Of a stretch of DNA of 64,000 bases, positions 1 to 64,000 are shown one piece after another. Source of the stretch: an uncultured bacterium (GTDB lineage Bacteria > Armatimonadota > UBA5829); assembly GCA_964494345.1 (NCBI GenBank), contig CAZBSI010000002.1, positions 113,830 to 177,829 of the forward strand. Direction: 5' to 3'. The position numbers and the translations under genes were made by a program. How positions within the stretch are numbered: position 1 is the first letter of the stretch; every line of letters starts with the position of its first letter. Below the pieces are notes generated by a model. The model was not told the DNA's origin. It did no database searches and saw only the letters and a list, made by a program, of their open reading frames with translations.

Positions 1-2509
1 GGACAGATACTATATCCGTTAATCTTATATAGCGAACGTATTCGTCGTCGACTTTTTTGATTGAGCTGATTCCTGTGACGATCACGTATTGCCACTGTTC
101 GTCAATCCAGAGTCGACCGGGCGTCTCACACAGCACGGGGGTTCCTGAGCCGTCGTCGATCGTGAATGTTGTCTGGCCGATATACGTGAACGCTCCCCAC
201 GCTTTTACGAGCAGGCCGATGTTGTTGAGCCCAGCGCCACCAGTCACACCTATTTGGCCGGTTCCCGCGGAAGGATTTCCTGAATCGCCGCCTCCCAGGG
301 ATTTATTCGTCAAGCCGAGCGGGTCGATCATAGCCCATTCACTTTGTGACATCAGCATCCCGACAAGGTAGCGTTCGCCGTTCGCATCGGTCTTCAACTT
401 GCCGACAACGTTGACTCCGTTGCCAACATATTGCCTGTGCCTGGGTCTTTCCACCCTTATGCCGCTCACCCGATTACTGGTCTCAACATAGAAAGAGCCC
501 AGCCAGGAGTCATCTATGCCCGGGACGATGATGCTTTTACTTGTGCGGGCCTCGGTCGGTTGACCTCCCCATGCGGCGGTCACTATAACATCATTGATTT
601 CGACCGCAGCGCCATCCGGGAGGAGTTTGGCAGAGCTTGTGCTGGCCGACACCGCCTCGAACGCCTCTTCTTCAAGTATAACAAGACCGCCACCATCACA
701 TGCTGCGTAGGTGTATCCGTCGGCAGTCGCGACTCCACGCAGACCCGAATAGTTGTTGTACTCCCCGACGCGCTTGGGGTTCTGGGGGTCCGAAACATCA
801 ATCACCAACACTCCATTGTGCTCAACGGCGACATAAAGCCTGCTTTCCACCACTGTAATGTCGGTTGCGACTCCAGAGACATCACATTCACCGACAAACG
901 TCGGATTGGCGGGATTGGATATATCTATGACCTTTAGATAGTTGTAGCCATCGCCGATATACGCGTAGTTGCCCGACACGGCAACGCTCAGGCAGAAGCC
1001 GTCGGTTTGATAGGTCCCTATCAGCAACGGACTCGCCGGGTTGGCGATATTTATAACCTTTAGACCACCATAGTAATCCGCCACATACGCATAAAGTCCG
1101 GATACGGCGATTTTGGTGGCGTAATTGCTCGTCGGAAGGGCGCCAGCAAGCGTAGGCAACGCAGGGTTGGCTATATTTAAAATCACCAAACCGTTATAAT
1201 CATCTGCCACATAGGCATAGTTGCCGACAACTGCGATATCCTGAGAATAGCCGTTTGTGTCGTAGTTACCGACCAGTGTCGGGGCGGCAGGGTCGGAAAT
1301 ATTTACTATTCTGACGCCTTCCTCGCTGCTTGCCACATAGGCATAGTTGCCTGAAACAGCGACGCCGTATCCTGGCAATACGTCCACACATACCCCAACT
1401 GGCCGTGGATTTTCAATATCCGAAATATCCACCACCTGCAGACCCGATTGCCTGTCTGCGACGTAGGCGTAATCACCCGATACGGCGACGTCCTGGGTTG
1501 CATTAAATACGCCATATCGCCCGGATTTTACTGGATTCTCCGGGTCTGTGATATTGATCGCCTGCAGTCCGCCTTCGTAGCAGCAGACATACGCATAGTC
1601 CCCTGCCAGCGCGACATAGACAGACCATCCGTCAGGGTCGATGCTGCTGGCTACCGTCGGATTTGCAGGGTTCGTAATGTCAATTATCTGCAATCCCTTT
1701 GAGCCGTAGGCCACGTAGGCGTAGTTTCCCCGGACAGTAAGCTGGTAGGTATATTCTACGACATTACAGTTTCCAACAACTGTCGGGGCGCTGAGATTAG
1801 CGATGTTTACCACATACATGCCATCGAAGTCGTCCAGCACATAGGCATAGTTGCCGGAAATTGAGACTGAGACTGCGTTAAAGTCGTCACAGTACCCGAC
1901 CAGAGTTGGATCTGCGGGGTCTGATATATCAAAAATCATAAGGCCGCCATAAAAATCGGCAACGAACGCGTGTGTTCCGGAGACCTTCACATCATAGGCG
2001 TAATAGGAGTCTTCATAAGCGCCTGCTAACGTCGGGTTTTGTGGGTCGGATATATCGATTATCTGGAATCCAGTGCCGAAGCAGGCAATATATGCGTAGT
2101 TCCCGGAAATATCGATGGCGTTCGCTGTATAATCGGTGCTTAACGACCCGACCAGAGTTGGATTTTCGGGATCAGATATGTCGAGTATCTGCAGGCCGGC
2201 ATAGGACGCCGCCATATATGCGTAGTCCCCTGAAATTGCCACGTCCTTTATTTGTTCTGGCAGCTTTTCGCTTCTCGCGATCTGCACTGGTTTTGATGGG
2301 TTGGTAACGTCCAAAGCCACAAGGCGTTCGCCCATAGCAGTCCAGGCAATGTCCCCTGAGACATTAACCGCGTTGCAGAAGCCGAAGAAGTCTGAGACCT
2401 CAGATAAAGAATAATACGTGGCCCCGTGCGCCACGCCTGCCCCGAATGCACAGGCAATTACGATTACCAGTGCAATTGAGGATAGAAACCGTGCTGGAAA
2501 TTTCCCCAT
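1..2509 (-). CDS. secreted LVIVD-repeat beta-propeller protein (5' end complete, 3' end runs off window start)
   Basis: Continuous minus-strand frame from ATG at 2509 (RBS GAGGTGG ~7 nt upstream) to position 1. It is absent from the ORF track because there is no stop inside the window. Signal peptide MGKFPARFLSSIALVIVIACAFGAGVAHG. More than 15 tandem ~42-aa repeats of the form SGNYAYVA..GLQIIDISDPxNPTLVG, diagnostic of LVIVD repeats. Confidence 0.7.
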   Translation of the reverse strand, partial: MGKFPARFLSSIALVIVIACAFGAGVAHGATYYSLSEVSDFFGFCNAVNVSGDIAWTAMGERLVALDVTNPSKPVQIARSEKLPEQIKDVAISGDYAYMAASYAGLQILDISDPENPTLVGSLSTDYTANAIDISGNYAYIACFGTGFQIIDISDPQNPTLAGAYEDSYYAYDVKVSGTHAFVADFYGGLMIFDISDPADPTLVGYCDDFNAVSVSISGNYAYVLDDFDGMYVVNIANLSAPTVVGNCNVVEYTYQLTVRGNYAYVAYGSKGLQIIDITNPANPTVASSIDPDGWSVYVALAGDYAYVCCYEGGLQAINITDPENPVKSGRYGVFNATQDVAVSGDYAYVADRQSGLQVVDISDIENPRPVGVCVDVLPGYGVAVSGNYAYVASSEEGVRIVNISDPAAPTLVGNYDTNGYSQDIAVVGNYAYVADDYNGLVILNIANPALPTLAGALPTSNYATKIAVSGLYAYVADYYGGLKVINIANPASPLLIGTYQTDGFCLSVAVSGNYAYIGDGYNYLKVIDISNPANPTFVGECDVSGVATDITVVESRLYVAVEHNGVLVIDVSDPQNPKRVGEYNNYSGLRGVATADGYTYAACDGGGLVILEEEAFEAVSASTSSAKLLPDGAAVEINDVIVTAAWGGQPTEARTSKSIIVPGIDDSWLGSFYVETSNRVSGIRVERPRHRQYVGNGVNVVGKLKTDANGERYLVGMLMSQSEWAMIDPLGLTNKSLGGGDSGNPSAGTGQIGVTGGAGLNNIGLLVKAWGAFTYIGQTTFTIDDGSGTPVLCETPGRLWIDEQWQYVIVTGISSIKKVDDEYVRYIRLTDIVSV

Positions 2510-2715
2510 ATCAACCACCTCTCATTGCTGGATGTCGGAGTTGTGAGTTGGCGGCAAGACGTTGGATGAAAAAGTCTGTTGCCAATGCTTGCCGCCTACG
2601 TATCCGGATGTAAACCCTAAATAATACTGGACACTGTCGCAATATAGCATGACAATTATCCATAGTCAATGACTACTATTTGAATAGCGTCGACTCCAAT
2701 CCGACGATCTTATGG

Positions 2716-3837
2716 TCACCCTTCCAGGCAGACTTCAAACAATTTGCAGGCAAACTCGTCAGTTACTTCGACCGGATTGGTTTGGCGATGGCTGCCGTAG
2801 CGGTTTAATGCTGCCATTACTGCGTCTTTGTCGTTGATAGTCAAGCCGTAGTCGGAGAGGCTGGTTGGTAGTCCGCCGTCCCTGCACAGGTCTATGAGGC
2901 GCTCGGCGACGTCGTCTGCTCCCATTGCACGGCTGACTTCGTCGTATGCTGCGGGGTGTTGCTGTTCATTGAGCCTGATTACTTCCGGAAGCAGTGCTGC
3001 TATTGCCTCGGAATGCCTGATCTTGCCGACCATACAGACCGCAGGGGCCAGGGAGTGCGATGCTCCGAGGCCGTTTTGCATAGCCAGCCCCGCAAAGCTG
3101 CTTCCCATCAGACAATCCAACCGCGCCTGCAGATCGTGCGGGCGGTTTTGACAGATGGGTAGACCCGTGCTCAGGTGTTCAATTGCAGCAAGGGCGATCT
3201 GCCGGGTATATGGGGTTGCCGACAGCGAAACGGCGCTTTCTATGGCGTGGGCGAACGCATCCATAGCGGTAAGTGTGGTGAAGCGCAGGTCGAGGTCGAC
3301 GGTAAGTTCGGGGTCGAGAATGGCCACCGCAGGGGTCATTAACGGGTGGGATATGCTTCTTTTAATTGCCAGTGAATCGTTGGTAAGCACGCTTACCCGC
3401 GTCGCCTCCGAACCCGTACCTGCGGTAGTCGGCACGGCGATCTGAGGAAGCGGAGGGTTTACAATGTCTCGTCTTTTGAGCTGGTAGTCCTCGGTTATGC
3501 CATCGTTCACTGCCACCAAAGCGGCCGCTTTAGCGGTGTCCATTACGCTGCCCCCGCCGATTGATATCAGGAAATCCGCATATTCGGCCCGAATAAAGGC
3601 CGCGAGTTCATCGACTCGTTCGACGGTAGGCTCCTGCGTGACCGGCTCTGAGATGGCGAACTGCACATTGGCTTCATCCAGCGCCTCGCAAAGCTCTGTT
3701 ATTCGCGCACTGCCGGCTAGATGCGAGCCTGTTACTATCGCCGCCCGAAAACCCATCCTGGCGGCCTCTGTCGCTATTTTGCCGAAGCAACCGGCGCCGC
3801 AATGAATAATCGCAGGGCTTGTGATCTCAAATGACAT
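2716..3837 (-). CDS. iron-containing alcohol dehydrogenase family oxidoreductase
   Basis: GGGSVMDTAK and other Fe-ADH family motifs. Start placed at ATG 3837 (MSFEIT..), which has GGAGGGTGG ~9 nt upstream. The ORF-track start at 3846 is a GTG lying inside that RBS. Confidence 0.8.
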   Translation of the reverse strand: MSFEITSPAIIHCGAGCFGKIATEAARMGFRAAIVTGSHLAGSARITELCEALDEANVQFAISEPVTQEPTVERVDELAAFIRAEYADFLISIGGGSVMDTAKAAALVAVNDGITEDYQLKRRDIVNPPLPQIAVPTTAGTGSEATRVSVLTNDSLAIKRSISHPLMTPAVAILDPELTVDLDLRFTTLTAMDAFAHAIESAVSLSATPYTRQIALAAIEHLSTGLPICQNRPHDLQARLDCLMGSSFAGLAMQNGLGASHSLAPAVCMVGKIRHSEAIAALLPEVIRLNEQQHPAAYDEVSRAMGADDVAERLIDLCRDGGLPTSLSDYGLTINDKDAVMAALNRYGSHRQTNPVEVTDEFACKLFEVCLEG

Positions 3838-3904
3838 AGCAACCACCCTCCTGGCGATATTATATCACGATGGGCAGGCTCTTACTCGCTGCCGCTTGAA
3901 ATGA

Positions 3905-4210
3905 CTGGAAGGGAAACGCGAAAGCGCGAAAGGGGCGAAAATCAGAAAATGCCAATAAAGTTTCAGTCGGACTTCGAACATCTGACTTCGGACATCGAAA
4001 AAAGCAGATTTCTCGCTGCGCTCGAAATGACGAGGGAGGGTGCTCGAAATGACAGGGGAAATCAAACGCGAAAGTGCGAAAGGGGCGAAAACCAGAAAAT
4101 GCCAGTAAATTTTCAGTCGGACATCGGATGCCTGACCTCGGACATCGAAAAAAGCAGATTTCTCGCTGCGCTCGAAATGACGAGGGAGGGGTGCTCGAAA
4201 TGACAGGGTT
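3905..4210 (+). repeat. two tandem ~150-bp units of a dispersed modular intergenic repeat (core GGACATCGAAAAAAGCAGATTTCTCGCTGCGCTCGAAATGAC)
   Basis: Units begin at ~3915 and ~4065 with AAACGCGAAAG(C/T)GCGAAAGGGGCGAAAA. Each carries the core followed by GAGGGAGGG(G)TGCTCGAAATGACAGGG. The same core recurs at 11725-11760, 13130-13175 and 26285-26320. Confidence 0.85.
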
Positions 4211-4236
4211 AGGCGGCTTTGTAAAACTACAACCGT

Positions 4237-4331
4237 GAACCGATAACCGAAAACCATCAACCGCCAACCGATAACCGATAACCGATAACCGACAACCGAT
4301 AACCGATAACCGATAACCGATAACCGACAAC
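4237..4331 (+). repeat. heptanucleotide tandem array (AACCGAT)n, ~13 copies
   Basis: aaccgtg aaccgat aaccgaa aaccatc aaccgcc then (aaccgat)x3 aaccgac (aaccgat)x4 aaccgac. It lies 85-180 nt upstream of the GH116 start, in a divergent promoter region. Confidence 0.9.
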
Positions 4332-4414
4332 TTCCTTCAGCAGGAAGGCGAGGTGTAGACGGAGAATTATGCGATAACATTTGCTCCATATTTTCAGGCG
4401 CGGAGGACGACGCA

Positions 4415-6928
4415 ATGGCTGACAGACGAGGCAAATTGTTCGTTATGGGTAAGCAGCGCAGCTTCACCGGCGACGCCCTAAAAGAAATCGCATTTCCACT
4501 GGGCGGGATCGGCTCTGGGACGGTGTCGCTGGGAGGTCGAGGCCAGCTTAGAGACTGGGAGATATTTAACCGTCCACAGAAAGGCAACACACTGCCTTAT
4601 ACTTTCCCTATGATTTATGCTAAGCCGGATGGCGGCGAGGCTGTCGCAAGGGTACTGGAATCGAAACTTCAGCCGCCGTTTATCGAATGGGGCGGGATGT
4701 CGCCGAACAGGCTATGCGGGCTGCCGAGGCTGAAAGAGGCGGAGTTTTATGGGGAATATCCATTTGCGCACGTCGATTTCCGAGATGCAGCACTTCCCGT
4801 CAAAGTCGAGCTTACCGCGTTTAATCCGATGATTCCTCTGAATGAGAAGGATTCCTCCATCCCCTGCGCTATTTTGACTTATAAAGTAACTAACACCGCT
4901 GCGAAGTCCGTCGACTGCTCCATCTGCTGGTCTCTGCATAACCCGGTTGGGGACAGGGAGAGAGTCAATGAGTTCGTAGATGCGGGGAGCTATCGCGGGG
5001 TCAAGATGATTTCGGCGCCATTAAAGCCGGAGGATCTGACCTATGGTTCGATGGCACTGGTGACAACTCATAAGACGGTATCGTGCCGTCAGCACTGGCC
5101 GGCTGAGGGTTGGTGGGATGCCGCTCAGGGGATTTGGGACGATTTCAAGGACGACGGTAATCTCAAAGGGGATACGCTGGATCAGAAGAACTCCGACATC
5201 GCCAGCCTTGCCGCGAAGTTTACCCTCAAGCAGGGTCAGAGCATGGAAGTGCCGTTTATATTCACCTGGTATTTCCCGAACAGGCATAACTATTGGAACA
5301 CCGAGCCTGAGGTAAAAGATGCCCGGCTGCGCAATCGATATGCGGACTGGTGGGAAGGAGCATGGGAGGTCGCGGGATACGTTGTCAATGAGCTGCCCAG
5401 ACTGGAAAAGCAAAGTCGTCTCTTCGGCGATGCTCTATATTCCAGCAGCCTGCCCGCAGTGGCGCTCGATGCGGCCGGGTCGAATATGTCGATTATGCGC
5501 ACACAGACCGGTTTGCTTCTCGACGACGACCGGTTCTACGGATTTGAGGGCTGCGGTGATCAATTCGGCTCCTGTCCTATGAACTGCACCCACGTCTGGA
5601 ACTATGAACAGGCGCTGGCGTACCTGTATCCGCGGTTGGAACGCACCATGCGACTGACGGATTTCACAAACAACGTCGAAGAAAACGGCAAAATGGCGTT
5701 TAGAAGCCTGATTCCGCTGGGGGATTATCTGTGGAAGTTTTACGCAGCCGCCGATGGACAGATGGGCTGCATTCTTAAATTATATAGAGAGTACCTGCTC
5801 AGTGGGGACGTAGAGTTTCTCAAAACGGTCTACCCAAACGCTCGCAAATCGCTCGAGTATGCGTGGAAGGAGTGGGACAAGGACGGGGACGGCGTGATGG
5901 AGGCTGTCCAGCACAACACCTACGACATAGAGTTTTACGGCGCAAACACGATGATGGGCACGCTGTATCTTGGCGCGCTGAAGGCTATGGAGAAAATCTC
6001 CCTTATCCTCGGCGAGCGCGCGTTTGCGGCAAAGTGCAAAACGTTATATGAAAGCGGCTATGAAAAGCACGTCGATAAGCTCTTTAACGGGGAGTATTTC
6101 GAGCAGGACTGCGGCCCGGATTCCGACCGCCGCTACCAGTTCGGCCCGGGCTGTCTCAGCGACCAGCTTCTGGGTCAGTGGTTCTGCGAGGTAGTGGGCC
6201 TCGGCCATACATTGCCGCAGGACAAGATCAAATCCGCCCTTTCTTCCATCTTCAAATATAACTGGAAAAGCGACTTGTCGGATCACGACAGCATCCAGCG
6301 AACCTACGCGCTCAACGACGAAGCCGGGCTGCTGCTGTGTTCGTGGCCGAAAGGGGGCAGGCCGCGATATCCGTTCACCTACGCCGACGAGGTCTGGACC
6401 GGGATAGAGTATCAGGTCGCTGCGCATCTGATTTATGAGGATCTCATTGAAGAGGGCCTGGCGATTGTAAAAGGCGTGCGGGATCGTCATGACGGTATCG
6501 CAAGAAACCCCTGGAACGAGTTCGAGTGCGGCAATCACTACGCCCGTGCGATGGCAAGCTGGTCGCTGCTGCTCGCGTTGTCTGGTTTTCATTGCAACAC
6601 CCACGATCGTTTCATCGCCTTCGCGCCGAAAGTCAACTTCGACGACTTCAAATGCTTCTATTCGACCGGAACCGGATGGGGAGTATTCTCACAGAAGTCT
6701 TCACCTGGTCAATTGGTCGCCGAAATCGGTGTGAGCTTTGGAGAGCTCGATATTCAAGACATACGGCTGGCCATACCGCACGGCGCTCGGTTTACGGATG
6801 TGAAGGTTTCCGAAGCCGGAAGCGGGTTCGGGGCGCATGCGCATACGGACGGCAAATACGCGGTCATAAGACTCAGCGAGCCGGTGAAAATAGGGGCTGG
6901 AGAATCGTTGAAGCTGGAGTTGAGTTAA
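4415..6928 (+). CDS. glycoside hydrolase family 116 (GBA2-type beta-glucosidase/glucosylceramidase-like)
   Basis: N-terminal FPLGGIGSGTVSLGGRGQLRDWEIFN motif typical of the GBA2 N-terminal domain. Length 837 aa. RBS GGAGGA 8 nt upstream of ATG 4415. Confidence 0.75.
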   Translation: MADRRGKLFVMGKQRSFTGDALKEIAFPLGGIGSGTVSLGGRGQLRDWEIFNRPQKGNTLPYTFPMIYAKPDGGEAVARVLESKLQPPFIEWGGMSPNRLCGLPRLKEAEFYGEYPFAHVDFRDAALPVKVELTAFNPMIPLNEKDSSIPCAILTYKVTNTAAKSVDCSICWSLHNPVGDRERVNEFVDAGSYRGVKMISAPLKPEDLTYGSMALVTTHKTVSCRQHWPAEGWWDAAQGIWDDFKDDGNLKGDTLDQKNSDIASLAAKFTLKQGQSMEVPFIFTWYFPNRHNYWNTEPEVKDARLRNRYADWWEGAWEVAGYVVNELPRLEKQSRLFGDALYSSSLPAVALDAAGSNMSIMRTQTGLLLDDDRFYGFEGCGDQFGSCPMNCTHVWNYEQALAYLYPRLERTMRLTDFTNNVEENGKMAFRSLIPLGDYLWKFYAAADGQMGCILKLYREYLLSGDVEFLKTVYPNARKSLEYAWKEWDKDGDGVMEAVQHNTYDIEFYGANTMMGTLYLGALKAMEKISLILGERAFAAKCKTLYESGYEKHVDKLFNGEYFEQDCGPDSDRRYQFGPGCLSDQLLGQWFCEVVGLGHTLPQDKIKSALSSIFKYNWKSDLSDHDSIQRTYALNDEAGLLLCSWPKGGRPRYPFTYADEVWTGIEYQVAAHLIYEDLIEEGLAIVKGVRDRHDGIARNPWNEFECGNHYARAMASWSLLLALSGFHCNTHDRFIAFAPKVNFDDFKCFYSTGTGWGVFSQKSSPGQLVAEIGVSFGELDIQDIRLAIPHGARFTDVKVSEAGSGFGAHAHTDGKYAVIRLSEPVKIGAGESLKLELS

Positions 6929-6938
6929 AATGACACAC

Positions 6939-6970
6939 AGGCCGGGCGTGCCCCGGCCTTTTATTATAAC
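6939..6970. terminator. bidirectional Rho-independent terminator between convergent GH116 and WYL-regulator genes
   Basis: AGGCCGGG-cgtgc-CCCGGCCT hairpin followed by TTTTATTATAA. A U-rich tract is also present on the opposite strand. Confidence 0.7.
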
Positions 6971-6971
6971 G

Positions 6972-7985
6972 CTACACCTCTTCCGGCAGGCTAAGAACTG
7001 CGCACTCCAGTGCGGGAAGCGCTGCTATATCACTCTGGACTAACATCGGTGGTGCGTCATATATCGCGGCCATTGCCGTTGCGTGGGTTCGGATTAAATC
7101 CCGCAGCACTGGCGGCTCCAGTACCTCGGCTTCCTTGCCGAAGCCGAGTATCCATATAGCGATTTCCTCGCATCCCGCGACTGTGGCCTCGAAGATTATC
7201 GAGCCATCGTCTTGCGGGTGGATGACCTGGGTGTGATGTCGCCGAGCCTCAGCCACCATCTCCGCAACTACCGGACTGAACCTAACGCGCACGACAGTCG
7301 GCTCACCACCCGCCCATGCTTCCCAACTGTATTTGAAATAGTCCTGCACCGAAAAGCTCTTGGGCACGTCAAACTCCTCCTCTGTCAAATGCGCTTCTCT
7401 GAACCTCAGCAGCTTGAACATCACCACTCTCTCGTGTTCGTGCGAATGAGCCATAAGATACCAGCTATGACGTCGAAAGACCAGCACATAGGGATCGATG
7501 AGATAGTTTTTAACCCTGTTGCTTTTCTGGGAGCGGTAGACGATCTTAAGTCGTTGACGATGGCCGATAGCTTTTTCGATGGTGCGCGGGATTTCAGGGT
7601 CGATGCTGCCCTGGGTGACAGTGAAACGAATGTCATATCCACACGCAAGCTCGTTTGAGAACTCCAGCGCACGGCCGGACGCGCAGTCTCTGATCTTCAG
7701 CCAGGCGGATTGCATCTGTGTGCGCAAGGGAGACACATCGCTGATCGACAGCGAGCGGATCGCCGTGTGTACGGCCAGCAACTCCTCTGCTGAGAGGTTA
7801 TGGTTCTGCGAATCCAGGCCTTCCTGCAGAAAATATCCCCCTTCAGCCGATACCACGGATACTCCGATGTCTGACGTAAGCTCGCCAAGCCACCTGTATA
7901 TGGTGCGCGGGGAGCGGCCAAGACTGGTCGAAAGTTCATCTATCGTGATGCCAGGCCGCGCACGGAGCAGTTCGATCATATCCAT
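6972..7985 (-). CDS. HTH-WYL-WCX transcriptional regulator (DriD/PafBC-like stand-alone WYL regulator)
   Basis: N-terminal DeoR-type HTH (IELLRARPGITIDELSTSLGRSPRTIYRWL) and a WYL domain (RHSWYLMAHSHEHERVVMFKLLRF), with a C-terminal extension. Start uncertain: ATG 7985, ATG 7979 or TTG 8006. Confidence 0.8.
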   Translation of the reverse strand: MDMIELLRARPGITIDELSTSLGRSPRTIYRWLGELTSDIGVSVVSAEGGYFLQEGLDSQNHNLSAEELLAVHTAIRSLSISDVSPLRTQMQSAWLKIRDCASGRALEFSNELACGYDIRFTVTQGSIDPEIPRTIEKAIGHRQRLKIVYRSQKSNRVKNYLIDPYVLVFRRHSWYLMAHSHEHERVVMFKLLRFREAHLTEEEFDVPKSFSVQDYFKYSWEAWAGGEPTVVRVRFSPVVAEMVAEARRHHTQVIHPQDDGSIIFEATVAGCEEIAIWILGFGKEAEVLEPPVLRDLIRTHATAMAAIYDAPPMLVQSDIAALPALECAVLSLPEEV

Positions 7986-8146
7986 CAGTAAAGCAGCTTT
8001 AGCCAATATGCAATCCCACTTGTATTTACAAAATGTGTTTGAGAATTAGTGATGCGGACTCGAAATCCCTTCTCTTGAATACGGAGGATAACATACGGGC
8101 GGACGCGAAGGTTTCACGTGGAATACTGCGTAAAGGAGACTGATAT

Positions 8147-9205
8147 ATGCATAAAATAGCGATCATCGGCGGAGATGGCACCGGCCCGGAAGTGGTCGTG
8201 GAGGGGCTCAAAGTCCTGCAGGCAGCCAGCCAGAAAACCGGGTTTACTTATGAAACCGTGGACTACGATTTTGGAGGGGAGAGATATCTCCGAACAGGAG
8301 AGATATTGCCGGATTCCGCAGTCGATGAAATGAAGAAATTCGACGCTATCTACCTGGGGGCGATCGGCCATCCGGACGTCAAACCGGGCATTTTGGAGAA
8401 GGGAATCCTGCTGACCCTGCGCTTTGCTTTGGATCAGTATGTAAACCTGCGTCCTGTAAAGCTCTACCCCGGCGTGGATACCCCGCTCAAAGACAAAGGC
8501 CCGGAGGATATCGACTACGTGGTGGTGCGTGAGAACACCGAGGGGTTGTATACCGGCGCTGGTGGCACGCTGAAGAAGGGAACGCCGGACGAAGTCGCTG
8601 TGCAGGAGTCGATCAATACCCGCAAGGGTGTCGAGCGATGTATTCGCTATGCTTTTGAGCTGTGCCGAAAGCGAAATCGGGACAAGAAGCTCACGCTGTG
8701 CGGCAAAACCAACGTTCTGACCTTCGCGTTTGACCTCTGGGAGAGGACTTTCTACGAAGTGGCCAAAGAGTACCCGGATATCACCCCGGATTATGCTCAC
8801 GTGGACGCCACTACTATGTGGATGGTCAAAAACCCGGAGTGGTTTGACTGCATCGTGACGGACAATATGTTTGGCGATATCATCACCGACCTTGGCGCGA
8901 TGACTCAGGGCGGCATGGGTATAGCGGCAGGCGGAAACATCAACCCGGACGGGGTTTCGATGTTCGAGCCAATCGGCGGATCTGCTCCTAAATACACCGG
9001 TATGAACGTTATCAACCCCCTTGCAGCCATCGGCGCGCTACAGATGATGCTGGATACGCTCGGCGAAACTGAGGCCGCTGATCTCGTCGACAAGGCGATA
9101 GCCTATGTCACCGGCAGCAAACTTAAGAGCATGAGCGCGGGCAAGATGGGCTATACCACCTCCGAGGTTGGGGATATGGTCGCCCAGTTCGTCGCTGACG
9201 CTTAG
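8147..9205 (+). CDS. 3-isopropylmalate / tartrate dehydrogenase family (isocitrate-isopropylmalate DH superfamily)
   Basis: [26 protein letters not shown] and GDIITD motifs. Length 352 aa. RBS AAGGAGA. Confidence 0.75.
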
Positions 9206-9266
9206 GTTCATAAGCCAACGGCTAAAAACAATAAGCCGGGGTACTTTTGTGGTATTTGCTATCAGG

Positions 9267-9305
9267 CGCCGGGATGTCAGTCTGTCCCGGCGCTTGAGGT
9301 TTAGC
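9267..9305 (+). terminator. possible intrinsic terminator downstream of dehydrogenase gene
   Basis: CGCCGGGA-N10-TCCCGGCG hairpin followed by CTTGAGGTTTAGCTT, a weak U tract. Confidence 0.35.
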
Positions 9306-9350
9306 TTAAGCCAGATCACTGCGATTTGCACATCTTAACGGAGCACGGTC

Positions 9351-10319
9351 GTGATCAAGACGTATTTGTTTTCTGGTGAAAACACAACAGAAGATGTCAG
9401 TATTGCGGACTGGCGTTCGCTGACCGAAGGCGATGATAAGCTGCTGTGGGTGGATGCGAGGTCTATAACTCAACACGAACTTGAGCTGCTTCAGAGCACC
9501 TTTGACCTGCATGATCTGGCTGTTGCGCCGATGCTGGGCCGTTATCGCAGGCCGCATCTATATCAATTCGCCGACCATTTTTGTGTAAATCTGGTGATGA
9601 TCCGAAGTTCTCGATCGGACCATGGCATAAAGCCGGTCGAATTGCACGTTTTTGTCGGGAGTAAATTCATTCTGACCACCACCAAAGACCCAGCCAGCCC
9701 ACCCGCTGACAGTGCCATTGAGGAGTATAAAAACGCCCCTCAGCTCGCCGCAAAAGGGTCGATGCATGCGCTTTTTTTGCTTACCGAAGACCTCGTTGAG
9801 ACGTACTATCCGCTGGTCGACAAGCTCGACGACGATGCGGACAAGATTGAGGATATCCTGCTGGATCACGCCGATGAGGCGTCACTGCGTCGCAATTTCG
9901 CATTGAAACATAAGGTCTTCGAGCTGCGAAAACTACTCGGCCCGCAGCGCGACATATTAAACGACCTCTCTCGCAGGGATTTCGGGTTCATCGACACGCG
10001 AAGCCAGGTGTATTTTCAGGATATCTACAATCGGATGATACGGCTGTTCGATATCCTTGACACGGTGCGGGAGATACTCAGCGGCAATCTGGAAATATAT
10101 CTGTCTACCGTATCAAACAGACTCAATGAAATAGTGAAAATTCTCACTGTGTTCGCCACCGTTTTGGGAGTGGCGACGTTTGTGACGGGATTTTATGGCA
10201 TGAACTTCCGGCATATGCCCGGTCTGGAGTCGCCTCACGCCTTTCGTAACGTCCTGATCTTTATAGTCGTGATCACCATCGCTATGCTGCTGTGGTTCCG
10301 CCGCAAGAAATGGGTATAG
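9351..10319 (+). CDS. corA: magnesium/cobalt transporter CorA
   Basis: C-terminal two TM helices with the GFYGMNF (GMN) signature. GTG start. Confidence 0.85.
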   Translation: MIKTYLFSGENTTEDVSIADWRSLTEGDDKLLWVDARSITQHELELLQSTFDLHDLAVAPMLGRYRRPHLYQFADHFCVNLVMIRSSRSDHGIKPVELHVFVGSKFILTTTKDPASPPADSAIEEYKNAPQLAAKGSMHALFLLTEDLVETYYPLVDKLDDDADKIEDILLDHADEASLRRNFALKHKVFELRKLLGPQRDILNDLSRRDFGFIDTRSQVYFQDIYNRMIRLFDILDTVREILSGNLEIYLSTVSNRLNEIVKILTVFATVLGVATFVTGFYGMNFRHMPGLESPHAFRNVLIFIVVITIAMLLWFRRKKWV

Positions 10320-10321
10320 CG

Positions 10322-11002
10322 ATGGCGATTTATGCAATCTCGGATTTACATCTTTCGCTTTCAGGCGACAAACCTATGGATATGTTCGGCGAAATCTGGC
10401 GGGACCATGCTGTCAGAATCGCTGAAAACTGGGACTCCACGGTGGCTGAAGGTGATACGGTTCTGCTGGCAGGGGATCATTCGTGGGCGCTGCGATTCGA
10501 GGAGGCCAAAGCCGATCTCGATTTCATCGCCGCAAGACCGGGCCGAAAGATCCTGATTCGCGGAAATCACGATTATTGGTGGCGACGAGAGGCGACCAAT
10601 CGCATACAGAAGCAACTGCCGGAGAATATGACCCTGCTGCACGGGCGGGGAATAGTGGTCGACGGGGTCGGGATTGCGGGCACGCGGGGATGGCGGCTGG
10701 AGGAAGACGACCCGGAGACGACAGACCATAAAGTGATGAAACGGGAGCTTGCATATCTGCAGCGCGCATTAAGCGAGATACCTGCGAATGTGTCGCAAAA
10801 AATAGCGATGTTGCACTACCCGCCCTTTGATATACACCTTGATCCCAATGAATTCGCAGACGTTTTGCAGGCGAATAGCGTAGACATCCTCGTCTACGGC
10901 CACATACACACAGGGCTTTACCTGCAGGGCAATATCGACGGCATAAAATATATATTGGTCTCAGCCGATCACGTCGATATGCGGCCGGTGAGGGTTATTT
11001 AG
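10322..11002 (+). CDS. metallophosphoesterase (calcineurin-like phosphoesterase)
   Basis: ISDLHLS, GDHSW and IRGNHDYWW motifs. Start at ATG 10322 (MAIYAISDLH), just after the corA stop. Confidence 0.7.
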   Translation: MAIYAISDLHLSLSGDKPMDMFGEIWRDHAVRIAENWDSTVAEGDTVLLAGDHSWALRFEEAKADLDFIAARPGRKILIRGNHDYWWRREATNRIQKQLPENMTLLHGRGIVVDGVGIAGTRGWRLEEDDPETTDHKVMKRELAYLQRALSEIPANVSQKIAMLHYPPFDIHLDPNEFADVLQANSVDILVYGHIHTGLYLQGNIDGIKYILVSADHVDMRPVRVI

Positions 11003-11642
11003 GGAGTTCTTCCATTGCGACGACTCGTGTCGGGGAGCCGTCCAAGCCTGCAAAATTCATTGGCAACGCTGCGATAAACACCCTGTCCGCCGTGACTTCG
11101 TGCATATTTGCAACCGTTTCCAGCACCACCATTCCCGTCACCAGCAGCGCTTTGTGAACCTGCTGATCAAGCGACAAATGCACTGACGGCTGTTCTATGC
11201 CCAATAATTTAACGTTTCGTGCAGTCAACCAAGCCGCTGCGCCCTCGCTTATGCCGGGGAACTCGGTGAAAAACTCCGGCTGGCCCCATCTTTTGCCCCA
11301 TCCGGTTTTAAGCAGCAGCCTTGCCGATTTGCCGACGCGGTTTTCGAAGCGATCAAGGTCTGCGGAGATTATCTGGGTGCGCGGGGCCAAATCGCCCAAA
11401 TCCAGCACCTCCGCCCACCCCACGAGTGCGTCGAGGTCATAACTATCGACTCCGCGACTGTCGTGCATCACGTGGTGAGGGCTGTCGATATGCGTGCCTG
11501 TGTGGGTTCCGAAGCAAACTCGCGTGTTGTTGTAGCCGGATTGCGAGATAGTCGTGGTCTGAGAAAACTCGACTTCAGGGTCACCAGGCCACACGGGCAT
11601 AGGCGCCGTTATTTTATAGCTCAGGTCAATTATCCGCTTCAA
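10995..11642 (-). CDS. cyclase family protein / kynurenine formamidase-like
   Basis: HTGTHIDSPHH and the surrounding sequence match the putative cyclase/arylformamidase fold. Confidence 0.65.
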   Translation of the reverse strand: MKRIIDLSYKITAPMPVWPGDPEVEFSQTTTISQSGYNNTRVCFGTHTGTHIDSPHHVMHDSRGVDSYDLDALVGWAEVLDLGDLAPRTQIISADLDRFENRVGKSARLLLKTGWGKRWGQPEFFTEFPGISEGAAAWLTARNVKLLGIEQPSVHLSLDQQVHKALLVTGMVVLETVANMHEVTADRVFIAALPMNFAGLDGSPTRVVAMEELPK

Positions 11643-11724
11643 TGGCTGCTCCCTTGCAATTATATATGGAGTATATCCAAATCAAATCGGATACACAACA
11701 TTTACCGCATACGCCATCAAATAT

Positions 11725-11807
11725 GTCATTTCGAACGCAGTGAGAAATCTGCTTTTTCGGTTGTCGGTTGACGGTTGACGGTTGTCGGTTGACGGTTGTC
11801 GGTTGAA
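11725..11807 (-). repeat. copy of the dispersed repeat core (reverse orientation) with adjacent (GGTTGAC/GGTTGTC)x7 heptamer array
   Basis: tgtcatttcgaacgcagtgagaaatctgctttttcg is the reverse complement of the core, followed by cggttgt/cggttga x7. Intergenic between the divergent cyclase and WbsX-like genes. Confidence 0.85.
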
Positions 11808-11887
11808 TATCCGGCAGCTTCCTACTTTTCAGCCTGTAAGATATAATGCATACCAACACGGATAAATTAAGGTTAAGGGTATAAACG

Positions 11888-13030
11888 ATGATGACCAAAC
11901 CACAAATCGCAGTATACTATTTCCCACAGTATCACCCCGACCCACGAAACGACGTCTGGCACGGGAAAGGCTGGACTGAGTGGGAGTTGATGAAATGTGC
12001 TCGGCCACGTTTTGAGGGTCACCGGCAGCCGAAGGTTCCGGCTTGGGGATACTTCGACGAGTCCGACCCAAAATGGGCCGCCAAAGAAATCGACCTGGCA
12101 GCGGACAGCGGCATCGACGCATTTATTTACGATTGGTACTACTACGAAGATGGCCCGTTTCTGCAGGACGGTTTGGACAAGGGCTTTCTGCAGGCGGATA
12201 ATCGCGACCGCATTAAGTTCGCCCTGATGTGGGCTAATCACGATTGGCTGGATATCCACCCGATGAAGTCGCACGGCACGCCTCCGCTGCTGGCGTCCGG
12301 AAAGGTGACGCGGGAGGCCTTTGATAGAGCTTGTGATCACGTCATTGAGCGATACTTTTCCCAAGCTAATTATTGGACCATCGACGGAGAACCGTATTTT
12401 TCAATCTACGATATAGGTGCGTTGATTGAGGGTCTTGGCGGGTTTGCAGAGACGCGTGACGCGCTTAAAAGCTTTAGAGATAAGACCGTGGCAGCGGGGC
12501 ACACCGGGCTGCATCTTAATTGCGTGGTTTGGGGAATCAAGGTTCTGCAGGGCGAGAAAGGCGTCGAGGAACCTGAGCGCGTGATCCCACAGTTGGGCTT
12601 TACCAGCGTCGGCAGCTATGTATGGGCGCACTATTATTATCCGAACTGGGGAGGGTTCCCGTTGGGGAGTATGCGTGGTGCAGCGGATAAAAATTATGAG
12701 GTTTGGGAGGAACTCGCCGCGCAGTATAGCCTGCCGTATCATCCGAATGTAACTATGGGCTGGGACCCAAGCCCCCGCACAATCCAAAGCGACGTCTTCG
12801 AGCCGAGAGGCTACACGTGGACCTCGATTCTGCAAGACGACCCTGGTATTTTCGAAGAATCGCTGCTGCGAGCCAAAGAGTTCGTGATGAGATTGGATTG
12901 CAAGCAAAAAATTGTCACCATAAACGCCTGGAACGAATGGACCGAAGGCAGCTACCTCCTCCCGGACACCGACCACGGCACCGCCTATACCGACGCGATT
13001 AAGGTTGTGTTTGGGGAGAAGGAAGATTAG
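11888..13030 (+). CDS. WbsX-like glycosyltransferase family protein
   Basis: N-terminal IAVYYFPQYHPDPRNDVWHGKGWTEW matches the characteristic WbsX-family (PF14307-like) start motif. Confidence 0.7.
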   Translation: MMTKPQIAVYYFPQYHPDPRNDVWHGKGWTEWELMKCARPRFEGHRQPKVPAWGYFDESDPKWAAKEIDLAADSGIDAFIYDWYYYEDGPFLQDGLDKGFLQADNRDRIKFALMWANHDWLDIHPMKSHGTPPLLASGKVTREAFDRACDHVIERYFSQANYWTIDGEPYFSIYDIGALIEGLGGFAETRDALKSFRDKTVAAGHTGLHLNCVVWGIKVLQGEKGVEEPERVIPQLGFTSVGSYVWAHYYYPNWGGFPLGSMRGAADKNYEVWEELAAQYSLPYHPNVTMGWDPSPRTIQSDVFEPRGYTWTSILQDDPGIFEESLLRAKEFVMRLDCKQKIVTINAWNEWTEGSYLLPDTDHGTAYTDAIKVVFGEKED

Positions 13031-13270
13031 AAAACGCGAAATCGCGAAAAGAGCGAAAAACAGAAATAACGATATTGTATCGTAATTAGCGAGCCGTAGA
13101 GGGCTTGATCGGACCTCCGACCTCGGATATCGGACATCGGAAAAAGCAGATTTCTCGCTGCGCTCGAAATGACGAAGGGGGCCGCTCGAAATGACGAAGG
13201 GGGCGCTCAAATGACGGTGGGTAGGTGCTCGAAATGACAAGGGGTGGGCACTCGAAATGACGTGGGTGGT
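13031..13270 (+). repeat. copy of the dispersed modular repeat: 5' GAAAACGCGAAATCGCGAAAAGAGCGAAAAACAGAAA module, core, and ~5 tandem ~21-nt GCTCGAAATGACGAAGGGGG units
   Basis: Direct reading; it has the same module order as the 3905-4210 copy. Intergenic between the convergent WbsX-like and Prs-like genes. Confidence 0.85.
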
Positions 13271-13458
13271 TTAAGTAGTGGCCGTGCCTCTGTCCCGGCC
13301 ACAACCAGCTTCCAAGGAGAGACTGTCCGAGGCGGAGATCGGACACTACCGTTTGGAAGTTAGAAGTTGGAGATTGGAGGTTGGCATTGGTTATGAGGCG
13401 GCGATTCGGAGATCATTACCTATCATGGGATGACTACGCCGCCAGGCTGGTTTGGTCC

Positions 13459-14697
13459 CTACACCCTCTCCACAGGGTCCGAGAAATCCAGAGCCGGCTG
13501 AGTGTCTATGGTGCGGGTTGAGTGATCCACGTCCAGGCTCCAGCGCGGGTTTTTAGATGACATATCTATGGTGTAGGTTATCCCACAAGGATCGCTGGGC
13601 TGGTGTCCGATGTAGCGCATGGTGTAGTCAGAAATCCACTTCTCCAGCTTCAGCACAGTCAATTTGCGTCGCAGCCTGCCCTGCATGTCCCGGTTCAAAA
13701 TGGATGGCAGGGTGTTTGTGGTTACTATCTCATCAACCGCCTGCGTTGCCAGGGTCTCGCGCACCTCTGGAGAGGAGTAGAAATGGGTCACGAAGAATAC
13801 CACACGCCCTGCTCCCGCCTCTTTAAGCTGCCGGCAGCACTCTCGGATTGTGTTTCCCGTGCGCACCATGTCATCGAAGACAATTACGTCCTTTCCCGCT
13901 ATCGACTTCTCCGGGCAGGGGGATTCCGGGGATATAAAACTCGATACGCTGCGCTCATCTCTTCGCTGCTTTGCGAAATAAAGCAACCCGGCGGTGCTTG
14001 AGTTGAGATAATCGTGAACCTGTGTCGCAAACTCCCTGGCCCCGTCGTCGGGTGCACAGACCAGCAGCCCAGCCCCGCTCGAAAGACCAGGCGCCACATC
14101 TGAGTTGCGAATATAATCCGCAAACACCTCAGCAGGGTTAAGGTTCACAAACTCACCCTTCATCACCTCTCTAAAGAGCCTTTGCACGGATTCAGAGTGA
14201 TTATGGATAGTAATAACCGCATCAACCCCCGCCAGAGATAGCGCCTGTGCGTAAAATCGACTCGAAAACGGCTGTCCATCGAACTTTTTATAGTCCTTTG
14301 AGCCCCTGGTCCAAGTCACATCGCCGTGCTCAGGCCTCGGCCCTCTGTCCTGTGCGCTGAAGAACAGGTCCGGCTCGACCAACACAACCTTCCCCGCCCC
14401 GTTGTCCTTAGCCGCCCGCGCCACCAGCATATTTCGCATAGCGAGTTCATTGCGTGTGAGAGTATTGGAAGCCGTGGAGACCATCACCACCGTCGCCCCG
14501 CTGAGCTTGTTACCTATATCGTCCATATCCTTTTCATCGGAAATGAACCTGGGGCAAAACTCGGTGTTGGCGAAAGTTTTAAGAGAGATAACATCGGCAA
14601 TATCGGTCATCTGACCACAATATACGCCGATATCTATGGCGAACGGGTTATCCGATTCCGTACCGGTTATAAGCACTGTATTTCGGCCGGCAGACAT
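13459..14697 (-). CDS. ribose-phosphate pyrophosphokinase (Prs)-like phosphoribosyltransferase, atypically long (412 aa)
   Basis: PRPP-binding loop VIVFDDMVRTGNT. The N-domain is Prs-like: VVMVSTAS is similar to Prs FIIQST, and VVLVEPDLFFSAQDRG to Prs VIPYFGYARQDRK. It carries insertions and a ~70 aa C-terminal extension. It sits 20 nt downstream of the GT2 gene on the same strand. Confidence 0.6.
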   Translation of the reverse strand: MSAGRNTVLITGTESDNPFAIDIGVYCGQMTDIADVISLKTFANTEFCPRFISDEKDMDDIGNKLSGATVVMVSTASNTLTRNELAMRNMLVARAAKDNGAGKVVLVEPDLFFSAQDRGPRPEHGDVTWTRGSKDYKKFDGQPFSSRFYAQALSLAGVDAVITIHNHSESVQRLFREVMKGEFVNLNPAEVFADYIRNSDVAPGLSSGAGLLVCAPDDGAREFATQVHDYLNSSTAGLLYFAKQRRDERSVSSFISPESPCPEKSIAGKDVIVFDDMVRTGNTIRECCRQLKEAGAGRVVFFVTHFYSSPEVRETLATQAVDEIVTTNTLPSILNRDMQGRLRRKLTVLKLEKWISDYTMRYIGHQPSDPCGITYTIDMSSKNPRWSLDVDHSTRTIDTQPALDFSDPVERV

Positions 14698-14716
14698 AGC
14701 AATCCCTCTTTTCTAT

Positions 14717-15523
14717 CTAAAATGACCTGTGCCGTTTGATCGAAAAATATATCCTGCCCACCAGCTTTCGCGCCAGCCTGGGCAACAAGCGAATACGCAT
14801 ATTAAGCGATGCAGTTTTCCAATAATTCCAGATCAGGGCGGTCAATAATTTATTGTCGTTAAGACGGTCGACCCCGTAGTTCACATTTGCGCCGTGCAGC
14901 CTGTATTTTGCCAATGTCTCCGGCAAATGAACCACAGGCGCGATCATCAAAATCTTCAACCACGCATCGAAGTCATCGCAGGTGGAGTAACGGCCATCAA
15001 ACAGGCCGATATCGATCATCATTTGCCGCTTTGCCATCACCGCGCTGGCCGAAATCGTATAATTTCCGTGGCTGACGAACCAATAGAAATCCGGCCTCTG
15101 CGGGATGATGCTCTGGTCGAGATTAAGCCTGTTGGCGTTAGGCCCAAAAACTTCCAGATCGCAAAATACCATCCCCGCATCGGGATTTTCCGCCATCGCC
15201 TCCACTTGCCGAGCCAGTTTATCCGACAGCCAGATATCATCGTGATCCAGAAAGGCGATAAGCTCACCTTTGGCTTCCCTGACACCCACGTTGCGCGATT
15301 CCGCCTGTCGCAGGTTGGTCTGGTTGCGAATCAGTCGCATATTCGGCAGGTTATCAATGGACTCTATAAGCGGCGTCGGATCGATTGGAGAACAATCGTC
15401 GACCGCCACCAACTCAAAGTCCCGAAAACTCTGCGCCGCAACCGAATCCAGCGCCTCGCGCAGGTAATCTTCGTGCGCCTGCGACGAACAGTATACCGGC
15501 ACGACTACTGACACCTTTGGCAT
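14717..15523 (-). CDS. family 2 glycosyltransferase
   Basis: VSVVVPVYC..VAVDDCS, the DHDD region, and a typical GT-A fold N-terminus. Confidence 0.8.
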   Translation of the reverse strand: MPKVSVVVPVYCSSQAHEDYLREALDSVAAQSFRDFELVAVDDCSPIDPTPLIESIDNLPNMRLIRNQTNLRQAESRNVGVREAKGELIAFLDHDDIWLSDKLARQVEAMAENPDAGMVFCDLEVFGPNANRLNLDQSIIPQRPDFYWFVSHGNYTISASAVMAKRQMMIDIGLFDGRYSTCDDFDAWLKILMIAPVVHLPETLAKYRLHGANVNYGVDRLNDNKLLTALIWNYWKTASLNMRIRLLPRLARKLVGRIYFSIKRHRSF

Positions 15524-15615
15524 TTGTCTTTATTGTAGCGCAAAAACGACTTCGATGGAACAGGGGTGAACGGCGCCTTCGAAGCTCGACAAATCCGGCA
15601 TATAAGCCAGCCCGG

Positions 15616-18315
15616 CTAAGAGTCGCGCGGAATGCTCTCCATCTCCGCCCAGTTCGGCCCAGCTTTAACGTCGACTTTTAACGGCACTTTGAGCGGATGT
15701 GCGTTTTCCATAGACTGTCGCGCCAGCTCAGCCACCGCGTCGAGTTCCTCAGTCGGAACCTCGAAGAGCAGTTCATCGTGCACCTGAAGCACCATTTTCG
15801 CCTTATATGGCGCAAGCGCATCGGCGATTCGGATCATGGCTATTTTAATAATATCCGCTGCCATACCCTGGATCGGCATATTCACCGCCGCACGTTCCGC
15901 GAACTGGCGGACGTTTCGGTTGGCGTTGTGAATATCCGGCACATAGCGTCGCCTGCCGAGCTGAGTCGAGACATAACCCCGATCACGCGCCTGTTCGATA
16001 GTCGAGTTTGTGTATTCCCGAACGCCTGGGAAGCGCGCGAAATAGGTGTCGATGTATGTCCGTGCCTCCTCAATGGGGATATCCAGCGTGCGGCTGAGCG
16101 CAAAGTCGCTCATTCCGTAGATGACCGCGAAGTTGACTGTCTTTGCCCTGCGACGCATCTCCGGGGTGACTTCATCCTCGCTGCATCCGAATATGGTGCT
16201 GGCTGTTCTGGTGTGAATATCCAGATCGTGCTCAAACGCAGATACCAGACCCGCATCACCCGTCACATGCGCCATTATTCGCAGCTCTATCTGAGAATAA
16301 TCCGCAGACAGCAGCACACAGCCCGGTTTGGCCACAAAAGCCTTTCGAATCTCCCGACCAAGCTCGGTGCGGATAGGGATATTCTGTAGATTAGGGTCGC
16401 TTGATGACAACCGCCCAGTGGCCGTCACAGCCTGGTTCAGCGAAGTATGAACACGACCAGTAACCGGGTTAATGAGCTTGGGAAGTGAATCGGCGTAAGT
16501 GGATTTGAGTTTGGTAAGCTCTCGCCATTTTAATATCTGATCGACGATAGGGTAATCCCCCGCCAGCGCTTCGAGGGTCGCAGCCGATGTCGAGTATCCG
16601 GTCTTGGTGCGTTTGCCGCCGGTCAAACCCATCTTCTCGAAGAGCACGACGCCGATCTGTTTAGGCGAACCGATGTTAAACTGCTCCCCCGCGATCTCAT
16701 ATATCTGCTGTTCCAGCTCGCGAATCTGCGAGTTGAGCCTAAGAGACAGGGTCTCCAGTTCCGCGCGGTCGATAGTGACTCCGGTAAGCTCCATATTGGC
16801 TAAAATGCCGGCGAGCGGGAGTTCGATATCGTGATAGAGGCCATATTCGGCGTCGGTTTGAAGGCGCTCCTCAATCAGCGGTTTGACCCGGTATATAACC
16901 TCAGCTTCGCTGCAGAATTGCTTGACCTCGTCGACATCGGCCTCTTTACTGGTAACCCCTGCAAGCTCAATTGACAACTGCTCGAACGCTATGCTGCCTA
17001 TATCGTAAGAACTGCGCGATGAATCCAGCACGTAAGCGCCAAGCATCGCATCAAAGTCGATGCCCTTTAACTCGACGCCGCGCAACGCCAACGCCGCGAT
17101 GTTTCGCTTGGCATCGTGGACGTATTTGGTGAGCTCTTCATTGCTGAGAATATCGACCAGATCCGGCAGATCAGCTTTGTAGGTCTCCCCCATCGACAGG
17201 GTCAGATTCTGCTCAGCCGCGTCTTCTATCTGGACATAAGCGGTGCCTATTGGGTCGGCGCAGAAACTTATCCCCATAAGCCGTGCGTCTATCGACTTTT
17301 CCTGACTGGTGTTGCACTGCATCGCAAAAGCCCCGGCCTTTCGCAGGGATTCGATCAGTGCGTTTAATTCCTGTGCCGAATTGATGCGTCGGCACTCCCC
17401 CAATCCAGGTCGCCCTTCCACGCTTGTCTTGCCAGCGGCCTGCTCGACCTCCGGCAGGCGCTTGAGCATGGTCTTAAACTCCAGCCGAACGAACAGATCC
17501 CGTAACGCGTCGTAATCCGGCTGCTTAAAACGGTATGACTCCAAGTCGAACTCGAACGGTACGTCGGTGACGATAGTGGCCAAATGTTTCGACAGCCTGG
17601 CAAGGTCTGCGTTCTCCTGAAGGGCTTTTTTAACCTTGCCTTCAGGAAGCTCGGAGACGTGGTCGAGGACACCTTCCACAGTCCCATATTTGGAGAGCAG
17701 GCTTTGCGCGGTTTTGTCGCCGATGCCGGGCACACCGGGTATATTGTCCGATGAATCCCCCTTCAGGCCTTTTAAATCTGCAATTTGATCGGGTTTGAGG
17801 CCGAATCTATCCTCCACAGCCTGCTCATCGTAGACGACGATGTCAGAGACCCCCTTCACGGTGGTCAACACCTGCACATCCTCGTTGACCAACTGAAGCG
17901 CATCGAGGTCTCCGGTCAATATCTCAGAGGCAACACCATGGGCTCGGGCCTGTGTTACCAGCGCGCCGATAATATCGTCCCCTTCATACCCCTCGACCTC
18001 AATTGTCGGGATATTAAAGGCCTGTATCAGCTCCCTTGCTATTGGAGCCTGCTCAATAAGCGCGTCCGGAGCCGCTTTGCGATGGGCCTTATATTGGTCG
18101 TATTGATCGTGCCTGAAGGTCGGTTTGGGGGTGTCGAAGGCCACCACGATATAATCAGGATTCTCTTCGAGGACCTTCAGCAGCATAGTGGTCAGGCCGT
18201 AGACGGCGTTTGTCGGGGTGCCTGCGGATGTGGATAGATACCGCATCGCAAAAAACGCCCGGTATAGAAGGCTATTGCCATCTACGGCTATGAGTTTCGG
18301 TTTGTTTTTATTCAT
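15616..18315 (-). CDS. polA: DNA polymerase I
   Basis: 899 aa. 5'-3' exonuclease N-terminus (LIAVDGNSLLYRAFFA), with Klenow-like 3'-5' exonuclease and polymerase domains (RRxAKxxNFGxxYG, HDELxxE). Confidence 0.95.
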   Translation of the reverse strand: MNKNKPKLIAVDGNSLLYRAFFAMRYLSTSAGTPTNAVYGLTTMLLKVLEENPDYIVVAFDTPKPTFRHDQYDQYKAHRKAAPDALIEQAPIARELIQAFNIPTIEVEGYEGDDIIGALVTQARAHGVASEILTGDLDALQLVNEDVQVLTTVKGVSDIVVYDEQAVEDRFGLKPDQIADLKGLKGDSSDNIPGVPGIGDKTAQSLLSKYGTVEGVLDHVSELPEGKVKKALQENADLARLSKHLATIVTDVPFEFDLESYRFKQPDYDALRDLFVRLEFKTMLKRLPEVEQAAGKTSVEGRPGLGECRRINSAQELNALIESLRKAGAFAMQCNTSQEKSIDARLMGISFCADPIGTAYVQIEDAAEQNLTLSMGETYKADLPDLVDILSNEELTKYVHDAKRNIAALALRGVELKGIDFDAMLGAYVLDSSRSSYDIGSIAFEQLSIELAGVTSKEADVDEVKQFCSEAEVIYRVKPLIEERLQTDAEYGLYHDIELPLAGILANMELTGVTIDRAELETLSLRLNSQIRELEQQIYEIAGEQFNIGSPKQIGVVLFEKMGLTGGKRTKTGYSTSAATLEALAGDYPIVDQILKWRELTKLKSTYADSLPKLINPVTGRVHTSLNQAVTATGRLSSSDPNLQNIPIRTELGREIRKAFVAKPGCVLLSADYSQIELRIMAHVTGDAGLVSAFEHDLDIHTRTASTIFGCSEDEVTPEMRRRAKTVNFAVIYGMSDFALSRTLDIPIEEARTYIDTYFARFPGVREYTNSTIEQARDRGYVSTQLGRRRYVPDIHNANRNVRQFAERAAVNMPIQGMAADIIKIAMIRIADALAPYKAKMVLQVHDELLFEVPTEELDAVAELARQSMENAHPLKVPLKVDVKAGPNWAEMESIPRDS

Positions 18316-18336
18316 AAGACTGCTGTAATCTGGTCG

Positions 18337-19389
18337 TTATCTAAGACCTGGGCTGGCGTTATTGGTCAACTGGTCGATTAATTGCCTGCCGATTGCGCCC
18401 CGCAAAGACTCGCTCTCCGAGCTGAGTATATCGGAGAACGACAGGCGCTTTTTGTATTCTACCACCTTAGGCTCGCCCTTGATTCCTCCCGCCTTCGCCG
18501 CCGCGGTGATTGTGTCTTGAATGCCGCCGATATCGTCCACCAGTTTGACATCCTTCGCCTGGCTGCCTGTAAAGACGCGTCCATCGGCGATCTTTTTGAT
18601 ATCGCCTACAGGGAGTTTACGTCCCGCCGCCACCGCGTTGACGAACTGTTCGTATGTGTCCATTACTATACCCTGTAACAGGGCGCGTTCTTCAGGCGTA
18701 AGGGGTCGATTTGGCGACCCGATATCCTTGAACTTGCCGGACTTAACGACCTGTGGGCTGTAGCCGATTTTCTTGAACAGCCCGCTCATATCGGCCACGT
18801 CCCAGATCACTCCGATACTTCCCGTGAGGGTCGAATCGTCGGCGTAGATTTTGTCCGAAGCCGCTGCGATATAATAACCGCCGGAGGCCGCCACGTCGGC
18901 CATGGATGTGTAGATCGGTTTTTTAGCCGCACGGATACGCATAAGCTCGTTATATACTTCTTCAGATGCCGCCGGGCTTCCACCGGGGCTGTTTATGCGC
19001 AGAACTATAGCCTTGACGCTCTTGCTTTTGCGCGCCTTCTCGAGTTGATCTATCAGATCATCAGAGCCGGTGGTCGAATCGCTGAACATACTGGTGACGC
19101 TGCGTCCGGATGTAATTACCCCGGTAATTCGAATTAGCGCGATATGATCGCCTCGTTCCGTGACAGGCCCGCCGAAGCTGGACATTCCGGCGCAGGCCGC
19201 AACTATAAAGACAATCGCTATAATCAGCCACGGTAAACAGCCGACAACCAGCGAGACCGGGATCACCCACAGCCAATTATTGCGTCGGGGAGGCTGAGGT
19301 GGCCGGGGAGGTATGTTGTTACTGATGACTGGAGGCGGGGTCGGCTCCTGGCCACCGGGCTGCGAGTTCTGAGAAGCATCTTCGTTCAT
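18337..19389 (-). CDS. sppA: signal peptide peptidase SppA (36K type)
   Basis: N-terminal TM segment. The motif SPGGSPAASEEVYN...ASGGYYIAAASDKIYA..GSIGVI is characteristic of SppA/ClpP-fold serine peptidases. Confidence 0.85.
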   Translation of the reverse strand: MNEDASQNSQPGGQEPTPPPVISNNIPPRPPQPPRRNNWLWVIPVSLVVGCLPWLIIAIVFIVAACAGMSSFGGPVTERGDHIALIRITGVITSGRSVTSMFSDSTTGSDDLIDQLEKARKSKSVKAIVLRINSPGGSPAASEEVYNELMRIRAAKKPIYTSMADVAASGGYYIAAASDKIYADDSTLTGSIGVIWDVADMSGLFKKIGYSPQVVKSGKFKDIGSPNRPLTPEERALLQGIVMDTYEQFVNAVAAGRKLPVGDIKKIADGRVFTGSQAKDVKLVDDIGGIQDTITAAAKAGGIKGEPKVVEYKKRLSFSDILSSESESLRGAIGRQLIDQLTNNASPGLR

Positions 19390-19440
19390 TTAATCGCTCC
19401 TTTGGAACGTATTTACGCGAAGTATGATTCTCTGCTTGCA

Positions 19441-19469
19441 TTGACACTTCCTGCTTTACGCGTTATAAT
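19441..19469 (+). promoter_or_regulatory. consensus sigma70-type promoter for tRNA-Leu
   Basis: TTGACA (19441-19446), 17-nt spacer, TATAAT (19464-19469), positioned ~9 nt upstream of the tRNA 5' end. Confidence 0.75.
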
Positions 19470-19477
19470 TTTCCCAC

Positions 19478-19563
19478 GCCGGAGTGGCGGAATGGCAGAC
19501 GCAGTGGTCTCAAAAACCACCGAGGGCAACCTCATGTCGGTTCGACTCCGACCTCCGGCACCA
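19478..19563 (+). tRNA. tRNA-Leu (anticodon CAA), class II with long variable arm, CCA encoded
   Basis: Acceptor stem GCCGGAG/CTCCGGC, D-stem GCG/CGC, anticodon stem GTGGT/ACCAC with loop CTCAAAA, variable arm GAGGG-CAA-CCTC, T-arm GTCGG-TTCGACT-CCGAC, discriminator A, then CCA. Confidence 0.9.
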
Positions 19564-19640
19564 ACCCACTTTGGCCGCAGGCCGTACGACATGCTAATCA
19601 TATATTGTAAGCCGCAAACCACACCAACGAGATCGCCAAT

Positions 19641-20021
19641 ATGTTAAAGGCAATCCTTGTTTTAGCGGGCGGGGCGTTGGGAGCTCTGACCAGGTATGGC
19701 GTCGCTCACTTCAGCGCGAAAACGCACCCCTCCATCTTCCCGTTCGGCACGCTTTATGTAAATTTGATCGGGTGTTTGTTGATAGGAATAGTGTTTGGAC
19801 TAAACGAACTGCGCGGGGTCAATTATCAATTTCGGCTCTTCTTCACCACCGGATTTTTGGGTGCATTGACCACATTTTCAGCCTACAGCCTGGAGACCAT
19901 CAGCCACGCAAACAACGGAGAGACCTCACTGGCCATAGCCAATATCGCAATAAGCAACATAGGTGGGCTATTGTGTGTGAAACTGGGCTCAATGTTGGCC
20001 AGGTTTATTTGCGCGCATTAA
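19641..20021 (+). CDS. crcB: fluoride ion channel CrcB/Fluc
   Basis: 126 aa with 4 TM helices. GGALGALTRY and GFLGALTTFS motifs are typical of CrcB. Confidence 0.85.
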   Translation: MLKAILVLAGGALGALTRYGVAHFSAKTHPSIFPFGTLYVNLIGCLLIGIVFGLNELRGVNYQFRLFFTTGFLGALTTFSAYSLETISHANNGETSLAIANIAISNIGGLLCVKLGSMLARFICAH

Positions 20022-20066
20022 ATCGCACCTGAATACGGGCTACCACATTGTGTTCCAGCCCGGCTA

Positions 20067-20798
20067 TTAAAGTAATTCAAACCAGGTAGAAGCGTCAAAA
20101 CCAATGGACGCCATAACTGACTCCAGTGTCATAGGCGGAGCCAAACGCAGGCGGAACGCCACCCGATTTGATGGCACGTCATCAATAATAGTAAACTGTG
20201 ATCCGTGCGGTTGCCACGTAAATTTATGCCTCCCCGATTTATCGTGACCTTGCAGGTTGCCGCGTTTATTCCATTGCCATTCATACAACTCCTGGTCATA
20301 GCGCACAGTTTCGGTTTCAAACATAGCGCACTCGCGTAAATCAGCTGACTTCATCAAAACTATTGTGCGGCAATGAGAAAACCGCTGTCGAACTGACGAA
20401 ACCCGTTCACGGTAGATGGACAATACCATCTGCCCAATTTCATCGGGAGGCACACTCCGAACATCACTGACGGCAAAGGAATAATCTAACGAACACCGGC
20501 CAGAAATCAGACGGACCGTTTTCGTTTCGGAAGGTATTTTCTGCTTTACGGTCTTTGCCCCCCAACAACAACATCCCAAGCGGATATCGTCCAAACCAAC
20601 GTTTGAAGGGGCCCACTCGGCGCAAATGGCATTAGCAAACATTTTCTCCCAGTCCGGGCCTTCCAAGCGAGCTTCGCCACGAGTATGGACAAGATAGATA
20701 ATCTGTTTTGCCACAGACAGGACAGTTCCTGAAGGAAACACGCCTAAAGGATATCGCGGCTTTACTTTATCGACATTTCTCAATTTTGGGTCTAGCAT
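20067..20798 (-). CDS. putative Type II restriction endonuclease (partner of adjacent C5-MTase)
   Basis: Its ATG overlaps the MTase stop (ATGCTAG, a 7-nt overlap giving translational coupling). No recognisable housekeeping motif. It has the size (243 aa) and position of an R subunit. This is inference only. Confidence 0.45.
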   Translation of the reverse strand: MLDPKLRNVDKVKPRYPLGVFPSGTVLSVAKQIIYLVHTRGEARLEGPDWEKMFANAICAEWAPSNVGLDDIRLGCCCWGAKTVKQKIPSETKTVRLISGRCSLDYSFAVSDVRSVPPDEIGQMVLSIYRERVSSVRQRFSHCRTIVLMKSADLRECAMFETETVRYDQELYEWQWNKRGNLQGHDKSGRHKFTWQPHGSQFTIIDDVPSNRVAFRLRLAPPMTLESVMASIGFDASTWFELL

Positions 20799-21784
20799 AC
20801 AAATAGACTCCGCAGGCTCGGCAAAGTTTCTACCGATGCGACAGGTTTCAATAGCTGGTCCAAAACCCTTTCAGCCACTGCTTGGATGACCGGCACGGGA
20901 ACAGCGTTGCCAACCTGCTTTCTTATTGTTCCATAGCCGCTAATAATCTTGAAAGAATCAGGAAAGCCCTGCAATCGCAACATTTCACGAGGTGTCAGCC
21001 TGCGCTCACCGTTCACCAGCAGATAGTTGTGGCTTGCACCCGCTCTCAATGCACAACTATAAGGCAAAGCGCTCACATGCCCAGACTTGTTTTCATGCCA
21101 AATGGTGGGCTTGTCTGTGGGTTCACATTGTTTCAATCTTCGTTTTCTGATATACTCAGAGGCATAATACTGCTGTGGGACCGTCGGCTCGAGAATTGTG
21201 CTGAGCGGCGCTATCGGCAGAGGAGACATCGGCCACTCAATTTGTCTGTCACTGCGGAATCCCACTATTACAATTCTCTCCCGCTTTTGTGGCAGACCAA
21301 AATCAAGTGCATTGAGTATTCTATGGGAGTGAGTATACCCGAGCATATCCAAAGTCTCAAGTATTCTACTCAATGTCCTGCCACCGTCGTGACTGGCCAA
21401 ACGTTTTACATTTTCCAAAATGAATGCCGGAGTGCGCTTAGCTTCAAGCACTCGCGCAATATCAAAGAAAAGAGTGCCTCTGGTGTCAGCAAAGCCCTTG
21501 GAGGAGCCAATGATACTAAACGGTTGACAAGGGAATCCTGCCAGCAGAATGTCATGATCAGGAATGTCACACCCATCTACTTGGGTTATATCACCTGCCG
21601 GCCGCATGTTGAAATTAGCTTCATACGCATCTTGAGCATCGGGGTCAATGTCGCTGGCAAATACACATTGTCCTCGAATACCTCGGGTCTTCAGCGCCGC
21701 ATCCATTGCGTAGTGAAATCCGCCAATACCACAAAACAGGTCAATGAACCGCACGGCCATTCGCCTCCTATTCGTATATGGCAA
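20792..21784 (-). CDS. DNA (cytosine-5)-methyltransferase
   Basis: Motif I FIDLFCGIGGF, motif IV GFPCQPFS, and ENV (FILENVKRL). Confidence 0.9.
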   Translation of the reverse strand: MPYTNRRRMAVRFIDLFCGIGGFHYAMDAALKTRGIRGQCVFASDIDPDAQDAYEANFNMRPAGDITQVDGCDIPDHDILLAGFPCQPFSIIGSSKGFADTRGTLFFDIARVLEAKRTPAFILENVKRLASHDGGRTLSRILETLDMLGYTHSHRILNALDFGLPQKRERIVIVGFRSDRQIEWPMSPLPIAPLSTILEPTVPQQYYASEYIRKRRLKQCEPTDKPTIWHENKSGHVSALPYSCALRAGASHNYLLVNGERRLTPREMLRLQGFPDSFKIISGYGTIRKQVGNAVPVPVIQAVAERVLDQLLKPVASVETLPSLRSLFVC

Positions 21785-21856
21785 TGAATTTACTGCATTA
21801 TACTATTGATGGGGCAAAGACCGCAATGAAGTCTTTTGGGCCGTTTTTGAGTAATT

Positions 21857-22270
21857 ATGAGTGACGTCTATAGCAAAAACAAAAGAAGCTCAGTTATGAA
21901 ATCCGTGAAATCCGGCGACACCAAACCAGAGTTACTCTTGCGTGGGATACTACACCGTTGCGGTTTGCGGTACAGGCTTCATCGCCGTGACCTCCCTGGT
22001 ACGCCAGATATCGTGCTGCCCGGGTTTTCAACGACAATATTCGTGCATGGCTGCTTCTGGCATCAGCACCCTAATTGCAAGCACGCAGTTCGGCCAGCAA
22101 GCAATGTTGATTACTGGAATGCTAAACTTGATGGTAACATAGAACGTGACCGAATTAACGTTCGGACGCTACTTGAGGCCGGCTGGAATGTGCTCATAGT
22201 GTGGGAGTGCGAAATGCGCGATATACCTGCGGTACTGGAGCGGATTTTGGATCACCTTATAGAAAAGTAA
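21857..22270 (+). CDS. vsr: very short patch repair endonuclease Vsr
   Basis: SKNKRSSVMKSVKSGDTKPELLLRGILHRCGLRYRLHRRDLPGTPDIVLPGFSTTIFVHGCFWHQH is a near-canonical Vsr sequence. Confidence 0.9.
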   Translation: MSDVYSKNKRSSVMKSVKSGDTKPELLLRGILHRCGLRYRLHRRDLPGTPDIVLPGFSTTIFVHGCFWHQHPNCKHAVRPASNVDYWNAKLDGNIERDRINVRTLLEAGWNVLIVWECEMRDIPAVLERILDHLIEK

Positions 22271-22423
22271 CTGCGTGCGCAATGACAAACCTCACCGACT
22301 AAGCATTCTTCGGAGTCAGCTCTTAATCCATTGGCAAGGGTTGCTGGTTGTTGTATAGTATATGGTGGCTGGCAGCAGCCTGGAAATTCATCAATTTGCA
22401 TATGGGGAGATATTTCGGTGAGC

Positions 22424-23827
22424 ATGACACTTGCTGATTACGTTATAAAAGATATAAGCCTGGCGGAGTTTGGTCGTAAGGAGATCGCGATTGCCGAAAA
22501 AGAGATGCCGGGGCTGATGGCGACGCGGGAGAAATACGGCCCGAAAAAGCCTCTTGCCGGGGCGAGGGTCGTCGGGTCTCTGCATATGACCATCCAGACC
22601 GCTGTGCTCATCGAGACGCTCGTCGAACTCGGCGCCGATGTGCGCTGGGCAAGCTGCAATATATTTTCCACCCAGGACCACGCCGCAGCGGCTATCGCGG
22701 ATCGCGGAATCCCTGTGTTCGCATATAAAGGGGAGAGCCTGGAGGAGTATTGGGAGTTCACCAAAAAGGCTATGATCTGGCCGGATGGCGAGGGGCCGAC
22801 GCTGATCGTAGACGACGGCGGGGACGCGACCCTGATGATCCACAGAGGCTATAGTGCGGAAAATGATTCGGCGATAATAGACGAACCTACCGACAACAAA
22901 GAACTCGCCCTGCTAAACGACGTGATCCGCAAGTCGATCGCAGAAGACCCGACGTTTTTCCACAGAGTGGTAAAAAACCTGCGGGGCGTCTCTGAGGAGA
23001 CTACCACCGGGGTGCATCGCCTCTATCAGATGCTCGAAAAAGGGGAGCTCCTGTTTCCGGCAATCAACGTAAACGACTCCGTAACCAAGAGCAAATTCGA
23101 TAACATCTACGGCTGCCGGGAGTCGCTGGTGGACGGCATCAAACGGGCGACGGACGTGATGATATCAGGCAAAATAGCGCTGGTCTGCGGATATGGCGAC
23201 GTGGGCAAAGGCTCGGCGGAATCTCTTGCGGGGCAGCGGGCGCGCGTGTGGGTAACTGAGATCGACCCGATTTGCGCGCTGCAGGCTTGTATGGCAGGCT
23301 ATACGGTTACAACAGTCGAGGATGCCCTGCCCTATGCCGATATCTATGTGACTGCGACCGGCAACTGCAACGTCATCACCGCAGAGCATATGTCCAGGAT
23401 GAAGGATCAGGCCATCGTCTGCAACATCGGCCATTTCGATAACGAAATAGAAGTCGATCAACTGAAGGCGTGGCCGGGGATTAAGCATACGAATATCAAA
23501 CCGCAGGTCGATGCGTTCACGTTCCCGGATGGGCACACGATTTACCTGCTGGCGGAAGGCCGCCTGATAAACCTCGGCTGTGCGACCGGGCACCCGAGCT
23601 TCGTTATGTCGAACTCGTTTACCAACCAGACTCTGGCGCAGATGGACCTATGGCAGAACAAGTATGAAATCGGCGTCTATGTGCTGGACAAGAAGCTCGA
23701 CGAAGAAGTCGCGCGGCTGCATCTAAGCAAGCTGGGAGCGAAGCTGACGACGATGACCCAACGGCAGTCGGATTATATCGGCGTGCCGAAGGAAGGGCCT
23801 TTCAAGTCGGAGCACTATCGCTACTAA
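22424..23827 (+). CDS. ahcY: adenosylhomocysteinase (S-adenosyl-L-homocysteine hydrolase)
   Basis: Full-length AhcY homology. NAD-binding GYGDVGKG. Start at ATG 22424 ([21 protein letters not shown]), which has GGGGAGA upstream. Confidence 0.9.
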
Positions 23828-23828
23828 G

Positions 23829-24890
23829 CTAGACCTTGTTCTGGCCGTTGTTGTTGCGACGGACCGGGTCGACTATAACGCCATCGAAGACCGCTGCGCT
23901 GGATTTGACGCTGCAGTGGTCTCCGACCACGCATCGCTCGATTATGGTGTTGCGCATCACACATGCGCCTTCCCATAGTATGCTCTGCTTGACCACTGAG
24001 CCCATTTCGAGCACGCAGTTATCTGCAAGCACGCTGTATTCAAGCAGCCTGGCGCCTTTTTCGATTCGGCAGTTATTGCCTATGACCACGGGGTAGCCGA
24101 TCTCGGCGCTGGGGTCGATTTCGACGTTCTCCCCCATCCAGACGTATTTTCGCTCTTCGGGCACGGGGATATTGAAGTCACATCGCCCATTGAGTGCGTC
24201 GCGATGCGCTTCCTGATACTGTTTAAGGTTACCCACGTCTTTCCAATAGCTGGATGTTAGATAACCGAAGAATCGCGCGCGCTGTTCGAGCAGCATCGGG
24301 AAGAGGTTGTGGCCGAAGCCGTATGGGGTGCCCTTGGGGATCAGGTCAAGGACGTCTCGATTGAAGACATAGACCCCGGTGTTGGCCGAGTTGCTGAATA
24401 TGACCTCCCCTTTCGGCTTTTCGAGGAACCTGGTGATCTTGCCGCGCTCGTTTAACAGGGCGATACCGTATTCGGAGGGGTCGTCGACTAACGACAGGCT
24501 GATGGTGGCGATGGCTTTCTTGTCCTGATGATACCGAACCATTCGCTTCAGGTCCATATCCGCCAGATCGTCGCCGCCGACCACCAGGAATGAGTCCTCG
24601 TCAAAAAAGTCCTCGCAGCGCTTTACACTGCCCGCATCCCCCCAGAGCTTATCCTCCGGAGAGTATTGGATCTTGACGCCCCACTTCCTGCCGTCACCGA
24701 AATATTCCTGAATCTGCTCGCCAAGATAATGGAGATTGACCATTATATCTTTGAAGCCGTTTCGGGCGAGAACCTCGACGATGTGTTCCATAACGGGCTT
24801 GTTTACGACCGGCACCATCGGTTTCGGCACGTTTCTAGTTAAAGGATCGAGCCGGGAACCGACCCCGGCGGCCAGGATCATAGCCTTCAT
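23829..24890 (-). CDS. sugar-1-phosphate nucleotidyltransferase with C-terminal left-handed beta-helix (mannose-1-P guanylyltransferase-like)
   Basis: N-terminal MKAMILAAGVGSRLDPLT NTP-transferase motif, with a C-terminal hexapeptide-repeat region. Confidence 0.75.
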   Translation of the reverse strand: MKAMILAAGVGSRLDPLTRNVPKPMVPVVNKPVMEHIVEVLARNGFKDIMVNLHYLGEQIQEYFGDGRKWGVKIQYSPEDKLWGDAGSVKRCEDFFDEDSFLVVGGDDLADMDLKRMVRYHQDKKAIATISLSLVDDPSEYGIALLNERGKITRFLEKPKGEVIFSNSANTGVYVFNRDVLDLIPKGTPYGFGHNLFPMLLEQRARFFGYLTSSYWKDVGNLKQYQEAHRDALNGRCDFNIPVPEERKYVWMGENVEIDPSAEIGYPVVIGNNCRIEKGARLLEYSVLADNCVLEMGSVVKQSILWEGACVMRNTIIERCVVGDHCSVKSSAAVFDGVIVDPVRRNNNGQNKV

Positions 24891-24926
24891 ATCAGATACA
24901 CCTCGCCTTTGATACGCTCTAGCTTG

Positions 24927-26051
24927 TTATTCCAGTTCCTGCACCGACTCCCTGACCGCGCCGATGACCTTGTTGACCTCGTTATCGGTTAATTCCGGGA
25001 ACATCGGCAAGCACAGCACCTCGGCTGCGGCTTTCTCGGCGTGGGGGAAATCCCCGTGCTTGTAGCCCAAAGTTAGATACGCGCGTTCCAGGTGCAGCGG
25101 ACTGGGATAAAACACCTTCGAGCCGACACCGCGCTTCGCCAGCTTCACAGCCAACTCGTCGCGCTGTTCGCATCGGATTGTGAACTGGTGATATATGTGA
25201 TAATTCTCGGTTCTTGACACGGGTAACTGGAGAGGCAGGTCGTTAAGAGCATCTATGTAGCGGTCGGCGATGGCTCGGCGGGCCTCGTTCCATTTTTGAA
25301 CGTGTCCAAGCTTGACCCTGAGCACCGCCGCCTGGAACTCGTCAAGCCGGGAACAGTAGCCGACGTGTTCGTAAGCATATGTCGAATCGACGCCAATATC
25401 TCCCTGGCCGTGGAATCTCAGCGACCGTGCGCGTTTGCAGACATCTTCACAATTCGTGAGAACCATCCCGCCGTCGCCGCAACCGCCGAGGTTTTTTGTG
25501 GGATAAAAGCTGAGCGTCGAGGCGTCGCCGTAGCACCCTATTCCAAGTCCGTGATGCTGCGAGCCTATAGCCTGGGCGCCGTCGTAGATTACCTTTAGGC
25601 CGTGCTTATCTGCGATTTGCGCAAGAGCGGTGGCATCGGCACACTGACCATACAGATGAACCGGCAGAATGGCCTTTGTCTTTGGTGTAATTTTGCTTTC
25701 TATGAGAGAAACATCAAGGTTAAAGTCAGACGGATCTATGTCGACGTATACCGGTTTGGCTCCCACGATCATAATGGCCTCTGTGGTTGCCACGAATGTG
25801 AACGGAGTGGTGACTACCTCATCGCCAGGCCCCACCTGCGCCGCAGCTAATGCTATAACAAGCGCGTCCGTGCCGGAGTTTACCGCAACGCCGTATTCGG
25901 AACCGCAAAACTGAGATATCTCCAATTCCAGGAGCGCACCATTAGGGCCAAGCACGAAGGCGCCGGAATCGAGAACGGACTGGACAGCATGCGCCAGTTC
26001 GTCCTTCAGGGCAAGATTTTGGGCTTTGGGGTTCACTACCGGTATAGCCAA
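24927..26051 (-). CDS. DegT/DnrJ/EryC1/StrS family sugar aminotransferase
   Basis: PLP-dependent fold-type I. SGTDALVIAL and the SFYPTKNLGGCGDGG lysine motif. Confidence 0.85.
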   Translation of the reverse strand: MAIPVVNPKAQNLALKDELAHAVQSVLDSGAFVLGPNGALLELEISQFCGSEYGVAVNSGTDALVIALAAAQVGPGDEVVTTPFTFVATTEAIMIVGAKPVYVDIDPSDFNLDVSLIESKITPKTKAILPVHLYGQCADATALAQIADKHGLKVIYDGAQAIGSQHHGLGIGCYGDASTLSFYPTKNLGGCGDGGMVLTNCEDVCKRARSLRFHGQGDIGVDSTYAYEHVGYCSRLDEFQAAVLRVKLGHVQKWNEARRAIADRYIDALNDLPLQLPVSRTENYHIYHQFTIRCEQRDELAVKLAKRGVGSKVFYPSPLHLERAYLTLGYKHGDFPHAEKAAAEVLCLPMFPELTDNEVNKVIGAVRESVQELE

Positions 26052-26194
26052 CGCTGATTCACTCCTTTGATGTTACAATTCTCCCGCAGTATTATCCCGT
26101 GTAGTGACTTTTGTGTCAAATGCACAGGTGGAGATCAGCCCATCGGTCACGCTCGGCCGCCCGCAGATGGGTGGTGATCTCCGAATCACCACCC

Positions 26195-26345
26195 CACAAC
26201 CCGTCACTCGTCATTTCAAACGCCTTTCACTCGTCATTTCAAGCGCCCCCTTCGTCATTTCGAGCGCCCCCCTTCGTCATTTCGAGCGCAGCGAGAAATC
26301 TGCTTTTTCCGATGCCATATATCCGAACTTCGAAGCCCGACCTCA
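26195..26345 (-). repeat. copy of dispersed modular repeat (reverse orientation): core plus ~4 tandem ~21-nt units
   Basis: Reverse complement reads GGATATATGGCATCGGAAAAAGCAGATTTCTCGCTGCGCTCGAAATGACGAAGGGGGGCGCTCGAAATGACGAAGGGGGCGCTTGAAATGACGAGTGAAAGGCGTTTGAAATGACGAGTGACGG. Confidence 0.85.
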
Positions 26346-26347
26346 GA

Positions 26348-28045
26348 TTACTTAAGCCCATCTATCGCTCTTCCGACATTCGCCCTGATCGCTTCTATTT
26401 TCTTGACGTCCGTGCAGAAATCAGTCAGCGATGGCACGCACTCGTTGACCTGACGCAACGCGTCGACTGCGGCGGAGTAAGCCGGGGTCTTTTTCTTAGC
26501 GTCGGAGGCGGCGTCGATTTTGTCCTGGAGTATTCGGAAGTAATCCCAGTCCTCGATGCCTTCGCGCACTAATTCCCATCTGATGGAATCCACCGGGCCT
26601 TTATCGACGAACTTCTCAGACGGCAGCCGCGACGCCGGATACAGCAGTTGGCCATCGCCATTGCCCCAGTTGTGGGTCCTCTCCGGCGGCTGGCTCATCG
26701 CAACCTGCCACGGGTTGTCCTGCCAATACATCGTATTCCAATACAGAATGCCGTTGACTCCGTATTTCCATGTCTGCCAGTGGAACATACGCATCTGTGC
26801 AGCGGGGTAGTCGATGAAATAGCCATTGGCATAAGGCGCGCGCGGCTCACAGCACAAATACCACCAAAGCTCCTCGCCTTTAGCCTGTCGCGCCTTGCTG
26901 GGCTCTTCGACATAATGATGTACTATCGGCACCCATATATCAACAGATCCTATGAGCTTGTCCTCTACGCGCTTGGTCAGAAGAATCTTAATTCGACCAT
27001 CCGCCATGCGTATGTCTTTGGCAGCTTCCACGATGCTGTCGTAGACGTCCGGCTGAGGCTCGTCTGTTATATAGACATAACCTTTCGACAGAACACCCTT
27101 GTTGATCAAATGCTCCGCTACCTGGCGCATATAATCGATTTTGAGACGCTGGCTGTCCGCGCCCTTTCCGAAACCGAGATCATCGTGCATCCACGACCTC
27201 GGCAGCATGAAGCTGTTAAAATATGGGAAATACTTCTGAATAGCCACGTCGAAGTCTTTGAAATCGACCTTAACCTCGCCGTTTTCCCTCTCGATTTTAA
27301 GATCATATCCGGCGTAAGGCTGATAAGGCGAGACTCTATGCTTGCGGAAATTGAGATTATACAAATCGACCAGCTTGCGCTGCTGTTCGATGGTGGCGGC
27401 GCCCTGGTAGTTGAACACTTTGTGCATAGTGTTGCCGTAGGCAGTGCGCAGGCGGCTCACCGACGGCAGCGTGAAGTTCCATACTCGCAGATGAACCGGC
27501 ACCGCGATCGTGCCGATACTCGGCGCGATTACGTCAATGGTTCCCTTATATTCCCCCGCAGGCGTATTTCTGGGCACATAAACCGTCACCCACGCTGAGG
27601 TATTGCGATTCTCGATCGCGTTATATGGGAAGTGATCCGGCAACGGGTCCGGATACAGCCCCGGCTCTATGCCTTCGTTGGTCGGGGTGGAGCAGTTGAC
27701 ATACTCCACATTTTTGACCGTAATGCTCCACGCCGGCACCTTTCCCCCCTTTGGGCCGGTGAGGGTGCGCGGTATAACTTTGACGTTGCCGATGCGTGAT
27801 TTTGTGGTCAGTACTATCTGAAACGGCTCATATTCGTTGTTTGCCGCATATAGCTGTACACTTTTGGCCTTATTGGCCGGCACGGGTGTGTTCGGCAAAA
27901 TCTTCTGATTAGGGCTTGCTGTCCAGGCTGTGCCCCATTTGCCCTCGGCTACTACCCCCCAAGCCGACGCGGCCTGAGACTGCGCATAGGCACAGGTTGT
28001 GGAAATCAGGAAAAACAAGATTGGAATCGACAGGATGTATCGCAT
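26348..28045 (-). CDS. secreted hypothetical protein, possibly DUF4091-type glycoside-hydrolase-like
   Basis: Signal peptide MRYILSIPILFFLISTTCAYA, with start at ATG 28045 and GGAGGTG upstream. Size ~566 aa. Only weak similarity to DUF4091-family N-terminal regions recalled. Confidence 0.45.
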   Translation of the reverse strand: MRYILSIPILFFLISTTCAYAQSQAASAWGVVAEGKWGTAWTASPNQKILPNTPVPANKAKSVQLYAANNEYEPFQIVLTTKSRIGNVKVIPRTLTGPKGGKVPAWSITVKNVEYVNCSTPTNEGIEPGLYPDPLPDHFPYNAIENRNTSAWVTVYVPRNTPAGEYKGTIDVIAPSIGTIAVPVHLRVWNFTLPSVSRLRTAYGNTMHKVFNYQGAATIEQQRKLVDLYNLNFRKHRVSPYQPYAGYDLKIERENGEVKVDFKDFDVAIQKYFPYFNSFMLPRSWMHDDLGFGKGADSQRLKIDYMRQVAEHLINKGVLSKGYVYITDEPQPDVYDSIVEAAKDIRMADGRIKILLTKRVEDKLIGSVDIWVPIVHHYVEEPSKARQAKGEELWWYLCCEPRAPYANGYFIDYPAAQMRMFHWQTWKYGVNGILYWNTMYWQDNPWQVAMSQPPERTHNWGNGDGQLLYPASRLPSEKFVDKGPVDSIRWELVREGIEDWDYFRILQDKIDAASDAKKKTPAYSAAVDALRQVNECVPSLTDFCTDVKKIEAIRANVGRAIDGLK

Positions 28046-28272
28046 ATAAACACCTCCGATGACGAATCGCATCCGCGTAAGCATTATATCATTCTTTCTC
28101 ACAATCGTGACTGATTGATGGGCTATGAGGGTATAATGCAATCGGCAGACGATTTTGAGACGTGAAATGATGTGCCGTATCTTGCGTCTAATATAATAGC
28201 GACCAGGCAATTGTCGCGAATGTTGGTTGCGACCGGCCAGCGCTGAGGTTAAACAGGAGGAGGGCTTTTACA

Positions 28273-29037
28273 ATGAGAGAATTGCGTTTGCGACCGCTGT
28301 GTTATGTGATAATGGCTGCAGTGCTGACGATCTCGATCGGATTGCCGATCCTGGCGGCTGATGCCGCGCAGACTAATGTGAACCTTGACCTGAAAGATAC
28401 TGATGTCAAGGCGGCCATAGAGGCCCTTTTTCGAGGCACGGGAAGGAACTACTCCATAGATTCCAATGTCTCGGGCATCGTTTCGGCGCTGTCTATTAAG
28501 GATGTTCCGTTCGAAACTGCGCTCAGGAGTCTTACGAAATCGGCCGGGTTGGTATATCGACAGGACGGCGGAGTATATCTTATCAGCGTTAAGCCAGATA
28601 CCTCAAATCTCGTCGCTGCGTCTATGCCGATATCAGAACTGCCGTCGGTGGATGCTACTACCGATGAGCCTGAGATTAAAATAGAAAAGATTCCGCTGAA
28701 TAACGTCAGCGCCAACGAGATATTGTCGATTCTCGGCGGTACGGATTCCAATAGAGCCTACGGCGGCTACGGTATGGGCGGCTGGAATTATGGCATGGGA
28801 ATGGGCGGTCGTTATGGCGGCTCTGGCGGATACGGTAGTTACGGCGGCAATTACGGTGGCAACTATGGCGGTTATGGTAACTACGGCAGCTACGGAAACC
28901 GCAGCTATGGCGGCAACTTTGGTGGTTATGGCAGCAACTACGGCGGTTATGGCAGCAACTATGGCGGCTACAACAACCGTTCGTCAGGTTACGGTGGGTC
29001 TTACGGTGGATCTTATGGCGGCTACCGAGGTTGGTAG
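28273..29037 (+). CDS. secreted protein with secretin-N/STN-like domain and C-terminal Gly/Tyr-rich low-complexity tail
   Basis: N-terminal signal/anchor. Residues ~35-105 (NVNLDLKDTDVKAAIEALF...GLVYRQDGGVYLI) resemble the secretin/TonB short N-terminal domain. The C-terminal ~95 aa is almost pure G/Y/S/N (GGYGSYGGNYGGNYGGYGNYGSYG...). Confidence 0.55.
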   Translation: MRELRLRPLCYVIMAAVLTISIGLPILAADAAQTNVNLDLKDTDVKAAIEALFRGTGRNYSIDSNVSGIVSALSIKDVPFETALRSLTKSAGLVYRQDGGVYLISVKPDTSNLVAASMPISELPSVDATTDEPEIKIEKIPLNNVSANEILSILGGTDSNRAYGGYGMGGWNYGMGMGGRYGGSGGYGSYGGNYGGNYGGYGNYGSYGNRSYGGNFGGYGSNYGGYGSNYGGYNNRSSGYGGSYGGSYGGYRGW

Positions 29038-29046
29038 ATGAGTTTG

Positions 29047-29087
29047 TGGTGGTCGGATAATACCGGCCACCATTGTTTTGTGTGTCC
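29047..29087 (+). terminator. Rho-independent terminator
   Basis: GGTGGTCGG-ataatac-CCGGCCACC hairpin (9 bp with one G-U pair) followed by ATTGTTTTGTGTGT. Confidence 0.7.
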
Positions 29088-29144
29088 TTAGCATCCGCGT
29101 TTTCTCTTCTTTAATTTCTAACCTTTAAATCTTCGCTCCTCTGC

Positions 29145-29172
29145 TTGCAGCTTCTACTAGCGCTGCTATAAT
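29145..29172 (+). promoter_or_regulatory. sigma70-like promoter upstream of C39-like peptidase gene
   Basis: TTGCAG (29145-29150), 16-nt spacer, TATAAT (29167-29172). Confidence 0.55.
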
Positions 29173-29274
29173 GAAATTCAAAGTGGCACATTTTGTGCAT
29201 CCAGACAGTTAGGTCAACTCGTCGTTTCCCTTGCGGCCACAAAACACTAAATCCATCGCAAACGGAGTAACAAG

Positions 29275-30021
29275 TTGCGCTTTTATCGGACACTACGCAC
29301 ATCTACCCTCATAGTGCTGAGCCTCGCCCTGCTTTCGCCAATTATCAGCGGACAGGGTTTATCAAGTTTCAAAATCGAGGGAGTTCCGCGAATCAAACAA
29401 ATGCAGAATTATTGCGGCCCAGCCACAATGTCCTCGATATTTTGTTATCTGGGAGAAAATATCACCCAGGAAGAGATCGGCAAGACGATATATGATCCCG
29501 TCGGTGGGGCGACCCACGGCGCCGATATGCTCTATTATGCCAAAAACAAAGGCTACTGCGCCTATTCATTCAACTCCGGCATAGCTGACGCCAAACGCAA
29601 GCTGGTATCAGGCACGCCGCTGCTTGTTTTGCAACAAAACAGCAATCGCGACCATTCCGGGCACTTCCGAGTGCTCACCGGCTACGACGATGCAGCCGAA
29701 AAGTTCTACGTAACCGACCCCTACTACGACGATATCACAGAGATGACTTATGCGCAGTGTGAAAAGTTGTGGAAGCCGATGGGGTATTGGGCGATGATTA
29801 TTGTGCCGGCGGATAAAGATGACTTCAAAACCGAGCTCGGTGCAAAAAATCCGGTCTTTCACATGGACCTTTCCTATGCTCTATATAAGCACGGGCAATA
29901 TACGGACGCGCTGAAGGAGATCAATGCCGCGCTATCTCTGGAGCCGTCCAACAAATATGCATTGTCGATGCTCTCCAAGATAAACGGGGCCATCGGAGCC
30001 GGCAAAAAGAGCAAATCCTGA
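29275..30021 (+). CDS. secreted C39-like cysteine peptidase domain protein with C-terminal TPR-like region
   Basis: Signal peptide. QNYCGPATMSSIF (catalytic Cys) and SGHFRVLTGYD (His) are characteristic of Peptidase_C39-like domains. TTG start. Confidence 0.6.
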   Translation: MRFYRTLRTSTLIVLSLALLSPIISGQGLSSFKIEGVPRIKQMQNYCGPATMSSIFCYLGENITQEEIGKTIYDPVGGATHGADMLYYAKNKGYCAYSFNSGIADAKRKLVSGTPLLVLQQNSNRDHSGHFRVLTGYDDAAEKFYVTDPYYDDITEMTYAQCEKLWKPMGYWAMIIVPADKDDFKTELGAKNPVFHMDLSYALYKHGQYTDALKEINAALSLEPSNKYALSMLSKINGAIGAGKKSKS

Positions 30022-30023
30022 GC

Positions 30024-32150
30024 CTACCGCACTTTAGAAGCCTGGGCCGTCGCTTTGGCGGCCTCGGCTTTGTTTCCGGCCGCAGAATAGGCGGCGCTCA
30101 GACCCGTGTAGCAGCCCTTGAACAGTTGCAGCATATCCTCGGCGTCGCTTTTGGTGACTAGTCCGATTCTTCTCTGCACTTCCCGCATATCCCCGGATGA
30201 TCTCCATCGCTCCAGTCGATTGATTGCTGCGCGATACTCCCGAATTGCGGCGCTGTAGTAGCGTCGTGCGAGGTATTTGTCGGCGAAGTGGGCGTGAGCA
30301 AAGGCGTAGGTGCCGTCGACGATCTCCGGAGTCCCTTTGATATTCTCATAATCTGAGCTTTCAATTGCCATCAACCGTCGCAACACGGACTCGAAGTTTT
30401 CGGTGTCATCGGTGTCTCTGTAAATTAGAGCGAGTTTATATAGAGTGCGCGTTGAGTTAGGGTGATATTTCAGAGCCTGTTTGAAACTCGATATAGCCAA
30501 CGGCAGGTCGTGGTGATTCTCCGCAATCACACCTTTCGCAAACCACCCGCCTTCAGAGGTGCGCCGAGCCAGTTTAATCGCCATATCCGCCTGCTCATAC
30601 GCAGCATCGTCGGAAATAGCCTGTGTCGAAAGCCAGGTGGCCAATTGCCGCCGATAGGTGGGCATCAGAGGAGATGCAGAGACGGCTTTTTTATAGAGGT
30701 CGATGATCCGCAGAGCATTGTCGGGGTTCCTCGCGTATACGGCCTCGGCTTTAGTCGCGTAGAAATCACCCAGGCCAAATGAAACCGTCATAGCCATCAA
30801 CACAACGCACGCAGCGCCTGCGACTGCGCGGCCAACAGGGGCTAACTTCACCTTTTTATCAGCCGCACCGGATCGTGAGACCAATACCCCCGCCACCACC
30901 CAAAACGGTATCGCTATTCCAGAGACATACCAATCTGAATCGACCAGGCTTCTTATCGCCGAGCCGAACAGAGCCGCAAACAGGGCGCAATCCAGCAGCC
31001 TCCAGCCGCTGTACGGCAAAATATCCGTCCACGTGACCGACCCGAATGCACATTCGTCGGCTGCTTCTTTGACAGGCTCTGATCGCCTGCCGACGCTATG
31101 AATAGTCCCCAGAACGGCGGAGCGGGCTATGGCCAGCAGCAACAACATAAAAGCAGCAGCAGCCGGTATTCCGCACTCAGCCGCGAGCTGCAAATATGAG
31201 TCGTGCGCCATTCGCGTCGGGCCAGCTATGGTGTACTGTTGATAAGTCACAGGATAAGTCCCCGGCCCCGTGCCGAGCCAGGGCTGCGCCCGAATCATGT
31301 CCAAAGTCGCCTGCCAGGTGTAGGCTCGAAACACAGTTGAATGAACCTGTGTGCCGCCGGACTCCGCAGCCTGTATCCTGGATTTAACCGGGGCTGAAAA
31401 GAAAACCAGCAGTGGGGTCAATACCGCACACAGCACAAGCAATCTAAGAAATCGGGATCGTCGCAACGCCTTTGTAACGATGGCCAGCAAAAAGAACAAC
31501 CCAAGCGACATCACCGCGGCGATAATACCGAACTTGGCCCCAGTCAACATCAGCGCCAGCGTCTGCACCACAAAAGCAAAGCCCGCCAGCAATACTAACA
31601 GGCTGCGCCGTGTCACCAGAAAGATTCCCAACGTCACCGGAAGCGTAATGACCAGATAGCCTGCAAAGAAGCTGGGGTTCAAAAAAGGCCCAAACAGCCT
31701 GCCGTGTTCACCGCGCCCCATCAGAGACTGCCAGAAGTGTATGCCCCCGCCGGTGTCCAGAGCGTAGTCTCTGACCCCCATCGCGCTGATAATCAAGGCC
31801 GAAAGCAGCAAAACCCAGACGGTCGCTGTCGCCATTTTCCGGTCCTCGCTCAATGAAGAAGCCAGAAGATAAACGCCCAAACAAGCCGCGAAGAATACCA
31901 TTTGATTCAGGCTGAAGAAAATAGCGCGGCTGAAACAAGTGGAGATAATATAAAACAGAAGAAAAGCAGCAGCAAACCACAGCCCCGGCACCCGTTGCCA
32001 GGTTCCGGATTTGTCTTTTGTCAGCAACAGGCGACAACAGACCCCGCCCAGGATAATCAGGTACAAAAACCCGTTAGTGAGCGTGCCAAGTTTGCCACCG
32101 ATTACCGGAGCAAGCACAATCGCTAATAAAAGCAGCACGGAGCCTTCCAC
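30024..32150 (-). CDS. O-antigen ligase (Wzy_C) family membrane protein with C-terminal TPR domain
   Basis: ~10 TM helices. Central Wzy_C-like region (MAHDSYLQLAAECGIPAAAAFMLLL). C-terminal ~250 aa TPR-like repeats. Located immediately downstream of the minor pilin genes. Confidence 0.7.
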   Translation of the reverse strand: MEGSVLLLLAIVLAPVIGGKLGTLTNGFLYLIILGGVCCRLLLTKDKSGTWQRVPGLWFAAAFLLFYIISTCFSRAIFFSLNQMVFFAACLGVYLLASSLSEDRKMATATVWVLLLSALIISAMGVRDYALDTGGGIHFWQSLMGRGEHGRLFGPFLNPSFFAGYLVITLPVTLGIFLVTRRSLLVLLAGFAFVVQTLALMLTGAKFGIIAAVMSLGLFFLLAIVTKALRRSRFLRLLVLCAVLTPLLVFFSAPVKSRIQAAESGGTQVHSTVFRAYTWQATLDMIRAQPWLGTGPGTYPVTYQQYTIAGPTRMAHDSYLQLAAECGIPAAAAFMLLLLAIARSAVLGTIHSVGRRSEPVKEAADECAFGSVTWTDILPYSGWRLLDCALFAALFGSAIRSLVDSDWYVSGIAIPFWVVAGVLVSRSGAADKKVKLAPVGRAVAGAACVVLMAMTVSFGLGDFYATKAEAVYARNPDNALRIIDLYKKAVSASPLMPTYRRQLATWLSTQAISDDAAYEQADMAIKLARRTSEGGWFAKGVIAENHHDLPLAISSFKQALKYHPNSTRTLYKLALIYRDTDDTENFESVLRRLMAIESSDYENIKGTPEIVDGTYAFAHAHFADKYLARRYYSAAIREYRAAINRLERWRSSGDMREVQRRIGLVTKSDAEDMLQLFKGCYTGLSAAYSAAGNKAEAAKATAQASKVR

Positions 32151-32242
32151 CAGCCACCATCCCTGCTATCGTTGCATTGGATAAACGATACGCCGGAAGC
32201 GCCACCGTGTCAAGCGAGTGTCCGAACGATAGGAGTTATACC

Positions 32243-33841
32243 TTAGTCCGTCAGCACCTTCCATGAGAGCCTGTCGTATTGCCCGGTGGTCGGATAAAAC
32301 GGCGGCGGAGCTACGGCTAACCTGGGGTCGTAGTTGTAGTCTTTGGCATAACCGGTTTTGATCGTGCCTCCGCTTATGGTTCCGACCGCGCCACGGGTGC
32401 TTTGGATCAGCCCTCCGATAACCTTTAGAGCGCCCGTATTGCCCTGATTATAGTTGTTTACGGAGATGCTGCCGTTAACGCTGCTGCTGCCGGCCAGCAA
32501 AACAGCGTCAATTTCACGGTCGGGGTGGTTATGCTTTAAGGTCCCGTCATCTGCGATATAGATATCCTGCGCAACAAGGCCGAGCGTACCGGCAGCCAGG
32601 TTAGTCTCGTGAGTAGATGGCAGTTGCTTATTTGGACGGGTTTTATAGACCAGATCATTCGTAATGGTGATATTCTTTTTGGCCACGGTATCGGTGGCTA
32701 TCGTCCAAGCTGAGCGACGGGTGATTTTACCGGCGGAATATGAATTATCCGCGATTGTGCCGCTAAGCGATGTTATGTCACCGGTGCAGTAGATTACCCC
32801 GTTTGAAAACGAGTTGGCCGAGGTCGGACTGCCCTGACCCATCGCCGTTCCAGACGCTGTTGTGGTCCCACTCGATTTGTTAAATATGACCGTTGCAGAT
32901 TTTTGATACGCACCGGTGCCCTGGGTTATAGTAGCTACTTGATTCCCGCTTGCATCGACCGACATCGTTATCGCTGCGTCGCCTCGTATATATATCCCAC
33001 CCGTATCGGCGCCATCGACTTTGTTGGCTTTTAAATAGACTCCGTCGGTAGTCGGAAAGCCGGTGTCGCTGCCCCAGGCCGCCTTTTTTTGGTCTTCGGT
33101 GGACGGCGGCAGGTTGATTTTTTGAATGCCGAGCAGATATCCCCTGCTTCCGTTGAGAAATACCTTCTGGTAATCGGTCTCGTTGGCGGGCCTGCGTGGG
33201 TTATAGTTGATCGTAGTGCCGGACGCCGTGACCTGATCCAAAAATATCGGCCTTCGGGTGCTCGACCACCCGCCGTAGTCTATATTGAAGTTAGTGCCTC
33301 CGGTGTTGTTGCTGTGAACAGGCCCATCGACCCTGTCGTTGGAAGCCCACCAAATCACGCTGCCGGAGGTTGAGGTTTCGCGATCTGTAAAATACGCATA
33401 TTTGCCGAAAGTGGACTGTCTGACCACAACTTGCACACGCCTGGTATGGCCGGACACGGTGCCGGTGGATATTATCTCATATTTCTTTAAAAACACCCTG
33501 CCATTATCCGGGTCGCAGATTATATTTACCGTCCACGCGCCGGCAGGGGACGCGCCGATTTGAGCGGTTATGTTTTGATCCGAAGTCGGCGGCAGGGCCT
33601 GATCGCGCAGCCAAAGCACCCCTCTCTCCGCCCCGGATTCCGCCACCTGCAAAGCCGATGATCTAAGCTGCTGGCGGTTGTTAGAGCGAATGGCGGCGCT
33701 GGTCATACCCAAAAGGATCACCGACAAGCCGATTATCACAAATGCAGCTCCGGCCACCGCTAAAAGCAGCGAGCCTCGCTTATTACGAGCAAGCGTCATA
33801 TTCGATATTGGTGATTTATATTTGTTTACAACCGGAGGCAT
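32243..33841 (-). CDS. large PilX-like type IV pilus minor pilin/tip-associated protein
   Basis: N-terminal hydrophobic helix after KRG (MTLARNKRGSLLLAVAGAAFVIIGLSVILL), then a Thr/Ser/Gly-rich beta-rich region. Start ATG 33841 with AAGGTG RBS overlapping the upstream stop. Confidence 0.5.
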   Translation of the reverse strand: MPPVVNKYKSPISNMTLARNKRGSLLLAVAGAAFVIIGLSVILLGMTSAAIRSNNRQQLRSSALQVAESGAERGVLWLRDQALPPTSDQNITAQIGASPAGAWTVNIICDPDNGRVFLKKYEIISTGTVSGHTRRVQVVVRQSTFGKYAYFTDRETSTSGSVIWWASNDRVDGPVHSNNTGGTNFNIDYGGWSSTRRPIFLDQVTASGTTINYNPRRPANETDYQKVFLNGSRGYLLGIQKINLPPSTEDQKKAAWGSDTGFPTTDGVYLKANKVDGADTGGIYIRGDAAITMSVDASGNQVATITQGTGAYQKSATVIFNKSSGTTTASGTAMGQGSPTSANSFSNGVIYCTGDITSLSGTIADNSYSAGKITRRSAWTIATDTVAKKNITITNDLVYKTRPNKQLPSTHETNLAAGTLGLVAQDIYIADDGTLKHNHPDREIDAVLLAGSSSVNGSISVNNYNQGNTGALKVIGGLIQSTRGAVGTISGGTIKTGYAKDYNYDPRLAVAPPPFYPTTGQYDRLSWKVLTD

Positions 33842-33850
33842 ACCGACACC

Positions 33851-34450
33851 TTAATGATTATAATAGTTGCGCATATAGATGACGCGCTGGGTCAGGGTGG
33901 TCTCTTTTTTGCCGGAATCGCTTGCTTTATATTTCAACACCGATTCGCGAGTGGTGATCGTAATCTGGACAGCATCAGCCCCCAGTTCCGAATTGACCTC
34001 GAATAGCAGCGAGGAGACGTCTTTTCTAATGGGCAGCAGTTTGCCCTTCCAACTCCACCACAACCATGTCCCATTTTTGCCGACTATCCCGGATTGGTCC
34101 GACGTGTAGAAATACATCGGATTCTGGGTATCCGATTCGGTGCGGTCGTAATGACCGTCCACGGTTTCAGGCAAGATCACGCACAATCTGCGTCCGCTAT
34201 ATGGGCCGCTGTCGTAGATTGTGATCTTTTGGGCCTCTCGCACCCACAGCACCATAAACTGCAGCGCCGAAGAGGCGTTGGTGTCGCTGCTGACCTGCGC
34301 CAGATCATCGTCCACTGCACGCATCGCAGCGATAAGCATGCTCACCGTGCAAACCAGCAGCAGAGCCATTATTCCTGTCGCCGCCAGCACCTCAATTACG
34401 GTGAACCCTCGGCGATTCAAAACACGTTTTTGGGTGATGTTAACTCGCAT
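33851..34450 (-). CDS. prepilin-type N-terminal cleavage/methylation domain pseudopilin (PilW-like)
   Basis: Leader MRVNITQKRVLNRRG|FTVIEVLAA. The G-F-T-x-x-E prepilin signature is present. Start chosen at ATG 34450 rather than the ORF-track 34486. Confidence 0.7.
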   Translation of the reverse strand: MRVNITQKRVLNRRGFTVIEVLAATGIMALLLVCTVSMLIAAMRAVDDDLAQVSSDTNASSALQFMVLWVREAQKITIYDSGPYSGRRLCVILPETVDGHYDRTESDTQNPMYFYTSDQSGIVGKNGTWLWWSWKGKLLPIRKDVSSLLFEVNSELGADAVQITITTRESVLKYKASDSGKKETTLTQRVIYMRNYYNH

Positions 34451-34934
34451 TGGATATATAGGCAACCTGTTCAACTTTGCTGTCACCGGCCCGCCTGGGC
34501 GATGAACGCCAGGTGATGGTGACGGTGATCTTCTTCATTCTCGTGTCTGTGGGGTGATTCTCAATTTTCAGGGTTGCTGTCGGCGGCTGGCCGACGCTCG
34601 CGCCAGGCAGATAATCCGCAACCCCATCCACACTGACGAAACTGTAGGGAGATGAGGTCGGCGAGCTATCGATAAAGCCTCCCTCTTGCAGTTCGGAATA
34701 GGTCAAACGGCCCCATTCGATAGCCCTGAGCTGGTCGATTTTGTGCTGCGCCAGGCTAATGGCCTGCGCATACTCTCCGTTGATCTTGGCTGCGGATTTG
34801 CCGACTATTAACGATGACGAAAAAACGACCACCAATAGCGAAAACACGAAAAGCGATATCATCACTTCCATCAAAGTGAGGCCGCTTTTAAGCCGCCGGC
34901 GCCCAATTAAAATGCTCGGTCTGGTCTTGTCCAT
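34440..34934 (-). CDS. prepilin-type pseudopilin (PilV/GspI-like)
   Basis: KSG|LTLMEVMISLFVF prepilin cleavage/methylation motif. RBS GGGAGTGA. Confidence 0.7.
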   Translation of the reverse strand: MDKTRPSILIGRRRLKSGLTLMEVMISLFVFSLLVVVFSSSLIVGKSAAKINGEYAQAISLAQHKIDQLRAIEWGRLTYSELQEGGFIDSSPTSSPYSFVSVDGVADYLPGASVGQPPTATLKIENHPTDTRMKKITVTITWRSSPRRAGDSKVEQVAYISNAS

Positions 34935-35046
34935 TGATAACGGTCACTCCCTAAGATATTATCAGTAAACACGACACCGAAGATTAGGTCATCGACGAAA
35001 AACCGTCATATCTACCTATCACAACTGTTTCCAATACGATTCACCC

Positions 35047-35075
35047 TTGACATCTGGCGCGGCTTGAAGTATAAT
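35047..35075 (+). promoter_or_regulatory. consensus sigma70 promoter for carD/cdnL
   Basis: TTGACA (35047-35052), 17-nt spacer, TATAAT (35070-35075). A leader hairpin at 35090-35109 abuts the RBS. Confidence 0.7.
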
Positions 35076-35128
35076 ATTTCCATCGTACGCGAGACCAGAG
35101 CTGGTCTCGGAAGGGGGACTGTTTCCTT

Positions 35129-35614
35129 ATGGAAATTGGTGACACAGTCTTACACCCGCGTTACGGCGTCGGCGTAATCGACCACATCGAGACACGCGAC
35201 CAGGATGGTACGGTTCGAGAATTCTATGTAATTCCAAAACCGTCCATCGCCTCAACAATCCTGGTCCCGGTAGACGCCGCCGACGAGTTGGGTTTAAGAC
35301 CAATCTCTTCCGCTGACAAACTCAACAAAGCCATTAAAATCCTCTCCGGCGAGACCGATGAAGGTCATATCACCTGTGCGTTGCGCAACGTGACTTGGAA
35401 CGATCCTCTCGCGCTTGCGCGTGCAATCCGCACCAAAGCCACCGAACCCAAGCCGCGATACCCTAAAGTGAGTGAGCTGCACCAGCTTAAAAGAGCTAAG
35501 AGCCTGCTTGCTGAGGAGATGTCTGCTGTTTTGGGGATTCCTGAGGATGAAGTGGCTGCACTTATCGACTGCAAGGATGCAGACCCCGATACAGCGGCGG
35601 CAGGTCAGGCTTAG
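35129..35614 (+). CDS. cdnL: CarD/CdnL family RNA polymerase-binding transcription factor
   Basis: N-terminal GDTVLHPRYGVGVIDHIE is the CarD_CdnL_TRCF RNAP-interacting domain. Length 161 aa. Confidence 0.85.
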   Translation: MEIGDTVLHPRYGVGVIDHIETRDQDGTVREFYVIPKPSIASTILVPVDAADELGLRPISSADKLNKAIKILSGETDEGHITCALRNVTWNDPLALARAIRTKATEPKPRYPKVSELHQLKRAKSLLAEEMSAVLGIPEDEVAALIDCKDADPDTAAAGQA

Positions 35615-35724
35615 CCTGTCAAAGGGTCTTCTTACCACGGATGACTCTCAGATGTGTGCTTCGGCATGCGTAACATGCCGAAGCTTGCACATAGTCAACT
35701 TGTGTTTAGCTGCTCGTTATTTGT

Positions 35725-36192
35725 TTACGCCACGGAGATGATTTTATATCGCAACCGGCCGACCGGAACCTCGATGATGACGGTTTCTCCCATCTTTTTG
35801 CCTAACAACGCCTCACCCACGCACGACTCATGAGATATCTGGCCCTCGGCGGGGTTAGACTCGGCGGCGCCGACTATCGTATACTCTTCCTGGCTGCCGT
35901 CATCAAGGTCTTTAATCTTTACAGTCGAGCCGACGCCAACCGACCCATCCGCCGACGCGTCGACAACACTGGCGTGCGAAAGGATCGCTTTAAGCTCGGT
36001 GATGCGCGATTCCAGAATCGCCTGGCCCCGCTTGGCATCCTCATAATCGAAGTTCTCGGTAAGATCCCCTAGCTGCCGGGCCTGACGGATCCTCTCGATG
36101 ATGGCAGGCCGCTTAACGGTTACCAGTTCGGCCAGCTCGTTGCGCATATCCTCAAAGCCCCGAGGCGTAAGGACAAATTCCATGTCGGACAT
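35725..36192 (-). CDS. greA: transcription elongation factor GreA
   Basis: 155 aa. LTPRGFEDMRNELAEL..RPAIIERIRQARQLGDLTENFDYEDAKRGQ coiled-coil region and C-terminal FKBP-like domain. Confidence 0.9.
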   Translation of the reverse strand: MSDMEFVLTPRGFEDMRNELAELVTVKRPAIIERIRQARQLGDLTENFDYEDAKRGQAILESRITELKAILSHASVVDASADGSVGVGSTVKIKDLDDGSQEEYTIVGAAESNPAEGQISHESCVGEALLGKKMGETVIIEVPVGRLRYKIISVA

Positions 36193-36623
36193 TTTTTAAT
36201 AACAGCTCCAATTTACAGTATTAGCAACAGCCCGGCTTAAGCGCTCCGGACAGTCACTACATCCATTCATCAACCAACAGATATCAAGCGCGCATTTTAC
36301 CATAAATCTTACGTTAATGGAAGAGCGTAAGTTCGAAAAATCAGAAAAATCGTATGGGCGGCGCTGGTTTATGTCGCTTTCAGGCTTGAGTAGATCGGTA
36401 CGTACGTGATATAAAAGTGACGTTCTCGCCCAGCTATGGCCAACGTTGGTTAATAAAATCATTCAATTGCAGCGTTATTGCATCCGGGCAAAAATATATC
36501 TTGACAACTGAGCGTTCATGAACTACACTGCGTGTGGTATTCGTGATATTGATAATTTGAGATAGAATATCTCTTCCGATATTTTTGCGAAGTGACTCGA
36601 GGAAGGAAAGAGGGGAGAGGAAA

Positions 36624-36660
36624 GTGGCCATAAGCATGCTTTTGGCCACTTTCCATTTCA
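36624..36660. terminator. strong hairpin terminator downstream of oxidoreductase gene (possibly bidirectional)
   Basis: GTGGCCA-TAAGCATGCTTT-TGGCCAC followed by TTTCCATTTCA on the plus strand and a pyrimidine-rich tract on the minus strand. It lies 22 nt past the stop of the minus-strand gene. Confidence 0.55.
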
Positions 36661-36671
36661 ACCCGAATTCA

Positions 36672-37919
36672 TTAGACCTGAGTGATCGACCTGCCGGCAG
36701 GATCGAATATCTGCTTTTTGCCCGAATCCTGCGCGCGAACGCCCATCACTACAGCCACTGAGTGCTCATAGCCGTTCATCACCGTCGCAACCGGCTGCTT
36801 GCCGGCTCGCACGGATTCCACCCAGTTGCGCATGTGATCCGGCATAGGCTCGGCAACAATGGTGACCTCGTCTGACATTCGAATATCCTTGCCACCACCA
36901 ACACCGCTGGCCTTCCACGTCGCACAATCCAACGTGCCTTTAGTGCCGTATATTTTGAACTCGCTGCCGGGAGAGTCGTTTCCGAAACCAGTTGTGTAGT
37001 TGAGGATAAAGCCTTCAGGATACTCAAAAAGAGCCTCGAACGTGTCCGGGTTCTCTCTGCCGTCTTTCCAGATGAGATTCTGGCCCATCGCCACACAGCT
37101 TCTGGGGAAAGTAGCGCCCATAACAAGGTTCACCGCATCGACCATATGGCTCATCCATTGACACGGAATGCCGGTGGAGTATGGTTTGAATATGCGCCAC
37201 TGCCGAAAGACCCTGGGGCTGAACGGCCTGTCCGACCTGCCCATCTGAAACTGTTTCCAGTCTACATCTTCGGCTTTAGCCGTGGAATGGTCGCGAATCC
37301 AGCGAGCGCCGTAGTAGTTCCAGGATACATTCACCCTGGCAATTGAGCCTAACGCACCGCTTTTAATGAACTCCGCCGCCGCGTGGTATTTGGGGTCGCT
37401 GCGCCGTTGAGTCCCTATCTGGACAATTATGTGTGGGTTGGCTTCGGCGGTTTTGATCAGGGCATTGGCATCTTCCAGCGTGTTTGCCGTCGGCTTCTCG
37501 CAGTAGGTGTGCTTGCCGGCCGATATCGCCTTACGGAGCATCTCGGCGTGCTGGAAATCGGCAGTGCCTATAATAACCGCGTCGATGTCACTGGCCGCCA
37601 GCATCTCTTCGTAGGTCGTGTAGACCTTCGGCTTCGCGCCATATAAATCAGTGATGCGCTGCACGGCCTTATCGCGATTGACAGTCCAAATATCGTTGAC
37701 CGCGACGATCTCGCAATTATGGCTGCCTTTAAGTGCGTGGAACTCCTTGATCAGCGAATCCATCCGCTCGCCGACCCCTATGACCCCGACTCGAAGCCGG
37801 TCATTGGCGCCCTGAGCGCGAGCCGGCGCCGGAATCCCCGCGCTTCCGATCGCAACTCCCGCTACTCCCACCATCGAGGCCGCAAGAAATTCCCGCCGGG
37901 TGATTTTCTTTATATTCAC
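36672..37919 (-). CDS. Gfo/Idh/MocA family oxidoreductase with twin-arginine signal peptide
   Basis: TRREFLAASMVGVAGVAIGSA Tat motif. Rossmann segment LRVGVIGVGERM. EKP motif (CEKP). Confidence 0.8.
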   Translation of the reverse strand: MNIKKITRREFLAASMVGVAGVAIGSAGIPAPARAQGANDRLRVGVIGVGERMDSLIKEFHALKGSHNCEIVAVNDIWTVNRDKAVQRITDLYGAKPKVYTTYEEMLAASDIDAVIIGTADFQHAEMLRKAISAGKHTYCEKPTANTLEDANALIKTAEANPHIIVQIGTQRRSDPKYHAAAEFIKSGALGSIARVNVSWNYYGARWIRDHSTAKAEDVDWKQFQMGRSDRPFSPRVFRQWRIFKPYSTGIPCQWMSHMVDAVNLVMGATFPRSCVAMGQNLIWKDGRENPDTFEALFEYPEGFILNYTTGFGNDSPGSEFKIYGTKGTLDCATWKASGVGGGKDIRMSDEVTIVAEPMPDHMRNWVESVRAGKQPVATVMNGYEHSVAVVMGVRAQDSGKKQIFDPAGRSITQV

Positions 37920-37921
37920 AA

Positions 37922-38878
37922 TTATTCTCCCGCAGCCTCGTCCTTATGTTCAGAGCGCTTGCCCGATTCCATAAACGCCAACACGTCGGAGAGCTTGAAC
38001 CTGCGCTGATTGCCGGCCGTTCGATAATGTTTCAGCACGCCGCGGTTGGTGTATCTTCGCACCGTGGTCGGGCAGACGTTCAATACGCGCGCGGCCTCTT
38101 CGAGGCTGATAATAGGGTCCAAAAGCCGCTGTATGAGCTGCTCGCGAGTCTCCTTAAAAGTTTTATATGAGTTCTGTGCAATCTCCTCACCAGCCGTTCC
38201 GAACAGGGTCTGCAGGTGATGCGGCATGCGATCCCAGTTGGCCTGCGTTACGTCAGGCACAACGGCCTTAGGCTTTAAGCCGATAGCCACCTCCGGCGAC
38301 GGAACCGGCCTTGGCGGGAGAGGAATCTCTACCGGAGGCCCCGGTTGCAATTTCTCGCGCCGGCTGACAGGCGGCTGCGGCGCCGGTTCCCTGGGCAGCG
38401 GCCGAGGTTGCCCTGTGCCCTCAGACAGCCCGAGACTGCCCTGATCCTCAGCCACCGGCATCTCCTCTACTTTCTCAACTATCTCCGTTTCCTCCGGATC
38501 GTCAAGAACGGACTGCCGGCCGGATCTGCTTAAAAACGAGAAGAAATCCTCAACTTGCGGCGTTTCCTCCTCGCCAAAGAGCTTGCCGGATGCCTGATCG
38601 GTTGAGTCAGCGGAAGACGATGTCTCAATAACGGGGGTCGGCTCTACCACTACCTCGTCAGAATCCACAGTGGCGACCACAGAGATGGGAGCTTCGGCAG
38701 CAGGGGCCTCGATTTGCACCTGGTGAATCTGCTGATCCGGCACGCTCTTCTCGGCGCTTGGCTTGAGATCGTTGTTGGGTTTTGGTTGAGTTGGAGCCTT
38801 TCTGGCCTTTACTTCTTGTTCTTGCTTGTCAACCTGCTTGAACCATTCTCCGAGTTTGTTGTCGTAGTTAGCCATCAA
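37922..38878 (-). CDS. DNA-binding protein with C-terminal excisionase/MerR-type HTH and long acidic Pro/Glu-rich disordered N-terminal region
   Basis: C-terminal LSLEEAARVLNVCPTTVRRYTNRGVLKHYRTAGNQRRFKLSDVLAF matches the HTH_17/excisionase-family helix-turn-helix. The first ~250 aa are low-complexity, P/E/Q/V-rich. Confidence 0.5.
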   Translation of the reverse strand: MMANYDNKLGEWFKQVDKQEQEVKARKAPTQPKPNNDLKPSAEKSVPDQQIHQVQIEAPAAEAPISVVATVDSDEVVVEPTPVIETSSSADSTDQASGKLFGEEETPQVEDFFSFLSRSGRQSVLDDPEETEIVEKVEEMPVAEDQGSLGLSEGTGQPRPLPREPAPQPPVSRREKLQPGPPVEIPLPPRPVPSPEVAIGLKPKAVVPDVTQANWDRMPHHLQTLFGTAGEEIAQNSYKTFKETREQLIQRLLDPIISLEEAARVLNVCPTTVRRYTNRGVLKHYRTAGNQRRFKLSDVLAFMESGKRSEHKDEAAGE

Positions 38879-38887
38879 TATTCTCCC

Positions 38888-39901
38888 TCAAAAAAGCAAC
38901 ATTGCATCGCCGAAGCTGAAAAAGCGGTATCTTTGCCGCACCGCTTCCGCATAAGCGTGTCGAACCAGTTCTGTTCCGCCAAACGCGCTCACCAGCATCA
39001 GCAGAGTGGATTTTGGTATGTGAAAATTAGTAATCAGACCATCGACTATCTTAAACTCATAGCCAGGTCGTATAAATAATTTCGTCTCGGCCTGCGTCGG
39101 CGCTACCCGCCGTTTGCCGATTGCTGCGCTCTCGAGGGCCCTTACGCTTGTGGTGCCTACGCAAATAACCCTTCCCGGCGCCGAATTTATCACCTCCGCG
39201 CATTGCGGGCTTATCGAGAAAGCCTCCGAATGCATGTCGTGATCTTCAACATTCTCCGTGCGGACCGGTCTAAACGTCGCAACCCCAACGTGCAACGTCA
39301 CAAACGCCACCCTAACGCCTTTATCGCGTATCTTCTTCAGCAGGCTATCCGTAAAATGCAGCCCTGCAGTGGGCGCTGCGGCAGAACCATCCGCAGAAGC
39401 GTAGATGGTCTGGTAGCGGTCTTTATCCCCCAATTCTCCGTGAATATACGGCGGCAGCGGCACCTCTCCGATGCGTTCTATAACAGCGTCCGGGTCCGCA
39501 TCCGCATAAAACCGCAGTATACGGCCGCCATCCTCTGTTCTATCGATGACATCCGCCCGCAGCTCGTCGCCGAACCTCAGCCCTGTCCCCACCTGAACCC
39601 GGCGGCCCGGCTTAACCATCGCGTGCCATAAAGCAGGCGCCAAACGCTTCATCAACAAAGCTTCGACAGCCCCGCCTGTCGACTTCGCCCCGAACAGCCT
39701 CACCGCGACAACCCGCGTGTCGTTCATAACCAGCAGATCGTCTTCTCGCAAATAATCGACCACGTCGCTAAACCGGCGATGTTCGATGCTTTGATTTGCC
39801 CTGTCGACCACCAACAGCCTGGAATTGTCCCTTTCGGGCAGGGGCTGCTGCGCGATTAACTCTTCGGGCAGCGTATAATTAAAATCGCTTAGTCGCATCA
39901 C
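38888..39901 (-). CDS. queA: S-adenosylmethionine:tRNA ribosyltransferase-isomerase
   Basis: MRLSDFNYTLPEELIAQQPLPERDNSRLLVV N-terminus, and full-length QueA similarity. Confidence 0.9.
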   Translation of the reverse strand: MMRLSDFNYTLPEELIAQQPLPERDNSRLLVVDRANQSIEHRRFSDVVDYLREDDLLVMNDTRVVAVRLFGAKSTGGAVEALLMKRLAPALWHAMVKPGRRVQVGTGLRFGDELRADVIDRTEDGGRILRFYADADPDAVIERIGEVPLPPYIHGELGDKDRYQTIYASADGSAAAPTAGLHFTDSLLKKIRDKGVRVAFVTLHVGVATFRPVRTENVEDHDMHSEAFSISPQCAEVINSAPGRVICVGTTSVRALESAAIGKRRVAPTQAETKLFIRPGYEFKIVDGLITNFHIPKSTLLMLVSAFGGTELVRHAYAEAVRQRYRFFSFGDAMLLF

Positions 39902-40183
39902 ACTCTCTGAGCCTTACTTTCCAGGCACAGAGCAGTGTACAACTTCTCTCGCACAAACCTATACGGCGGGCTGCCTGTGCATGTGATTGTAAGGTCTTAA
40001 CAAGCCAAAGTCAAGGGAATTACAGTGTAATTTAATGCCAAGTTTCACTCACGGATACAGCACGTAAAATACGAAATAACCACAATTGTCGCGGCTTATC
40101 GCACAGGACTGTAATCCGGTAGACGTACAAACAAAATAGCCTAAAATAATAGGTAATAAGCTACAAAATTGGTCTGTTGTCGC

Positions 40184-41008
40184 CTAACCTTTGCTGTAGA
40201 GTTGAACGGGGTAGAGCGCGCTGCGGTGTTGTTCAAAACTCGCGGGATTGTCGTATATCAGCAGGCAGTTTGTAATCGATCGGCTCGGGTTGGAAATAAG
40301 TTTTCCGGCATAATATAACCCGGTCGAGGAGCCGCCGTCCAGCCCCGCTGCATCGACGCATCCCAGCGCCTGCATCGCTTTGGCGAGCTGGCTGAGATAA
40401 GTCTTGCGGGTGGTGGTCACCAATACCAGCTTATTAGCCCTGGTCACACCGATTCCCGTGCGGATGCGAGGTGAAAAATGCACGCTGCTTCGAAATCCCT
40501 GGTCGCGCGGATATACCGCCCATTTGCCGCCGCTAAGCAGGCTCGGCCCTGCCGAAAGCACTGACTGGTAATCGCTCCAGTTATATTTTTGGCTGTTTAC
40601 AAACGTCACCGAGTTGCTCTCGCCGAAAGCCACTGCTGTGCCGAGATAGCCTCCGTGGATGAGTTGTCCGTCTATGACTATATCCCCGGTGGGTTTAAAT
40701 GTGCGAGTGCAGAAAAAAGTGCCGTCTATAGCGGCGGCGGGCCGGGTCCGGCGCAGCATTGATCGGAAAGACTCTGTGGTGCCGATGCCGTTTTTTGCTA
40801 TCAACGGGGTGACGCGCACGTCCGGACTGTTGAGGTTTGCCGTGATTATGTGCACCCATACGCCGGCGACTTTCGCTTTTCTATACGACACATTGCTTGC
40901 GGCAAAGCAAGATTGCAGAGAAGACAAAAACACTAATACAAATATCAGGCTAAGCGGGAAAAGACTGCGGTTTTGCACTTGGGCCTCCATGCTCATATAC
41001 GCAAGCAA
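40184..41008 (-). CDS. secreted phosphodiester glycosidase family protein (NAGPA-like)
   Basis: Signal peptide. C-terminal GLDGGSSTGLYY motif typical of the phosphodiester glycosidase domain. Confidence 0.65.
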   Translation of the reverse strand: MLAYMSMEAQVQNRSLFPLSLIFVLVFLSSLQSCFAASNVSYRKAKVAGVWVHIITANLNSPDVRVTPLIAKNGIGTTESFRSMLRRTRPAAAIDGTFFCTRTFKPTGDIVIDGQLIHGGYLGTAVAFGESNSVTFVNSQKYNWSDYQSVLSAGPSLLSGGKWAVYPRDQGFRSSVHFSPRIRTGIGVTRANKLVLVTTTRKTYLSQLAKAMQALGCVDAAGLDGGSSTGLYYAGKLISNPSRSITNCLLIYDNPASFEQHRSALYPVQLYSKG

Positions 41009-41176
41009 TAGCGGTTATCTTCATAATAGCACAACCGTACCGTGACGGTCAATATCTGTTGCGTAGTACCGCAGACCGATCAAAATATATGGCAAGCAGA
41101 CACAATATATTCTTCACAATCGAAAATATTGCCGGCGGGTATGGGTGGCGATACCGCAATCGCCACCCGCATGATC

Positions 41177-41740
41177 TTATCGTTCCGGTTCCAGATACTT
41201 CTCATCGAGCCGATCCAGCAACGCGTGATAAGCCTCGTGCACACCTGGCCCAATGCGCTGTTCCTCTATCTCGTCGAAGCCCTTGGCCAGCGCCTCGTGC
41301 TGGTCGGCAGGAAGATACTGCTCCGCCATCGGAAACAGCACATTGTTTTCCTTAAAAATATGAGCGGTCAGCAGCCCTGCATACCCCCGGGCCCCGGCAG
41401 CAAATTGAGATCTGGCCGCCGGATCGTTGGCACGCAGTCCCGGCAACGACTCGGCCATAGTGGCGATGTGTTTTCGACCCTGCACGTGATCGTCCAGCAT
41501 CACTCCGATAGGCCCTCCCTGCCTGGGAATGCCAACGGCTTCCAGCGCCGGAAACAACAAGTCTTCTTCCTTGCCGTGGTGGCATTTATCGGCGAAAGTG
41601 CGCAAAAAGTCGACGGTTTGCTCGATGTCGTCGATATCGAGAGGCTTGTTTTCGTCGGCATCGTCGGCCAGGCGCTCAAGAACCGCCAGCGCGACCTTTA
41701 TGCCCTCATGCTCTTTGCGCAGATCATCAGTTGCGTACAT
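41177..41740 (-). CDS. hemerythrin-like (HHE cation-binding) domain protein
   Basis: H..HxxxE pattern (LRKEHEGIKVAL.., HHGKEEDLLFP, HIFKENNVLFP). Start at ATG 41740 with GGAGGAGG 8 nt upstream. The ORF-track extension to 41788 is rejected. Confidence 0.7.
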   Translation of the reverse strand: MYATDDLRKEHEGIKVALAVLERLADDADENKPLDIDDIEQTVDFLRTFADKCHHGKEEDLLFPALEAVGIPRQGGPIGVMLDDHVQGRKHIATMAESLPGLRANDPAARSQFAAGARGYAGLLTAHIFKENNVLFPMAEQYLPADQHEALAKGFDEIEEQRIGPGVHEAYHALLDRLDEKYLEPER

Positions 41741-42016
41741 AAAGAAACCTCCTCCGAAAGAGGCCATACTCCGACCCCAGCCTTGCACATTTAGTGTTGA
41801 GATTATTCTTCCAACAGAACTCCACTATGAAACCCGTTTGCAAGGAAATGTTGGAGCAGGCCGCAAATAAGCAGGAATTTAGTCCCCGTAGATTACGCAT
41901 CCCATAGATTCCGCGAATGACGGGGTTTTCGGTCGTAAAATATGCCGACCAGGCGTATACTGTTGATGTGTTGGGTATAGTTATTGCTGAAGTAATCATA
42001 TCAGGAGGAATTTGTT

Positions 42017-42253
42017 ATGGCAGATAAGCACGTAACCGTCTATTCCACTCCCACTTGTCCCTATTGTCACCAGGTGAAGGACTATCTGAAGCAAAAGGGC
42101 GTTGACTTTACCGATCTCAACGTGGCCTCCGACCTTGAGGCACGAAATAATATGGTGCAGAAATCGGGTCAGCTTGGGGTTCCGGTGATCGATGTCGATG
42201 GGCAGATGGTCGTAGGATTCAATCGCGCCAAACTCGAAGAGCTTCTCGGTTGA
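42017..42253 (+). CDS. glutaredoxin-like protein
   Basis: 78 aa with a CPYC active site and a thioredoxin fold. Immediately upstream of trxB. Confidence 0.8.
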   Translation: MADKHVTVYSTPTCPYCHQVKDYLKQKGVDFTDLNVASDLEARNNMVQKSGQLGVPVIDVDGQMVVGFNRAKLEELLG

Positions 42254-42275
42254 GTATTCGAATGTGAGGTAAAAT

Positions 42276-43232
42276 ATGCCGGAGAAGACTCATTACGACC
42301 TGATCGTCCTCGGCGCGGGGCCGGCGGGGATGACCGCGGTCGTCTATGCCGCTCGAAAGCAGATCGATACGCTGATCATCTCAGACGACATCGGCGGCCA
42401 GACTTTGTGGAGCGCGGGGATAGAGAACTATCTTGGGTTTATGTTTATAACCGGGCCGGAATTGGTTCGGAAATTCGAGGAACACGTGCGTGCGTTCGAT
42501 GTTCCGCAGGAATATACCCGCGTCTCCAGCCTGCTGCGCGACGGGGACAAATTCAGCATACATACTGATGATGGTCGAGTTTTTACTGCGAGAGCGGTTA
42601 TCGTGGCTACGGGAAAGTCCCCTAAGATGCTCGGCGTGCCTGGGGAAAAGGAGCTTATCGGACGTGGGGTGGCGTATTGTGCGACCTGCGATGCCCCTTT
42701 ATTTGCAGGACATAACGTGGCTGTGGTGGGCGGCGGCAATTCCGGCCTGGATGCGGTAATCCAGTTGATGGGGTTGTGCCCTAAGGTCTATCTTATCGAA
42801 CACTCGCCTGCGCTTCGCGCCGACGCGGTGGTGGTAAAAAAAGCCGAAGCCGCAGATAATGTTGAGGTTCTCACGAACACATCGGTGAAAGAAATAATCG
42901 GCGCCGATTTCGTTGAGGGTATTAAAATCGACAGCGCCAATGGAGGCAACCCGCGACAACTCGATGTTAAGGGAATCTTTATCGAGATCGGCCTGAGTCC
43001 GAACACCAGCTTCTTAGACCAACTCGTGCGTTTGAACCCGCAAGGGGAGGTTCCGGTGGACTGCGCCGCTCGCACGGGGGTTCCGGGCTTGTATGCCGCC
43101 GGAGATGTGACCGATGTGCCCGAAAAGCAGATCATTATCGCGGCGGGTGACGGGGCAAAGGCCGCGCTGGGCGCGTATGCTTATCTGCTAAGGCTGCCAA
43201 TTGTCGATGATTGGGGACCGATGATCTCGTGA
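42276..43232 (+). CDS. trxB: thioredoxin-disulfide reductase
   Basis: FAD motif DLIVLGAGPAG, redox-active CATC, and NADPH motif VAVVGGGNSG. Confidence 0.9.
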   Translation: MPEKTHYDLIVLGAGPAGMTAVVYAARKQIDTLIISDDIGGQTLWSAGIENYLGFMFITGPELVRKFEEHVRAFDVPQEYTRVSSLLRDGDKFSIHTDDGRVFTARAVIVATGKSPKMLGVPGEKELIGRGVAYCATCDAPLFAGHNVAVVGGGNSGLDAVIQLMGLCPKVYLIEHSPALRADAVVVKKAEAADNVEVLTNTSVKEIIGADFVEGIKIDSANGGNPRQLDVKGIFIEIGLSPNTSFLDQLVRLNPQGEVPVDCAARTGVPGLYAAGDVTDVPEKQIIIAAGDGAKAALGAYAYLLRLPIVDDWGPMIS

Positions 43233-44380
43233 TTGGGGCTGTGCGGTCGGCGTATGTGCATATTCCGTTTTGCGTGTCGAAGTGCTGGTATTGTGACTTC
43301 AATTCATATTGCGGCTTGGAATCGCTATATGAGGGCTATGTTCGCGCGCTGATTGCAGAGATCAACAGCACTGCACCACACTCGGAGAATAATCTTCAGA
43401 CCATCTATTTTGGAGGCGGAACCCCGACCGTGCTGCCCGAAGACGATCTGATCCGGGTTTTGGATACGCTGTGTGAGAGGTTCGGCATCTCGGAGACCGC
43501 CGAGGTAACCATCGAAGCGAATCCAGGCACGGTGAGTCTTCGCGGGCTGAAAATGTTGCATAAGGCCGGGTTCAACAGAATCAGCCTCGGAATACAGTCC
43601 CTCGACGACGACTTCCTGCGCGGCATCGGGCGAACGCATACGCGCCTGCAGGCGATTGCAGCGTATAATTACGCTCGCGAGGCCGGGTTCGATAACGCCG
43701 GGGTGGATCTAATATTCGCCCTGCCTGGACAGAGCCTGACGCACTTCGCCGATACTCTCGAAAGCGTTATGGAACTAAGCCCAAGACCCGGACACGTCTC
43801 CCTTTATGAACTCTCCATAGAGGAGGGGACCCGTTTTGCGGAGTTGTGTGCGCAGGGGGGGCTTCCGGTGGTCGACGAAGAGCTGCGATTGCAGATGTAT
43901 GAGTGCGCCATAGATCGGCTTACACAAGCTGGTTATGAGCACTACGAGGTCTCCAATTTCGCGCTGCCGGGGTTCCGGTCGCAGCATAATCTGACCTATT
44001 GGCGGAACGAGCCGTATTATGGCTTTGGGGCCGGGGCCAGCAGCTATGTAGATGGAACGAGAAGCCGACGCGTCCCGGACCCGCGAAAGTATATTGAGGC
44101 AGTTGACAGCGGTTCCGAGTTGATGGAGTTTTCTGAGACCCTCAGCCCCATTGCCCGCCTCGGAGAGACGATAATTCAGGGGCTGAGGATGCTCGAAGGC
44201 GTCGATCTCAATTATATCGAAACCGAAACAGGCCTTAATCCGCGACTGATATATCAAACCGAGATCGAATCTCTGTTGCGCAAGGGTCTAATCGATGTTG
44301 CGGCTGACCATATGCGCGTAACTCACGCCGGGCTGCTGTTGCTCAACGACGTATCTCAGGAGTTCGCTGTAATATCCTGA
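43211..44380 (+). CDS. hemW: radical SAM family heme chaperone HemW (coproporphyrinogen III oxidase-like)
   Basis: CxxxCxYC radical SAM motif (CVSKCWYCDF), with a HemN_C-like C-terminus. The start may instead be GTG 43229. Confidence 0.85.
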   Translation: MGTDDLVIGAVRSAYVHIPFCVSKCWYCDFNSYCGLESLYEGYVRALIAEINSTAPHSENNLQTIYFGGGTPTVLPEDDLIRVLDTLCERFGISETAEVTIEANPGTVSLRGLKMLHKAGFNRISLGIQSLDDDFLRGIGRTHTRLQAIAAYNYAREAGFDNAGVDLIFALPGQSLTHFADTLESVMELSPRPGHVSLYELSIEEGTRFAELCAQGGLPVVDEELRLQMYECAIDRLTQAGYEHYEVSNFALPGFRSQHNLTYWRNEPYYGFGAGASSYVDGTRSRRVPDPRKYIEAVDSGSELMEFSETLSPIARLGETIIQGLRMLEGVDLNYIETETGLNPRLIYQTEIESLLRKGLIDVAADHMRVTHAGLLLLNDVSQEFAVIS

Positions 44381-44383
44381 GCG

Positions 44384-45115
44384 CTACGGTTTTTTGTGCT
44401 GCAGGAACCAATCTCCGAGGTTTTCGTTGCGATAGGCGTTATCCCAGCTATTGTGACCGACTCCCGGATAGATCGTCAATTTGCAGTTGCCTCCTGCGGC
44501 GTTGATCCATCTTTCCATCTCGCGACTGCGCTCGACATCGACTGCTTTATCGTGGTCGCCATGAAAAGTCCAAATCGGCAGTTTGACAACTTTTTTCGCT
44601 ATCTCTTCATCAGCCCAACCACACACGGGCGCGATGGCGGCGAAAAGATCCGGATGGCGGGCAGCTATGGCCCATGTGCCGTGACCGCCCTGAGAAAGGC
44701 CCGTGAGATACAGTCGGGAGAGGTCTATGTTGTAATCCTTTTTCGCCTGCTCGAAGACAGCCATCGCCATCGGCTCCTCGTCCTCCCACAGCGACTCCGA
44801 GTCTTGCTTCTGCGGGAACAGGACTATAAACGGCCATTTGTCGGAATCGAGCATAATCGCGCCGCCAAAGTGATAGCACTGCCTCAGCCCGTCGGAGCCG
44901 CATTCTCCCTTGCCGTTAAGGAACAGAATAGTCGGCATCGGCTTTGCCGGATCGTAGGAGAGAGGCGCGTAGACCGCGTAGTTCATCTCCTTGTCATCGA
45001 CTTTTATGGTCTTCATGATGAACCCACGCTGAACATCCTTTTGTTTTGCCGATACCGGGCATGCGTTCATCAGGATCAGCATAATCGCCACGACGAAAAT
45101 TATCGATTGAGTCAT
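44384..45115 (-). CDS. secreted alpha/beta-hydrolase esterase
   Basis: Signal peptide. Nucleophile elbow GLSQGG. A downstream Asp and the His in GVGHNSWD give a catalytic triad arrangement like PHB depolymerase or carboxylesterase. Confidence 0.65.
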   Translation of the reverse strand: MTQSIIFVVAIMLILMNACPVSAKQKDVQRGFIMKTIKVDDKEMNYAVYAPLSYDPAKPMPTILFLNGKGECGSDGLRQCYHFGGAIMLDSDKWPFIVLFPQKQDSESLWEDEEPMAMAVFEQAKKDYNIDLSRLYLTGLSQGGHGTWAIAARHPDLFAAIAPVCGWADEEIAKKVVKLPIWTFHGDHDKAVDVERSREMERWINAAGGNCKLTIYPGVGHNSWDNAYRNENLGDWFLQHKKP

Positions 45116-45198
45116 AGCACAAAACCCCCTCGTTTGGCTGTCTAATTATATCACGCGTGCGTTGTCGTGAGCTTGAATCTTAGACCATTCAGATCAAT

Positions 45199-45717
45199 CT
45201 AATTATACACGCTATCAACCAGCCACCTGCGCCCATTCTTGACCAGGTTGATCGGTATCTGCCGCTCCCGTTGATCAGGGTATTTCAAGGTCACAATCAC
45301 AACGGCGTGCCCTGCCGAGGGATACGCGGCGTCGCCTACGGTATATGTCGCCTCGTTGTTGTGTATCTCATCGAAGAAATAATCCGACAGCGCGTGAGTG
45401 TCGGAGACCCCCGGCTGCATACGCGAATTAAAGGCGTCGGTATGATAACCGGCAGCTTTGCCGCATGACCTCTGAGCCATCGCGTCGAACCACTCCGTGG
45501 CGATAACATTCGGCGGTATTGTCCTGAATATGTGGCACAGCAGCAAAATGACCAGCAATAACCCCACGCCCGCCGCAGCATATTTCACTCTGGCAGACGG
45601 CTTCCACGCCTCCTTTGTCTCGACGTGAAAATGCCCCCCGGCAGCCGTTCGAGCGCCGCACACGATACATACTTTTTGTTCTGAACGCAGATCAGCGCCG
45701 CATTTGACGCATTTCAA
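45199..45717 (-). CDS. hypothetical membrane-anchored protein with N-terminal zinc ribbon
   Basis: MKCVKCGADL...VCIVCGA, a CxxC-N12-CxxC motif, followed by one TM helix. Confidence 0.4.
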   Translation of the reverse strand: MKCVKCGADLRSEQKVCIVCGARTAAGGHFHVETKEAWKPSARVKYAAAGVGLLLVILLLCHIFRTIPPNVIATEWFDAMAQRSCGKAAGYHTDAFNSRMQPGVSDTHALSDYFFDEIHNNEATYTVGDAAYPSAGHAVVIVTLKYPDQRERQIPINLVKNGRRWLVDSVYN

Positions 45718-45738
45718 GTATCATCACCTCTTAAACGA

Positions 45739-46908
45739 TTACAACCGTTCGATTACACTCGCCCCGTCTTCAGCAGTGCAGACGTAAAGCGATGGGGAGA
45801 GTTGCGTTTTCTTATGATATTCTACGGCAACAACCTCTAGGAATTGTTCCACGTAATCGTCTTTTACCAGACTCACAGTACATCCGCCGAACCCCGCGCC
45901 TGCCATTCTGCCCGCCAGCGACCCCGGCGCGGCGCGAGTCACTTCCACCATCGCCTCCAACTCCGGGCAACTGACCTCATAAAGGTCTCTCGCGGAATCG
46001 TGGGATGCGTTCATCAGCCTGCCGAACTCGACAAAATCCCCGTCCTGCAAAACCTGCCTGCTGCGTAGCACGCGCTCGTTTTCTCCGACCACATGCGCCA
46101 CCCGCTTGCCGACCACCTCAGGCAGATCGGATTTATGAGCCTCATACATCTCCGAACTCACATCCCGCAGAGCCTTAACTTCAGGATACCACCCCGCAAA
46201 CAGCCTGGCCCCTTCCTCGCACTGGCTTCTGCGCAGGTCGTATTCGCTGTCCACCAACCCCCGCCGCTTCATGGTGTCACAGACCACTATCTTAACTCGC
46301 GACGTATCCAGCGGCACATACTCATATTCCAAAGTGCGACAGTCCAAAAACAGCGCAGAATCTTTCTTGCCGAGCCTGGAGATAAACTGATCCATTATCC
46401 CCGTATTGACCCCGACGAACTTGTTTTCCGCCTTTTGACCTATCAGAGCCAAATCCGGGCCGCTCATCTCAAATCCATTGAGAGTCTGCATCAAAAACCC
46501 GGTCGCCATCTCAATCGCCGCCGAGCTGGAAAGCCCGGAACCTATCGGCACGTTGCCGTGAATGACCATATCCGCGCCGCACAGCGCCACGCCCGACTCC
46601 TGCAAAAAGTGGATCACCCCGCGGACATAGTTGCTCCACGTGTTAACGTTGTCGAACTCGATGGAATCCAGATCAAACTCGACCAATTGCTCGAAGTTGG
46701 CGGAATAGACCGCGATCTTTCTATCCTCGCGCAGCCTGCCCCCCGCCAACACGTCGACATTCACAGCCACCGGCAGTACGAAGCCATCGTTGTAGTCCGT
46801 ATGGCTTCCCATTAAGTCAACGCGCCCAGGCCCCTTTACTATTGCTTGCATCGACGATTCGAATATTTTCGAAAAATCCTCTTTAATACGCCTTATGCGA
46901 TCAGGCAT
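45739..46908 (-). CDS. galK: galactokinase (GHMP kinase)
   Basis: GPGRVDLMGSHTDYNDGFVLPVAV galactokinase signature. GHMP motif PIGSGLSSSAA. C-terminal GAGFGGCTVSLV. Start at ATG 46908. Confidence 0.9.
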   Translation of the reverse strand: MPDRIRRIKEDFSKIFESSMQAIVKGPGRVDLMGSHTDYNDGFVLPVAVNVDVLAGGRLREDRKIAVYSANFEQLVEFDLDSIEFDNVNTWSNYVRGVIHFLQESGVALCGADMVIHGNVPIGSGLSSSAAIEMATGFLMQTLNGFEMSGPDLALIGQKAENKFVGVNTGIMDQFISRLGKKDSALFLDCRTLEYEYVPLDTSRVKIVVCDTMKRRGLVDSEYDLRRSQCEEGARLFAGWYPEVKALRDVSSEMYEAHKSDLPEVVGKRVAHVVGENERVLRSRQVLQDGDFVEFGRLMNASHDSARDLYEVSCPELEAMVEVTRAAPGSLAGRMAGAGFGGCTVSLVKDDYVEQFLEVVAVEYHKKTQLSPSLYVCTAEDGASVIERL

Positions 46909-48406
46909 TATCCTCTGCTTTCCCCTGCGCCGATTTGAGCGACTCCCGTATTCGCTGAGGCACCCTTGCCAGCGCCTGTGTCCATTCTTTATTTGCTTTC
47001 TCGACACGACGGATCAGGATATGCCCATACGCGCTGTAGGCCCACTTTCTCGCCCTGCGCTCGATCTCCCAGCGCGCCCTCTTCCACTTGCCCTTCAGCA
47101 AATTCAAATTGAGCTTCGCCAGAAACTTAAACGAATCCGCCCCGATCAGCAGCCGTATGCACTCACGTATGCTGTAGAAGCACTTCATAGCTCTGAACGC
47201 CTCTCGCTGGAGTTCATACGGGCTTATCTCACGCGGCTCGTATACTACGTGGTGGCCGTCATACAACTGCCAATCCCTGGTGAGCAGCCGATCCTGTCGT
47301 TCTAACTCATGATAGTAGACAGTACCGGGCAGGGGTGTCAAGGTCATAAACTGTACGGTATCAATTTGATGCTTGATCGCAAATTGTACGGTCTTGCGGA
47401 TGCTCTGGGTGGTGTCGTTTTCAGCCCCCAAAACGAACATACCGTGGACTATTATCCCGTGCTCATGCAGCACGCGCACGGCCTCAGCCATCTGCTCGAC
47501 GGTCTCTTTTTTGTTGTATTCCTTCAGCGTTTCCTCATCAGCAGACTCAAAGCCGACATACACCACCCAGCAATTCGACTGCTGAAACAGCCTCATAAGC
47601 TCCCTGTCGTGCACAGCATCGGCCCTGATTTGCGCCGACCAGGGCTTTGTCAGCCCCTTCGACATCATAAGTTCCAACAGCGCCTTGGTGCGTTTCGGAT
47701 TCGCTACAAAGTTGTCGTCGTAGAAAAAAGTCAATTTCTGTTCGCGGGTGAGCATCTCATCGGCGACACTTTCGATACTGCGATACCGGCACGCCTTGCC
47801 GAACATCCCCGTCACGCTGCAGAAACTACAATCAAACGGGCAGCCTCGCGATGTCTGAACAGGCGAAATGCTGATCCTCTCCGAACCCTTAATCAACGAA
47901 AGATCGGGAAACGGCAGTGAGTCCAGATCCTTCACCCGCCCCCGGTCTTCGTTGTGGATAACCTCGTCGCCTGCTCTGAACGAAAGTCCTTTTATGTCTT
48001 TCAGCCCATCCCCACCCGATTCCAGCGCGTCAACGAGCTCGACTATGGTTTGTTCGCCCTCTCCACGCACGCAATACTCCCCGTGCTCCAGGGCCTCGTT
48101 CGATGAAAAAGTAACGTGAGAGCCACCGAACACAATGGGAATACCCGCCTGCCGGACACGATCAGCGATCCGGTAGGCTTCCGGCGCGGTGGAGGTGGTA
48201 GTGGAGATGCCGACCAAATCGCTCGACAACACTTCGTCGTAGTCGACAGGATGAAAATCCTGGCAGTAGATGGAGACTTCTATCCCCTTGTTTCTCAGAA
48301 TCGCACCGAGAATCGGCAGCCCCAGCCTGGGCAATGGAAAAAGGCTGTAGACGTGAAAGCCCGGTGGGCGAGGTTCGATAAGAGTGACCTTTCGTATGCG
48401 TCTCAA
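46901..48406 (-). CDS. B12-binding domain-containing radical SAM protein (class B-like)
   Basis: N-terminal cobalamin-binding-like Rossmann region (VGISTTTSTAPEAYRIADRVRQAGIPIVFGG). Radical SAM CPFDCSFC. Its stop overlaps the galK start by 8 nt. Confidence 0.8.
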   Translation of the reverse strand: MRRIRKVTLIEPRPPGFHVYSLFPLPRLGLPILGAILRNKGIEVSIYCQDFHPVDYDEVLSSDLVGISTTTSTAPEAYRIADRVRQAGIPIVFGGSHVTFSSNEALEHGEYCVRGEGEQTIVELVDALESGGDGLKDIKGLSFRAGDEVIHNEDRGRVKDLDSLPFPDLSLIKGSERISISPVQTSRGCPFDCSFCSVTGMFGKACRYRSIESVADEMLTREQKLTFFYDDNFVANPKRTKALLELMMSKGLTKPWSAQIRADAVHDRELMRLFQQSNCWVVYVGFESADEETLKEYNKKETVEQMAEAVRVLHEHGIIVHGMFVLGAENDTTQSIRKTVQFAIKHQIDTVQFMTLTPLPGTVYYHELERQDRLLTRDWQLYDGHHVVYEPREISPYELQREAFRAMKCFYSIRECIRLLIGADSFKFLAKLNLNLLKGKWKRARWEIERRARKWAYSAYGHILIRRVEKANKEWTQALARVPQRIRESLKSAQGKAEDNA

Positions 48407-48465
48407 AGCGCTCCCCCTCTTTTCCTCGCCCCGTACGGTTGGTTATGAGTATAGGAGCCGGCCGC

Positions 48466-49503
48466 CTATAATTGGTCGCTGGTTATAAACGTGTCCTGTA
48501 TTGTGCTCGGCGCCGCTTCCCGAAGTTCCGCGGCTTTTTCCTCGGCTATGGTATCGTTTATATACGACCCCGCTCCGCTTTCACAGCCCGCCAGATATTT
48601 CAGCTTCGTCTTAGTCCGCAGGGGCGGATGGAACTCAATATGGTAATGATAATACCCATAATCCCGCCCGTCAGTCGGCGCCTGGTGCATAATCATCATA
48701 TAGGGTTGGGATATTCCCCACAGATTGTCATATTTCAGCAGCACGGCCTTAAGAATCGCGGCAAGGTCGGCCCGTTCTGTATCATCAAAATCGAGCATAG
48801 TCTGCCGGTGATTGCGAGAAAATACATACACCTCGTAAGGATATCGAGCAAAGAACGGGATCATCGCCACAAACGAGTCGTTTTCGACGACGATCCTGCG
48901 CCTGTCCTTCAGCTCTTCGGCGATAATATCGCAGAACAAGCATCTGCCGGTGCGATTCTGATGTTTCAGCGCGGAGTCAAGCTCCCGTTGAATCTTAGGA
49001 GGAATGAACGGAAACGCGTATATCTGCCCGTGCGGGTGAGTCAGAGTCACCCCGATATCCTTGCCTTTATTCTCGAAAATCAGCACGTAGTCTATAAAAT
49101 CACGACCGCTGAGGTCCTTAAATCGATCAGTCCACACATCGATCAGGTTTTGCATCTCCTGCAAAGAGGCGTCGGTGAGTGTGCCGCCGTGGCGGGATGT
49201 ATAGCAGACCACTTCACAAATCCCATGAGCCGGTCGAACTTTATAAAGTTCGCTGCCTTCCACTGCAGGCTCGGGCGCAGGGTGTTGCAAAGAGGGAAAC
49301 TTATTCTCAAAAGTGACTATTTCATAGTCCGGCTGCGGGATCTCCGTAGGAAACGCGCCGGGCTTGGTCGGGCACAGCGGGCAATAGTCGTCCGGGGGAA
49401 GAAAAGTTCTGTCCTGCCGGTGTGTTGCAGTTATAACCCATTCCTCTAAAATGGGATGCCATCTCAATTCAGACACTAATCCCGCCCTCCGTCGCATTCG
49501 CAC
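48466..49503 (-). CDS. galT: galactose-1-phosphate uridylyltransferase (HIT family, GalT type 1)
   Basis: Zn site CPLC, active site HPHGQIYA (HxHxQ), and overall GalT collinearity. Confidence 0.85.
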   Translation of the reverse strand: MRMRRRAGLVSELRWHPILEEWVITATHRQDRTFLPPDDYCPLCPTKPGAFPTEIPQPDYEIVTFENKFPSLQHPAPEPAVEGSELYKVRPAHGICEVVCYTSRHGGTLTDASLQEMQNLIDVWTDRFKDLSGRDFIDYVLIFENKGKDIGVTLTHPHGQIYAFPFIPPKIQRELDSALKHQNRTGRCLFCDIIAEELKDRRRIVVENDSFVAMIPFFARYPYEVYVFSRNHRQTMLDFDDTERADLAAILKAVLLKYDNLWGISQPYMMIMHQAPTDGRDYGYYHYHIEFHPPLRTKTKLKYLAGCESGAGSYINDTIAEEKAAELREAAPSTIQDTFITSDQL

Positions 49504-49601
49504 TCGCCTGATGGGTCCTCGACCTCTGCGTCATCAAACGTAAAGTATATGAGATACCTGCCGTCCTCCAGCCTGATCTCCTCTTTTTTCATCGCCATAA
49601 A

Positions 49602-50369
49602 TTATCTACCTCGCAGAATCTGTTCGATCGCCTGAAGCTGCTGTGGGGTGTTTACACCCATAAGCTCAGCAGGGTCACACTCCACAGTCGAAACTCTCCG
49701 ATTTTGTTCGATGGCAACACGAACCATATCCGTCAGGTTATATTCACCAGCCTCGTTGACGGCCATTTGCTCGATATTGCCAAACAGCCAGCGTGAATCG
49801 CACGCGTAAATGCCGCCGTTGACCTCGCGGATCGCTTTCTGAGCCTCATCAGCACACTTCTCTTCGACTACCCCGGCCACACAACCTGCCCCATCTCGCA
49901 TGATTCTTCCATAGCCAAAGGGGTCATCGAGAGTTGCGGAGGCCAGGGTGATGGCAGCTTCGGAACGAGTATGCTCAAGGCGCATTCTATTCACAGTGTC
50001 CGAAGTGAACAAGGGGCTGTCACCGCACATAATTATCAGCGTGCCATCGAAGTCTCTAAAAGCATTCTTAGCACACGCCACCGCATGCCCGGAGCCTTTT
50101 TGCTCAGTTTGCTCCACGTATCCGACTTCGGAACCGACCTCGTCGATCACTGCGGATGCGCCGAAGCCGACTATGAGGGTAATATCATCGACACCCGCGC
50201 CGGTCAGCGCATCGATGACATAGCCCACCAGCGGCTTGCCAAGCGCCTTGCGAAGCACCTTCGGAAACGGATCCCCAGATTCTGCGGCAAATCGCGACCC
50301 TCTGCCGGCTGCCAGCACCAATCCTGCAGATTTATTGTCGGGGCAGAACATTGCGATACCACTGCCCAT
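49602..50369 (-). CDS. sugar-phosphate nucleotidyltransferase (NTP_transferase domain, GlmU N-terminal-like)
   Basis: LVLAAGRGSRF..PKVL motif and the GSGHAV region. Confidence 0.65.
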   Translation of the reverse strand: MGSGIAMFCPDNKSAGLVLAAGRGSRFAAESGDPFPKVLRKALGKPLVGYVIDALTGAGVDDITLIVGFGASAVIDEVGSEVGYVEQTEQKGSGHAVACAKNAFRDFDGTLIIMCGDSPLFTSDTVNRMRLEHTRSEAAITLASATLDDPFGYGRIMRDGAGCVAGVVEEKCADEAQKAIREVNGGIYACDSRWLFGNIEQMAVNEAGEYNLTDMVRVAIEQNRRVSTVECDPAELMGVNTPQQLQAIEQILRGR

Positions 50370-51483
50370 CGGGTTTCAATTCACGAATATCCACCGCACC
50401 GCCGGTTTCCGACACCGAGACATAGTTGCCGCTCTTCAGCGGATAAATGAGGCAATCTCGTAAGGCGTCACGCCAGGCTTTGTCTTTATCCGTGTTGTGT
50501 TTGGAGAGATCGAAGATGGGTTTAGACTTACCCGTAGCCAAATCGAACTGGAACGCGCCATTATAGTTTGTGTAGTCGATTGTCTTGGGCACTTTCGGCC
50601 ATATACTCAGGTCGATGCCGTTCGGCTGTTCGACGAGCCTGGCTGCGACCTGGTCGTAGGTCAAGACTTGCAGTTTCTGGTTGACGCTGCAGATGATTAG
50701 GACCTGTGTCGGTGACGGCCAGATTCCCTCGATTCGACCCGGCACATCGTTAAGCTCGAACATTTTAACCATCGAGCCTGTCTCGGCATCGGCCAAATAA
50801 TAGGCGCGACCGCCGCTCATCTCAGGATCAGCAACCGAGAAGACAAACGTCCCGCCACCATAGTCGATTCCCGTATCCTTAAACAGGTTGTCCTTGTCGC
50901 CGCCGGGGATAGGTATTGCCTGACCGATCATCGAACACTCTTTGCCATTTACGTTGTATGCCGCCACAGAGGCAGGTTCTTCGTCGGTGAGGGCGACAAA
51001 CTTTGAAGCAGTGTTTGGCCAGCAGACTATTCTCTCGATATCAGAGCCATAAACCGGCTCGCCCGTTACTTTGGCCTCCACCGCATCCACCATAATAAAC
51101 CCGGCCCCCTGCAGCGGGTCGGTGATGCTGGTAAAGCACGCCCGCAGTGTGCGGTTGTCGGCCCAGCTTATATAATTGACCTCAATCCCATCCGGCAGAG
51201 CGCAGGATTTGCCGGAATGATCGTTAAAATTGACTATTCTGATGGCCGAGTGCGCAGTGTTCGAAGAGTGTTGCCTGCTGTTCCATGCTCCTGCCCAAAG
51301 GGCGCCGGCGGGGTTTACGGCCTGCGCACCCAACTCGCCATAACTTCGCACGCTTTTCCAATCGGCGAAAGAACCGATTGGGCCAGGCACGATCTTGGGC
51401 GGGGGGTTGCTAATTCGCCACACAAGCGCGACCGCAACCAGCACAAATATCACGTATAACGGCAATCTGTTGTTCTTGTTCAT
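50332..51483 (-). CDS. hypothetical membrane-anchored protein
   Basis: N-terminal TM helix (LPLYVIFVLVAVALVW), then a ~350 aa probably extracytoplasmic beta-rich domain. No recognisable motif. Confidence 0.4.
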   Translation of the reverse strand: MNKNNRLPLYVIFVLVAVALVWRISNPPPKIVPGPIGSFADWKSVRSYGELGAQAVNPAGALWAGAWNSRQHSSNTAHSAIRIVNFNDHSGKSCALPDGIEVNYISWADNRTLRACFTSITDPLQGAGFIMVDAVEAKVTGEPVYGSDIERIVCWPNTASKFVALTDEEPASVAAYNVNGKECSMIGQAIPIPGGDKDNLFKDTGIDYGGGTFVFSVADPEMSGGRAYYLADAETGSMVKMFELNDVPGRIEGIWPSPTQVLIICSVNQKLQVLTYDQVAARLVEQPNGIDLSIWPKVPKTIDYTNYNGAFQFDLATGKSKPIFDLSKHNTDKDKAWRDALRDCLIYPLKSGNYVSVSETGGAVDIRELKPDGQWYRNVLPRQ

Positions 51484-51489
51484 ATTGGC

Positions 51490-52209
51490 TTAAAGGCCTC
51501 TCACTCGATTAATATACCTCGCCAGCAATTTTTCGTTATGCTCGTCGCTGCCGTCGAGATTTGCGCTGATAAACACCGGCGGCGTCTCTCCTGCTTTGAT
51601 CAGGTTCTCTATAGTCTGAGCCACCATCGACTCCACGATAAACATACCCGCCAACCCCGAGGTCGGGCAGGCGCGTCCCGGTAGTCCCTCTATTTCCAGA
51701 ATCGCATCTCCCGCAACGCCGCAGTTGTCTATGACGATATCCGCGATCTCAAACAACCGCTTTCCGCTCGAATGGCGCGAACCAACAGACTTCGAGTGCG
51801 CAAGCGACGTGATAGCGATAGTCTTGATCCCACGCTCCCTGCACCAAAGCGCCGTCTCGACCGGCATAGCGTTGCGACCGGAGTTGGAGACAATAACGAC
51901 CACGCATCCGGGGGTAATATTATAATTCTTCAGAACGGTTTCCGCATACCCTTCGACGCGTTCGGCCCTGCCGAACGTTTTGTCCTCGATCACGTCGACC
52001 GCAGCAAGTCCCCCAGCCCGGTAGTAGCCTTCCATAGCTATCGCAATCGAGTGTCCGCTGCCCAAAAAATACACGATCCGGTCGTGTTTAACACACTCCG
52101 CCAGCGCCTGTGCAGCCTTCGATATGCCCTCCTGCTGGGTGTCCGCTATGCGAGCCAGCAGATCATTCACGGTCTGATAATATCTTTCCGAACTTGTAGC
52201 CATTATCAA
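51490..52209 (-). CDS. SIS (sugar isomerase) domain protein
   Basis: RIVYFLGSGHSIAIA and VVVIVSNSGRN segments are typical of the SIS phosphosugar-binding fold. Confidence 0.7.
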   Translation of the reverse strand: MIMATSSERYYQTVNDLLARIADTQQEGISKAAQALAECVKHDRIVYFLGSGHSIAIAMEGYYRAGGLAAVDVIEDKTFGRAERVEGYAETVLKNYNITPGCVVVIVSNSGRNAMPVETALWCRERGIKTIAITSLAHSKSVGSRHSSGKRLFEIADIVIDNCGVAGDAILEIEGLPGRACPTSGLAGMFIVESMVAQTIENLIKAGETPPVFISANLDGSDEHNEKLLARYINRVRGL

Positions 52210-52371
52210 CCCACCTCCACCGTGATTATCCCACCATTCTCCTCCGAGGTCAATGCGACCTGTGGGAGGAAATGCCCATCAAATCGGAGAACACATACGG
52301 TACCTCACATTATAATCCGCTTGTTTTATACCAAAGCTGCCAAAAAAGGCAGCCAAATCAGGAGGCCTGTT

Positions 52372-53580
52372 ATGGCTAACGTTTATGTGGCAGTAGATGT
52401 TCAAAATTTGGAAACCAGCGCCGAGGAATATGGTCAAACGGTGCCGATCGGCGCGATATTGGACCGGGTCAAAGTTGAAGGTTATCCTGTCGTTTTGAAA
52501 GCCTACGCCGATTGGGCGGAGCCTCGTATTAGAGACCGAATGGCGGAATATCAGGCTTATGGTTTTGAATTAGTCCAGTTAATGAGCAACAGCCGCGGCA
52601 AAAACGCCGGTGACATTATGCTTGTGCTCGATGTGATGGAATCGCTGCATCTGCCGGAGTGTCCTGATGTTTATGTAGTTGTATCAGGAGACGGCGATTT
52701 TGTGCCCCTGGCCCCCAAATTGCGCAGAAAACTCAAGCAATTTATAGCGATGGGGTTCGGCGCGAGTAGCAACACCCTGTTGCAGGGTTTGTGCGATCAA
52801 TTTATCTTTTTGGACGCCCTGGTTGCGGATTTCGAACAGCAGCGCCGCATTAAGTTCCAGATTCCTTCTTTAGACGAATCCGCCGCATCAGCCCAGACCG
52901 CATCGGAGCAGGAAACTGTTGACGAAGAACCGGAGGCGGTGTCTCCTGTAACAGCCATCAATGATCAACCCGAACCAGTTCAGGCGGAACCGCCCAGAAT
53001 ATTAGACTCAGGCATACCCGAACCAGACTACACCGACGTCAAGCAAACCGCTTTGTACTACAGGCGAGTGTTGCAGGAATACAAAAGAGTCCGAGTGGAG
53101 TCGTTTTATCATCGGGAAAAACTTATCAGTCGCGCATGGGATATTATGGAAGACAGCGGCGGATATGTTCTGCTGCAGGATTTGTTCGACGAGTTGCGCG
53201 ACTTCGCCGACTACAATAGCTATGGCATCTACCCCAGAGGAATCGAGGTCATCCTTCGCACCCTGTATATCGCCAGATGCTTCGACCTGGAAGGCGAAAG
53301 CCACGGTTTCAGCCTGCAGGCAAGAGTATGTCCGGGGCCGGAGATAGATGCGAGCGCTGCGCTGGACATGATGAACGAGACCTACGTTCGCGGTATGATA
53401 ATGGCCTTGCCGGATATTCATCTGGAGTTGGATGGATTAGCTCACTTGCTTATGGACAAGGTAACACCGGAAACGACAGCCAAGACGCGCGAAATCATAA
53501 AGAAAGTCAGGCCGTTTTATGGCGAACCGACCGCTTTTGGCCAGGCATTCGAAGAAGCGCAAGGTTCTCCGGAGCCGTAG
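52372..53580 (+). CDS. NYN domain protein with C-terminal OST-HTH/LOTUS-like domain
   Basis: Start at ATG 52372 (GGAGG 6 nt upstream). N-terminus MANVYVAVDVQNLE...DVYVVVSGDGDFVPL is the NYN/LabA-like PIN-related nuclease fold. C-terminal YYRRVLQEYKRVRVESFYHREKLISRAWDIMEDSGGYVLLQDLFDELRD resembles OST-HTH. Confidence 0.6.
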   Translation: MANVYVAVDVQNLETSAEEYGQTVPIGAILDRVKVEGYPVVLKAYADWAEPRIRDRMAEYQAYGFELVQLMSNSRGKNAGDIMLVLDVMESLHLPECPDVYVVVSGDGDFVPLAPKLRRKLKQFIAMGFGASSNTLLQGLCDQFIFLDALVADFEQQRRIKFQIPSLDESAASAQTASEQETVDEEPEAVSPVTAINDQPEPVQAEPPRILDSGIPEPDYTDVKQTALYYRRVLQEYKRVRVESFYHREKLISRAWDIMEDSGGYVLLQDLFDELRDFADYNSYGIYPRGIEVILRTLYIARCFDLEGESHGFSLQARVCPGPEIDASAALDMMNETYVRGMIMALPDIHLELDGLAHLLMDKVTPETTAKTREIIKKVRPFYGEPTAFGQAFEEAQGSPEP

Positions 53581-53583
53581 CCC

Positions 53584-54891
53584 TTATTCGGCCCGGCCCG
53601 GCAAGACAAGCTCCGGTTGCAGCAACTCGCTGCTGTCGTCGTAGCTGAGAATCTCGGCGTAACGACCCCACTCGATGATAAGGTCAAGCTGCCGTTCGGC
53701 CTCTTCGGGTGGGAAGTCGAGTTCGAGCGCGGTGAGAGCGATGTCGCGTTCCAGCAGAGAGTTGTCCGCCGCGTCCAGCATCCTGAGCAGCCACTGGAAT
53801 AACGGCAGTCGCCTGATGCGGGAGGCGAATATCTCCTTGCGAGCGAGGATCCTCGCTTCTGCAAACGTTTCGCCGAGGGGGGTAAGAGTAATATCTCCCT
53901 CGGCCAGCGTGGCGAAGCCCAGCAGTTCTGCGGCTTCGGTTAGTCTCAGCAGGCTATCGGAATCCGCTCGCAGTTCTTCGGCGAGTCGGAATATATCCGC
54001 GGCGCGGCCGGGCATCTCATAAATTCGTTCCAGCATACCTGTCAGATCGCCAATAGCAATATCCGGCAGTTCTCGCGCTCCACCCGGTTCCCCAGGCGCC
54101 GAGCCAACCTCGACATGTTCCGGCTGGGTTTGGCCGGCTAAAGTGGCGTATACCTTGTCGACAATATTGGCGAACTTCGCCGACTTTCGCCTGCGCGGGT
54201 GCAGCATATCCACCACGACGTCTGCCACCACCCGGCCCGGATTCTTCTCCATAACCACAATTCGATCCGACATAAAGACAGCCTCTTCGATGTTGTGAGT
54301 CACCATCAAAATCGCTTTTGTAGGAATATCCCCGCTCGCCCAAAGTTCAAGAAGCTCGCTGCGCAGCGATTCGGCACTTAGCACATCCAGCGCTGAGAAT
54401 GGCTCGTCTAGACATAGAAGCTCGGGTTCCACGGCCATCGCCCTCGCAAACCCAACCTTTTGCCGCATTCCGCCGGACAATTCCCTCGGATACGCCGTCT
54501 CGAATCCGTCCAAACCTACCCTGTCTATAAGTTCCAGCGCCCTGTGGGTTCGGTCTTCCTGCGCAACTCCGCGTGCCTTCAGCGCTACCTCCACGTTTTG
54601 CTGAACCGTCAACCACGGGAACAGCGCGAACGTCTGAAAGACTATCGTCGCGTGCGGGTTGACCCCGACCACCGGCTCCCCGCGATACAATACAGTGCCC
54701 TCACTCGGTTTTTGCAGGCCGGTTACTATTCTTAAAAGGGTGCTTTTGCCGCAGCCCGACGGCCCCAACAGCACCACAAACTCGCCATCGTTCACGGTGA
54801 GATTAACATCCCGCACAGCGGTAAATTCTTTTCTGCCGGTGTGAAATCTCTGCGTCACACCCCGGACTTTAACCAGCGCTTCGTTAGGCAT
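53584..54891 (-). CDS. ABC transporter ATP-binding protein, NitT/TauT family, with ~190 aa C-terminal extension
   Basis: Walker A GPSGCGKST, signature LSGGMRQKV, Walker B LLCLDEP, H-loop. The long C-terminal domain is of unknown role. Confidence 0.85.
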   Translation of the reverse strand: MPNEALVKVRGVTQRFHTGRKEFTAVRDVNLTVNDGEFVVLLGPSGCGKSTLLRIVTGLQKPSEGTVLYRGEPVVGVNPHATIVFQTFALFPWLTVQQNVEVALKARGVAQEDRTHRALELIDRVGLDGFETAYPRELSGGMRQKVGFARAMAVEPELLCLDEPFSALDVLSAESLRSELLELWASGDIPTKAILMVTHNIEEAVFMSDRIVVMEKNPGRVVADVVVDMLHPRRRKSAKFANIVDKVYATLAGQTQPEHVEVGSAPGEPGGARELPDIAIGDLTGMLERIYEMPGRAADIFRLAEELRADSDSLLRLTEAAELLGFATLAEGDITLTPLGETFAEARILARKEIFASRIRRLPLFQWLLRMLDAADNSLLERDIALTALELDFPPEEAERQLDLIIEWGRYAEILSYDDSSELLQPELVLPGRAE

Positions 54892-54895
54892 ATTC

Positions 54896-56614
<1,719 letters not shown>

Positions 56615-56998
56615 GCGTATAATCCTTTCTTCGGTGACCTACGCATAAACCCGGAGTTATGTCTGTTCGAGTTGAGAATCAAAAAGCACCTCCGCTGCTC
56701 GCTTACGGCGTGGCGGGATCAGGTGCTGAGGCGGCTGATGGGGATTTAGAATCCGTCTACAGCAACAGCCCATGAAAGGAGCACTCTGCCTGCAAACGCC
56801 TGATGTTTGACTCCAAGTCGTGAAAACTCGGAGGTTCCGCTGCAGTAGCGTTACCATCAATGGAACTCAAAGCGATGACTCCTTTCCGCTGTGACGTTAT
56901 ACTAATCCTAGCACATTATATCGACCCTGAACAATACCGTTGACCGAATATCGCCCGCGTTATACGATATTAACAGCAAATATTTCGGAGGTGCCGAT

Positions 56999-57421
56999 AT
57001 GTCAGTGTTGGAGCGTTTTGGGGTTTCCATTGAACAGGATATACTTTCCCGGTTCGATGAACTCGTCAAAGAGCGCGGTTATTCCTCACGCTCGGAGGCG
57101 ATCCGCGACCTGATGCGCCAGGAGTTTGTGAAGATAGAATGGGCCGACCCGCAGACCGAAGTCATCGGCACCATCACCATAGTATACGAACATCACGAGC
57201 ACGAACTGGCCAATGTGCTCACTGATCTGCAGCATCAGCGCCACGATAACATAATCTGCAGCACCCACGTACATCTTGATGCGCATAATTGCCTGGAAGT
57301 CATAGTCGTGCGGGGCACAAGCGAAAGCGTCAGAACCGTGGCAGATACTCTAATCGCCGCCCACGGTGTCAAGCACGGTCAATTAGTATGCACAACGACC
57401 GGCGCGCATATTTCGTGTTAG
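56999..57421 (+). CDS. nikR: nickel-responsive transcriptional regulator NikR
   Basis: N-terminal ribbon-helix-helix (ILSRFDELVKERGYSSRSEAIRDLMR). C-terminal metal-binding domain with YEHHEHE and the STHVHLDAHNCLEVIVVRG pattern. RBS GGAGGTG. Confidence 0.85.
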   Translation: MSVLERFGVSIEQDILSRFDELVKERGYSSRSEAIRDLMRQEFVKIEWADPQTEVIGTITIVYEHHEHELANVLTDLQHQRHDNIICSTHVHLDAHNCLEVIVVRGTSESVRTVADTLIAAHGVKHGQLVCTTTGAHISC

Positions 57422-57499
57422 GAGAATGGCCTATTGACTTAGCATTATACTGCTGAGATAATTAATCCAACTACTCCGTAAGCCTCATGAGGATCAGTT

Positions 57500-59488
57500 T
57501 TGAGCCACACGCATTTCGATGCTGCAGAAGAAAAGCGCACTTCGGTAAAATCAAGTGCAAAAAAACCGCCGTCGGGTTTGCGATTGCGCGCGTTCATCAT
57601 CGGCCTGCTGATCATCCCGTTCGATAACTACTGGGTTGTCATCACCGAAAAAGTCTACAGGGGCCCATATCCCACCATTATCTCCCTGTTTGCCAACTGC
57701 GTCTTCATATTGGCGATACTGGTGGTGATAAACGGGGTTTTAGAAAAGATACGACGGTCGTGGGCTTTTAATCCCGGCGAATTGCTGTTGATTTACACGA
57801 TGGTCGTGGTGGGGGCGTCGCTGGCAGGCCACGATATGATCCCGTGCGTGTGCATGTTTATCGGCTATCCCTGGCAATTCGCCACAGTCGACAACAACTG
57901 GGCGAACACGTTTATACCGTATCTGCCAAAGATGCTGAGCGTAACTGACCTTAAGATTTTGAAGCCATTTTATGAAGGACACTCCAGTCTTTATGCTGAT
58001 GGACACTGGAAATATTGGCTGAGGCCGGTGGGGTTGTGGTCGGCGTTTACGGTGGTGTTGTTTTATGTGATGATGTGCATAAACACACTGGTTCGAAAGC
58101 AATGGACCGACCGTGAGCGTCTCACGTTCCCTATAGTCCAGCTTCCAGTGGCTATGACCGATCCCAAGACAAACCTCTGGCGCAATCGTCTGTTCTGGGT
58201 AGGCTTTGCCATCGCGTTTGGAATAGATCTCATTAACGGATTGGCCGTATATTATCCTGCTATCCCTGCCATCAATCTTACGATTACCGGCCACAACCTG
58301 CGCCAGTTTATGACCGCCAAGCCGTGGGATGGTATCGATTGGATGCCGTGGTCGATGTATCCGTTTGTGGTCGGGTTGGGGTATTTGCTGCCTGCTGACC
58401 TCAGCTTCTCTTGCTGGTTCTTCTACCTGATGTGGAAGGCGCAGATGGTAATTACCCGGGCTATGGCCTGGGATGCGGTGCCGAACTTTCCGTTTATACG
58501 TCACCAGGCCTTTGGGGGCTATGTGGGCATTATTCTTATGCTCTCTTGGAGCGGCAAGGGGTATCTCAAACAGGTGTGGCTGCGCATTATAGGCGCCGAT
58601 TCCGAACTCGACGACTCCGATGAGCCGATGTCTTACAGATCGGCGGCTGCAGGTGCGGCGATTGGGTTTTTGCTGTTGTGCCTGTTTATGAGGTGGATCG
58701 GGTTGTCTCCTTTGCTGTGTGTGATAGGGTTTTTGATATATTTCCTCCTCGCCACCGCCATCTCACGTATGCGCGCGGAGCTTGGGCCGCCGGTGCATGA
58801 CCTGCACTTCTCCGGCCCGGATTATATGATTAGCTCCAGCGGAGGGCTTGGGAATCTTAGCCGGGGCGATTTGGTCGGCCTGACCTACTTCTACTGGTTT
58901 AATCGTGCATATCGCGGCCACCCTATGCCGGTGGGAATTGAGGGCATGAAGATGGCCCAGGTGACGAGATCGAGCCAGCGGGCGTATATGAAAGGCATGA
59001 TGCTCGCCGCTTTGGTCGGCACAATTACGGCGTTCTGGGCGTTTTTACATTTGGGTTATCATTTCGGGACGGCGGCAAAGTTCCATCAGGGTTATGGATT
59101 TGCATGGGAGGCGTTCGGCACTCTGGACAGTTGGTGGAAGCATCCGGGTATGATGGAAAGGCCGAATTGGGGAGCAAACTTCGCAATGGTGGGCGGCTTT
59201 TTGTTTTGCGTTTTGCTCAGCTACGCTCGAACACAGATATTCAACTTCCCGTTCCACCCGATTGGCTACGCGATATCCGGCAGTTGGTCGATGAACCTGG
59301 TCTGGCTGCCGATTCTGGTGGCCTGGCTGCTGAAGGTTCTGACGCTGAAATTCGGCGGGCTCAGACTATATAAAACCGCGGTTCCGTTTTTCTTCGGGCT
59401 GATTTTAGGGGAGATGATGATCGGGTGCTTATGGAGCCTTATCGGGCTAGCATTCGACATTCCATACTTCAGCTTCTGGGGAGCTTAG
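57500..59488 (+). CDS. large polytopic membrane protein of unknown function (~14 predicted TM helices)
   Basis: 662 aa, aromatic-rich hydrophobic segments throughout. TTG start with GAGGA 7 nt upstream. Located 78 nt downstream of nikR on the same strand. Confidence 0.5.
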   Translation: MSHTHFDAAEEKRTSVKSSAKKPPSGLRLRAFIIGLLIIPFDNYWVVITEKVYRGPYPTIISLFANCVFILAILVVINGVLEKIRRSWAFNPGELLLIYTMVVVGASLAGHDMIPCVCMFIGYPWQFATVDNNWANTFIPYLPKMLSVTDLKILKPFYEGHSSLYADGHWKYWLRPVGLWSAFTVVLFYVMMCINTLVRKQWTDRERLTFPIVQLPVAMTDPKTNLWRNRLFWVGFAIAFGIDLINGLAVYYPAIPAINLTITGHNLRQFMTAKPWDGIDWMPWSMYPFVVGLGYLLPADLSFSCWFFYLMWKAQMVITRAMAWDAVPNFPFIRHQAFGGYVGIILMLSWSGKGYLKQVWLRIIGADSELDDSDEPMSYRSAAAGAAIGFLLLCLFMRWIGLSPLLCVIGFLIYFLLATAISRMRAELGPPVHDLHFSGPDYMISSSGGLGNLSRGDLVGLTYFYWFNRAYRGHPMPVGIEGMKMAQVTRSSQRAYMKGMMLAALVGTITAFWAFLHLGYHFGTAAKFHQGYGFAWEAFGTLDSWWKHPGMMERPNWGANFAMVGGFLFCVLLSYARTQIFNFPFHPIGYAISGSWSMNLVWLPILVAWLLKVLTLKFGGLRLYKTAVPFFFGLILGEMMIGCLWSLIGLAFDIPYFSFWGA

Positions 59489-59494
59489 CCCGTC

Positions 59495-60124
59495 ATGACG
59501 CCACGGAGCAAAGCGCCGACACCAACCCTTGAGCGATTGGCGACTTACTTCGCGCTCCTTTCTGACCTCAAACGACATCAGATCGAGACGATATCTTCCG
59601 CAGATGTCGCCGAGCGCACTGGAATAAACGCAGCTCAGTTCCGCAAAGACCTCTCCTATTTCGGCGAGATAGGCAGGCCGGGTATCGGCTATGCAGTCGA
59701 CGAGCTGTATTCCCATATCGCGCATATACTGAAAATCGACCAACTGCAGCCGGTATTGCTTGTGGGGGCAGGCAATCTTGGAAGCGCGTTGATGGGATAC
59801 CCTGCTCTGCGGGCCGAGATTTTTCAGATAGTGGCTGCCTTCGACAACGACCCTACCAAAATCGGCAAGCGGTTGTGGGATATTACGGTGCGGGATGTCG
59901 CTGGGCTTGTGCAGGACAACAAAGCTATTGGCGCGCGCCTGGCCATCATCACGGTACCCGCAGCGGCGGCCCAGGATGTAGCGGAGCAGTTGGTGGCGGC
60001 TGATATCCACAACATTCTGAACTTCGCCCCAGTGGCGCTGAGATTGCCGGGGGATGTGATTGTCCGCAATGTGGACTTCATGCAGGAACTAGCCGTACTA
60101 TCCTTCCACCTACCCGATTCGTAG
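59495..60124 (+). CDS. rex: redox-sensing transcriptional repressor Rex
   Basis: Winged-helix N-terminus (ISSADVAERTGINAAQFRKDLSYFGEIGRPGIGY) and Rossmann NADH-binding region (LLVGAGNLGSAL). Confidence 0.9.
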   Translation: MTPRSKAPTPTLERLATYFALLSDLKRHQIETISSADVAERTGINAAQFRKDLSYFGEIGRPGIGYAVDELYSHIAHILKIDQLQPVLLVGAGNLGSALMGYPALRAEIFQIVAAFDNDPTKIGKRLWDITVRDVAGLVQDNKAIGARLAIITVPAAAAQDVAEQLVAADIHNILNFAPVALRLPGDVIVRNVDFMQELAVLSFHLPDS

Positions 60125-60263
60125 AAAAGTTGGCGGTTGGCAATTCGCCACACAATGTGCATTATTTTCTGGCTTTCGCGTTTTCCTCCTCCCACAATGC
60201 CGAGATGGGTTAATTAAAGCGAGCCTTTAATTGCCCTTGCCGAAGGGAGAGTTTGGGATTAGA

Positions 60264-61364
60264 ATGAAAGTGATGGCTGACACGATTCGGCAACAATATG
60301 AAGAGCTTGAGAAGCGATTGCTGGCCCCTGAAGCTGTGGCGGCGATGGATTCGCGAGGCAGGCTGCGAGAGGAGCCCAAGTGCCCTGTTCGCACGGATTT
60401 TCAGCGAGACAGGGACAGAATCATCCATTCCAAGTCGTTCAGACGGCTGAAACACAAAACTCAGGTCTTTATCGACCCCGAAGAGGATCATTACCGCACC
60501 CGGCTGACACACACCCTTGAAGTGGCACAAATTGCCAGAACCGTCGCACGCGCACTCAGATTAAATGAAGACCTCACCGAGGCCATAGCCCTCGGCCACG
60601 ACCTCGGCCACACGCCGTTTGGACACGCCGGGGAGCAGGCTTTGGACGAGGTTTATCGAGAGTTCGTGCCGGGTGGCGGCTTTAAGCACAGCCATCAAAG
60701 TCTGAGGGTGGTCGATGTGGTGGAGAAGAAGGGACAGGGTTTGAACCTGACCTGGGAGGTGCGCGACGGCATAGTGCATCACTCAAAGGGAAGCGCCGAC
60801 CTATCGCTGGATACGGCAGGGCCTTCGACGTTGGAGGGCAAGGTGGTGAAGATCAGCGATCGGGTGGCGTATATCAATCATGATATAGACGATGCCATCC
60901 GAGCTGGGATAATAACCGAGTCCGATTTGCCGGAAGAAGCGGTAGAGGCGCTGGGAAAGTCGCACTCTGATCGAATAGGCGCGATGGTGCGGGATATAAT
61001 CTCATCCAGCAGCAGTCTTGATAAAATATGTATGAGTGATCCGTTCAGGGCGGCGACGGATCATTTGAAGGACTTTTTGTTCGCTGAAGTCTACGGGCGG
61101 GACGCGAGAGGAATAGTGGAACTCGAATACGCCGGAGAGATGTTGAAGAGGCTGTTCAGATACTATATGGCCCATCCGCTTGAAGTGACGAATTTCGCTG
61201 GGACTGAAGACACCGTTTCGGCTCGAGCGAGAAAGGTCTGTGACTTGATTTCGGGGATGACGGATCGGTATGCCCAGCGGGATTACGCGATACGATTTGC
61301 CGGGCAGGCTCAATATGAAAATTGCGATTCTTTGGGACCCGTTGGCAAGAGCGAATTTGCGTGA
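60264..61364 (+). CDS. dGTP triphosphohydrolase-like HD domain protein (Dgt family)
   Basis: RDRDRIIHSKSFRRLKHKTQVF and HTLEVAQIAR ... GHDLGHTPFGH HD motif. The start is uncertain: ATG 60264, ATG 60274, or the ORF-track 60231. Confidence 0.8.
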   Translation: MKVMADTIRQQYEELEKRLLAPEAVAAMDSRGRLREEPKCPVRTDFQRDRDRIIHSKSFRRLKHKTQVFIDPEEDHYRTRLTHTLEVAQIARTVARALRLNEDLTEAIALGHDLGHTPFGHAGEQALDEVYREFVPGGGFKHSHQSLRVVDVVEKKGQGLNLTWEVRDGIVHHSKGSADLSLDTAGPSTLEGKVVKISDRVAYINHDIDDAIRAGIITESDLPEEAVEALGKSHSDRIGAMVRDIISSSSSLDKICMSDPFRAATDHLKDFLFAEVYGRDARGIVELEYAGEMLKRLFRYYMAHPLEVTNFAGTEDTVSARARKVCDLISGMTDRYAQRDYAIRFAGQAQYENCDSLGPVGKSEFA

Positions 61365-61460
61365 TATAATGTAAATGGAGTTGATTATCAAGGCTCCGTC
61401 TATCATATCTCTTACTCCCGTTCCTACAGCCCGCCTAGCTCCTGGAGGTAGCTGATAAAT

Positions 61461-61796
61461 ATGAAATCCACGATCAAATGCAATTGCGGACAGCGCGTTT
61501 TGGCGAAAGATGTGATGCAAACTGGCTACTATCTGCGACTTTTCGGACCGAGCTTTGTTTATGTAAAATTCAGATGTTCACGATGCAAGAAACTCGGTGA
61601 GCAGTTCGTAAAACAGGACGAGTGGGAAGACGGGTTACTTGCCGATGCGCCGGGGGAGATGACCGCCGAGGAGCATCGAAAGTTTAAGGGCATGGACAAA
61701 ATCGATATCCACGAGTGCATAGACGCCCACTTTGAACTGGAGAAAAACTCCAGCTTGCGAGAATTTGTGGAGACATTTGAAGAATCGAAAAGCTGA
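61461..61796 (+). CDS. small zinc-ribbon protein, hypothetical
   Basis: CNCG-N30-CSRC four-Cys motif. RBS GGAGG. Terminator immediately downstream. Confidence 0.45.
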   Translation: MKSTIKCNCGQRVLAKDVMQTGYYLRLFGPSFVYVKFRCSRCKKLGEQFVKQDEWEDGLLADAPGEMTAEEHRKFKGMDKIDIHECIDAHFELEKNSSLREFVETFEESKS

Positions 61797-61834
61797 ACGC
61801 GATTCATAATGCGGATAAATAATAAATATCCACC

Positions 61835-61878
61835 GGGGAAGAGCAGCGCTGCGCGGCTCTTCCTCTTGTTTTGTGTGG
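61835..61878 (+). terminator. Rho-independent terminator
   Basis: GGGGAAGAGC-N11-GCTCTTCCTC hairpin (10 bp including G-U) followed by TTGTTTTGTGTGG. Confidence 0.7.
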
Positions 61879-61933
61879 AGAGGTCTTGTAAAATCACTGA
61901 TGCCGGTCTAAATCGGCGCGAGGAGACGCTTGT

Positions 61934-62713
61934 ATGATCCCGCTGCGGGATGATAATCCTGGTTATAATAAGCCGTATGTCGTATACGCTTTGGTTGGCG
62001 TCAACATATTTTTCTTTCTGCTTCAGCAGACTGGTCTGTTGAATAACTTGACGATGGTCCCCTATTCGGTGGTTCACGATGTTCGAGTGGGCCTTAAAGC
62101 CAGCACGTTTGGTCAGGCGCGGCCGGTTATGATGCCGGGTGTTGGGCCGCATCCGCAGTGGATTACCTTATTTACCTCGATGTTTATGCACGGCGGGATA
62201 ATGCACATCGGAGGCAATCTGCTGTATTTGTGGATATTCGGCAACAACGTCGAAGATGCGCTCGGTCATTTTAAGTTTCTGCTTTTCTACCTGGCGGCGG
62301 GGGTAATTGCTGCTCTTGCGCATATATTTATGAGCCTGGCGGGCGGCGGATTAGGGCCATATATCCCGACGCTTGGGGCAAGTGGAGCTATAGCGGGGGT
62401 GCTTGGGGCCTATATCGTGTTGTATCCTAAAGCGAGGATAGATACTCTGCTGCTGCTGGGATGGTTTTGGACTACGGCGCAGATTCCGTCGTTTTATGTG
62501 CTGGGAATATGGTTCCTGATGCAGCTTACCGGAACGTTTGGGACCGGCGGACAAATCGGCGGCGGGGTTGCGTATTGGGCACACGTCGGCGGGTTTGTGG
62601 CGGGTATGATTTTGATCCTGCTGCTTGGCGGCAAGAAGCTGTCCAGGCAGCGGCGACAGCCACCGGGGTACGGCAACGAAAACCGTCCGTATCCGTTCAG
62701 ACCGTGGAAATGA
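61934..62713 (+). CDS. rhomboid family intramembrane serine protease
   Basis: 6-7 TM helices. Catalytic GASGAIAG (Ser) on TM4 and AHVGGF (His) on TM6. Confidence 0.85.
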   Translation: MIPLRDDNPGYNKPYVVYALVGVNIFFFLLQQTGLLNNLTMVPYSVVHDVRVGLKASTFGQARPVMMPGVGPHPQWITLFTSMFMHGGIMHIGGNLLYLWIFGNNVEDALGHFKFLLFYLAAGVIAALAHIFMSLAGGGLGPYIPTLGASGAIAGVLGAYIVLYPKARIDTLLLLGWFWTTAQIPSFYVLGIWFLMQLTGTFGTGGQIGGGVAYWAHVGGFVAGMILILLLGGKKLSRQRRQPPGYGNENRPYPFRPWK

Positions 62714-62733
62714 GATTCTGAGTTGAGGAGACT

Positions 62734-64000
62734 GTGTTGGGCAGGAGAGTAATTGCTGCGCTCTTAATAATCGGGCTGATGGCGGCGGGATATGTCGCTG
62801 TACAGCGATATCGTGTTGAGGCTAAAAACAGGGCCGTCGAGATAGTAGTGGACTGGGACGAGGTGCAGCAGTTGGCAGCGGCGACAGGCAATAGCCCTGC
62901 GAGCGTATTGGATCGCTTCAAAAAGGCCGGAGTTACAAGCGTCGCCATCACCGAGCAGACCGTGCGAGACGCTATCTCTAACGGGCAGATTATTATTGAG
63001 CCGAACTCGGAGATCCGAATCAACGAGCCTTACTCACAGAGGATAACAAATTATCTGCAGGGCTTGATGCCGGGTCGGGATGTGGCGCGAAGCCTTTCAC
63101 AGAACCTCATCGCCCTGCCATATCTTCAGCAGCTTCCCATAGGTTTCCCCGAAGACGCGGTATCTGCGGTTAAATCTCAACGGATGGGGATAGTGGCACG
63201 TCTTGTAAACTATCCTGGGATCACCGCTAAGGCCATAGATTTTATGATGGCCGATGCCAAAAGATGCGGCGCGAAGGTGGTTATTTTCCAGGGGGATACG
63301 GTTCTGGGCTTTAAAGGCGCTGTCGAAGATACCGCCGAGGCCTTACGCACTAACGACCTGTGCTTCGGACGAGTCGAGTTCTCCAAACAAAAAGGGGATA
63401 TGCGGCTGGCAGAGGAGGCGAAGGACAGACTTATCGTCGTCCACAGCATCACCCAGGCGGAAATGCCCACGCTGAGCGAGACTGCCATAGTCGACCGCTT
63501 CCAGAAAGGAGTTCGGGAGCGTGGCGTACGAATCTGCTACATCCGCATGTATGAATCGGCCGGTGACGATATTTTACACGGCAATGCGGAGTATATAGCA
63601 GCTATCGCCGGAGCAATCACGAAGGCGGGATATGTACTCACGGCGGCTCATACGCAGGATGAAGTCCAGGTTCCGACGGCTGCGAGAGTATTGGCGGGCT
63701 TTGGAGTCGCGGCCGGAGCTATATGGCTGCTGGGTATGATCGTCGGAACGCCGGGACTGGCCACTTCAATTGGCTTGATATTGCTGTGTGCGGGCTTTGC
63801 GGCGTGCGGCGAACTGGGAAGAAAGGCCGTCGCGCTGTTGGCGGCTCTGATATTCCCTGTTGTGGCGACGCTGTGGGCTAGTCGCGGCGGCCCTGCAAGT
63901 CCTGCCCCTGCTTCCGGAGTCTTATGGCGTTCGATAGGTAGATTGGCGGGTGCGATCGCTATAACGGCTTGTGGGGGTATGTTGGTAGTCGGGTTGCTCA
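62734..64000 (+). CDS. hypothetical membrane protein (N-terminal TM anchor, ~300 aa extracytoplasmic domain, C-terminal multi-TM region); 3' end beyond window
   Basis: Open frame from GTG 62734/TTG 62737 (GAGGAG upstream) to the window end. It is not in the ORF track because it is open-ended. Translation LGRRVIAALLIIGLMAAGYVAV... Confidence 0.5.
   Translation, partial: MLGRRVIAALLIIGLMAAGYVAVQRYRVEAKNRAVEIVVDWDEVQQLAAATGNSPASVLDRFKKAGVTSVAITEQTVRDAISNGQIIIEPNSEIRINEPYSQRITNYLQGLMPGRDVARSLSQNLIALPYLQQLPIGFPEDAVSAVKSQRMGIVARLVNYPGITAKAIDFMMADAKRCGAKVVIFQGDTVLGFKGAVEDTAEALRTNDLCFGRVEFSKQKGDMRLAEEAKDRLIVVHSITQAEMPTLSETAIVDRFQKGVRERGVRICYIRMYESAGDDILHGNAEYIAAIAGAITKAGYVLTAAHTQDEVQVPTAARVLAGFGVAAGAIWLLGMIVGTPGLATSIGLILLCAGFAACGELGRKAVALLAALIFPVVATLWASRGGPASPAPASGVLWRSIGRLAGAIAITACGGMLVVGLL

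What the first reader, a model, noticed from the sequence alone, without database searches (positions are those of the whole stretch)
3905..4210. Novel modular dispersed intergenic repeat family: four loci in 64 kb share a ~45-nt core
The core GGACATCG(A/G)AAAAAGCAGATTTCTCGCTGCGCTCGAAATGAC occurs at 3985-4030, 4135-4180, 11725-11760 (reverse complement), 13130-13175 and 26285-26320 (reverse complement).

The copies are modular:
- Loci 1 and 3 carry a 5' purine-rich module (GAAACGCGAAAGCGCGAAAGGGGCGAAAAnCAGAAA).
- All copies carry the core.
- Loci 1, 3 and 4 have 3' tandem ~21-nt units (G/A)GGGG(G)CGCTCGAAATGAC in 2, 5 and 4 copies.
- Loci 1 and 2 have heptamer arrays.

All four loci are intergenic (two divergent-promoter, one convergent, one tandem). 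None contains an ORF. The apparent ORFs with recurring peptides such as RAQREICFFRCP are repeat artefacts.

The repeats are not CRISPR: the tandem units are contiguous with no spacers. At this density (~1 per 16 kb) the genome could hold hundreds of copies. Candidate identities are a REP/BIME-like element, a MITE, or a family of structured sRNA or regulatory sites. I do not recognise it as any named element.
Basis: seen in the sequence. Interest (0 to 1): 0.6.

Follow-up and report, generated by a model that had tools for sequence, protein, structure and literature searches.

The report
CGTC-tagged REP hairpin repeats in mosaics
The repeats are real and non-coding, but they are not a new kind of element: they are a previously uncatalogued variant of the published "CGTC-tagged" REP hairpin repeats (the kind that includes Neisseria dRS3/NIME), and the same 28-base unit turns up in at least seven bacterial phyla.

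Summary
All claimed core copies, tandem ~21-nt units, heptamer arrays and purine-rich modules exist within about 10 nt of the stated coordinates, far above chance.

Read on the opposite strand, the core is a small hairpin: (C/T)GTC-ATTTC-GA-NC-GNA-GN'-GA-GAAAT-CTGCTTTT.
- Five of its 7 pairs show compensatory changes.
- The tandem G.A/A.G internal loop is invariant.

The exact 28-mer occurs in Armatimonadota, Acidobacteriota, Gamma- and Betaproteobacteria, Bacteroidota, Desulfobacterota, KSB1 and Nitrospinota. It is often an inverted doublet with the tags facing outward. It is absent from plasmid and phage collections.

By its features it belongs to the CGTC-tagged REP super-family of Di Nocera et al. 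2013: an unpaired CGTC/TGTC tag, a stem starting with AT, a short tail, dimers, and no flanking transposase. Known relatives are Neisseria dRS3/NIME and Rickettsia RPE. In the window it sits in BIME/NIME-like mosaics that also hold a GTAG-tagged REP.

How it spreads is unproven. No Y1/RAYT gene flanks any copy that I could examine.

New points are the G.A-containing architecture, the additional phyla, and strictly tag-side tandem half-unit arrays. Interest is moderate.

The parts
3893..3905 (-). Degenerate half-unit (GTCATTTCAAGCG), the remnant of a third copy of the 150-nt tandem unit.
3914..3949 (+). Purine-rich module, copy 1 (AAACGCGAAAGCGCGAAAGGGGCGAAAATCAGAAAA).
   Evidence: (D10)
3967..3997 (+). 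Heptamer-like tract (CGGACNT-type, 14-nt period) next to the tail of unit 1.
3999..4032 (-). Complete CGTC-tagged hairpin unit: CGTCATTTCGAGCGCAGCGAGAAATCTGCTTTTT.
   Evidence: structure
4041..4053 (-). Half-unit (5' arm GTCATTTCGAGCA) on the tag side of the unit at 3999-4032.
4064..4099 (+). Purine-rich module, copy 2.
4149..4182 (-). Complete CGTC-tagged hairpin unit (second copy of the 150-nt tandem duplication at 3914-4208).
4192..4204 (-). Half-unit on the tag side of the unit at 4149-4182.
4238..4331 (+). Heptamer array, AACCGAT x 13.4.
11724..11757 (+). Complete unit with a TGTC tag and an A:T inner pair: TGTCATTTCGAACGCAGTGAGAAATCTGCTTTTT.
11757..11806 (+). Heptamer array, TCGGTTG x 7, directly 3' of the tail.
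13032..13067 (+). Purine-rich module, copy 3.
13108..13141 (+). Heptamer tract, ATCGGAC x 4.9, next to the tail.
13141..13174 (-). Complete CGTC-tagged hairpin unit.
13183..13261 (-). Array of four tag-side half-units (about 22-nt period, G-rich spacers on the + strand).
13275..13300 (+). A different palindromic unit: a GTAG-tagged REP (GTAGTGGCCGTGCCTCTGTCCCGGCC) abutting the half-unit array. It makes the locus a BIME-like mosaic.
   Evidence: compare the subclass 2.7 REPs in Table S1 of PMC6006769
26204..26275 (+). Array of three tag-side half-units (21-23-nt period).
26275..26308 (+). Complete CGTC-tagged hairpin unit.
26309..26341 (+). Heptamer-like tract next to the tail. It is homologous to 13109-13140 (inverted repeat I1, 90% complementary over 99 nt).

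Best explanation
The four loci are BIME/NIME-like mosaics. They are built around a small non-autonomous palindromic repeat of the CGTC-tagged REP super-family.

It folds as a 5-bp outer stem, an invariant tandem sheared-type G.A/A.G internal loop, a 2-bp inner stem and a 3-nt loop.

Shown:
- The base pairing is maintained by compensatory change.
- The tag, the G.A pairs and the tail are conserved as sequence.
- Units occur singly, as tags-outward inverted doublets (REPIN-like), and with strictly tag-side tandem half-units.
- They are chromosomal, intergenic and non-coding.
- They are conserved at orthologous sites while spacers and flanks drift.
- The module content around them differs between genomes about 93% identical over the syntenic stretch.

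Inferred:
- The unit acts as a single-stranded DNA hairpin that is copied or maintained in trans by an HUH/Y1 (RAYT-type) nuclease encoded elsewhere in the genome. This has been proposed for the very similar Neisseria unit ATTCCCGCGCAGGCGGGAATC.
- Adjacent short-period arrays (half-units, heptamers) grow by slippage at this stalling-prone structure.
- Effects on neighbouring genes are secondary.
For: Presence and structure:
- The repeats are far above chance.
- Hairpin: 91% of cells are paired, 5 of 7 pairs have changes on both sides, 0 of 500 shuffles reach the observed value, and slid controls give 10-57%.
- Among generic-pattern matches whose outer arms are not TTTC/GAAA, 33 of 72 are fully complementary, against about 2% expected by my arithmetic.
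- GA/GA is present in 150 of 152 instances when only the flanking pairs are required.
- Tag, stem and tail: 4 of 5 window units carry CGTC and 1 carries TGTC, all stems start with AT, and the tail TGCTTTT is conserved whatever the loop.

Distribution:
- The exact 28-mer is present in at least seven phyla, including Luteimonas isolates and single-contig long MAGs.
- Tags-outward doublets are seen.
- The arms are identical at an orthologous site in three Acidobacteriaceae species and in two Luteimonas species, while the spacers or flanks diverge.
- Mosaic turnover against the syntenic relative L016/L012.
- No match in plasmids or phages, and 1 hit in 2.9 million viral contigs.

Literature:
- Definition of CGTC REPs, including 'no dedicated transposase', dimers, and dRS3/RPE membership: PMC3733652.
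- NIME mosaics: PMC1797815.
- Neisseria REPIN master sequence and its decay when the RAYT is frameshifted: bioRxiv 10.1101/2021.07.10.451892.
- Class 3 TnpA-Y1 genes are flanked by hairpins with the same stem/GA-GA/2-bp/G..A-loop architecture: PMC6006769 Table S1.
Against: - No Y1/RAYT gene lies in the window or next to any unit in 92 loci of up to 8 kb each.
- The one RAYT found (L027:4529-5062, Pfam Y1_Tnp) is flanked by GTAG-tagged REPs, not by this unit, although that MAG holds at least 13 loci with the unit.
- None of 80 metagenomic E. coli-type RAYT loci is flanked by it. This is a weak test, because only the closest relatives of E. coli RayT were kept.
- Di Nocera et al. found no transposase flanked by CGTC repeats.
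- Near-identity across phyla is unlike classical species-specific REPs.
- Nearest-neighbour folding energies are no better than shuffles. These models may not capture GNA loops or tandem G.A pairs.
- The consensus figure for the four published CGTC families could not be read, so family-level placement rests on the text description.
Confidence: 0.6

Rival explanations
1. The unit works mainly as RNA. The hairpin followed by CUGCUUUU would act as a weak intrinsic terminator, a 3'-end stabiliser or another post-transcriptional element, and its spread would be a by-product.
For: - A T-run follows the hairpin in most copies.
- In same-direction gene pairs the hairpin strand is co-oriented with the genes 30 times against 14 (crude gene calls).
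- Di Nocera et al. argue that many REPs act as RNA.
Against: - In the window two loci lie between divergent genes and one is antisense to both neighbours.
- No unit scores as terminator-like.
- Four non-pairing bases separate the stem from the T-run.
- RNA folding z-scores are about 0.
- There is no excess of G-T over A-C in stem positions (4 against 9).
- The alternative GCAG/CTGC hairpin does not covary.
Confidence: 0.17
2. [quoted passage not shown] This was proposed for dRS3, which an IS110/Piv-type phage integrase targets. The 21-23-bp half-unit arrays would then be iteron-like binding arrays on one face of the helix.
For: - The half-unit period is about two helical turns.
- The tag, G.A positions and tail are conserved as sequence.
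- A synteny break with the relative falls exactly inside locus 3.
- The dRS3 recombinase hypothesis is set out in PMC1797815.
Against: - Compensatory changes in both stems imply intrastrand pairing rather than base-specific duplex recognition.
- No recombinase or other protein family recurs near the copies.
Confidence: 0.1
3. The doublets are classical MITEs, deletion derivatives of a DDE-transposase insertion sequence, and the 28-nt unit is their terminal inverted repeat.
For: In Proteobacteria and one uncultured lineage the unit forms 75-120-bp elements with perfect terminal inverted repeats TGTCATTTCG...CGAAATGACA.
Against: - No target-site duplications are visible at the doublet ends.
- Single units are common, and heterodimers with non-complementary arms occur in Acidobacteria.
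- Each arm is itself a covarying hairpin.
- No transposase lies nearby.
- The unit is absent from plasmids and phages.
Confidence: 0.05

Closest known systems
CGTC-tagged REP super-family (Di Nocera, De Gregorio and Rocco 2013, BMC Genomics 14:522)
   Same: - An unpaired CGTC tag (or TGTC) at one end.
- A stem whose first two positions are A-T pairs.
- A short unpaired tail at the other end.
- 20-40-nt palindromic units in intergenic DNA.
- Homo- and heterodimers with tags outward.
- Sequences similar across phyla.
- No flanking transposase.
   Different: - The nine stem positions include an invariant tandem G.A/A.G.
- The loop is 3 nt (mostly GNA) instead of 4-5.
- The tail is CTG(CTTTT) instead of CCA.
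- It is found in phyla not listed in that paper as carrying CGTC repeats (Armatimonadota, Acidobacteriota, Nitrospinota, KSB1, Desulfobacterota).
- Tag-side tandem half-unit arrays are not mentioned in the text of that paper.
Neisseria dRS3 / NIME arrays (equal to CGTC-1; REPIN master sequence ATTCCCGCGCAGGCGGGAATC)
   Same: - Near-identical outer stem and centre: compare the variant ATTCCGAGCGCAGCGAGGAATC found here.
- Hairpins interleaved with other repeat families in dynamic intergenic mosaics that differ between close relatives.
   Different: - dRS3 has a perfect 8-bp stem.
- NIME arrays are longer.
- A Group 2 RAYT link and phage integration into dRS3 are reported for Neisseria and are untested here.
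E. coli REP/BIME and Pseudomonas REPIN-RAYT systems (GTAG-tagged)
   Same: - A tagged hairpin, inverted doublets and mosaic clusters.
- Non-coding, chromosomal and vertically retained.
- A GTAG-tagged REP is part of locus 3 in the window.
   Different: - The tag is CGTC, not GT[AG]G.
- No RAYT is flanked by this unit in any DNA examined.
- The unit sequence is shared across phyla, whereas GTAG REPs are species-specific.
Hairpins flanking class 3 TnpA-Y1 genes (Quentin et al. 2018, e.g. CCGAG-CCGC-GA-CC-GTAA-GG-GA-GCGG)
   Same: - The same architecture: a 4-5-bp stem, tandem GA/GA, a 2-bp stem, and a short loop that starts with G and ends with A.
- Hundreds of copies in Acidobacteria.
   Different: - A different foot (CnGA against CGTC) and different stem sequences.
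- Those flank a Y1 gene, which was not seen for this unit.

Membership tests
CGTC-tagged REP super-family | An unpaired terminal motif fitting CGTC (TGTC or CCTC allowed) directly next to the stem. | tested here: met
   Four of 5 window units start with CGTC and 1 with TGTC. Across the loci GTC is fixed by the search pattern, and the preceding base is T in 78%.
CGTC-tagged REP super-family | A palindromic stem of 8-9 positions whose first two positions are complementary A-T pairs. | tested here: met
   ATTTCGAGC / GCGAGAAAT gives nine positions starting A-T, T-A. Seven are Watson-Crick pairs with covariation. Two are invariant G.A, a departure from the perfect stems described.
CGTC-tagged REP super-family | A loop of 4-5 nt and a short unpaired tail, consensus CCA (descriptive of the four published families). 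| tested here: not met
   The loop is 3 nt: GCA, GAA or GTA in 30 of 45 distinct units. The tail is CTGC(TTTT). The unit therefore does not fit any of the four families as described in the text. The consensus figure could not be read.
CGTC-tagged REP super-family | Frequent inverted dimers (homo- and heterodimers) with tags outward. | tested here: met
   Doublets occur in Luteimonas, Betaproteobacteria and Acidobacteriaceae. The tags-outward order of the published dimers is inferred from the peptide order SFLRKQES...LDSRFRGND in Additional file 4.
CGTC-tagged REP super-family | No transposase gene flanked by the repeats. | tested here: met
   No recurrent neighbouring protein and no Y1 gene flanked by the unit.
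REPIN-RAYT system | A single-copy RAYT (Y1 HUH) gene flanked by the same REP/REPIN. | tested here: inconclusive
   Not found in the window, in 92 loci or in 80 RAYT loci. No complete genome could be searched.
REPIN-RAYT system | Two inverted REPs separated by a variable spacer, with conserved arms. | tested here: met
   In the window itself the units are single or tandem, not doublets.
BIME / NIME mosaic element | Clusters that combine palindromic units with other recurrent motifs, and that vary between related genomes. | tested here: met
   The loci combine the unit, half-units, heptamers, the purine-rich module, a GTAG REP and GATCTCCGAATC hairpins. Module content differs from syntenic L016 and L012.
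MITE (DDE transposon derivative) | Terminal inverted repeats plus target-site duplication. | tested here: not met
   No duplicated flanks at the doublet ends.
Intrinsic terminator | A G+C-rich stem followed within 0-2 nt by a T-run, downstream of a co-oriented gene. | tested here: not met
   The units are not called by the scan. The basal stem is A+T-rich and a 4-nt gap precedes the T-run. Orientation is inconsistent in the window.
CRISPR array | Direct repeats separated by unique spacers of similar length. | tested here: not met
   The half-units are separated by 8-10-nt G-rich linkers that resemble each other.
Any Rfam family | A match to a curated covariance model. | tested here: not met
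   Only one tRNA reaches gathering score in the window. Nothing at E<=10 in 3850-4400.

The most novel reading that the evidence does not exclude
CGTC-type hairpins may not be propagated by a dedicated transposase at all. They may instead be recognised by a conserved host DNA-replication, repair or RNA-processing factor.

That would explain three observations:
- Essentially the same 28-nt hairpin, with an invariant tandem G.A and a GNA loop, persists in at least seven phyla.
- Its arms stay identical at orthologous sites while flanks drift.
- Partial copies accumulate only on the tag side. This is the signature of a directional, nick- or stall-primed copying process that has not been described.
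Probability: 0.12. Interest if true: 0.7.

Novelty: new variant of a known kind. Interest (0 to 1): 0.38.

Why it matters
CGTC-tagged REPs are the large REP super-family for which no mobilising enzyme is agreed. Di Nocera et al. found no dedicated transposase, while Bertels and Rainey tie the Neisseria unit to a RAYT.

This variant has a clean structural signature, and it occurs both in cultured Luteimonas and in many uncultured phyla. That gives:
- a concrete oligonucleotide substrate for biochemical tests;
- a wide comparative set for asking which gene co-varies with copy number.

Practically, these units and their half-unit arrays generate spurious ORFs with ARND-type peptides. They also coincide with a synteny break, so they matter for annotation and assembly of environmental genomes.

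Tried and rejected
- **Rfam.** Gathering-score and E<=10 scans found nothing.
- **Literal sequence search in papers.** Only two unrelated hits.
- **blastn against plasmids and phages.** No match. The viral contig scan gave one hit, not followed up.
- **Folding energy.** DNA and RNA values are no better than shuffles.
- **Alternative hairpin GCAG/CTGC** (terminator-like). Rejected because the tail stays TGCTTTT whatever the loop.
- **Terminator and promoter scan.** The units are not called.
- **Neighbour-protein clustering.** Only orthologous neighbours recur.
- **IS200 bait written from memory.** The single weak hit in L001 was the shadow of a HIT-family gene.
- **HUH/Y motif regular expression.** Nothing found.
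- **E. coli RayT as bait.** It found a real RAYT in L027, but that gene is flanked by GTAG REPs.
- **The search for homologous proteins with RayT.** It returned only enterobacterial proteins and was of no use.
- **Metagenome RAYT loci.** None of 80 is flanked by the unit, but the 80 kept were the closest to E. coli RayT.
- **G-T against A-C wobble counts** to pick the folded strand. No asymmetry.
- **Unit orientation along the 3.05-Mb relative's contig.** It shows blocks (-, +, -), but the copy list is truncated, so no replichore conclusion was drawn.

Full report
**1. Observation**

None of 100 shuffles gave a match. A diverged copy lies at 11725-11765(-).

The 12-mer GCTCGAAATGAC occurs 13 times against 0.33 expected, and only in the four loci. 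Tandem Repeats Finder recovers four features:
- the 150-nt duplication at 3914-4208;
- the ~22-nt arrays at 13160-13269 and 26208-26289;
- the heptamer array at 4238-4331;
- the heptamer array at 11757-11806.

The flanking genes are ordinary metabolic and glycan genes: Fe-ADH, GH116, cyclase, WbsX, PRTase, DegT and GH123. ORFs crossing the repeats have no Pfam match.

**2. Anatomy**

The informative strand is the complement of the one quoted. On it every complete unit in the window reads (C/T)GTCATTTCGA-N-CGCAG-N'-GAGAAATCTGCTTTTT. Its parts are:
- a 5-bp outer stem ATTTC/GAAAT;
- GA opposite GA;
- a 2-bp inner stem;
- a 3-nt loop.

The three N/N' combinations in the exact-match set are G:C, A:T and C:G.

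A generic pattern (GTCA-N4-GA-N5-32-GA-N4-TC) was run on the window and 92 related loci. It found 247 sites, of which 208 have fully complementary N4 arms. Leaving out the TTTC/GAAA arms used to fetch the loci, 33 of 72 are fully complementary, against about 2% expected by my arithmetic. The arms include TTCC/GGAA, TCCC/GGGA, CTCC/GGAG, CCCC/GGGG and TCTC/GAGA.

On 45 distinct 25-nt units:
- 91% of cells pair;
- 5 of 7 pairs show changes on both sides;
- no shuffle out of 500 reaches the observed covariation;
- slid registers give 10-57% pairing.

When only the flanking pairs are required, the internal dinucleotides are GA/GA in 150 of 152 instances. They are never replaced by Watson-Crick pairs. 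The loop is GCA, GAA or GTA in 30 of 45 distinct units. The 3' tail TGCTTTT is conserved whatever the loop, so the alternative GCAG/CTGC hairpin proposed by the energy model is not supported.

Nearest-neighbour energies are unremarkable, with z-scores of about 0. The evidence for the fold is therefore comparative, not thermodynamic.

**3. Distribution**

The 92 stretches come from these groups:
- Armatimonadota, including a 3.05-Mb single-contig MAG with 14 loci;
- Acidobacteriota;
- Gammaproteobacteria, including the isolates Luteimonas marina FR1330 and L. saliphila SJ-9;
- Betaproteobacteria;
- Bacteroidota;
- Desulfobulbaceae;
- KSB1;
- Nitrospinota.

In Proteobacteria and Acidobacteria the unit usually forms inverted doublets with the tags outward and a 18-35-nt spacer. 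Some are homodimers. Others are heterodimers whose arms cannot pair with each other, although each arm keeps its own hairpin.

At one orthologous site in three Acidobacteriaceae species, and at another in two Luteimonas species, the arms are identical while the spacers or immediate flanks diverge or carry indels. The unit is absent from 72,556 plasmids and 50,697 phage records, and occurs once in 2.9 million viral contigs.

**4. Mosaic context and turnover**

L016, from the Armatimonadota MAG JBMNES01, is syntenic with window 6713-13174 at 88.5-93.4% identity. L012 continues from 13275 but lies 120 kb away in that genome, so synteny breaks inside locus 3.

At locus 2 both genomes keep the unit. 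The relative, however, has 129 nt of other hairpin modules where the window has only heptamers. At locus 3 the window has four half-units and a GTAG-tagged REP where the relative has a heptamer array. L012 shows the same flanks joined without the unit.

Of 162 fully paired units, 24 carry 1-4 tandem half-units. A half-unit is the tag plus the 5' arm plus a C-rich linker, at 21-23-nt spacing. They are always on the tag side and never on the tail side, and they occur in several phyla. Heptamer periodicity after the tail is specific to Armatimonadota (19 of 42 units against 1 of 120).

**5. Comparison with what is known**

Di Nocera et al. 2013 define a CGTC-tagged REP super-family. Its features are:
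[quoted passage not shown] - short unpaired tails;
- frequent homo- and heterodimers;
- no transposase gene flanked by them.

Their CGTC-1 equals Neisseria dRS3 (ATTCCCN8GGGAAT), the hairpin of the NIME mosaics. It also equals Rickettsia RPE-6. The peptides they list for in-frame copies (VIPAKAGI, SFPRKRES...RFRGND) back-translate to GTCATTCCCGCGAAAGCGGGAATC (my back-translation).

Bertels and Rainey give ATTCCCGCGCAGGCGGGAATC as the Neisseria REPIN master sequence. They link its maintenance to a Group 2 RAYT. The TTCC variant found here, ATTCCGAGCGCAGCGAGGAATC, differs from it mainly by the G.A pairs.

Independently, Quentin et al. 2018 list hairpins flanking class 3 TnpA-Y1 genes. These have the same architecture of stem, GA/GA, 2-bp stem and G..A loop.

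The window's unit therefore meets the defining features of the CGTC super-family. It does not fit the loop and tail description of its four families. The authors themselves note that units with unpaired residues may have escaped their search.

**6. Test of the transposase link**

- No protein family recurs next to the units.
- Motif and bait searches found one genuine RAYT, L027:4529-5062 (Y1_Tnp 23.7 bits; HUH DHLHLLV; Y motif YTHANPV). It is flanked by GTAG-tagged REPs, not by this unit, in a MAG that holds at least 13 loci with the unit.
- Eighty metagenomic E. coli-type RAYT loci are not flanked by it either.

This agrees with Di Nocera's 'no dedicated transposase'. It leaves the RAYT model untested for this variant, because no complete genome could be searched.

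**7. Mechanism**

I commit to the following reading. The unit is a non-autonomous REP-type single-strand hairpin, kept and occasionally copied in trans by an HUH/Y1-type enzyme. Slippage-prone short arrays accrete next to it.

The rivals are primary RNA function, a duplex protein or recombinase site, and a DDE-type MITE. They are weaker for these reasons:
- Orientation is inconsistent and the units are not terminator-like.
- Covariation argues against pure duplex recognition.
- There are no target-site duplications.

The classification is well supported. The mobilisation step is inference from related systems.

**8. Verdict**

This is a real, ordinary-in-kind repeat. It is a new, structurally distinctive variant of CGTC-tagged REPs in BIME/NIME-like mosaics, with a wider phylogenetic range than previously listed. 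It also has an unexplained polar half-unit array. Interest is moderate.

Noticed in passing
window 13275-13300 (+): A canonical GTAG-tagged REP (GTAGTGGCCGTGCCTCTGTCCCGGCC) abuts the half-unit array. Similar GT[AG]G-tagged hairpins follow the unit's tag at about 7-10 nt in several Armatimonadota loci (L001, L029, L058, L085, L088). This suggests a recurrent composite of two REP types.
   Followed up: partly
window 26166-26201 and 13389-13424: A third hairpin module (GGTGGTGATCTCCGAATCACCACC type, inverted repeat I11) recurs near the units here and in L008, L012, L016 and L055. It is often preceded by GTCAT or followed by CTATC.
   Followed up: no
window 13174-13275 against L016 and L012: Synteny with the Armatimonadota MAG JBMNES010000001.1 breaks inside repeat locus 3. 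The left side maps to about 782 kb and the right side to about 902 kb of that contig. This is possibly a rearrangement mediated by the repeats.
   Followed up: partly
L008-L087 (positions on JBMNES010000001.1): Units lie mostly on the - strand from 0.1 to 1.5 Mb, on the + strand from 1.6 to 1.9 Mb, and on the - strand from 2.8 to 2.9 Mb.
   Followed up: partly
L027 4250-5300: A RAYT gene (177 aa, Y1_Tnp) is flanked on both sides by GTAG-tagged REPs nested inside TTTCGGGATTT...AAATCCCGAAA inverted repeats, two tandem copies downstream. It looks like a textbook REPtron in an uncultured bacterium that also carries many CGTC-type doublets.
   Followed up: partly
window 1-2521 (-): The 126-nt periodic DNA repeats come from a gene that runs off the window start. 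It encodes a protein of more than 840 aa with at least 11 LVIVD beta-propeller repeats (Pfam PF08309, E = 7e-137).
   Followed up: yes
window 28273-29037 (+): A 254-aa protein has an STN (secretin/TonB N-terminal) domain and a C-terminal Gly/Tyr/Asn-rich low-complexity tail. The tail accounts for the 12- and 21-nt tandem repeats at 28839-29015.
   Followed up: partly
window 19478-19563 (+): tRNA-Leu(CAA), the only RNA gene detected in the window.
   Followed up: yes
L093 3937-3964: This is the single viral-contig hit to the 28-mer (IMGVR_UViG_3300006805_000180). It could be a prophage-host junction or a real phage-borne copy.
   Followed up: no

What the first reader, a model, noticed from the sequence alone, without database searches (positions are those of the whole stretch)
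28273..29037. Secreted secretin-N-like domain protein with a prion-like Gly/Tyr-rich tail
A ~75-aa domain resembling the short secretin/TonB N-terminal (STN/secretin-N) fold is followed by ~95 residues of nearly pure G/Y/S/N repeats: GGYGSYGGNYGGNYGGYGNYGSYGNRSYGGNFGGYGSNYGGYGSNYGGY.

This composition is like eukaryotic FUS/hnRNP low-complexity domains and structural silk or cuticle proteins. It is unusual for a bacterial periplasmic or surface protein. The gene has its own promoter (-10 TATAAT at 28132-28137) and its own terminator, and it lies next to a pilus/glycosylation cluster. It could form a hydrogel or amyloid-like matrix, or act as a plug or adapter at a secretin pore.
Basis: partly seen in the sequence, partly recalled or inferred. 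Interest (0 to 1): 0.55.

Follow-up and report, generated by a model that had tools for sequence, protein, structure and literature searches.

The report
Stand-alone secretin N0 protein, glycine-tyrosine tail
This gene encodes an exported protein with the first domain of a pilus outer-membrane pore (secretin) fused to a floppy glycine/tyrosine-rich tail; it belongs to an undescribed family found across the Armatimonadota, where a copy sits just upstream of the pilus pore gene in every locus examined.

Summary
ORF 28273-29037 (+) encodes a 254-aa protein with five parts:
- a Sec signal peptide;
- a secretin N0/STN domain (Pfam STN above cutoff; AF2 pLDDT about 90; best fold match is the PilQ N0 domain);
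- a linker;
- a conserved strand-helix element that matches the start of a secretin N1 domain;
- a 94-aa disordered tail (44% G, 22% Y, no D/E/K) ending Y-R-G-W.

The tail is not junk. About 60 homologues keep a 63-107-aa acid-free Gly-rich tail, and almost all G/Y-type members end R-x-W. Aromatic residues are far more evenly spaced than in shuffled sequence.

The family is confined to Armatimonadota and Abditibacteriota. Its ancestral position is pilM-N-O-P-[this gene]-pilQ-aroK-aroB. All 41 PilQ-centred metagenome loci with enough upstream DNA carry it. The window copy is a relocated paralogue. It has its own conserved -10 box and terminator, and lies between a GH123 gene and a C39-like peptidase-TPR gene, about 5 kb from pseudopilin genes.

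My best reading is a periplasmic accessory subunit of a secretin complex, analogous to BfpG/TcpQ, with a cohesive or flexible tail. The gel or plug idea remains untested. I rate it a new variant of a known kind.

The parts
28129..28140 (+). Conserved -10-like promoter block GGGTATAATGCA (TATAAT at 28132-28137)
   Evidence: Invariant in the window, L001, L002 and L003 while the flanks diverge. No consensus -35 was found by the sigma-70 scan.
28255..28264 (+). Shine-Dalgarno-like AGGAGGAGGG, 9-12 nt before the ATG
   Evidence: Read. The block CAGGnGGAGGGCTTT is conserved in four lineages.
28273..29037 (+). Complete CDS, 254 aa plus stop: stand-alone secretin-N0 protein with a Gly/Tyr tail
   Evidence: The identical protein occurs on 16 contigs.
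28273..28365 (+). Sec-type signal peptide (about aa 1-31; A-D-A|A cleavage site judged by eye)
   Evidence: The n/h/c-region pattern is conserved in the alignment. AF2 predicts a helix at 7-22. No signal-peptide predictor was available.
28375..28593 (+). Secretin N0 / STN domain (aa 35-107)
   Evidence: Pfam STN scores 44.4 bits. pLDDT is 88-94. Foldseek finds PilQ, LspD and GspD N0 domains.
28594..28671 (+). Variable Pro/Ser/Thr/Ala linker (aa 108-133)
   Evidence: Poorly conserved and length-variable in A1. pLDDT is 41-58.
28672..28740 (+). Conserved strand-helix element EIKIEKIPLNNVSANEILSILGG (aa 134-156), equivalent to beta1-alpha1 of a secretin N1 domain
   Evidence: E134, I137, E138, K139, L142, A147, E149, L151 and L154 are (nearly) invariant. 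The element is collinear with PilQ 'KQYAVVKLIHSRPSEILRLIG'. The PilQ and GspD NCBIfam models align through aa 154-160. AF2 predicts a helix at 147-154.
28753..29034 (+). Disordered Gly/Tyr/Ser/Asn tail (aa 161-254), acid-free, with evenly spaced aromatics
29023..29034 (+). Conserved C-terminal Y-R-G-W (R252 invariant, W254 in at least 90% of sequences)
29046..29083 (+). Intrinsic terminator: 11-bp stem (7 G-C pairs) followed by TGTTTTGTGT
   Evidence: The stem is kept by compensatory changes in L001.
26348..28045 (-). Context: divergently transcribed GH123 glycoside hydrolase (565-aa gene call), the most conserved neighbour of the non-pilQ paralogues
   Evidence: Pfam GH123_cat and GH123 N-terminal domains. 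Gene call of 565 aa. Synteny in L001-L006, L016, L019 and L020.
29275..30021 (+). Context: exported C39-like cysteine peptidase with a C-terminal TPR and its own conserved promoter-like block; a recurrent downstream neighbour
   Evidence: Peptidase_C39_2 scores 64 bits and TPR_2 is detected. The PA2778-family C39 model scores 80 bits, below its cutoff. Synteny in L001-L003, L005, L006, L015 and L019. An invariant upstream block is present.

Best explanation
The gene encodes a periplasmic accessory subunit of a secretin (type IV pilus / pseudopilus outer-membrane pore) complex. I describe it as a 'mini-secretin': it keeps only the secretin's N-terminal docking end and adds a disordered tail.

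**Proposed mechanism.**
1. Sec export and signal-peptide cleavage release the protein into the periplasm.
2. Its N0 domain and the beta1-alpha1 element copy the N-terminus of a secretin. They should therefore dock where secretin N0/N1 domains dock: onto the PilP-type lipoprotein of the inner-membrane alignment complex, onto the N-domain rings of the secretin, or both. This is how the stand-alone N0-fold proteins BfpG and TcpQ bind type IVb secretins.
3. The 90-residue tail stays unfolded. It is acid-free, mildly cationic and Gly-rich, with aromatics every 3-5 residues. Many copies around a 12-15-mer ring would give a dense, self-cohesive and elastic fringe. That fringe could tether or space the machine in the periplasm or peptidoglycan.
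4. The conserved R-x-W end could plug into a partner, for example a TPR protein.

**Shown versus inferred.**
- Shown: the fold, the paralogy to secretin N-termini, family-wide conservation of the tail, and obligate linkage of the family to pilQ.
- Inferred: physical binding, stoichiometry, and what the tail does.

The window copy is a relocated paralogue. It may serve the same PilQ, or the nearby pseudopilin / Wzy-like / GH123 / C39-peptidase genes.
For: **Fold and paralogy.**
- STN scores above the Pfam cutoff.
- PilQ, HofQ and GspD models match only their N-terminal ~120 positions.
- The AF2 N0 domain has pLDDT ~90, and its best PDB matches are PilQ, LspD, GspD and XcpQ N0 domains.
- The protein aligns collinearly with the N-terminus of Armatimonadota PilQ through signal peptide, N0, linker and beta1-alpha1.
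- It is 48-50% identical to the first STN domain of secretin-like proteins that carry the same G/Y...R-x-W tail.

**Linkage to pilQ.**
- 24 of 42 genome loci have the order pilM...pilP-like lipoprotein-[STN-Gly tail]-pilQ-aroK-aroB.
- Sampling by PilQ instead gives the same result: 41 of 41 metagenome loci with enough upstream DNA carry the small STN / Gly-tail ORF directly upstream. Forty met the automatic criteria and L083 was confirmed by eye.
- In L018 the gene overlaps pilQ by 7 nt.
- Four genomes that hold a window-type copy also hold a pilQ-linked copy.

**Selection on the tail.**
- Tail length is 63-107 aa, D+E averages 0.6%, K is near zero, and nearly all G/Y members end R-x-W.
- Aromatic spacing is uniform in 25 of 33 members at p <= 0.01 by shuffling.
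- Synonymous changes exceed non-synonymous ones against L001.
- The identical protein is found on 16 contigs.

**Precedents in the literature.**
- BfpG and TcpQ are stand-alone N0-fold partners that bind their secretin 17:17 and are essential. The RcpA C-terminal pentapeptide docks into the TPR pilotin TadD (PMC12531336).
- Thermus PilW is a Gly/Pro-rich flexible periplasmic connector (PMC13039148).

**Gly-rich segments elsewhere in the machine.**
- PilQ in this phylum carries a low-complexity insert at the equivalent point, just after beta1-alpha1.
- The PilN-, PilO- and PilP-like proteins end in Gly-rich tails.
Against: - No interaction was tested.
- The window copy is not in the pilus operon. 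Its most conserved neighbours are a GH123 hydrolase and a C39-like peptidase, so its role may have diverged from the pilQ-linked paralogue.
- AF2 does not pack the beta1-alpha1 element against anything (pLDDT 54-64).
- Half an N1 domain has no known independent function.
- The closest relatives of its N0 domain are secretin-like proteins in ECF sigma / anti-sigma operons, not PilQ. An envelope-signalling link cannot be excluded.
- The tree separating the paralogue types is an unsupported NJ tree.
- Only one copy was detected in the genome closest to the window (L001). Whether that organism also has a pilQ-linked copy is unknown.
Confidence: 0.55

Rival explanations
1. Competitive regulator or decoy. 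As a secretin N-terminus without a pore, the protein would titrate the PilP-type lipoprotein or cap secretin N-domain rings. This would limit or time pilus-machine assembly rather than build it. The window paralogue would be a separately regulated copy.
For: - It has the same docking domains as PilQ but no secretin domain.
- The window copy has its own promoter-like box and terminator, so it can be expressed independently of pilQ.
- Half an N1 domain could act as a dominant-negative strand-helix.
Against: - The pilQ-linked copies are co-operonic, sometimes overlap pilQ, and are present in 41 of 41 loci. This pattern fits a stoichiometric structural partner better than an inhibitor.
- A decoy would not need a conserved 90-aa tail with a conserved C-terminus.
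Confidence: 0.12
2. Free structural, adhesive or matrix protein. The G/Y tail would self-assemble into a gel, amyloid or dityrosine-cross-linked material in the periplasm, cell wall or extracellular matrix. The N0 domain would be only a solubilising or carrier module.
For: - Tail composition and uniform aromatic patterning resemble phase-separating prion-like domains, tick-cement and plant Gly-rich proteins (PMC11794139 listed).
- The window copy lies among glycan-related genes: GH123, Wzy_C, and NTP-transferase/DegT.
Against: - In sister lineages the tail is G/F or purely G/R with no aromatics, yet the N0 domain, the beta1-alpha1 element and pilQ linkage are constant. The constant part is therefore the secretin-like end.
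- The N0 and beta1-alpha1 parts are the most conserved parts of the protein.
- AF2 predicts no ordered assembly.
- There is no evidence of export beyond the periplasm.
Confidence: 0.12
3. Periplasmic nucleic-acid-binding factor for DNA uptake. The acid-free Arg/Gly/aromatic tail is RGG/GAR-like, especially in the G/F and G/R lineages. It would bind incoming DNA at the base of the PilQ channel during natural transformation.
For: - The tails are cationic and lack D and E.
- The G/R and GGGGF/R variants resemble RGG boxes.
- PilQ and HofQ periplasmic domains have been reported to bind DNA (title and abstract of PMC2884949; otherwise my own knowledge).
Against: - Arg is only 1-6% of most tails, and about 1-2% in the G/F clade.
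- No comEA or comEC genes were seen in the operons examined.
- No test was possible with these tools.
Confidence: 0.06
4. Substrate or precursor of the neighbouring C39-like cysteine peptidase. The peptidase would cut at Gly-Gly and release a Gly-rich peptide, bacteriocin- or signal-like, or trim the tail.
For: - The C39_2 peptidase-TPR gene lies directly downstream in L001-L003, L005, L006, L015 and L019.
- By eye, a Cys47 / His130 / Asp148 motif is present in the peptidase.
- 'LNNVSANEILSILGG' superficially fits the double-glycine leader consensus (my own knowledge).
Against: - The GG after the helix is not conserved, even in the closest relatives that have the peptidase neighbour: ILSILNNSD in P0003 and LSMLNGAD in P0004.
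- The protein has a Sec signal peptide, not an N-terminal GG leader.
- No ABC exporter is adjacent.
- The two genes are separate transcription units.
- pilQ-linked paralogues lack this neighbour.
Confidence: 0.05
5. Decaying remnant: a truncated secretin pseudogene whose 3' end drifted into low-complexity sequence.
For: Only the superficial resemblance to a secretin cut after N0 and half of N1 supports this.
Against: - The architecture is conserved phylum-wide, with conserved length and C-terminus.
- Synonymous changes exceed non-synonymous ones in both the domain and the tail.
- The RBS, -10 box and terminator are conserved.
- An intact PilQ lies next to the paralogues.
Confidence: 0.01

Closest known systems
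N-terminal region (N0 + start of N1) of type IVa pilus secretins PilQ/HofQ and T2SS GspD
   Same: - Same N0/STN fold, with significant sequence similarity.
- Same order: signal peptide, N0, linker, beta1-alpha1.
- In Armatimonadota PilQ, a low-complexity Gly-rich segment follows at the same point.
   Different: - It lacks the rest of N1 and the secretin pore domain.
- It is a 25-kDa soluble periplasmic protein that ends in a Gly/aromatic tail with R-x-W.
BfpG / TcpQ, stand-alone N0-fold partners of type IVb pilus secretins (PMC12531336)
   Same: - Small, non-lipoprotein periplasmic proteins with an N0-like fold.
- Encoded with a pilus secretin.
- The structural match 9u5s_R appears in the fold search (E 5.4e-3, TMt 0.63).
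- This is the most likely functional analogy: a 1:1 secretin-binding ring.
   Different: - BfpG has no detectable sequence identity to secretin N0 domains and no low-complexity tail. It binds a lipoprotein-secretin LG domain that PilQ lacks.
- The present family is a clear sequence paralogue of secretin N-termini, belongs to a type IVa-like pilMNOPQ operon, and carries beta1-alpha1 plus a 90-aa tail.
- Binding is untested here.
Thermus PilW / PilP / GspC periplasmic connectors
   Same: - Encoded just upstream of pilQ.
- Rich in Gly (and Pro) with flexible regions proposed to span a wide periplasm and link the secretin to PilMNO (PMC13039148).
   Different: - Those proteins use an HR (PilP/GspC-type) domain and are membrane-anchored.
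- Armatimonadota have a separate PilP-like lipoprotein (weak pilP_fam hit).
- This family has an N0 domain and a cleaved signal peptide.
Prion-like / FUS-hnRNPA low-complexity domains and FG-nucleoporin repeats
   Same: - Gly/Ser/Asn/Tyr (or Gly/Phe) composition with almost no charge.
- Aromatic 'stickers' evenly spaced and never adjacent.
- Predicted disorder.
   Different: - The protein is bacterial and extracytoplasmic.
- It is much more Gly-rich, has no Gln/Pro, and is only ~90 aa.
- Sister lineages replace the aromatics by Arg.
- Phase behaviour is untested. The similarity is compositional, not homology.
Secretin-like proteins with 2-4 STN domains, N1, a reduced secretin domain and the same G/Y...R-x-W tail (P0047, P0050, P0089, P0091, P0103, P0118, P0126, P0179)
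   Same: - Closest N0 sequence relatives, at 48-50% identity.
- Same tail and C-terminal motif.
- Homologous to PilQ (hhalign probability 99%).
   Different: - They are 450-700 aa and keep N1 and a pore-like domain.
- They are encoded after an ECF sigma factor and an anti-sigma factor.
- They are themselves uncharacterised.

Membership tests
STN / secretin N0 domain (Pfam PF07660, PF21305) | Sequence match above the curated cutoff | tested here: met
   STN scores 44.4 bits against a cutoff of 28.4. type_II_gspD_N0 scores 18.4 bits, below its cutoff of 27.
STN / secretin N0 domain (Pfam PF07660, PF21305) | N0 fold | tested here: met
   The AF2 model has pLDDT ~90 over aa 35-107. Foldseek finds 4ar0 (PilQ N0, E 2.8e-7) and 4jtm (GspD N0, TMt 0.71, rmsd 2.7).
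Secretin family (PilQ/GspD/HofQ) | C-terminal secretin pore domain (PF00263) | tested here: not met
   There is no Secretin hit even at E <= 10. The NCBIfam PilQ, GspD and HofQ models match only model positions ~1-122, far below their cutoffs. The protein ends at aa 254.
Secretin family (PilQ/GspD/HofQ) | Complete N1 (Secretin_N, beta-alpha-beta-beta-alpha) domain | tested here: not met
   Only beta1-alpha1 is present (aa 134-156), followed by the low-complexity tail. There is no Secretin_N hit.
BfpG/TcpQ-type stand-alone N0 secretin partners | Small periplasmic protein with an N0-like fold and no pore domain | tested here: met
   (9u5s_R among the matches).
BfpG/TcpQ-type stand-alone N0 secretin partners | Encoded with its secretin | tested here: inconclusive
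   Met for the family: 24 of 42 genome loci and 41 of 41 PilQ-centred loci. Not met for the window copy, because there is no secretin in the 64-kb window.
BfpG/TcpQ-type stand-alone N0 secretin partners | Stoichiometric binding to the secretin, and requirement for its assembly | not testable with these tools
   This needs multimer modelling, pull-down, cryo-EM and genetics.
Prion-like / phase-separating low-complexity domain | Low-complexity polar/Gly composition, few charges, evenly patterned aromatic residues, predicted disorder | tested here: met
   G+Y+S+N make up 87% of the tail with no D/E/K. Spacing variance is 1.95 against 9.8 in shuffles (0 of 5000 reached it). pLDDT is ~30.
Prion-like / phase-separating low-complexity domain | Actual condensation, gelation or amyloid formation | not testable with these tools
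   This requires in-vitro assays.
TonB-dependent transducer / FecR-type cell-surface signalling proteins (the other STN-bearing families) | STN domain joined to a plug and 22-strand barrel, or to a FecR anti-sigma module | tested here: not met
   No such Pfam domains are found. The best fold and model matches are secretin N0 domains rather than PupA, FpvA or anti-sigma domains, which rank lower.
Double-glycine-leader peptides (C39 peptidase substrates) | N-terminal leader ending in a conserved GG cleaved by a C39 domain of an ABC exporter | tested here: not met
   The protein has a Sec signal peptide instead. The internal 'ILGG' is not conserved in close homologues. The neighbouring C39-like protein has no ABC transporter domain.

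The most novel reading that the evidence does not exclude
The Gly/aromatic tails, together with the Gly-rich insert of PilQ and the Gly-rich tails of PilN, PilO and PilP, form a cohesive gel-like phase. It would resemble the FG-nucleoporin or FUS type of phase and be anchored around or inside the periplasmic vestibule of the pilus secretin. Many tails per ring would be held in place by the N0 domain and the R-x-W end. Such a phase would be an ATP-independent, extracytoplasmic condensate. It could act as a selective seal or elastic sleeve for the moving pilus or incoming DNA. That would make it a bacterial counterpart of the nuclear-pore permeability barrier.
Probability: 0.1. Interest if true: 0.88.

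Novelty: new variant of a known kind. Interest (0 to 1): 0.6.

Why it matters
Secretin machines are well studied in Proteobacteria, but almost nothing is known about them in Armatimonadota.

- **A new obligate gene.** This work defines a sixth gene in that phylum's pilMNOPQ operon. It is a secretin N-terminus without a pore, and it is present in every PilQ locus examined.
- **Pervasive Gly-rich segments.** Low-complexity Gly-rich segments occur in the periplasmic parts of the machine: the PilN, PilO and PilP tails, the PilQ insert, and this protein's tail.
- **A possible extracytoplasmic example.** If the tails are cohesive, this would be a rare, genetically tractable case of a sticker-spacer low-complexity domain working outside the cytoplasm, with no ATP or chaperones, and tied to a defined nanomachine.
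- **Natural variants.** The G/Y, G/F and G/R tail versions offer a ready-made test of the sticker model.
- **Annotation.** Members are currently labelled 'hypothetical' or mislabelled 'HofQ/GspD'.

Tried and rejected
1. **Double-glycine leader / C39 substrate.** 'LNNVSANEILSILGG' fits the GG-leader pattern by eye. The GG is absent in the nearest homologues that keep the peptidase neighbour, so I rejected this as a conserved site.
2. **OMP beta-signal.** The C-terminal W suggested a BAM signal. The motif is Y(-3)-R(-2)-x(-1)-W, which does not alternate hydrophobic residues, and the tail is not strand-like. I did not pursue it.
3. **Lipoprotein.** The conserved 'LC' at aa 9-10 precedes the hydrophobic core, so it is not a lipobox.
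4. **pilQ or pilMNOP in the window.** tblastn with Armatimonadota T4P proteins found only the finding itself. Pfam annotation of the other large ORFs found no pilus motor or secretin genes.
5. **Other G/aromatic low-complexity ORFs.** I scanned ~700 kb of related DNA in all six frames. Only this family has them.
6. **Rfam and tRNA scans.** Nothing lies near the gene; the only hit is tRNA-Leu at 19478.
7. **Literature searches.** Searches combined secretin, Armatimonadetes, glycine-rich, low-complexity and tyrosine-rich, and also Chthonomonas, Fimbriimonas and PilQ. None found a description of this family.
8. **Sigma-70 consensus scan.** It did not report the TATAAT because no -35 lies at 16-18 nt. 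Phylogenetic footprinting supported the box instead.
9. **A pilQ-linked copy in the window's own genome.** I could not determine this.
Full report
**1.

The ORF 28273-29037 (+) encodes 254 aa. It starts at an ATG preceded by AGGAGG. The quoted G/Y peptide is present.

The N-terminal domain:
- Pfam finds the STN domain above its curated cutoff (44.4 bits against 28.4), plus a weaker GspD-N0 match.
- The NCBIfam PilQ, HofQ and GspD models align only their first ~120 positions to residues ~21-160.
- AlphaFold2, run with a 34-sequence family alignment, gives a confident N0 domain at aa 35-107 (pLDDT 88-94). It also gives a short helix at 147-154 and a completely unconfident tail at aa 157-254 (pLDDT ~30).
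- Foldseek against the PDB ranks PilQ N0 (4ar0), LspD N0, GspD N0 (4jtm, TMt 0.71) and XcpQ N0-N1 first. TonB-dependent signalling domains and anti-sigma STN domains rank lower.

The tail (aa 161-254):
- Composition is 43.6% G, 22.3% Y, 10.6% N, 10.6% S and 5.3% R, with no D, E or K.
- At the DNA level it contains only short repeats of 12 and 21 nt, 2-3 copies each. It is therefore not a recent tandem expansion.

**2. The tail is conserved**

- A search with the N-terminal 171 aa found 35 homologues. Apart from one 106-aa fragment they are 219-299 aa, and every full-length one carries a Gly/aromatic tail. Nearly all end Y-R-x-W. R252 is invariant and W254 is present in at least 90%.
- Across 57 family members the tail is 63-107 aa (mean 90). 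G is 29-69% and D+E averages 0.6%. K is 0-1% and R is 1-10%.
- Aromatic residues are much more evenly spaced than chance. In the window protein the spacing variance is 1.95 against 9.8, and 0 of 5000 shuffles reached it. There are no adjacent aromatics, against 5.9 expected. Of 33 members, 25 reach p <= 0.01.
- The identical 254-aa protein is on 16 contigs read; the three places shown come from three different sequencing runs.
- Against the 93%-identical L001 orthologue, the tail has 33 synonymous and 14 non-synonymous codon differences. The domain part has 41 and 12. All indels are in frame.
- In ~700 kb of related DNA, no other ORF in any frame has such a segment.

**3. Taxonomy and genomic context**

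All 42 genome loci are Armatimonadota or Abditibacteriota MAGs, including Fimbriimonadaceae and Chthonomonas. The closest is JBMNES010000001.1 at 93% identity. Two contexts exist.

*Type B (24 loci).* The order is: a ~1900-aa protein, pilM, two membrane proteins in the pilN and pilO positions, a PilP-like lipoprotein, [this family], the pilQ secretin, aroK, aroB, and a PASTA kinase.
- The PilP-like lipoprotein has an LAGC lipobox and a weak pilP_fam hit.
- The Pfam assignments are, and independent gene calls are.
- This is the classic pilMNOPQ-aroKB arrangement with one extra gene.
- In L018 the extra gene overlaps pilQ by 7 nt.

To remove ascertainment bias I also sampled by PilQ. Of 78 metagenome loci, 41 had enough upstream DNA. 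All 41 carry a small STN ORF with a Gly-rich tail directly upstream of pilQ. Forty met the automatic criteria and L083 was confirmed by eye.

*Type A (the window, L001-L006, and partly L015, L016, L019, L020).* The order is:
- GH123 hydrolase, divergently transcribed;
- [this gene];
- an exported C39-like cysteine peptidase with a TPR;
- on the opposite strand, a Wzy_C-TPR protein, a 532-aa protein with a weak DUF4900 hit, and two N-methyl pseudopilins.

The 64-kb window has no pilQ, pilMNOP or pilus ATPase genes.

An unsupported NJ tree places the window-type copies as a derived clade inside the G/Y group. Four genomes hold both a window-type copy and a pilQ-linked copy. The window gene is therefore most likely a relocated paralogue.

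**4. Origin**

- The protein is collinear with the N-terminus of the adjacent PilQ: signal peptide, N0, linker, then the strand-helix 'KQYAVVKLIHSRPSEILRLIG'. Identity is 23-28%.
- In PilQ a low-complexity insert follows at exactly that point. The insert is Gly-rich in the G/F clade and P/G/T/Y-rich in the G/Y clade. The rest of N1 and the secretin domain come after it.
- A profile search of 1.84 billion representatives found closer relatives (4896 hits at E <= 1e-3; 96 at E <= 1e-30). These are proteins of 450-700 aa with 2-4 STN domains, a complete N1 and a reduced secretin-like domain. They carry the same G/Y tail ending R-x-W or R-x-F.
- Those larger proteins are secretin homologues (hhalign against PilQ: probability 99%, E 3.5e-18).
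- Their first STN domain is 48-50% identical to the window protein.
- The small protein thus looks like such a secretin-like protein with everything between beta1-alpha1 and the tail removed. The tail with its R-x-W end is a portable C-terminal module of STN proteins in this lineage.

**5. Expression signals**

- GGGTATAATGCA (28129-28140) is invariant in four lineages whose flanks have diverged. The RBS block is also conserved.
- The consensus scan found no -35 for this box.
- The hairpin 29046-29073 plus T-run is a good intrinsic terminator. In L001 it keeps its pairing through two compensatory changes.
- The downstream peptidase gene has its own invariant upstream block.

**6. How it most likely works**

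*Shown:* the protein is exported, has a secretin N0 fold plus half an N1 domain, carries a selected disordered tail, and belongs to a family obligately linked to pilQ.

*From established knowledge:* secretin N0 domains dock onto PilP/GspC HR domains and stack into periplasmic rings.

*Published precedents:*
- BfpG and TcpQ are stand-alone N0-fold proteins that bind type IVb secretins 17:17 and are required for assembly. The C-terminal pentapeptide of RcpA docks into the TPR pilotin TadD (PMC12531336).
- Thermus PilW, encoded just upstream of pilQ, is a Gly/Pro-rich flexible connector spanning a wide periplasm (PMC13039148).

*Inferred:* the protein is an accessory ring or adapter subunit of a secretin complex. 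Its tail provides a flexible, self-cohesive, weakly cationic fringe, and the R-x-W end may be a docking peptide.

Supporting a machine-wide theme, the PilN-, PilO- and PilP-like proteins of these operons also end in Gly-rich low-complexity tails.

The tail comes in three flavours: G/Y (ending R-x-W), G/F (ending FGR) and G/R with no aromatics. Gly-richness and the absence of acidic residues are the constant features. Tyrosine is not.

**7. Rivals**

- *Decoy or regulator.* This is plausible but fits poorly with universal co-operonic linkage and with the conserved tail.
- *Free matrix or adhesive protein.* This is not excluded for the window paralogue, which sits among glycan genes. But the conserved core of the family is the secretin-like end.
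- *RGG-like DNA binding in transformation.* This is possible, but Arg content is low.
- *C39 substrate.* The candidate GG site is not conserved.
- *Pseudogene.* This is refuted by the conservation data.

**8. Comparison with known families, and novelty**

- The protein is a member of the STN/N0 domain family.
- It is not a secretin, because it has no pore domain and only half an N1 domain.
- It works most like a BfpG/TcpQ-type partner. It differs in being a true sequence paralogue of secretin N-termini, in belonging to a type IVa-like operon, and in carrying beta1-alpha1 plus a low-complexity tail.
- Database sources call members 'hypothetical' or 'HofQ/GspD'.
- No paper describing the family was found.
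- I rate it a new variant of a known kind.

Interest is moderate to high. The genomic evidence for a secretin link is strong. An extracytoplasmic sticker-spacer domain attached to a defined machine would be unusual. Its function, and especially any gel or plug behaviour, remains inference.

Noticed in passing
Loci L011-L042 (e.g. L033 4998-5684; L036 7550-9917; L025): In the Armatimonadota pilMNOP-X-Q operons, the PilN-like, PilO-like and PilP-like proteins all end in Gly/Pro/Ala-rich low-complexity tails. PilQ itself carries a 60-80-aa low-complexity insert inside its N1 domain. Gly-rich disorder seems to be a general trait of this phylum's periplasmic pilus parts.
   Followed up: partly
P0047, P0050, P0089, P0091, P0103, P0118, P0126, P0179; loci L047 (238-5770), L048, L049: These are secretin-like proteins with 2-4 STN domains, N1, a reduced secretin domain and the same G/Y...R-x-W tail. 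They are encoded right after an ECF sigma factor and a zf-HC2 anti-sigma protein; L047 is followed by a 906-aa TPR/NTPase-like protein. This may be a secretin-like cell-surface signalling module.
   Followed up: partly
P0045, P0046, P0049, P0056, P0062 and many others: A large set of proteins consists of 3-7 tandem STN/N0 domains with no pore domain and no Gly tail, for example P0045 (637 aa, 6 repeats). Their function and taxonomy are unknown.
   Followed up: no
L106, L108, L110-L112, L114, L121, L124, L125 (ORFs directly upstream of pilQ): In the most divergent PilQ lineages, the upstream STN protein has a tail of pure Gly/Arg repeats (…GGGGGRGGGR) with no aromatic residues. This is a third tail flavour beside G/Y and G/F.
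   Followed up: partly
window 29141-29199 (+), upstream of the C39-like peptidase gene: An invariant block is shared by four lineages: CTGCTTGCA…GCTGCTATAATG…AGTGGCACATTTTGTGCA. It contains TATAAT at 29167-29172. It also contains TGGCAC-N5-GTGCA at 29184-29199, which resembles a sigma-54 -24/-12 element or a 4-bp inverted-repeat operator.
   Followed up: no
window 29275-30021 (+): This is an exported papain-like C39_2 / PA2778-family peptidase with one C-terminal TPR. By eye it has a Cys47 / His130 / Asp148 motif. It is a conserved neighbour of the window-type paralogue, and its substrate is unknown.
   Followed up: partly
window 30024-34934 (-): The cluster comprises a Wzy_C (O-antigen-ligase-like) protein with TPRs, a 532-aa protein with a weak DUF4900 hit, and two N-methyl pseudopilins. 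One pseudopilin is weakly similar to the hormogonium polysaccharide pseudopilin HpsC. This may be a pseudopilus / glycan-export or pilin-glycosylation module.
   Followed up: partly
window 20067-21784 (-): A C-5 cytosine DNA methyltransferase (330 aa) overlaps by 7 nt a 243-aa ORF with no Pfam match. This could be a restriction-modification pair.
   Followed up: no
window 57500-59488 (+); L047 5839-7779 (-): A DUF6785+DUF6784 protein occurs in the window. The same domain family also lies next to the sigma-linked secretin-like gene in L047. This is probably just a lineage marker.
   Followed up: no
window 26348-28210 (-): The mechanical ORF for GH123 (620 aa, TTG start) is probably too long. 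Independent gene calls give 565 aa, which leaves a 227-nt divergent intergenic region shared with the finding.
   Followed up: yes

What the first reader, a model, noticed from the sequence alone, without database searches (positions are those of the whole stretch)
29275..34934. Minor-pilin operon ending in a Wzy_C/TPR protein: candidate pilin O-oligosaccharyltransferase module, with divergent C39-like peptidase
The minus-strand run is pilV-like (34934-34440), pilW-like (34450-33851, overlapping), a 532-aa PilX-like protein (33841-32243), then a Wzy_C-domain membrane protein with a C-terminal TPR domain (32150-30024).

O-antigen-ligase-fold enzymes such as PilO/TfpO of Pseudomonas and PglL of Neisseria are the O-oligosaccharyltransferases that glycosylate type IV pilins. 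That precedent suggests the Wzy_C/TPR gene glycosylates these minor pilins. This is inference from synteny.

Directly divergent from it are a secreted C39-like Cys peptidase (29275-30021) and the STN/GY-rich protein. No major pilin, PilB/C ATPase/platform or secretin is in the window, so this is a satellite minor-pilin locus.
Basis: inference. Interest (0 to 1): 0.5.

Follow-up and report, generated by a model that had tools for sequence, protein, structure and literature searches.

The report
Pilus-tip genes beside a TPR-fused glycan ligase
In an uncultured Armatimonadota genome, three pilus-tip genes sit next to a membrane sugar-chain ligase that carries a protein-binding TPR domain. Comparison with relatives shows the ligase is not a dedicated pilin glycosylase; it is a phylum-wide enzyme whose steadier neighbour is a secreted cysteine peptidase.

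Summary
Two points need correcting. The C39-like peptidase gene is convergent with the Wzy_C/TPR gene, not divergent. The Wzy_C/TPR gene is also set off from the tightly packed pilin genes by a 92-nt gap holding a conserved promoter-like footprint.

The 532-aa protein is structurally a ComZ/GspK/PilX-class tip minor pilin with a beta-solenoid insert. The three pilin genes therefore form an ordinary type IV pilus tip (priming) cassette.

Across 41 loci with orthologues (at least 34% identity):
- A pilin cassette lies directly upstream in 10 of 33 evaluable loci, all in one clade.
- The convergent C39 peptidase is present in 19 of 36.
- More distant homologues follow GT2 glycosyltransferase genes instead.
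- The pilin cassette stands alone in three other Armatimonadota loci.

No PglL-specific HMM matches, and no conserved C-terminal Ser/Thr is seen on the pilins.

Verdict: this is a real Wzy_C-family ligase of an undescribed TPR-fused, peptidase-paired variant. Pilin-dedicated glycosylation is possible but weakly supported, and its acceptor (protein or lipid/polysaccharide) remains open. Interest is moderate to low.

The parts
34440..34934 (-). PilV-like core minor pilin, 164 aa. The leader ends ...RLKSG|LTLMEV, with Glu at +5.
   Evidence: ORF. N_methyl scores 22.8 bits, above the gathering cut-off. TIGR02532 scores 18.3 bits against a cut-off of 16.3. One of only two prepilin motifs in the window. 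Orthologues are found in stand-alone cassettes L084-L086.
33851..34486 (-). PilW-like core minor pilin. Probably starts at the ATG at 34450, giving 199 aa, leader ...NRRG|FTVIEV, and an 11-nt overlap with the upstream gene.
   Evidence: ORF. N_methyl scores 18.6 bits, just under the cut-off. Prepilin motif found. The C-terminal ...RV(V/I)Y(L/M)RNY is conserved in orthologues.
32243..33841 (-). Large tip minor pilin of the PilX/GspK/ComZ class, 532 aa. It has an N-terminal pilin helix without Glu5, a pilin head interrupted by a beta-solenoid, and a conserved C-terminal PPPFYPTTGxYDRLSW.
32185..32213 (-). Promoter-like element TTGACA-17-TATCGT in the 92-nt gap upstream of the Wzy_C/TPR gene.
   Evidence: Consensus scan, 10 of 12 matches. 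Both hexamers are identical in L004, L010 and L087, while the flanking spacer diverges and L010/L087 carry an insertion of about 100 nt. Function is inferred, not shown.
30024..32150 (-). WaaL-fold (Wzy_C) lipid-linked-glycan ligase, 708 aa. It has 12 core transmembrane helices, an extra 13th helix (about residues 438-465), and a C-terminal TPR domain (about 479-707) predicted to be periplasmic.
29275..30021 (+). Secreted papain-like C39-type cysteine peptidase with one C-terminal TPR, 248 aa. It is convergent with the ligase gene and is the most conserved neighbour of the ligase.
   Evidence: Peptidase_C39_2 E 2e-17. NF033920 scores 80 bits against a cut-off of 150. Q42, C47, H130 and D148 are conserved in at least 95% of 15 orthologues. 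A convergent copy lies downstream in 19 of 36 evaluable orthologous loci.
28273..29037 (+). Signal peptide, then a secretin-type STN/N0 domain, then a Gly/Tyr/Ser-rich tail of about 100 aa ending GGYRGW. A frequent member of the ligase neighbourhood.
   Evidence: STN E 1.4e-11. Resembles the N-terminal region of PilQ/HofQ/GspD. Tail composition and the C-terminal motif are conserved in 14 orthologues.
26348..28210 (-). GH123-family glycoside hydrolase, 620 aa. It is the divergent partner of the STN gene and co-migrates with it.
   Evidence: GH123_cat E 3e-28. The STN/GH123 pair lies downstream of the ligase in the window clade but upstream of it in L003 and L098.

Best explanation
The finding juxtaposes two independently conserved units.

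**Unit 1 (32243-34934).** This is an ordinary type IV pilus core minor-pilin cassette: PilV-like, PilW-like and a ComZ/GspK/PilX-class tip pilin with a beta-solenoid. Such a cassette would form the tip/priming complex of a pilus whose major pilin and motor are encoded elsewhere.

**Unit 2.** This is a phylum-wide Armatimonadota enzyme with a WaaL-fold Wzy_C membrane domain. By analogy with WaaL and the O-OTases, that domain would take an undecaprenyl-diphosphate-linked glycan at the periplasmic face and transfer it to an acceptor, using the conserved Arg/His loop. It is fused through a 13th transmembrane helix to a periplasmic TPR domain, which most plausibly selects or holds the acceptor. The gene appears to have its own promoter. 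Its steadiest neighbour is a convergently encoded, secreted C39-like cysteine peptidase that also carries a TPR. An STN/Gly-Tyr-rich protein and a GH123 hydrolase often accompany the pair.

**Most likely reading.** The enzyme is a periplasmic glycan ligase with protein acceptor(s) chosen through the TPR, that is, a general or multi-client O-oligosaccharyltransferase. Pilins may be among its clients, but it is not dedicated to them.

**What is shown and what is inferred.** Shown: domain and fold identities, conserved residues, and the synteny statistics. Inferred: topology, donor, acceptor class, promoter activity, and any ligase-peptidase cooperation.
For: - **Topology.** The model has 13 helices followed by the TPR domain. 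Lys/Arg-rich loops fall after TM2, TM4, TM6, TM8, TM10 and TM12 (sequence). This places both the catalytic loop and the TPR on the periplasmic side.
- **Precedent for TPR fusion.** TPR-fused Wzy_C O-OTases are reported for WsfB, the predicted S-layer O-OTase of Paenibacillus alvei (PMC2943079).
- **Pilin side.** ComZ/GspK-class fold. The same V-W-X cassette stands alone in L084-L086. Beta-solenoid PilX proteins and duplicated core minor-pilin sets are described in cyanobacteria (bioRxiv 10.64898/2026.02.12.705559).
- **Independence of the two units.** Pilins lie upstream in 10 of 33 evaluable loci, against the C39 gene downstream in 19 of 36. L088, L003, L098, L111 and L112 keep the ligase-C39 pair without pilins. 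Thirteen distant homologue loci have GT2 genes directly upstream.
- **Own promoter.** A conserved -35/-10 footprint lies in the gap.
Against: - No experiment or sequence feature here distinguishes a protein acceptor from lipid A-core or another glycolipid or polysaccharide. TPR domains also serve as polysaccharide-export scaffolds.
- Within the window's own clade the pilin adjacency is persistent (10 loci) and survives cassette duplication and reordering. That is more than casual linkage and keeps the pilin-client idea alive.
- The ligase-C39 pair is convergent, so it is not co-transcribed. It is also absent from about half of the orthologous loci.
- Loci are from metagenome-assembled genomes, some are redundant (L010 and L087 appear to be the same species), and the tree is a rough neighbour-joining tree.
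- Whether these genomes hold another Wzy_C paralogue that could be the true WaaL could not be checked.
Confidence: 0.45

Rival explanations
1. One reading: the Wzy_C/TPR protein is a dedicated pilin O-oligosaccharyltransferase. It would be co-expressed with the three minor pilins upstream and would glycosylate them, as a TfpO/PglL-like module.
For: - Same strand, directly downstream, with no strong terminator in the 92-nt gap.
- One or two minor-pilin cassettes are always immediately upstream in a clade of 10 loci, despite differing cassette types and orders.
- 21 of 31 PglL homologues lie next to pilin genes (PMC3643930).
- The TPR is periplasmic (plus inference).
- The PilV-like protein of the window ends in Ser.
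Against: - 23 of 33 evaluable orthologous loci lack pilins.
- The cassette is self-sufficient elsewhere.
- A conserved separate promoter-like element precedes the ligase gene.
- No PglL_A or Wzy_C_2 HMM match.
- At 708 aa it is larger than all four described O-OTase classes, which span 420-600 aa (PMC9829042).
- The C-terminal Ser is replaced by Asp or Glu in linked loci L017, L092, L100 and L006.
- Known enzymes target major pilins or ComP, not tip minor pilins.
Confidence: 0.15
2. The protein is the lineage's WaaL-type ligase, or a Wzy-like polymerase, for a lipid- or polysaccharide-linked envelope glycan such as O-antigen on lipid A-core. The TPR would act as a periplasmic scaffold, and the position next to pilin genes would be inherited synteny with no functional meaning.
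For: - The best and only membrane-protein structural match is WaaL.
- The family is conserved across Armatimonadota orders and looks like a housekeeping gene.
- Distant homologues follow one or two GT2 glycosyltransferases. In four Fimbriimonadales-type loci (L029, L030, L039, L057) they face PBP2/PBP1a cell-wall genes.
- No PglL-specific HMM matches.
- In L088 the ligase abuts the same Amidase/MurI/RNase PH/Ham1 block that flanks the stand-alone pilin cassette in L084 and L085. This suggests shared ancestral neighbourhood rather than function.
Against: - Characterised WaaL enzymes have no need for, and lack, a 230-residue periplasmic TPR domain.
- The gene is not in an LPS-core or O-antigen cluster in any locus examined.
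- The recurrent neighbours are proteins (a peptidase and an STN protein), not LPS genes.
Confidence: 0.3
3. The real client of the ligase is the neighbouring secreted STN/N0 protein. Its Gly/Tyr/Ser-rich tail would be O-glycosylated, as Tyr-linked glycans are added to the S-layer protein by WsfB-type enzymes. The C39-like 'double-glycine' peptidase would process the tail and GH123 would trim the glycan.
For: - The ligase, C39, STN and GH123 genes stay clustered although the STN/GH123 pair has moved to the other side of the ligase in L003 and L098.
- The tail is 15-29% Tyr and 30-56% Gly, with its composition conserved across 14 orthologues.
- C39 peptidases classically cleave after Gly-Gly.
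- WsfB is a Wzy_C+TPR enzyme predicted to glycosylate an S-layer protein that carries Tyr-linked glycans (PMC2943079).
Against: - Purely contextual.
- L111 and L090 keep the ligase-C39 pair with no STN gene detected nearby, and L112 keeps only a distant GH123.
- Half of the orthologues have none of these neighbours.
- No sequence comparison with WsfB was possible.
Confidence: 0.1

Closest known systems
WaaL O-antigen ligase (Cupriavidus metallidurans, PDB 7TPG/7TPJ)
   Different: Only 18% identity. The window protein has an extra 13th transmembrane helix and a C-terminal TPR domain of about 230 residues. It does not lie in an LPS gene cluster.
Pilin and general O-oligosaccharyltransferases: PglL, PglS, TfpO (PilO), TfpM
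   Same: They share the Wzy_C domain with a conserved catalytic His and lie next to type IV pilin genes (PMC3643930, PMC9829042). The P-x2-G-x-G motif, with an Arg 15 residues upstream, has the same spacing as the published PglL numbering (P313/G316/G318/R298). This is an arithmetic match only and was not aligned.
   Different: No PglL_A or Wzy_C_2 HMM match. Size is 708 aa against 420-600 aa. The upstream genes are tip minor pilins, not the major pilin or ComP. No conserved C-terminal Ser/Thr is present. The adjacency is confined to one clade.
WsfB, predicted S-layer protein O-OTase of Paenibacillus alvei
   Same: The domain architecture is the same: Wzy_C plus a C-terminal TPR, with the TPR proposed to mediate protein-protein interaction with the acceptor (PMC2943079).
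   Different: WsfB is from a Gram-positive organism and sits in an S-layer glycan gene cluster. No sequence or structure comparison could be made here, and no S-layer gene is seen in the window.
IctB family (TIGR00947), cyanobacterial Wzy_C-type membrane proteins of unknown function
   Same: This is the best curated-family match to the membrane domain (E 3e-25 over residues 9-347).
   Different: The score of 89 bits is far below the 366-bit cut-off. No TPR appears in the matched model region.
ComZ-PilA2 tip complex of Thermus thermophilus, GspI-J-K tip complex, and cyanobacterial PilV-PilW-PilX core sets
   Different: Identity is only about 14%. No FimT/GspH-like fourth member and no major pilin are in the locus. 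DNA binding and other activities are untested.
C39 double-glycine peptidases and the PA2778 family (NF033920)
   Same: Papain-like Q/C/H/D catalytic set. Peptidase_C39_2 scores above its cut-off. A TPR follows the peptidase domain.
   Different: The protein is stand-alone and has a signal peptide; it is not the N-terminal domain of an ABC exporter. The NF033920 score of 80 bits is below the 150-bit cut-off.

Membership tests
Wzy_C / WaaL-fold lipid-linked glycan ligases | Pfam PF04932 match above the gathering score | tested here: met
   74.9 bits against a cut-off of 31.7, E 7e-21. All 27 family members match.
Wzy_C / WaaL-fold lipid-linked glycan ligases | 12-helix WaaL membrane fold | tested here: met
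Wzy_C / WaaL-fold lipid-linked glycan ligases | Conserved periplasmic-loop Arg and His required for activity (E. coli WaaL R215/R288/H338) | tested here: inconclusive
   R258, R275 and H316 are invariant in 27 homologues. Their equivalence to the WaaL residues rests on motif spacing, not on a verified alignment.
PglL-type general O-OTase | Match to the PglL_A HMM (PF15864), which separates PglL from WaaL (PMC3643930) | tested here: not met
   No hit at E <= 0.1 for the window protein. Not among the 25 families most often matched by the 27 members at E <= 1; 53 families matched in all and only 25 were shown.
PglL-type general O-OTase | Glycosylates internal Ser/Thr sequons of several periplasmic proteins | not testable with these tools
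   Requires glycoproteomics or heterologous reconstitution.
TfpO / TfpM pilin-specific O-OTase | Protein of 420-470 aa encoded immediately downstream of its major pilin or pilin-like substrate (PMC9829042) | tested here: not met
   The protein is 708 aa. The upstream genes are PilV/W/X-class minor pilins, separated from it by a 92-nt gap with a conserved promoter-like element.
TfpO / TfpM pilin-specific O-OTase | Acceptor pilin ends in Ser or Thr | tested here: not met
   The PilV-like protein ends ...NAS only in the window, L004 and L010. In L017, L092, L100, L006 and L084-L086 it ends in Asp or Glu. The PilW- and PilX-like proteins do not end in Ser/Thr in most loci (L087 was not evaluable for PilV/PilW).
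WsfB-type TPR-fused O-OTase | Wzy_C domain with a C-terminal TPR | tested here: met
   Wzy_C at residues 191-335 and a TPR domain at about 479-707. The WsfB architecture is taken from PMC2943079.
WsfB-type TPR-fused O-OTase | Sequence relatedness to WsfB and location in an S-layer glycan cluster | not tested
No S-layer gene was recognised in the window.
IctB family (TIGR00947) | Score above the NCBIfam cut-off | tested here: not met
   89 bits against a cut-off of 366.4.
Type IV pilin / pseudopilin (class III signal peptide) | N-terminal G|F/L-T-L-x-E motif followed by a hydrophobic helix | tested here: met
   PilV-like: Pfam above the gathering score and TIGR02532 above its cut-off. PilW-like: motif present but Pfam and TIGR scores just below their cut-offs.
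PilX / GspK / ComZ tip minor pilins | Pilin fold lacking Glu5, with a large inserted domain that fits only at the filament tip | tested here: met
Peptidase C39 (double-glycine peptidases) | Papain-like Q/C/H/D catalytic residues and a family HMM match | tested here: met
   PF13529 scores 64.3 bits against a cut-off of 24, and PF03412 scores 26.7 against 22. Q42, C47, H130 and D148 are conserved.
Peptidase C39 (double-glycine peptidases) | Fusion to, or partnership with, an ABC exporter that secretes a double-glycine-leader peptide | tested here: not met
   The protein is a stand-alone 248-aa protein with a signal peptide. No ABC exporter is adjacent in the window or in L001, L003, L111 or L112.

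The most novel reading that the evidence does not exclude
The TPR-fused WaaL-fold ligase and the TPR-bearing secreted C39-like peptidase form a previously undescribed periplasmic protein glycosylation-and-processing pair in Armatimonadota. Its clients would include pilus-tip minor pilins and/or the STN-domain protein with a FUS-like Gly/Tyr/Ser tail. If so, this would be a fifth class of bacterial O-oligosaccharyltransferase that recognises substrates through a TPR.
Probability: 0.15. Interest if true: 0.6.

Novelty: new variant of a known kind. Interest (0 to 1): 0.3.

Why it matters
O-oligosaccharyltransferases and O-antigen ligases cannot be told apart by sequence. The four characterised O-OTase classes all come from Proteobacteria.

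A TPR-fused, 13-helix Wzy_C enzyme conserved across a poorly studied diderm phylum would be a natural candidate for a new acceptor-recognition mode. The analogy is with the TPR domains of OGT or TMTC enzymes. Such an enzyme would also interest glycoengineering.

As it stands the evidence is contextual. The pilin cassette itself is an ordinary tip/priming set, and the pilin-glycosylation link is only clade-specific synteny. The practical value of this check is to redirect attention from 'pilin operon with its glycosylase' to the ligase-peptidase pair, and to define the experiments that would settle the acceptor.

Tried and rejected
- **PDB sequence searches with the PilV-like, PilW-like and C39 proteins.** These gave only noise or TPR hits.
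- **TfpO-style C-terminal Ser acceptor.** Rejected as a conserved feature.
- **GT2 linkage.** The GT2 gene in the window (14717-15523) was checked as a possible displaced partner of the ligase. A tblastn of one upstream GT2 protein from the distant loci found no similarity anywhere in the window.
- **Literature.** A search for PA2778 returned nothing informative. Searches for Armatimonadota pili or ligases and for IctB function returned nothing decisive.
- **RNA elements.** An Rfam scan of 19-42 kb found only a tRNA, so no riboswitch or sRNA explains the intergenic gaps.
- **Phylogeny against reference enzymes.** A tree against bona fide WaaL, PglL, TfpO and WsfB was not attempted. Reference sequences were not retrievable, and identity below 20% would make such a tree unreliable.
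- **Tree artefact.** L089 sits oddly in the neighbour-joining tree, probably because of a sequence-extraction problem, and was ignored.

Full report
**1. What is in the sequence**

Pfam and NCBIfam results:
- 34440-34934 carries a prepilin N-methylation motif above the cut-off.
- 33851-34486 carries the same motif just below the cut-off.
- The 532-aa protein has only a weak DUF4900 hit.
- The 708-aa protein has Wzy_C (E 7e-21) plus C-terminal TPRs. It also makes a sub-threshold match to the cyanobacterial IctB family.
- 29275-30021 is Peptidase_C39_2 (E 2e-17) plus one TPR.
- 28273-29037 is an STN/secretin-N0 domain followed by a Gly/Tyr-rich tail.
- 26348-28210 is a GH123 hydrolase.

Homologues place the window in Armatimonadota. 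The exact 708-aa and 248-aa proteins occur on a 437-kb public contig.

Only two prepilin motifs exist in the 64 kb. None of the 38 ORFs Pfam-scanned across the window has pilus or secretion machinery domains; they are mostly housekeeping, sugar-metabolism or transport genes. A few ORFs, such as 57500-59488 and 60231-61364, were not scanned.

- The C39 gene is convergent with the ligase gene (stop codons at 30021 and 30024). It is not divergent.
- The ligase gene is not packed with the pilin genes. V/W overlap and W/X are 9 nt apart, but 92 nt separate X from the ligase. That gap holds TTGACA-17-TATCGT. Both hexamers are identical in L004, L010 and L087, although the rest of the spacer has diverged and L010/L087 contain an insertion of about 100 nt. 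L010 and L087 appear to be the same species, so this amounts to two independent comparisons. It is a phylogenetic footprint for a separate promoter, which is inference and not proof.

**2. The pilin genes**

An AlphaFold model of the 532-aa protein was built from 29 homologues (pLDDT 87.6). It shows a long N-terminal helix and a pilin head interrupted by a beta-solenoid.

ComZ is argued to sit at the pilus tip with PilA2 (PMC6561018). Beta-solenoid PilX proteins have been proposed as a 'tip plug' in cyanobacterial core minor-pilin sets, and two paralogous sets are described there. The V-W-X genes are therefore a normal tip/priming cassette.

The family has more than 200 members with E <= 0.001. 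In three genomes at 42-48% identity the same three genes form a stand-alone unit, with no Wzy_C, C39, STN or GH123 gene within 7 kb.

Relatives of the window carry a second, paralogous triplet, here called type B. Its large member shares only the N-terminal PilX-like module with the window type (hhalign probability 94%).

**3. The ligase**

A 27-sequence alignment, reaching down to 23% identity, shows invariant R151, N158, P159, R258, R275, P290-x2-G293-x-G295-x-G297 and H316, among others.

Lys/Arg-rich loops follow helices 2, 4, 6, 8, 10 and 12. By the positive-inside rule, the catalytic loop (about 251-327) and the TPR domain both face the periplasm. This topology is inferred.

Neither the window protein nor, among the families listed for the 27 homologues, any member matches PglL_A. 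That HMM was built to separate PglL from WaaL (PMC3643930). Wzy_C_2 is also unmatched.

At 708 aa the protein is larger than TfpM, TfpO, PglS and PglL, which span 420-600 aa (PMC9829042). A Wzy_C+TPR architecture is, however, reported for the predicted S-layer O-OTase WsfB (PMC2943079).

**4. Synteny**

Loci came from one scan of GTDB species representatives, one metagenome scan and contig look-ups. This gave 41 loci, including the window, with an orthologue of at least 34% identity. A uniform tblastn census gave these counts:
- A pilin cassette (type A and/or B) lies directly upstream in 10 of 33 evaluable loci.
- A convergent C39 gene lies directly downstream in 19 of 36.

Every pilin-positive locus is also C39-positive. 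L088, L003, L098, L111 and L112 keep the ligase-C39 pair without pilins.

In a rough neighbour-joining tree the pilin-linked loci fall in one clade, with L012 and L088 as exceptions inside it. Within that clade the cassettes vary:
- Type A alone: window, L004, L010.
- A then B: L006.
- B then A: L100, L092.
- B alone: L090.
- An extra V/W pair followed by B: L001.

The adjacency is therefore persistent but clade-restricted.

The divergent STN/GH123 pair lies downstream of the ligase in the window clade and upstream of it in L003 and L098. The four genes stay together through a rearrangement.

Thirteen loci with more distant full-length homologues (22-34% identity; Chthonomonadales, Fimbriimonadales and others) have one or two GT2 glycosyltransferase genes immediately upstream. 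In four Fimbriimonadales-type loci (L029, L030, L039, L057), PBP2 and PBP1a genes are convergent downstream. None of these distant loci has pilins or a C39 gene.

In L088 the ligase abuts the same Amidase/Germane/MurI/RNase PH/Ham1 block that flanks the stand-alone pilin cassette in L084 and L085. This hints that part of the adjacency is inherited neighbourhood.

**5. Acceptor clues**

The PilV-like protein ends ...ISNAS in the window, L004 and L010. It ends ...NAD...NTD...NTE or ...NVE in the other linked and unlinked loci. A TfpO/TfpM-type C-terminal Ser/Thr acceptor is therefore not a conserved feature.

Ser+Thr content of all three pilins is an unremarkable 15-23%. PglL-type sequons cannot be recognised from sequence.

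The C39-like protein keeps Q42, C47, H130 and D148 in at least 95% of 15 orthologues, so it is probably an active peptidase.

The tail of the STN protein is 30-56% Gly and 15-29% Tyr in all 14 orthologues. Its sequence is unconserved apart from an invariant C-terminal GGYR-x-W.

**6. Interpretation**

The best-supported picture is two independent units side by side:
- a type IV pilus tip cassette;
- a phylum-wide WaaL-fold ligase with a periplasmic TPR domain and probably its own promoter, whose most conserved neighbour is a secreted C39-like peptidase.

I favour a TPR-guided protein acceptor, meaning a general or multi-client O-OTase with pilins possibly among the clients (0.45). A WaaL-like lipid or polysaccharide ligase is next (0.30). 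The STN/Gly-Tyr protein as the main client is at 0.10.

The enzymatic class is secure. The acceptor is not, and sequence alone cannot settle it.

**7. Novelty and score**

The pilin cassette is an ordinary member of a known kind. The ligase is a variant of a known kind: a Wzy_C enzyme with a 13th helix and a periplasmic TPR, paired with a TPR-bearing C39-like peptidase. I found no description of this variant.

Interest is 0.3. It is a reasonable lead for a new O-OTase class in an under-studied phylum, but it rests on context only, and the specific pilin-glycosylation claim is weakened by the comparative data.

Noticed in passing
window 28273-29037 (+); orthologues in L001, L003, L004, L006, L010, L017, L087-L089, L092, L097, L098, L100: A secreted protein with a secretin-type STN/N0 domain but no secretin domain. 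It is followed by a tail of about 100 aa made of [G/S]Y[G/S]-type repeats (30-56% Gly, 15-29% Tyr). The tail's sequence drifts freely, but it always ends GGYR-x-W. The underlying DNA contains short tandem repeats (28839-29015). The tail resembles eukaryotic low-complexity, phase-separating domains, and its role in the envelope is unknown.
   Followed up: partly
window 26348-29037; L003 4158-7731; L098 337-3919: The STN gene and the GH123 hydrolase gene are always a divergent pair. The pair lies on opposite sides of the ligase gene in different lineages, so it moved as a unit yet stayed next to the ligase-C39 pair.
   Followed up: partly
L001 3509-7890; L006 4299-9791; L100 3252-8738; L092 3206-8554; L090 97-1800: Relatives carry a second, paralogous minor-pilin triplet (type B, with a large member of about 561-568 aa). 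It shares only the N-terminal PilX-like module with the window's 532-aa protein. [quoted passage not shown]
   Followed up: partly
window 32185-32213 (-): The -35 TTGACA and -10 TATCGT hexamers upstream of the ligase gene are perfectly conserved in orthologous loci with 64-86% protein identity, while the surrounding intergenic DNA diverges and gains an insertion of about 100 nt.
   Followed up: yes
window 26204-26289: A 22-nt unit (TCGTCATTTC(A/G)AGCGCCCCC(C)T) is repeated about four times in the intergenic region between the DegT-type aminotransferase gene and the 3' end of the GH123 gene. It has no Rfam match.
   Followed up: no
window 19478-21784: A tRNA gene (19478-19560, +) is followed by a lower-GC segment (0.48, against about 0.53 elsewhere). 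The segment holds a C-5 cytosine DNA methylase (20792-21784, -) overlapping an unannotated 243-aa ORF (20067-20798, -). This may be a small restriction-modification islet inserted next to the tRNA.
   Followed up: no
L001 11286-11852; L006 13040; L100 11990; L111 11340-11912; L112 11112-11678: A DUF981 membrane-protein gene follows the C39 peptidase gene in several relatives. It is missing from the window, where only 237 nt separate the STN and C39 genes.
   Followed up: no
L020, L022-L024, L028-L032, L036, L039, L044, L057: Distant full-length homologues of the ligase (22-34% identity) lie directly downstream of one or two GT2 glycosyltransferase genes. In four Fimbriimonadales-type loci (L029, L030, L039, L057) they face PBP2/PBP1a genes. 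This suggests the ancestral context was envelope-glycan synthesis.
   Followed up: partly
window 11888-13030, 14717-15523, 23829-26051, 40184-41008, 45739-49503: The window is rich in scattered glycan-related genes: a WbsX-type glycosyltransferase, a GT2, an NTP-transferase plus a DegT aminotransferase, a NAGPA phosphodiester glycosidase, and GalK/GalT. They are interspersed with housekeeping genes, and none of those checked is syntenic with the ligase in relatives.
   Followed up: partly
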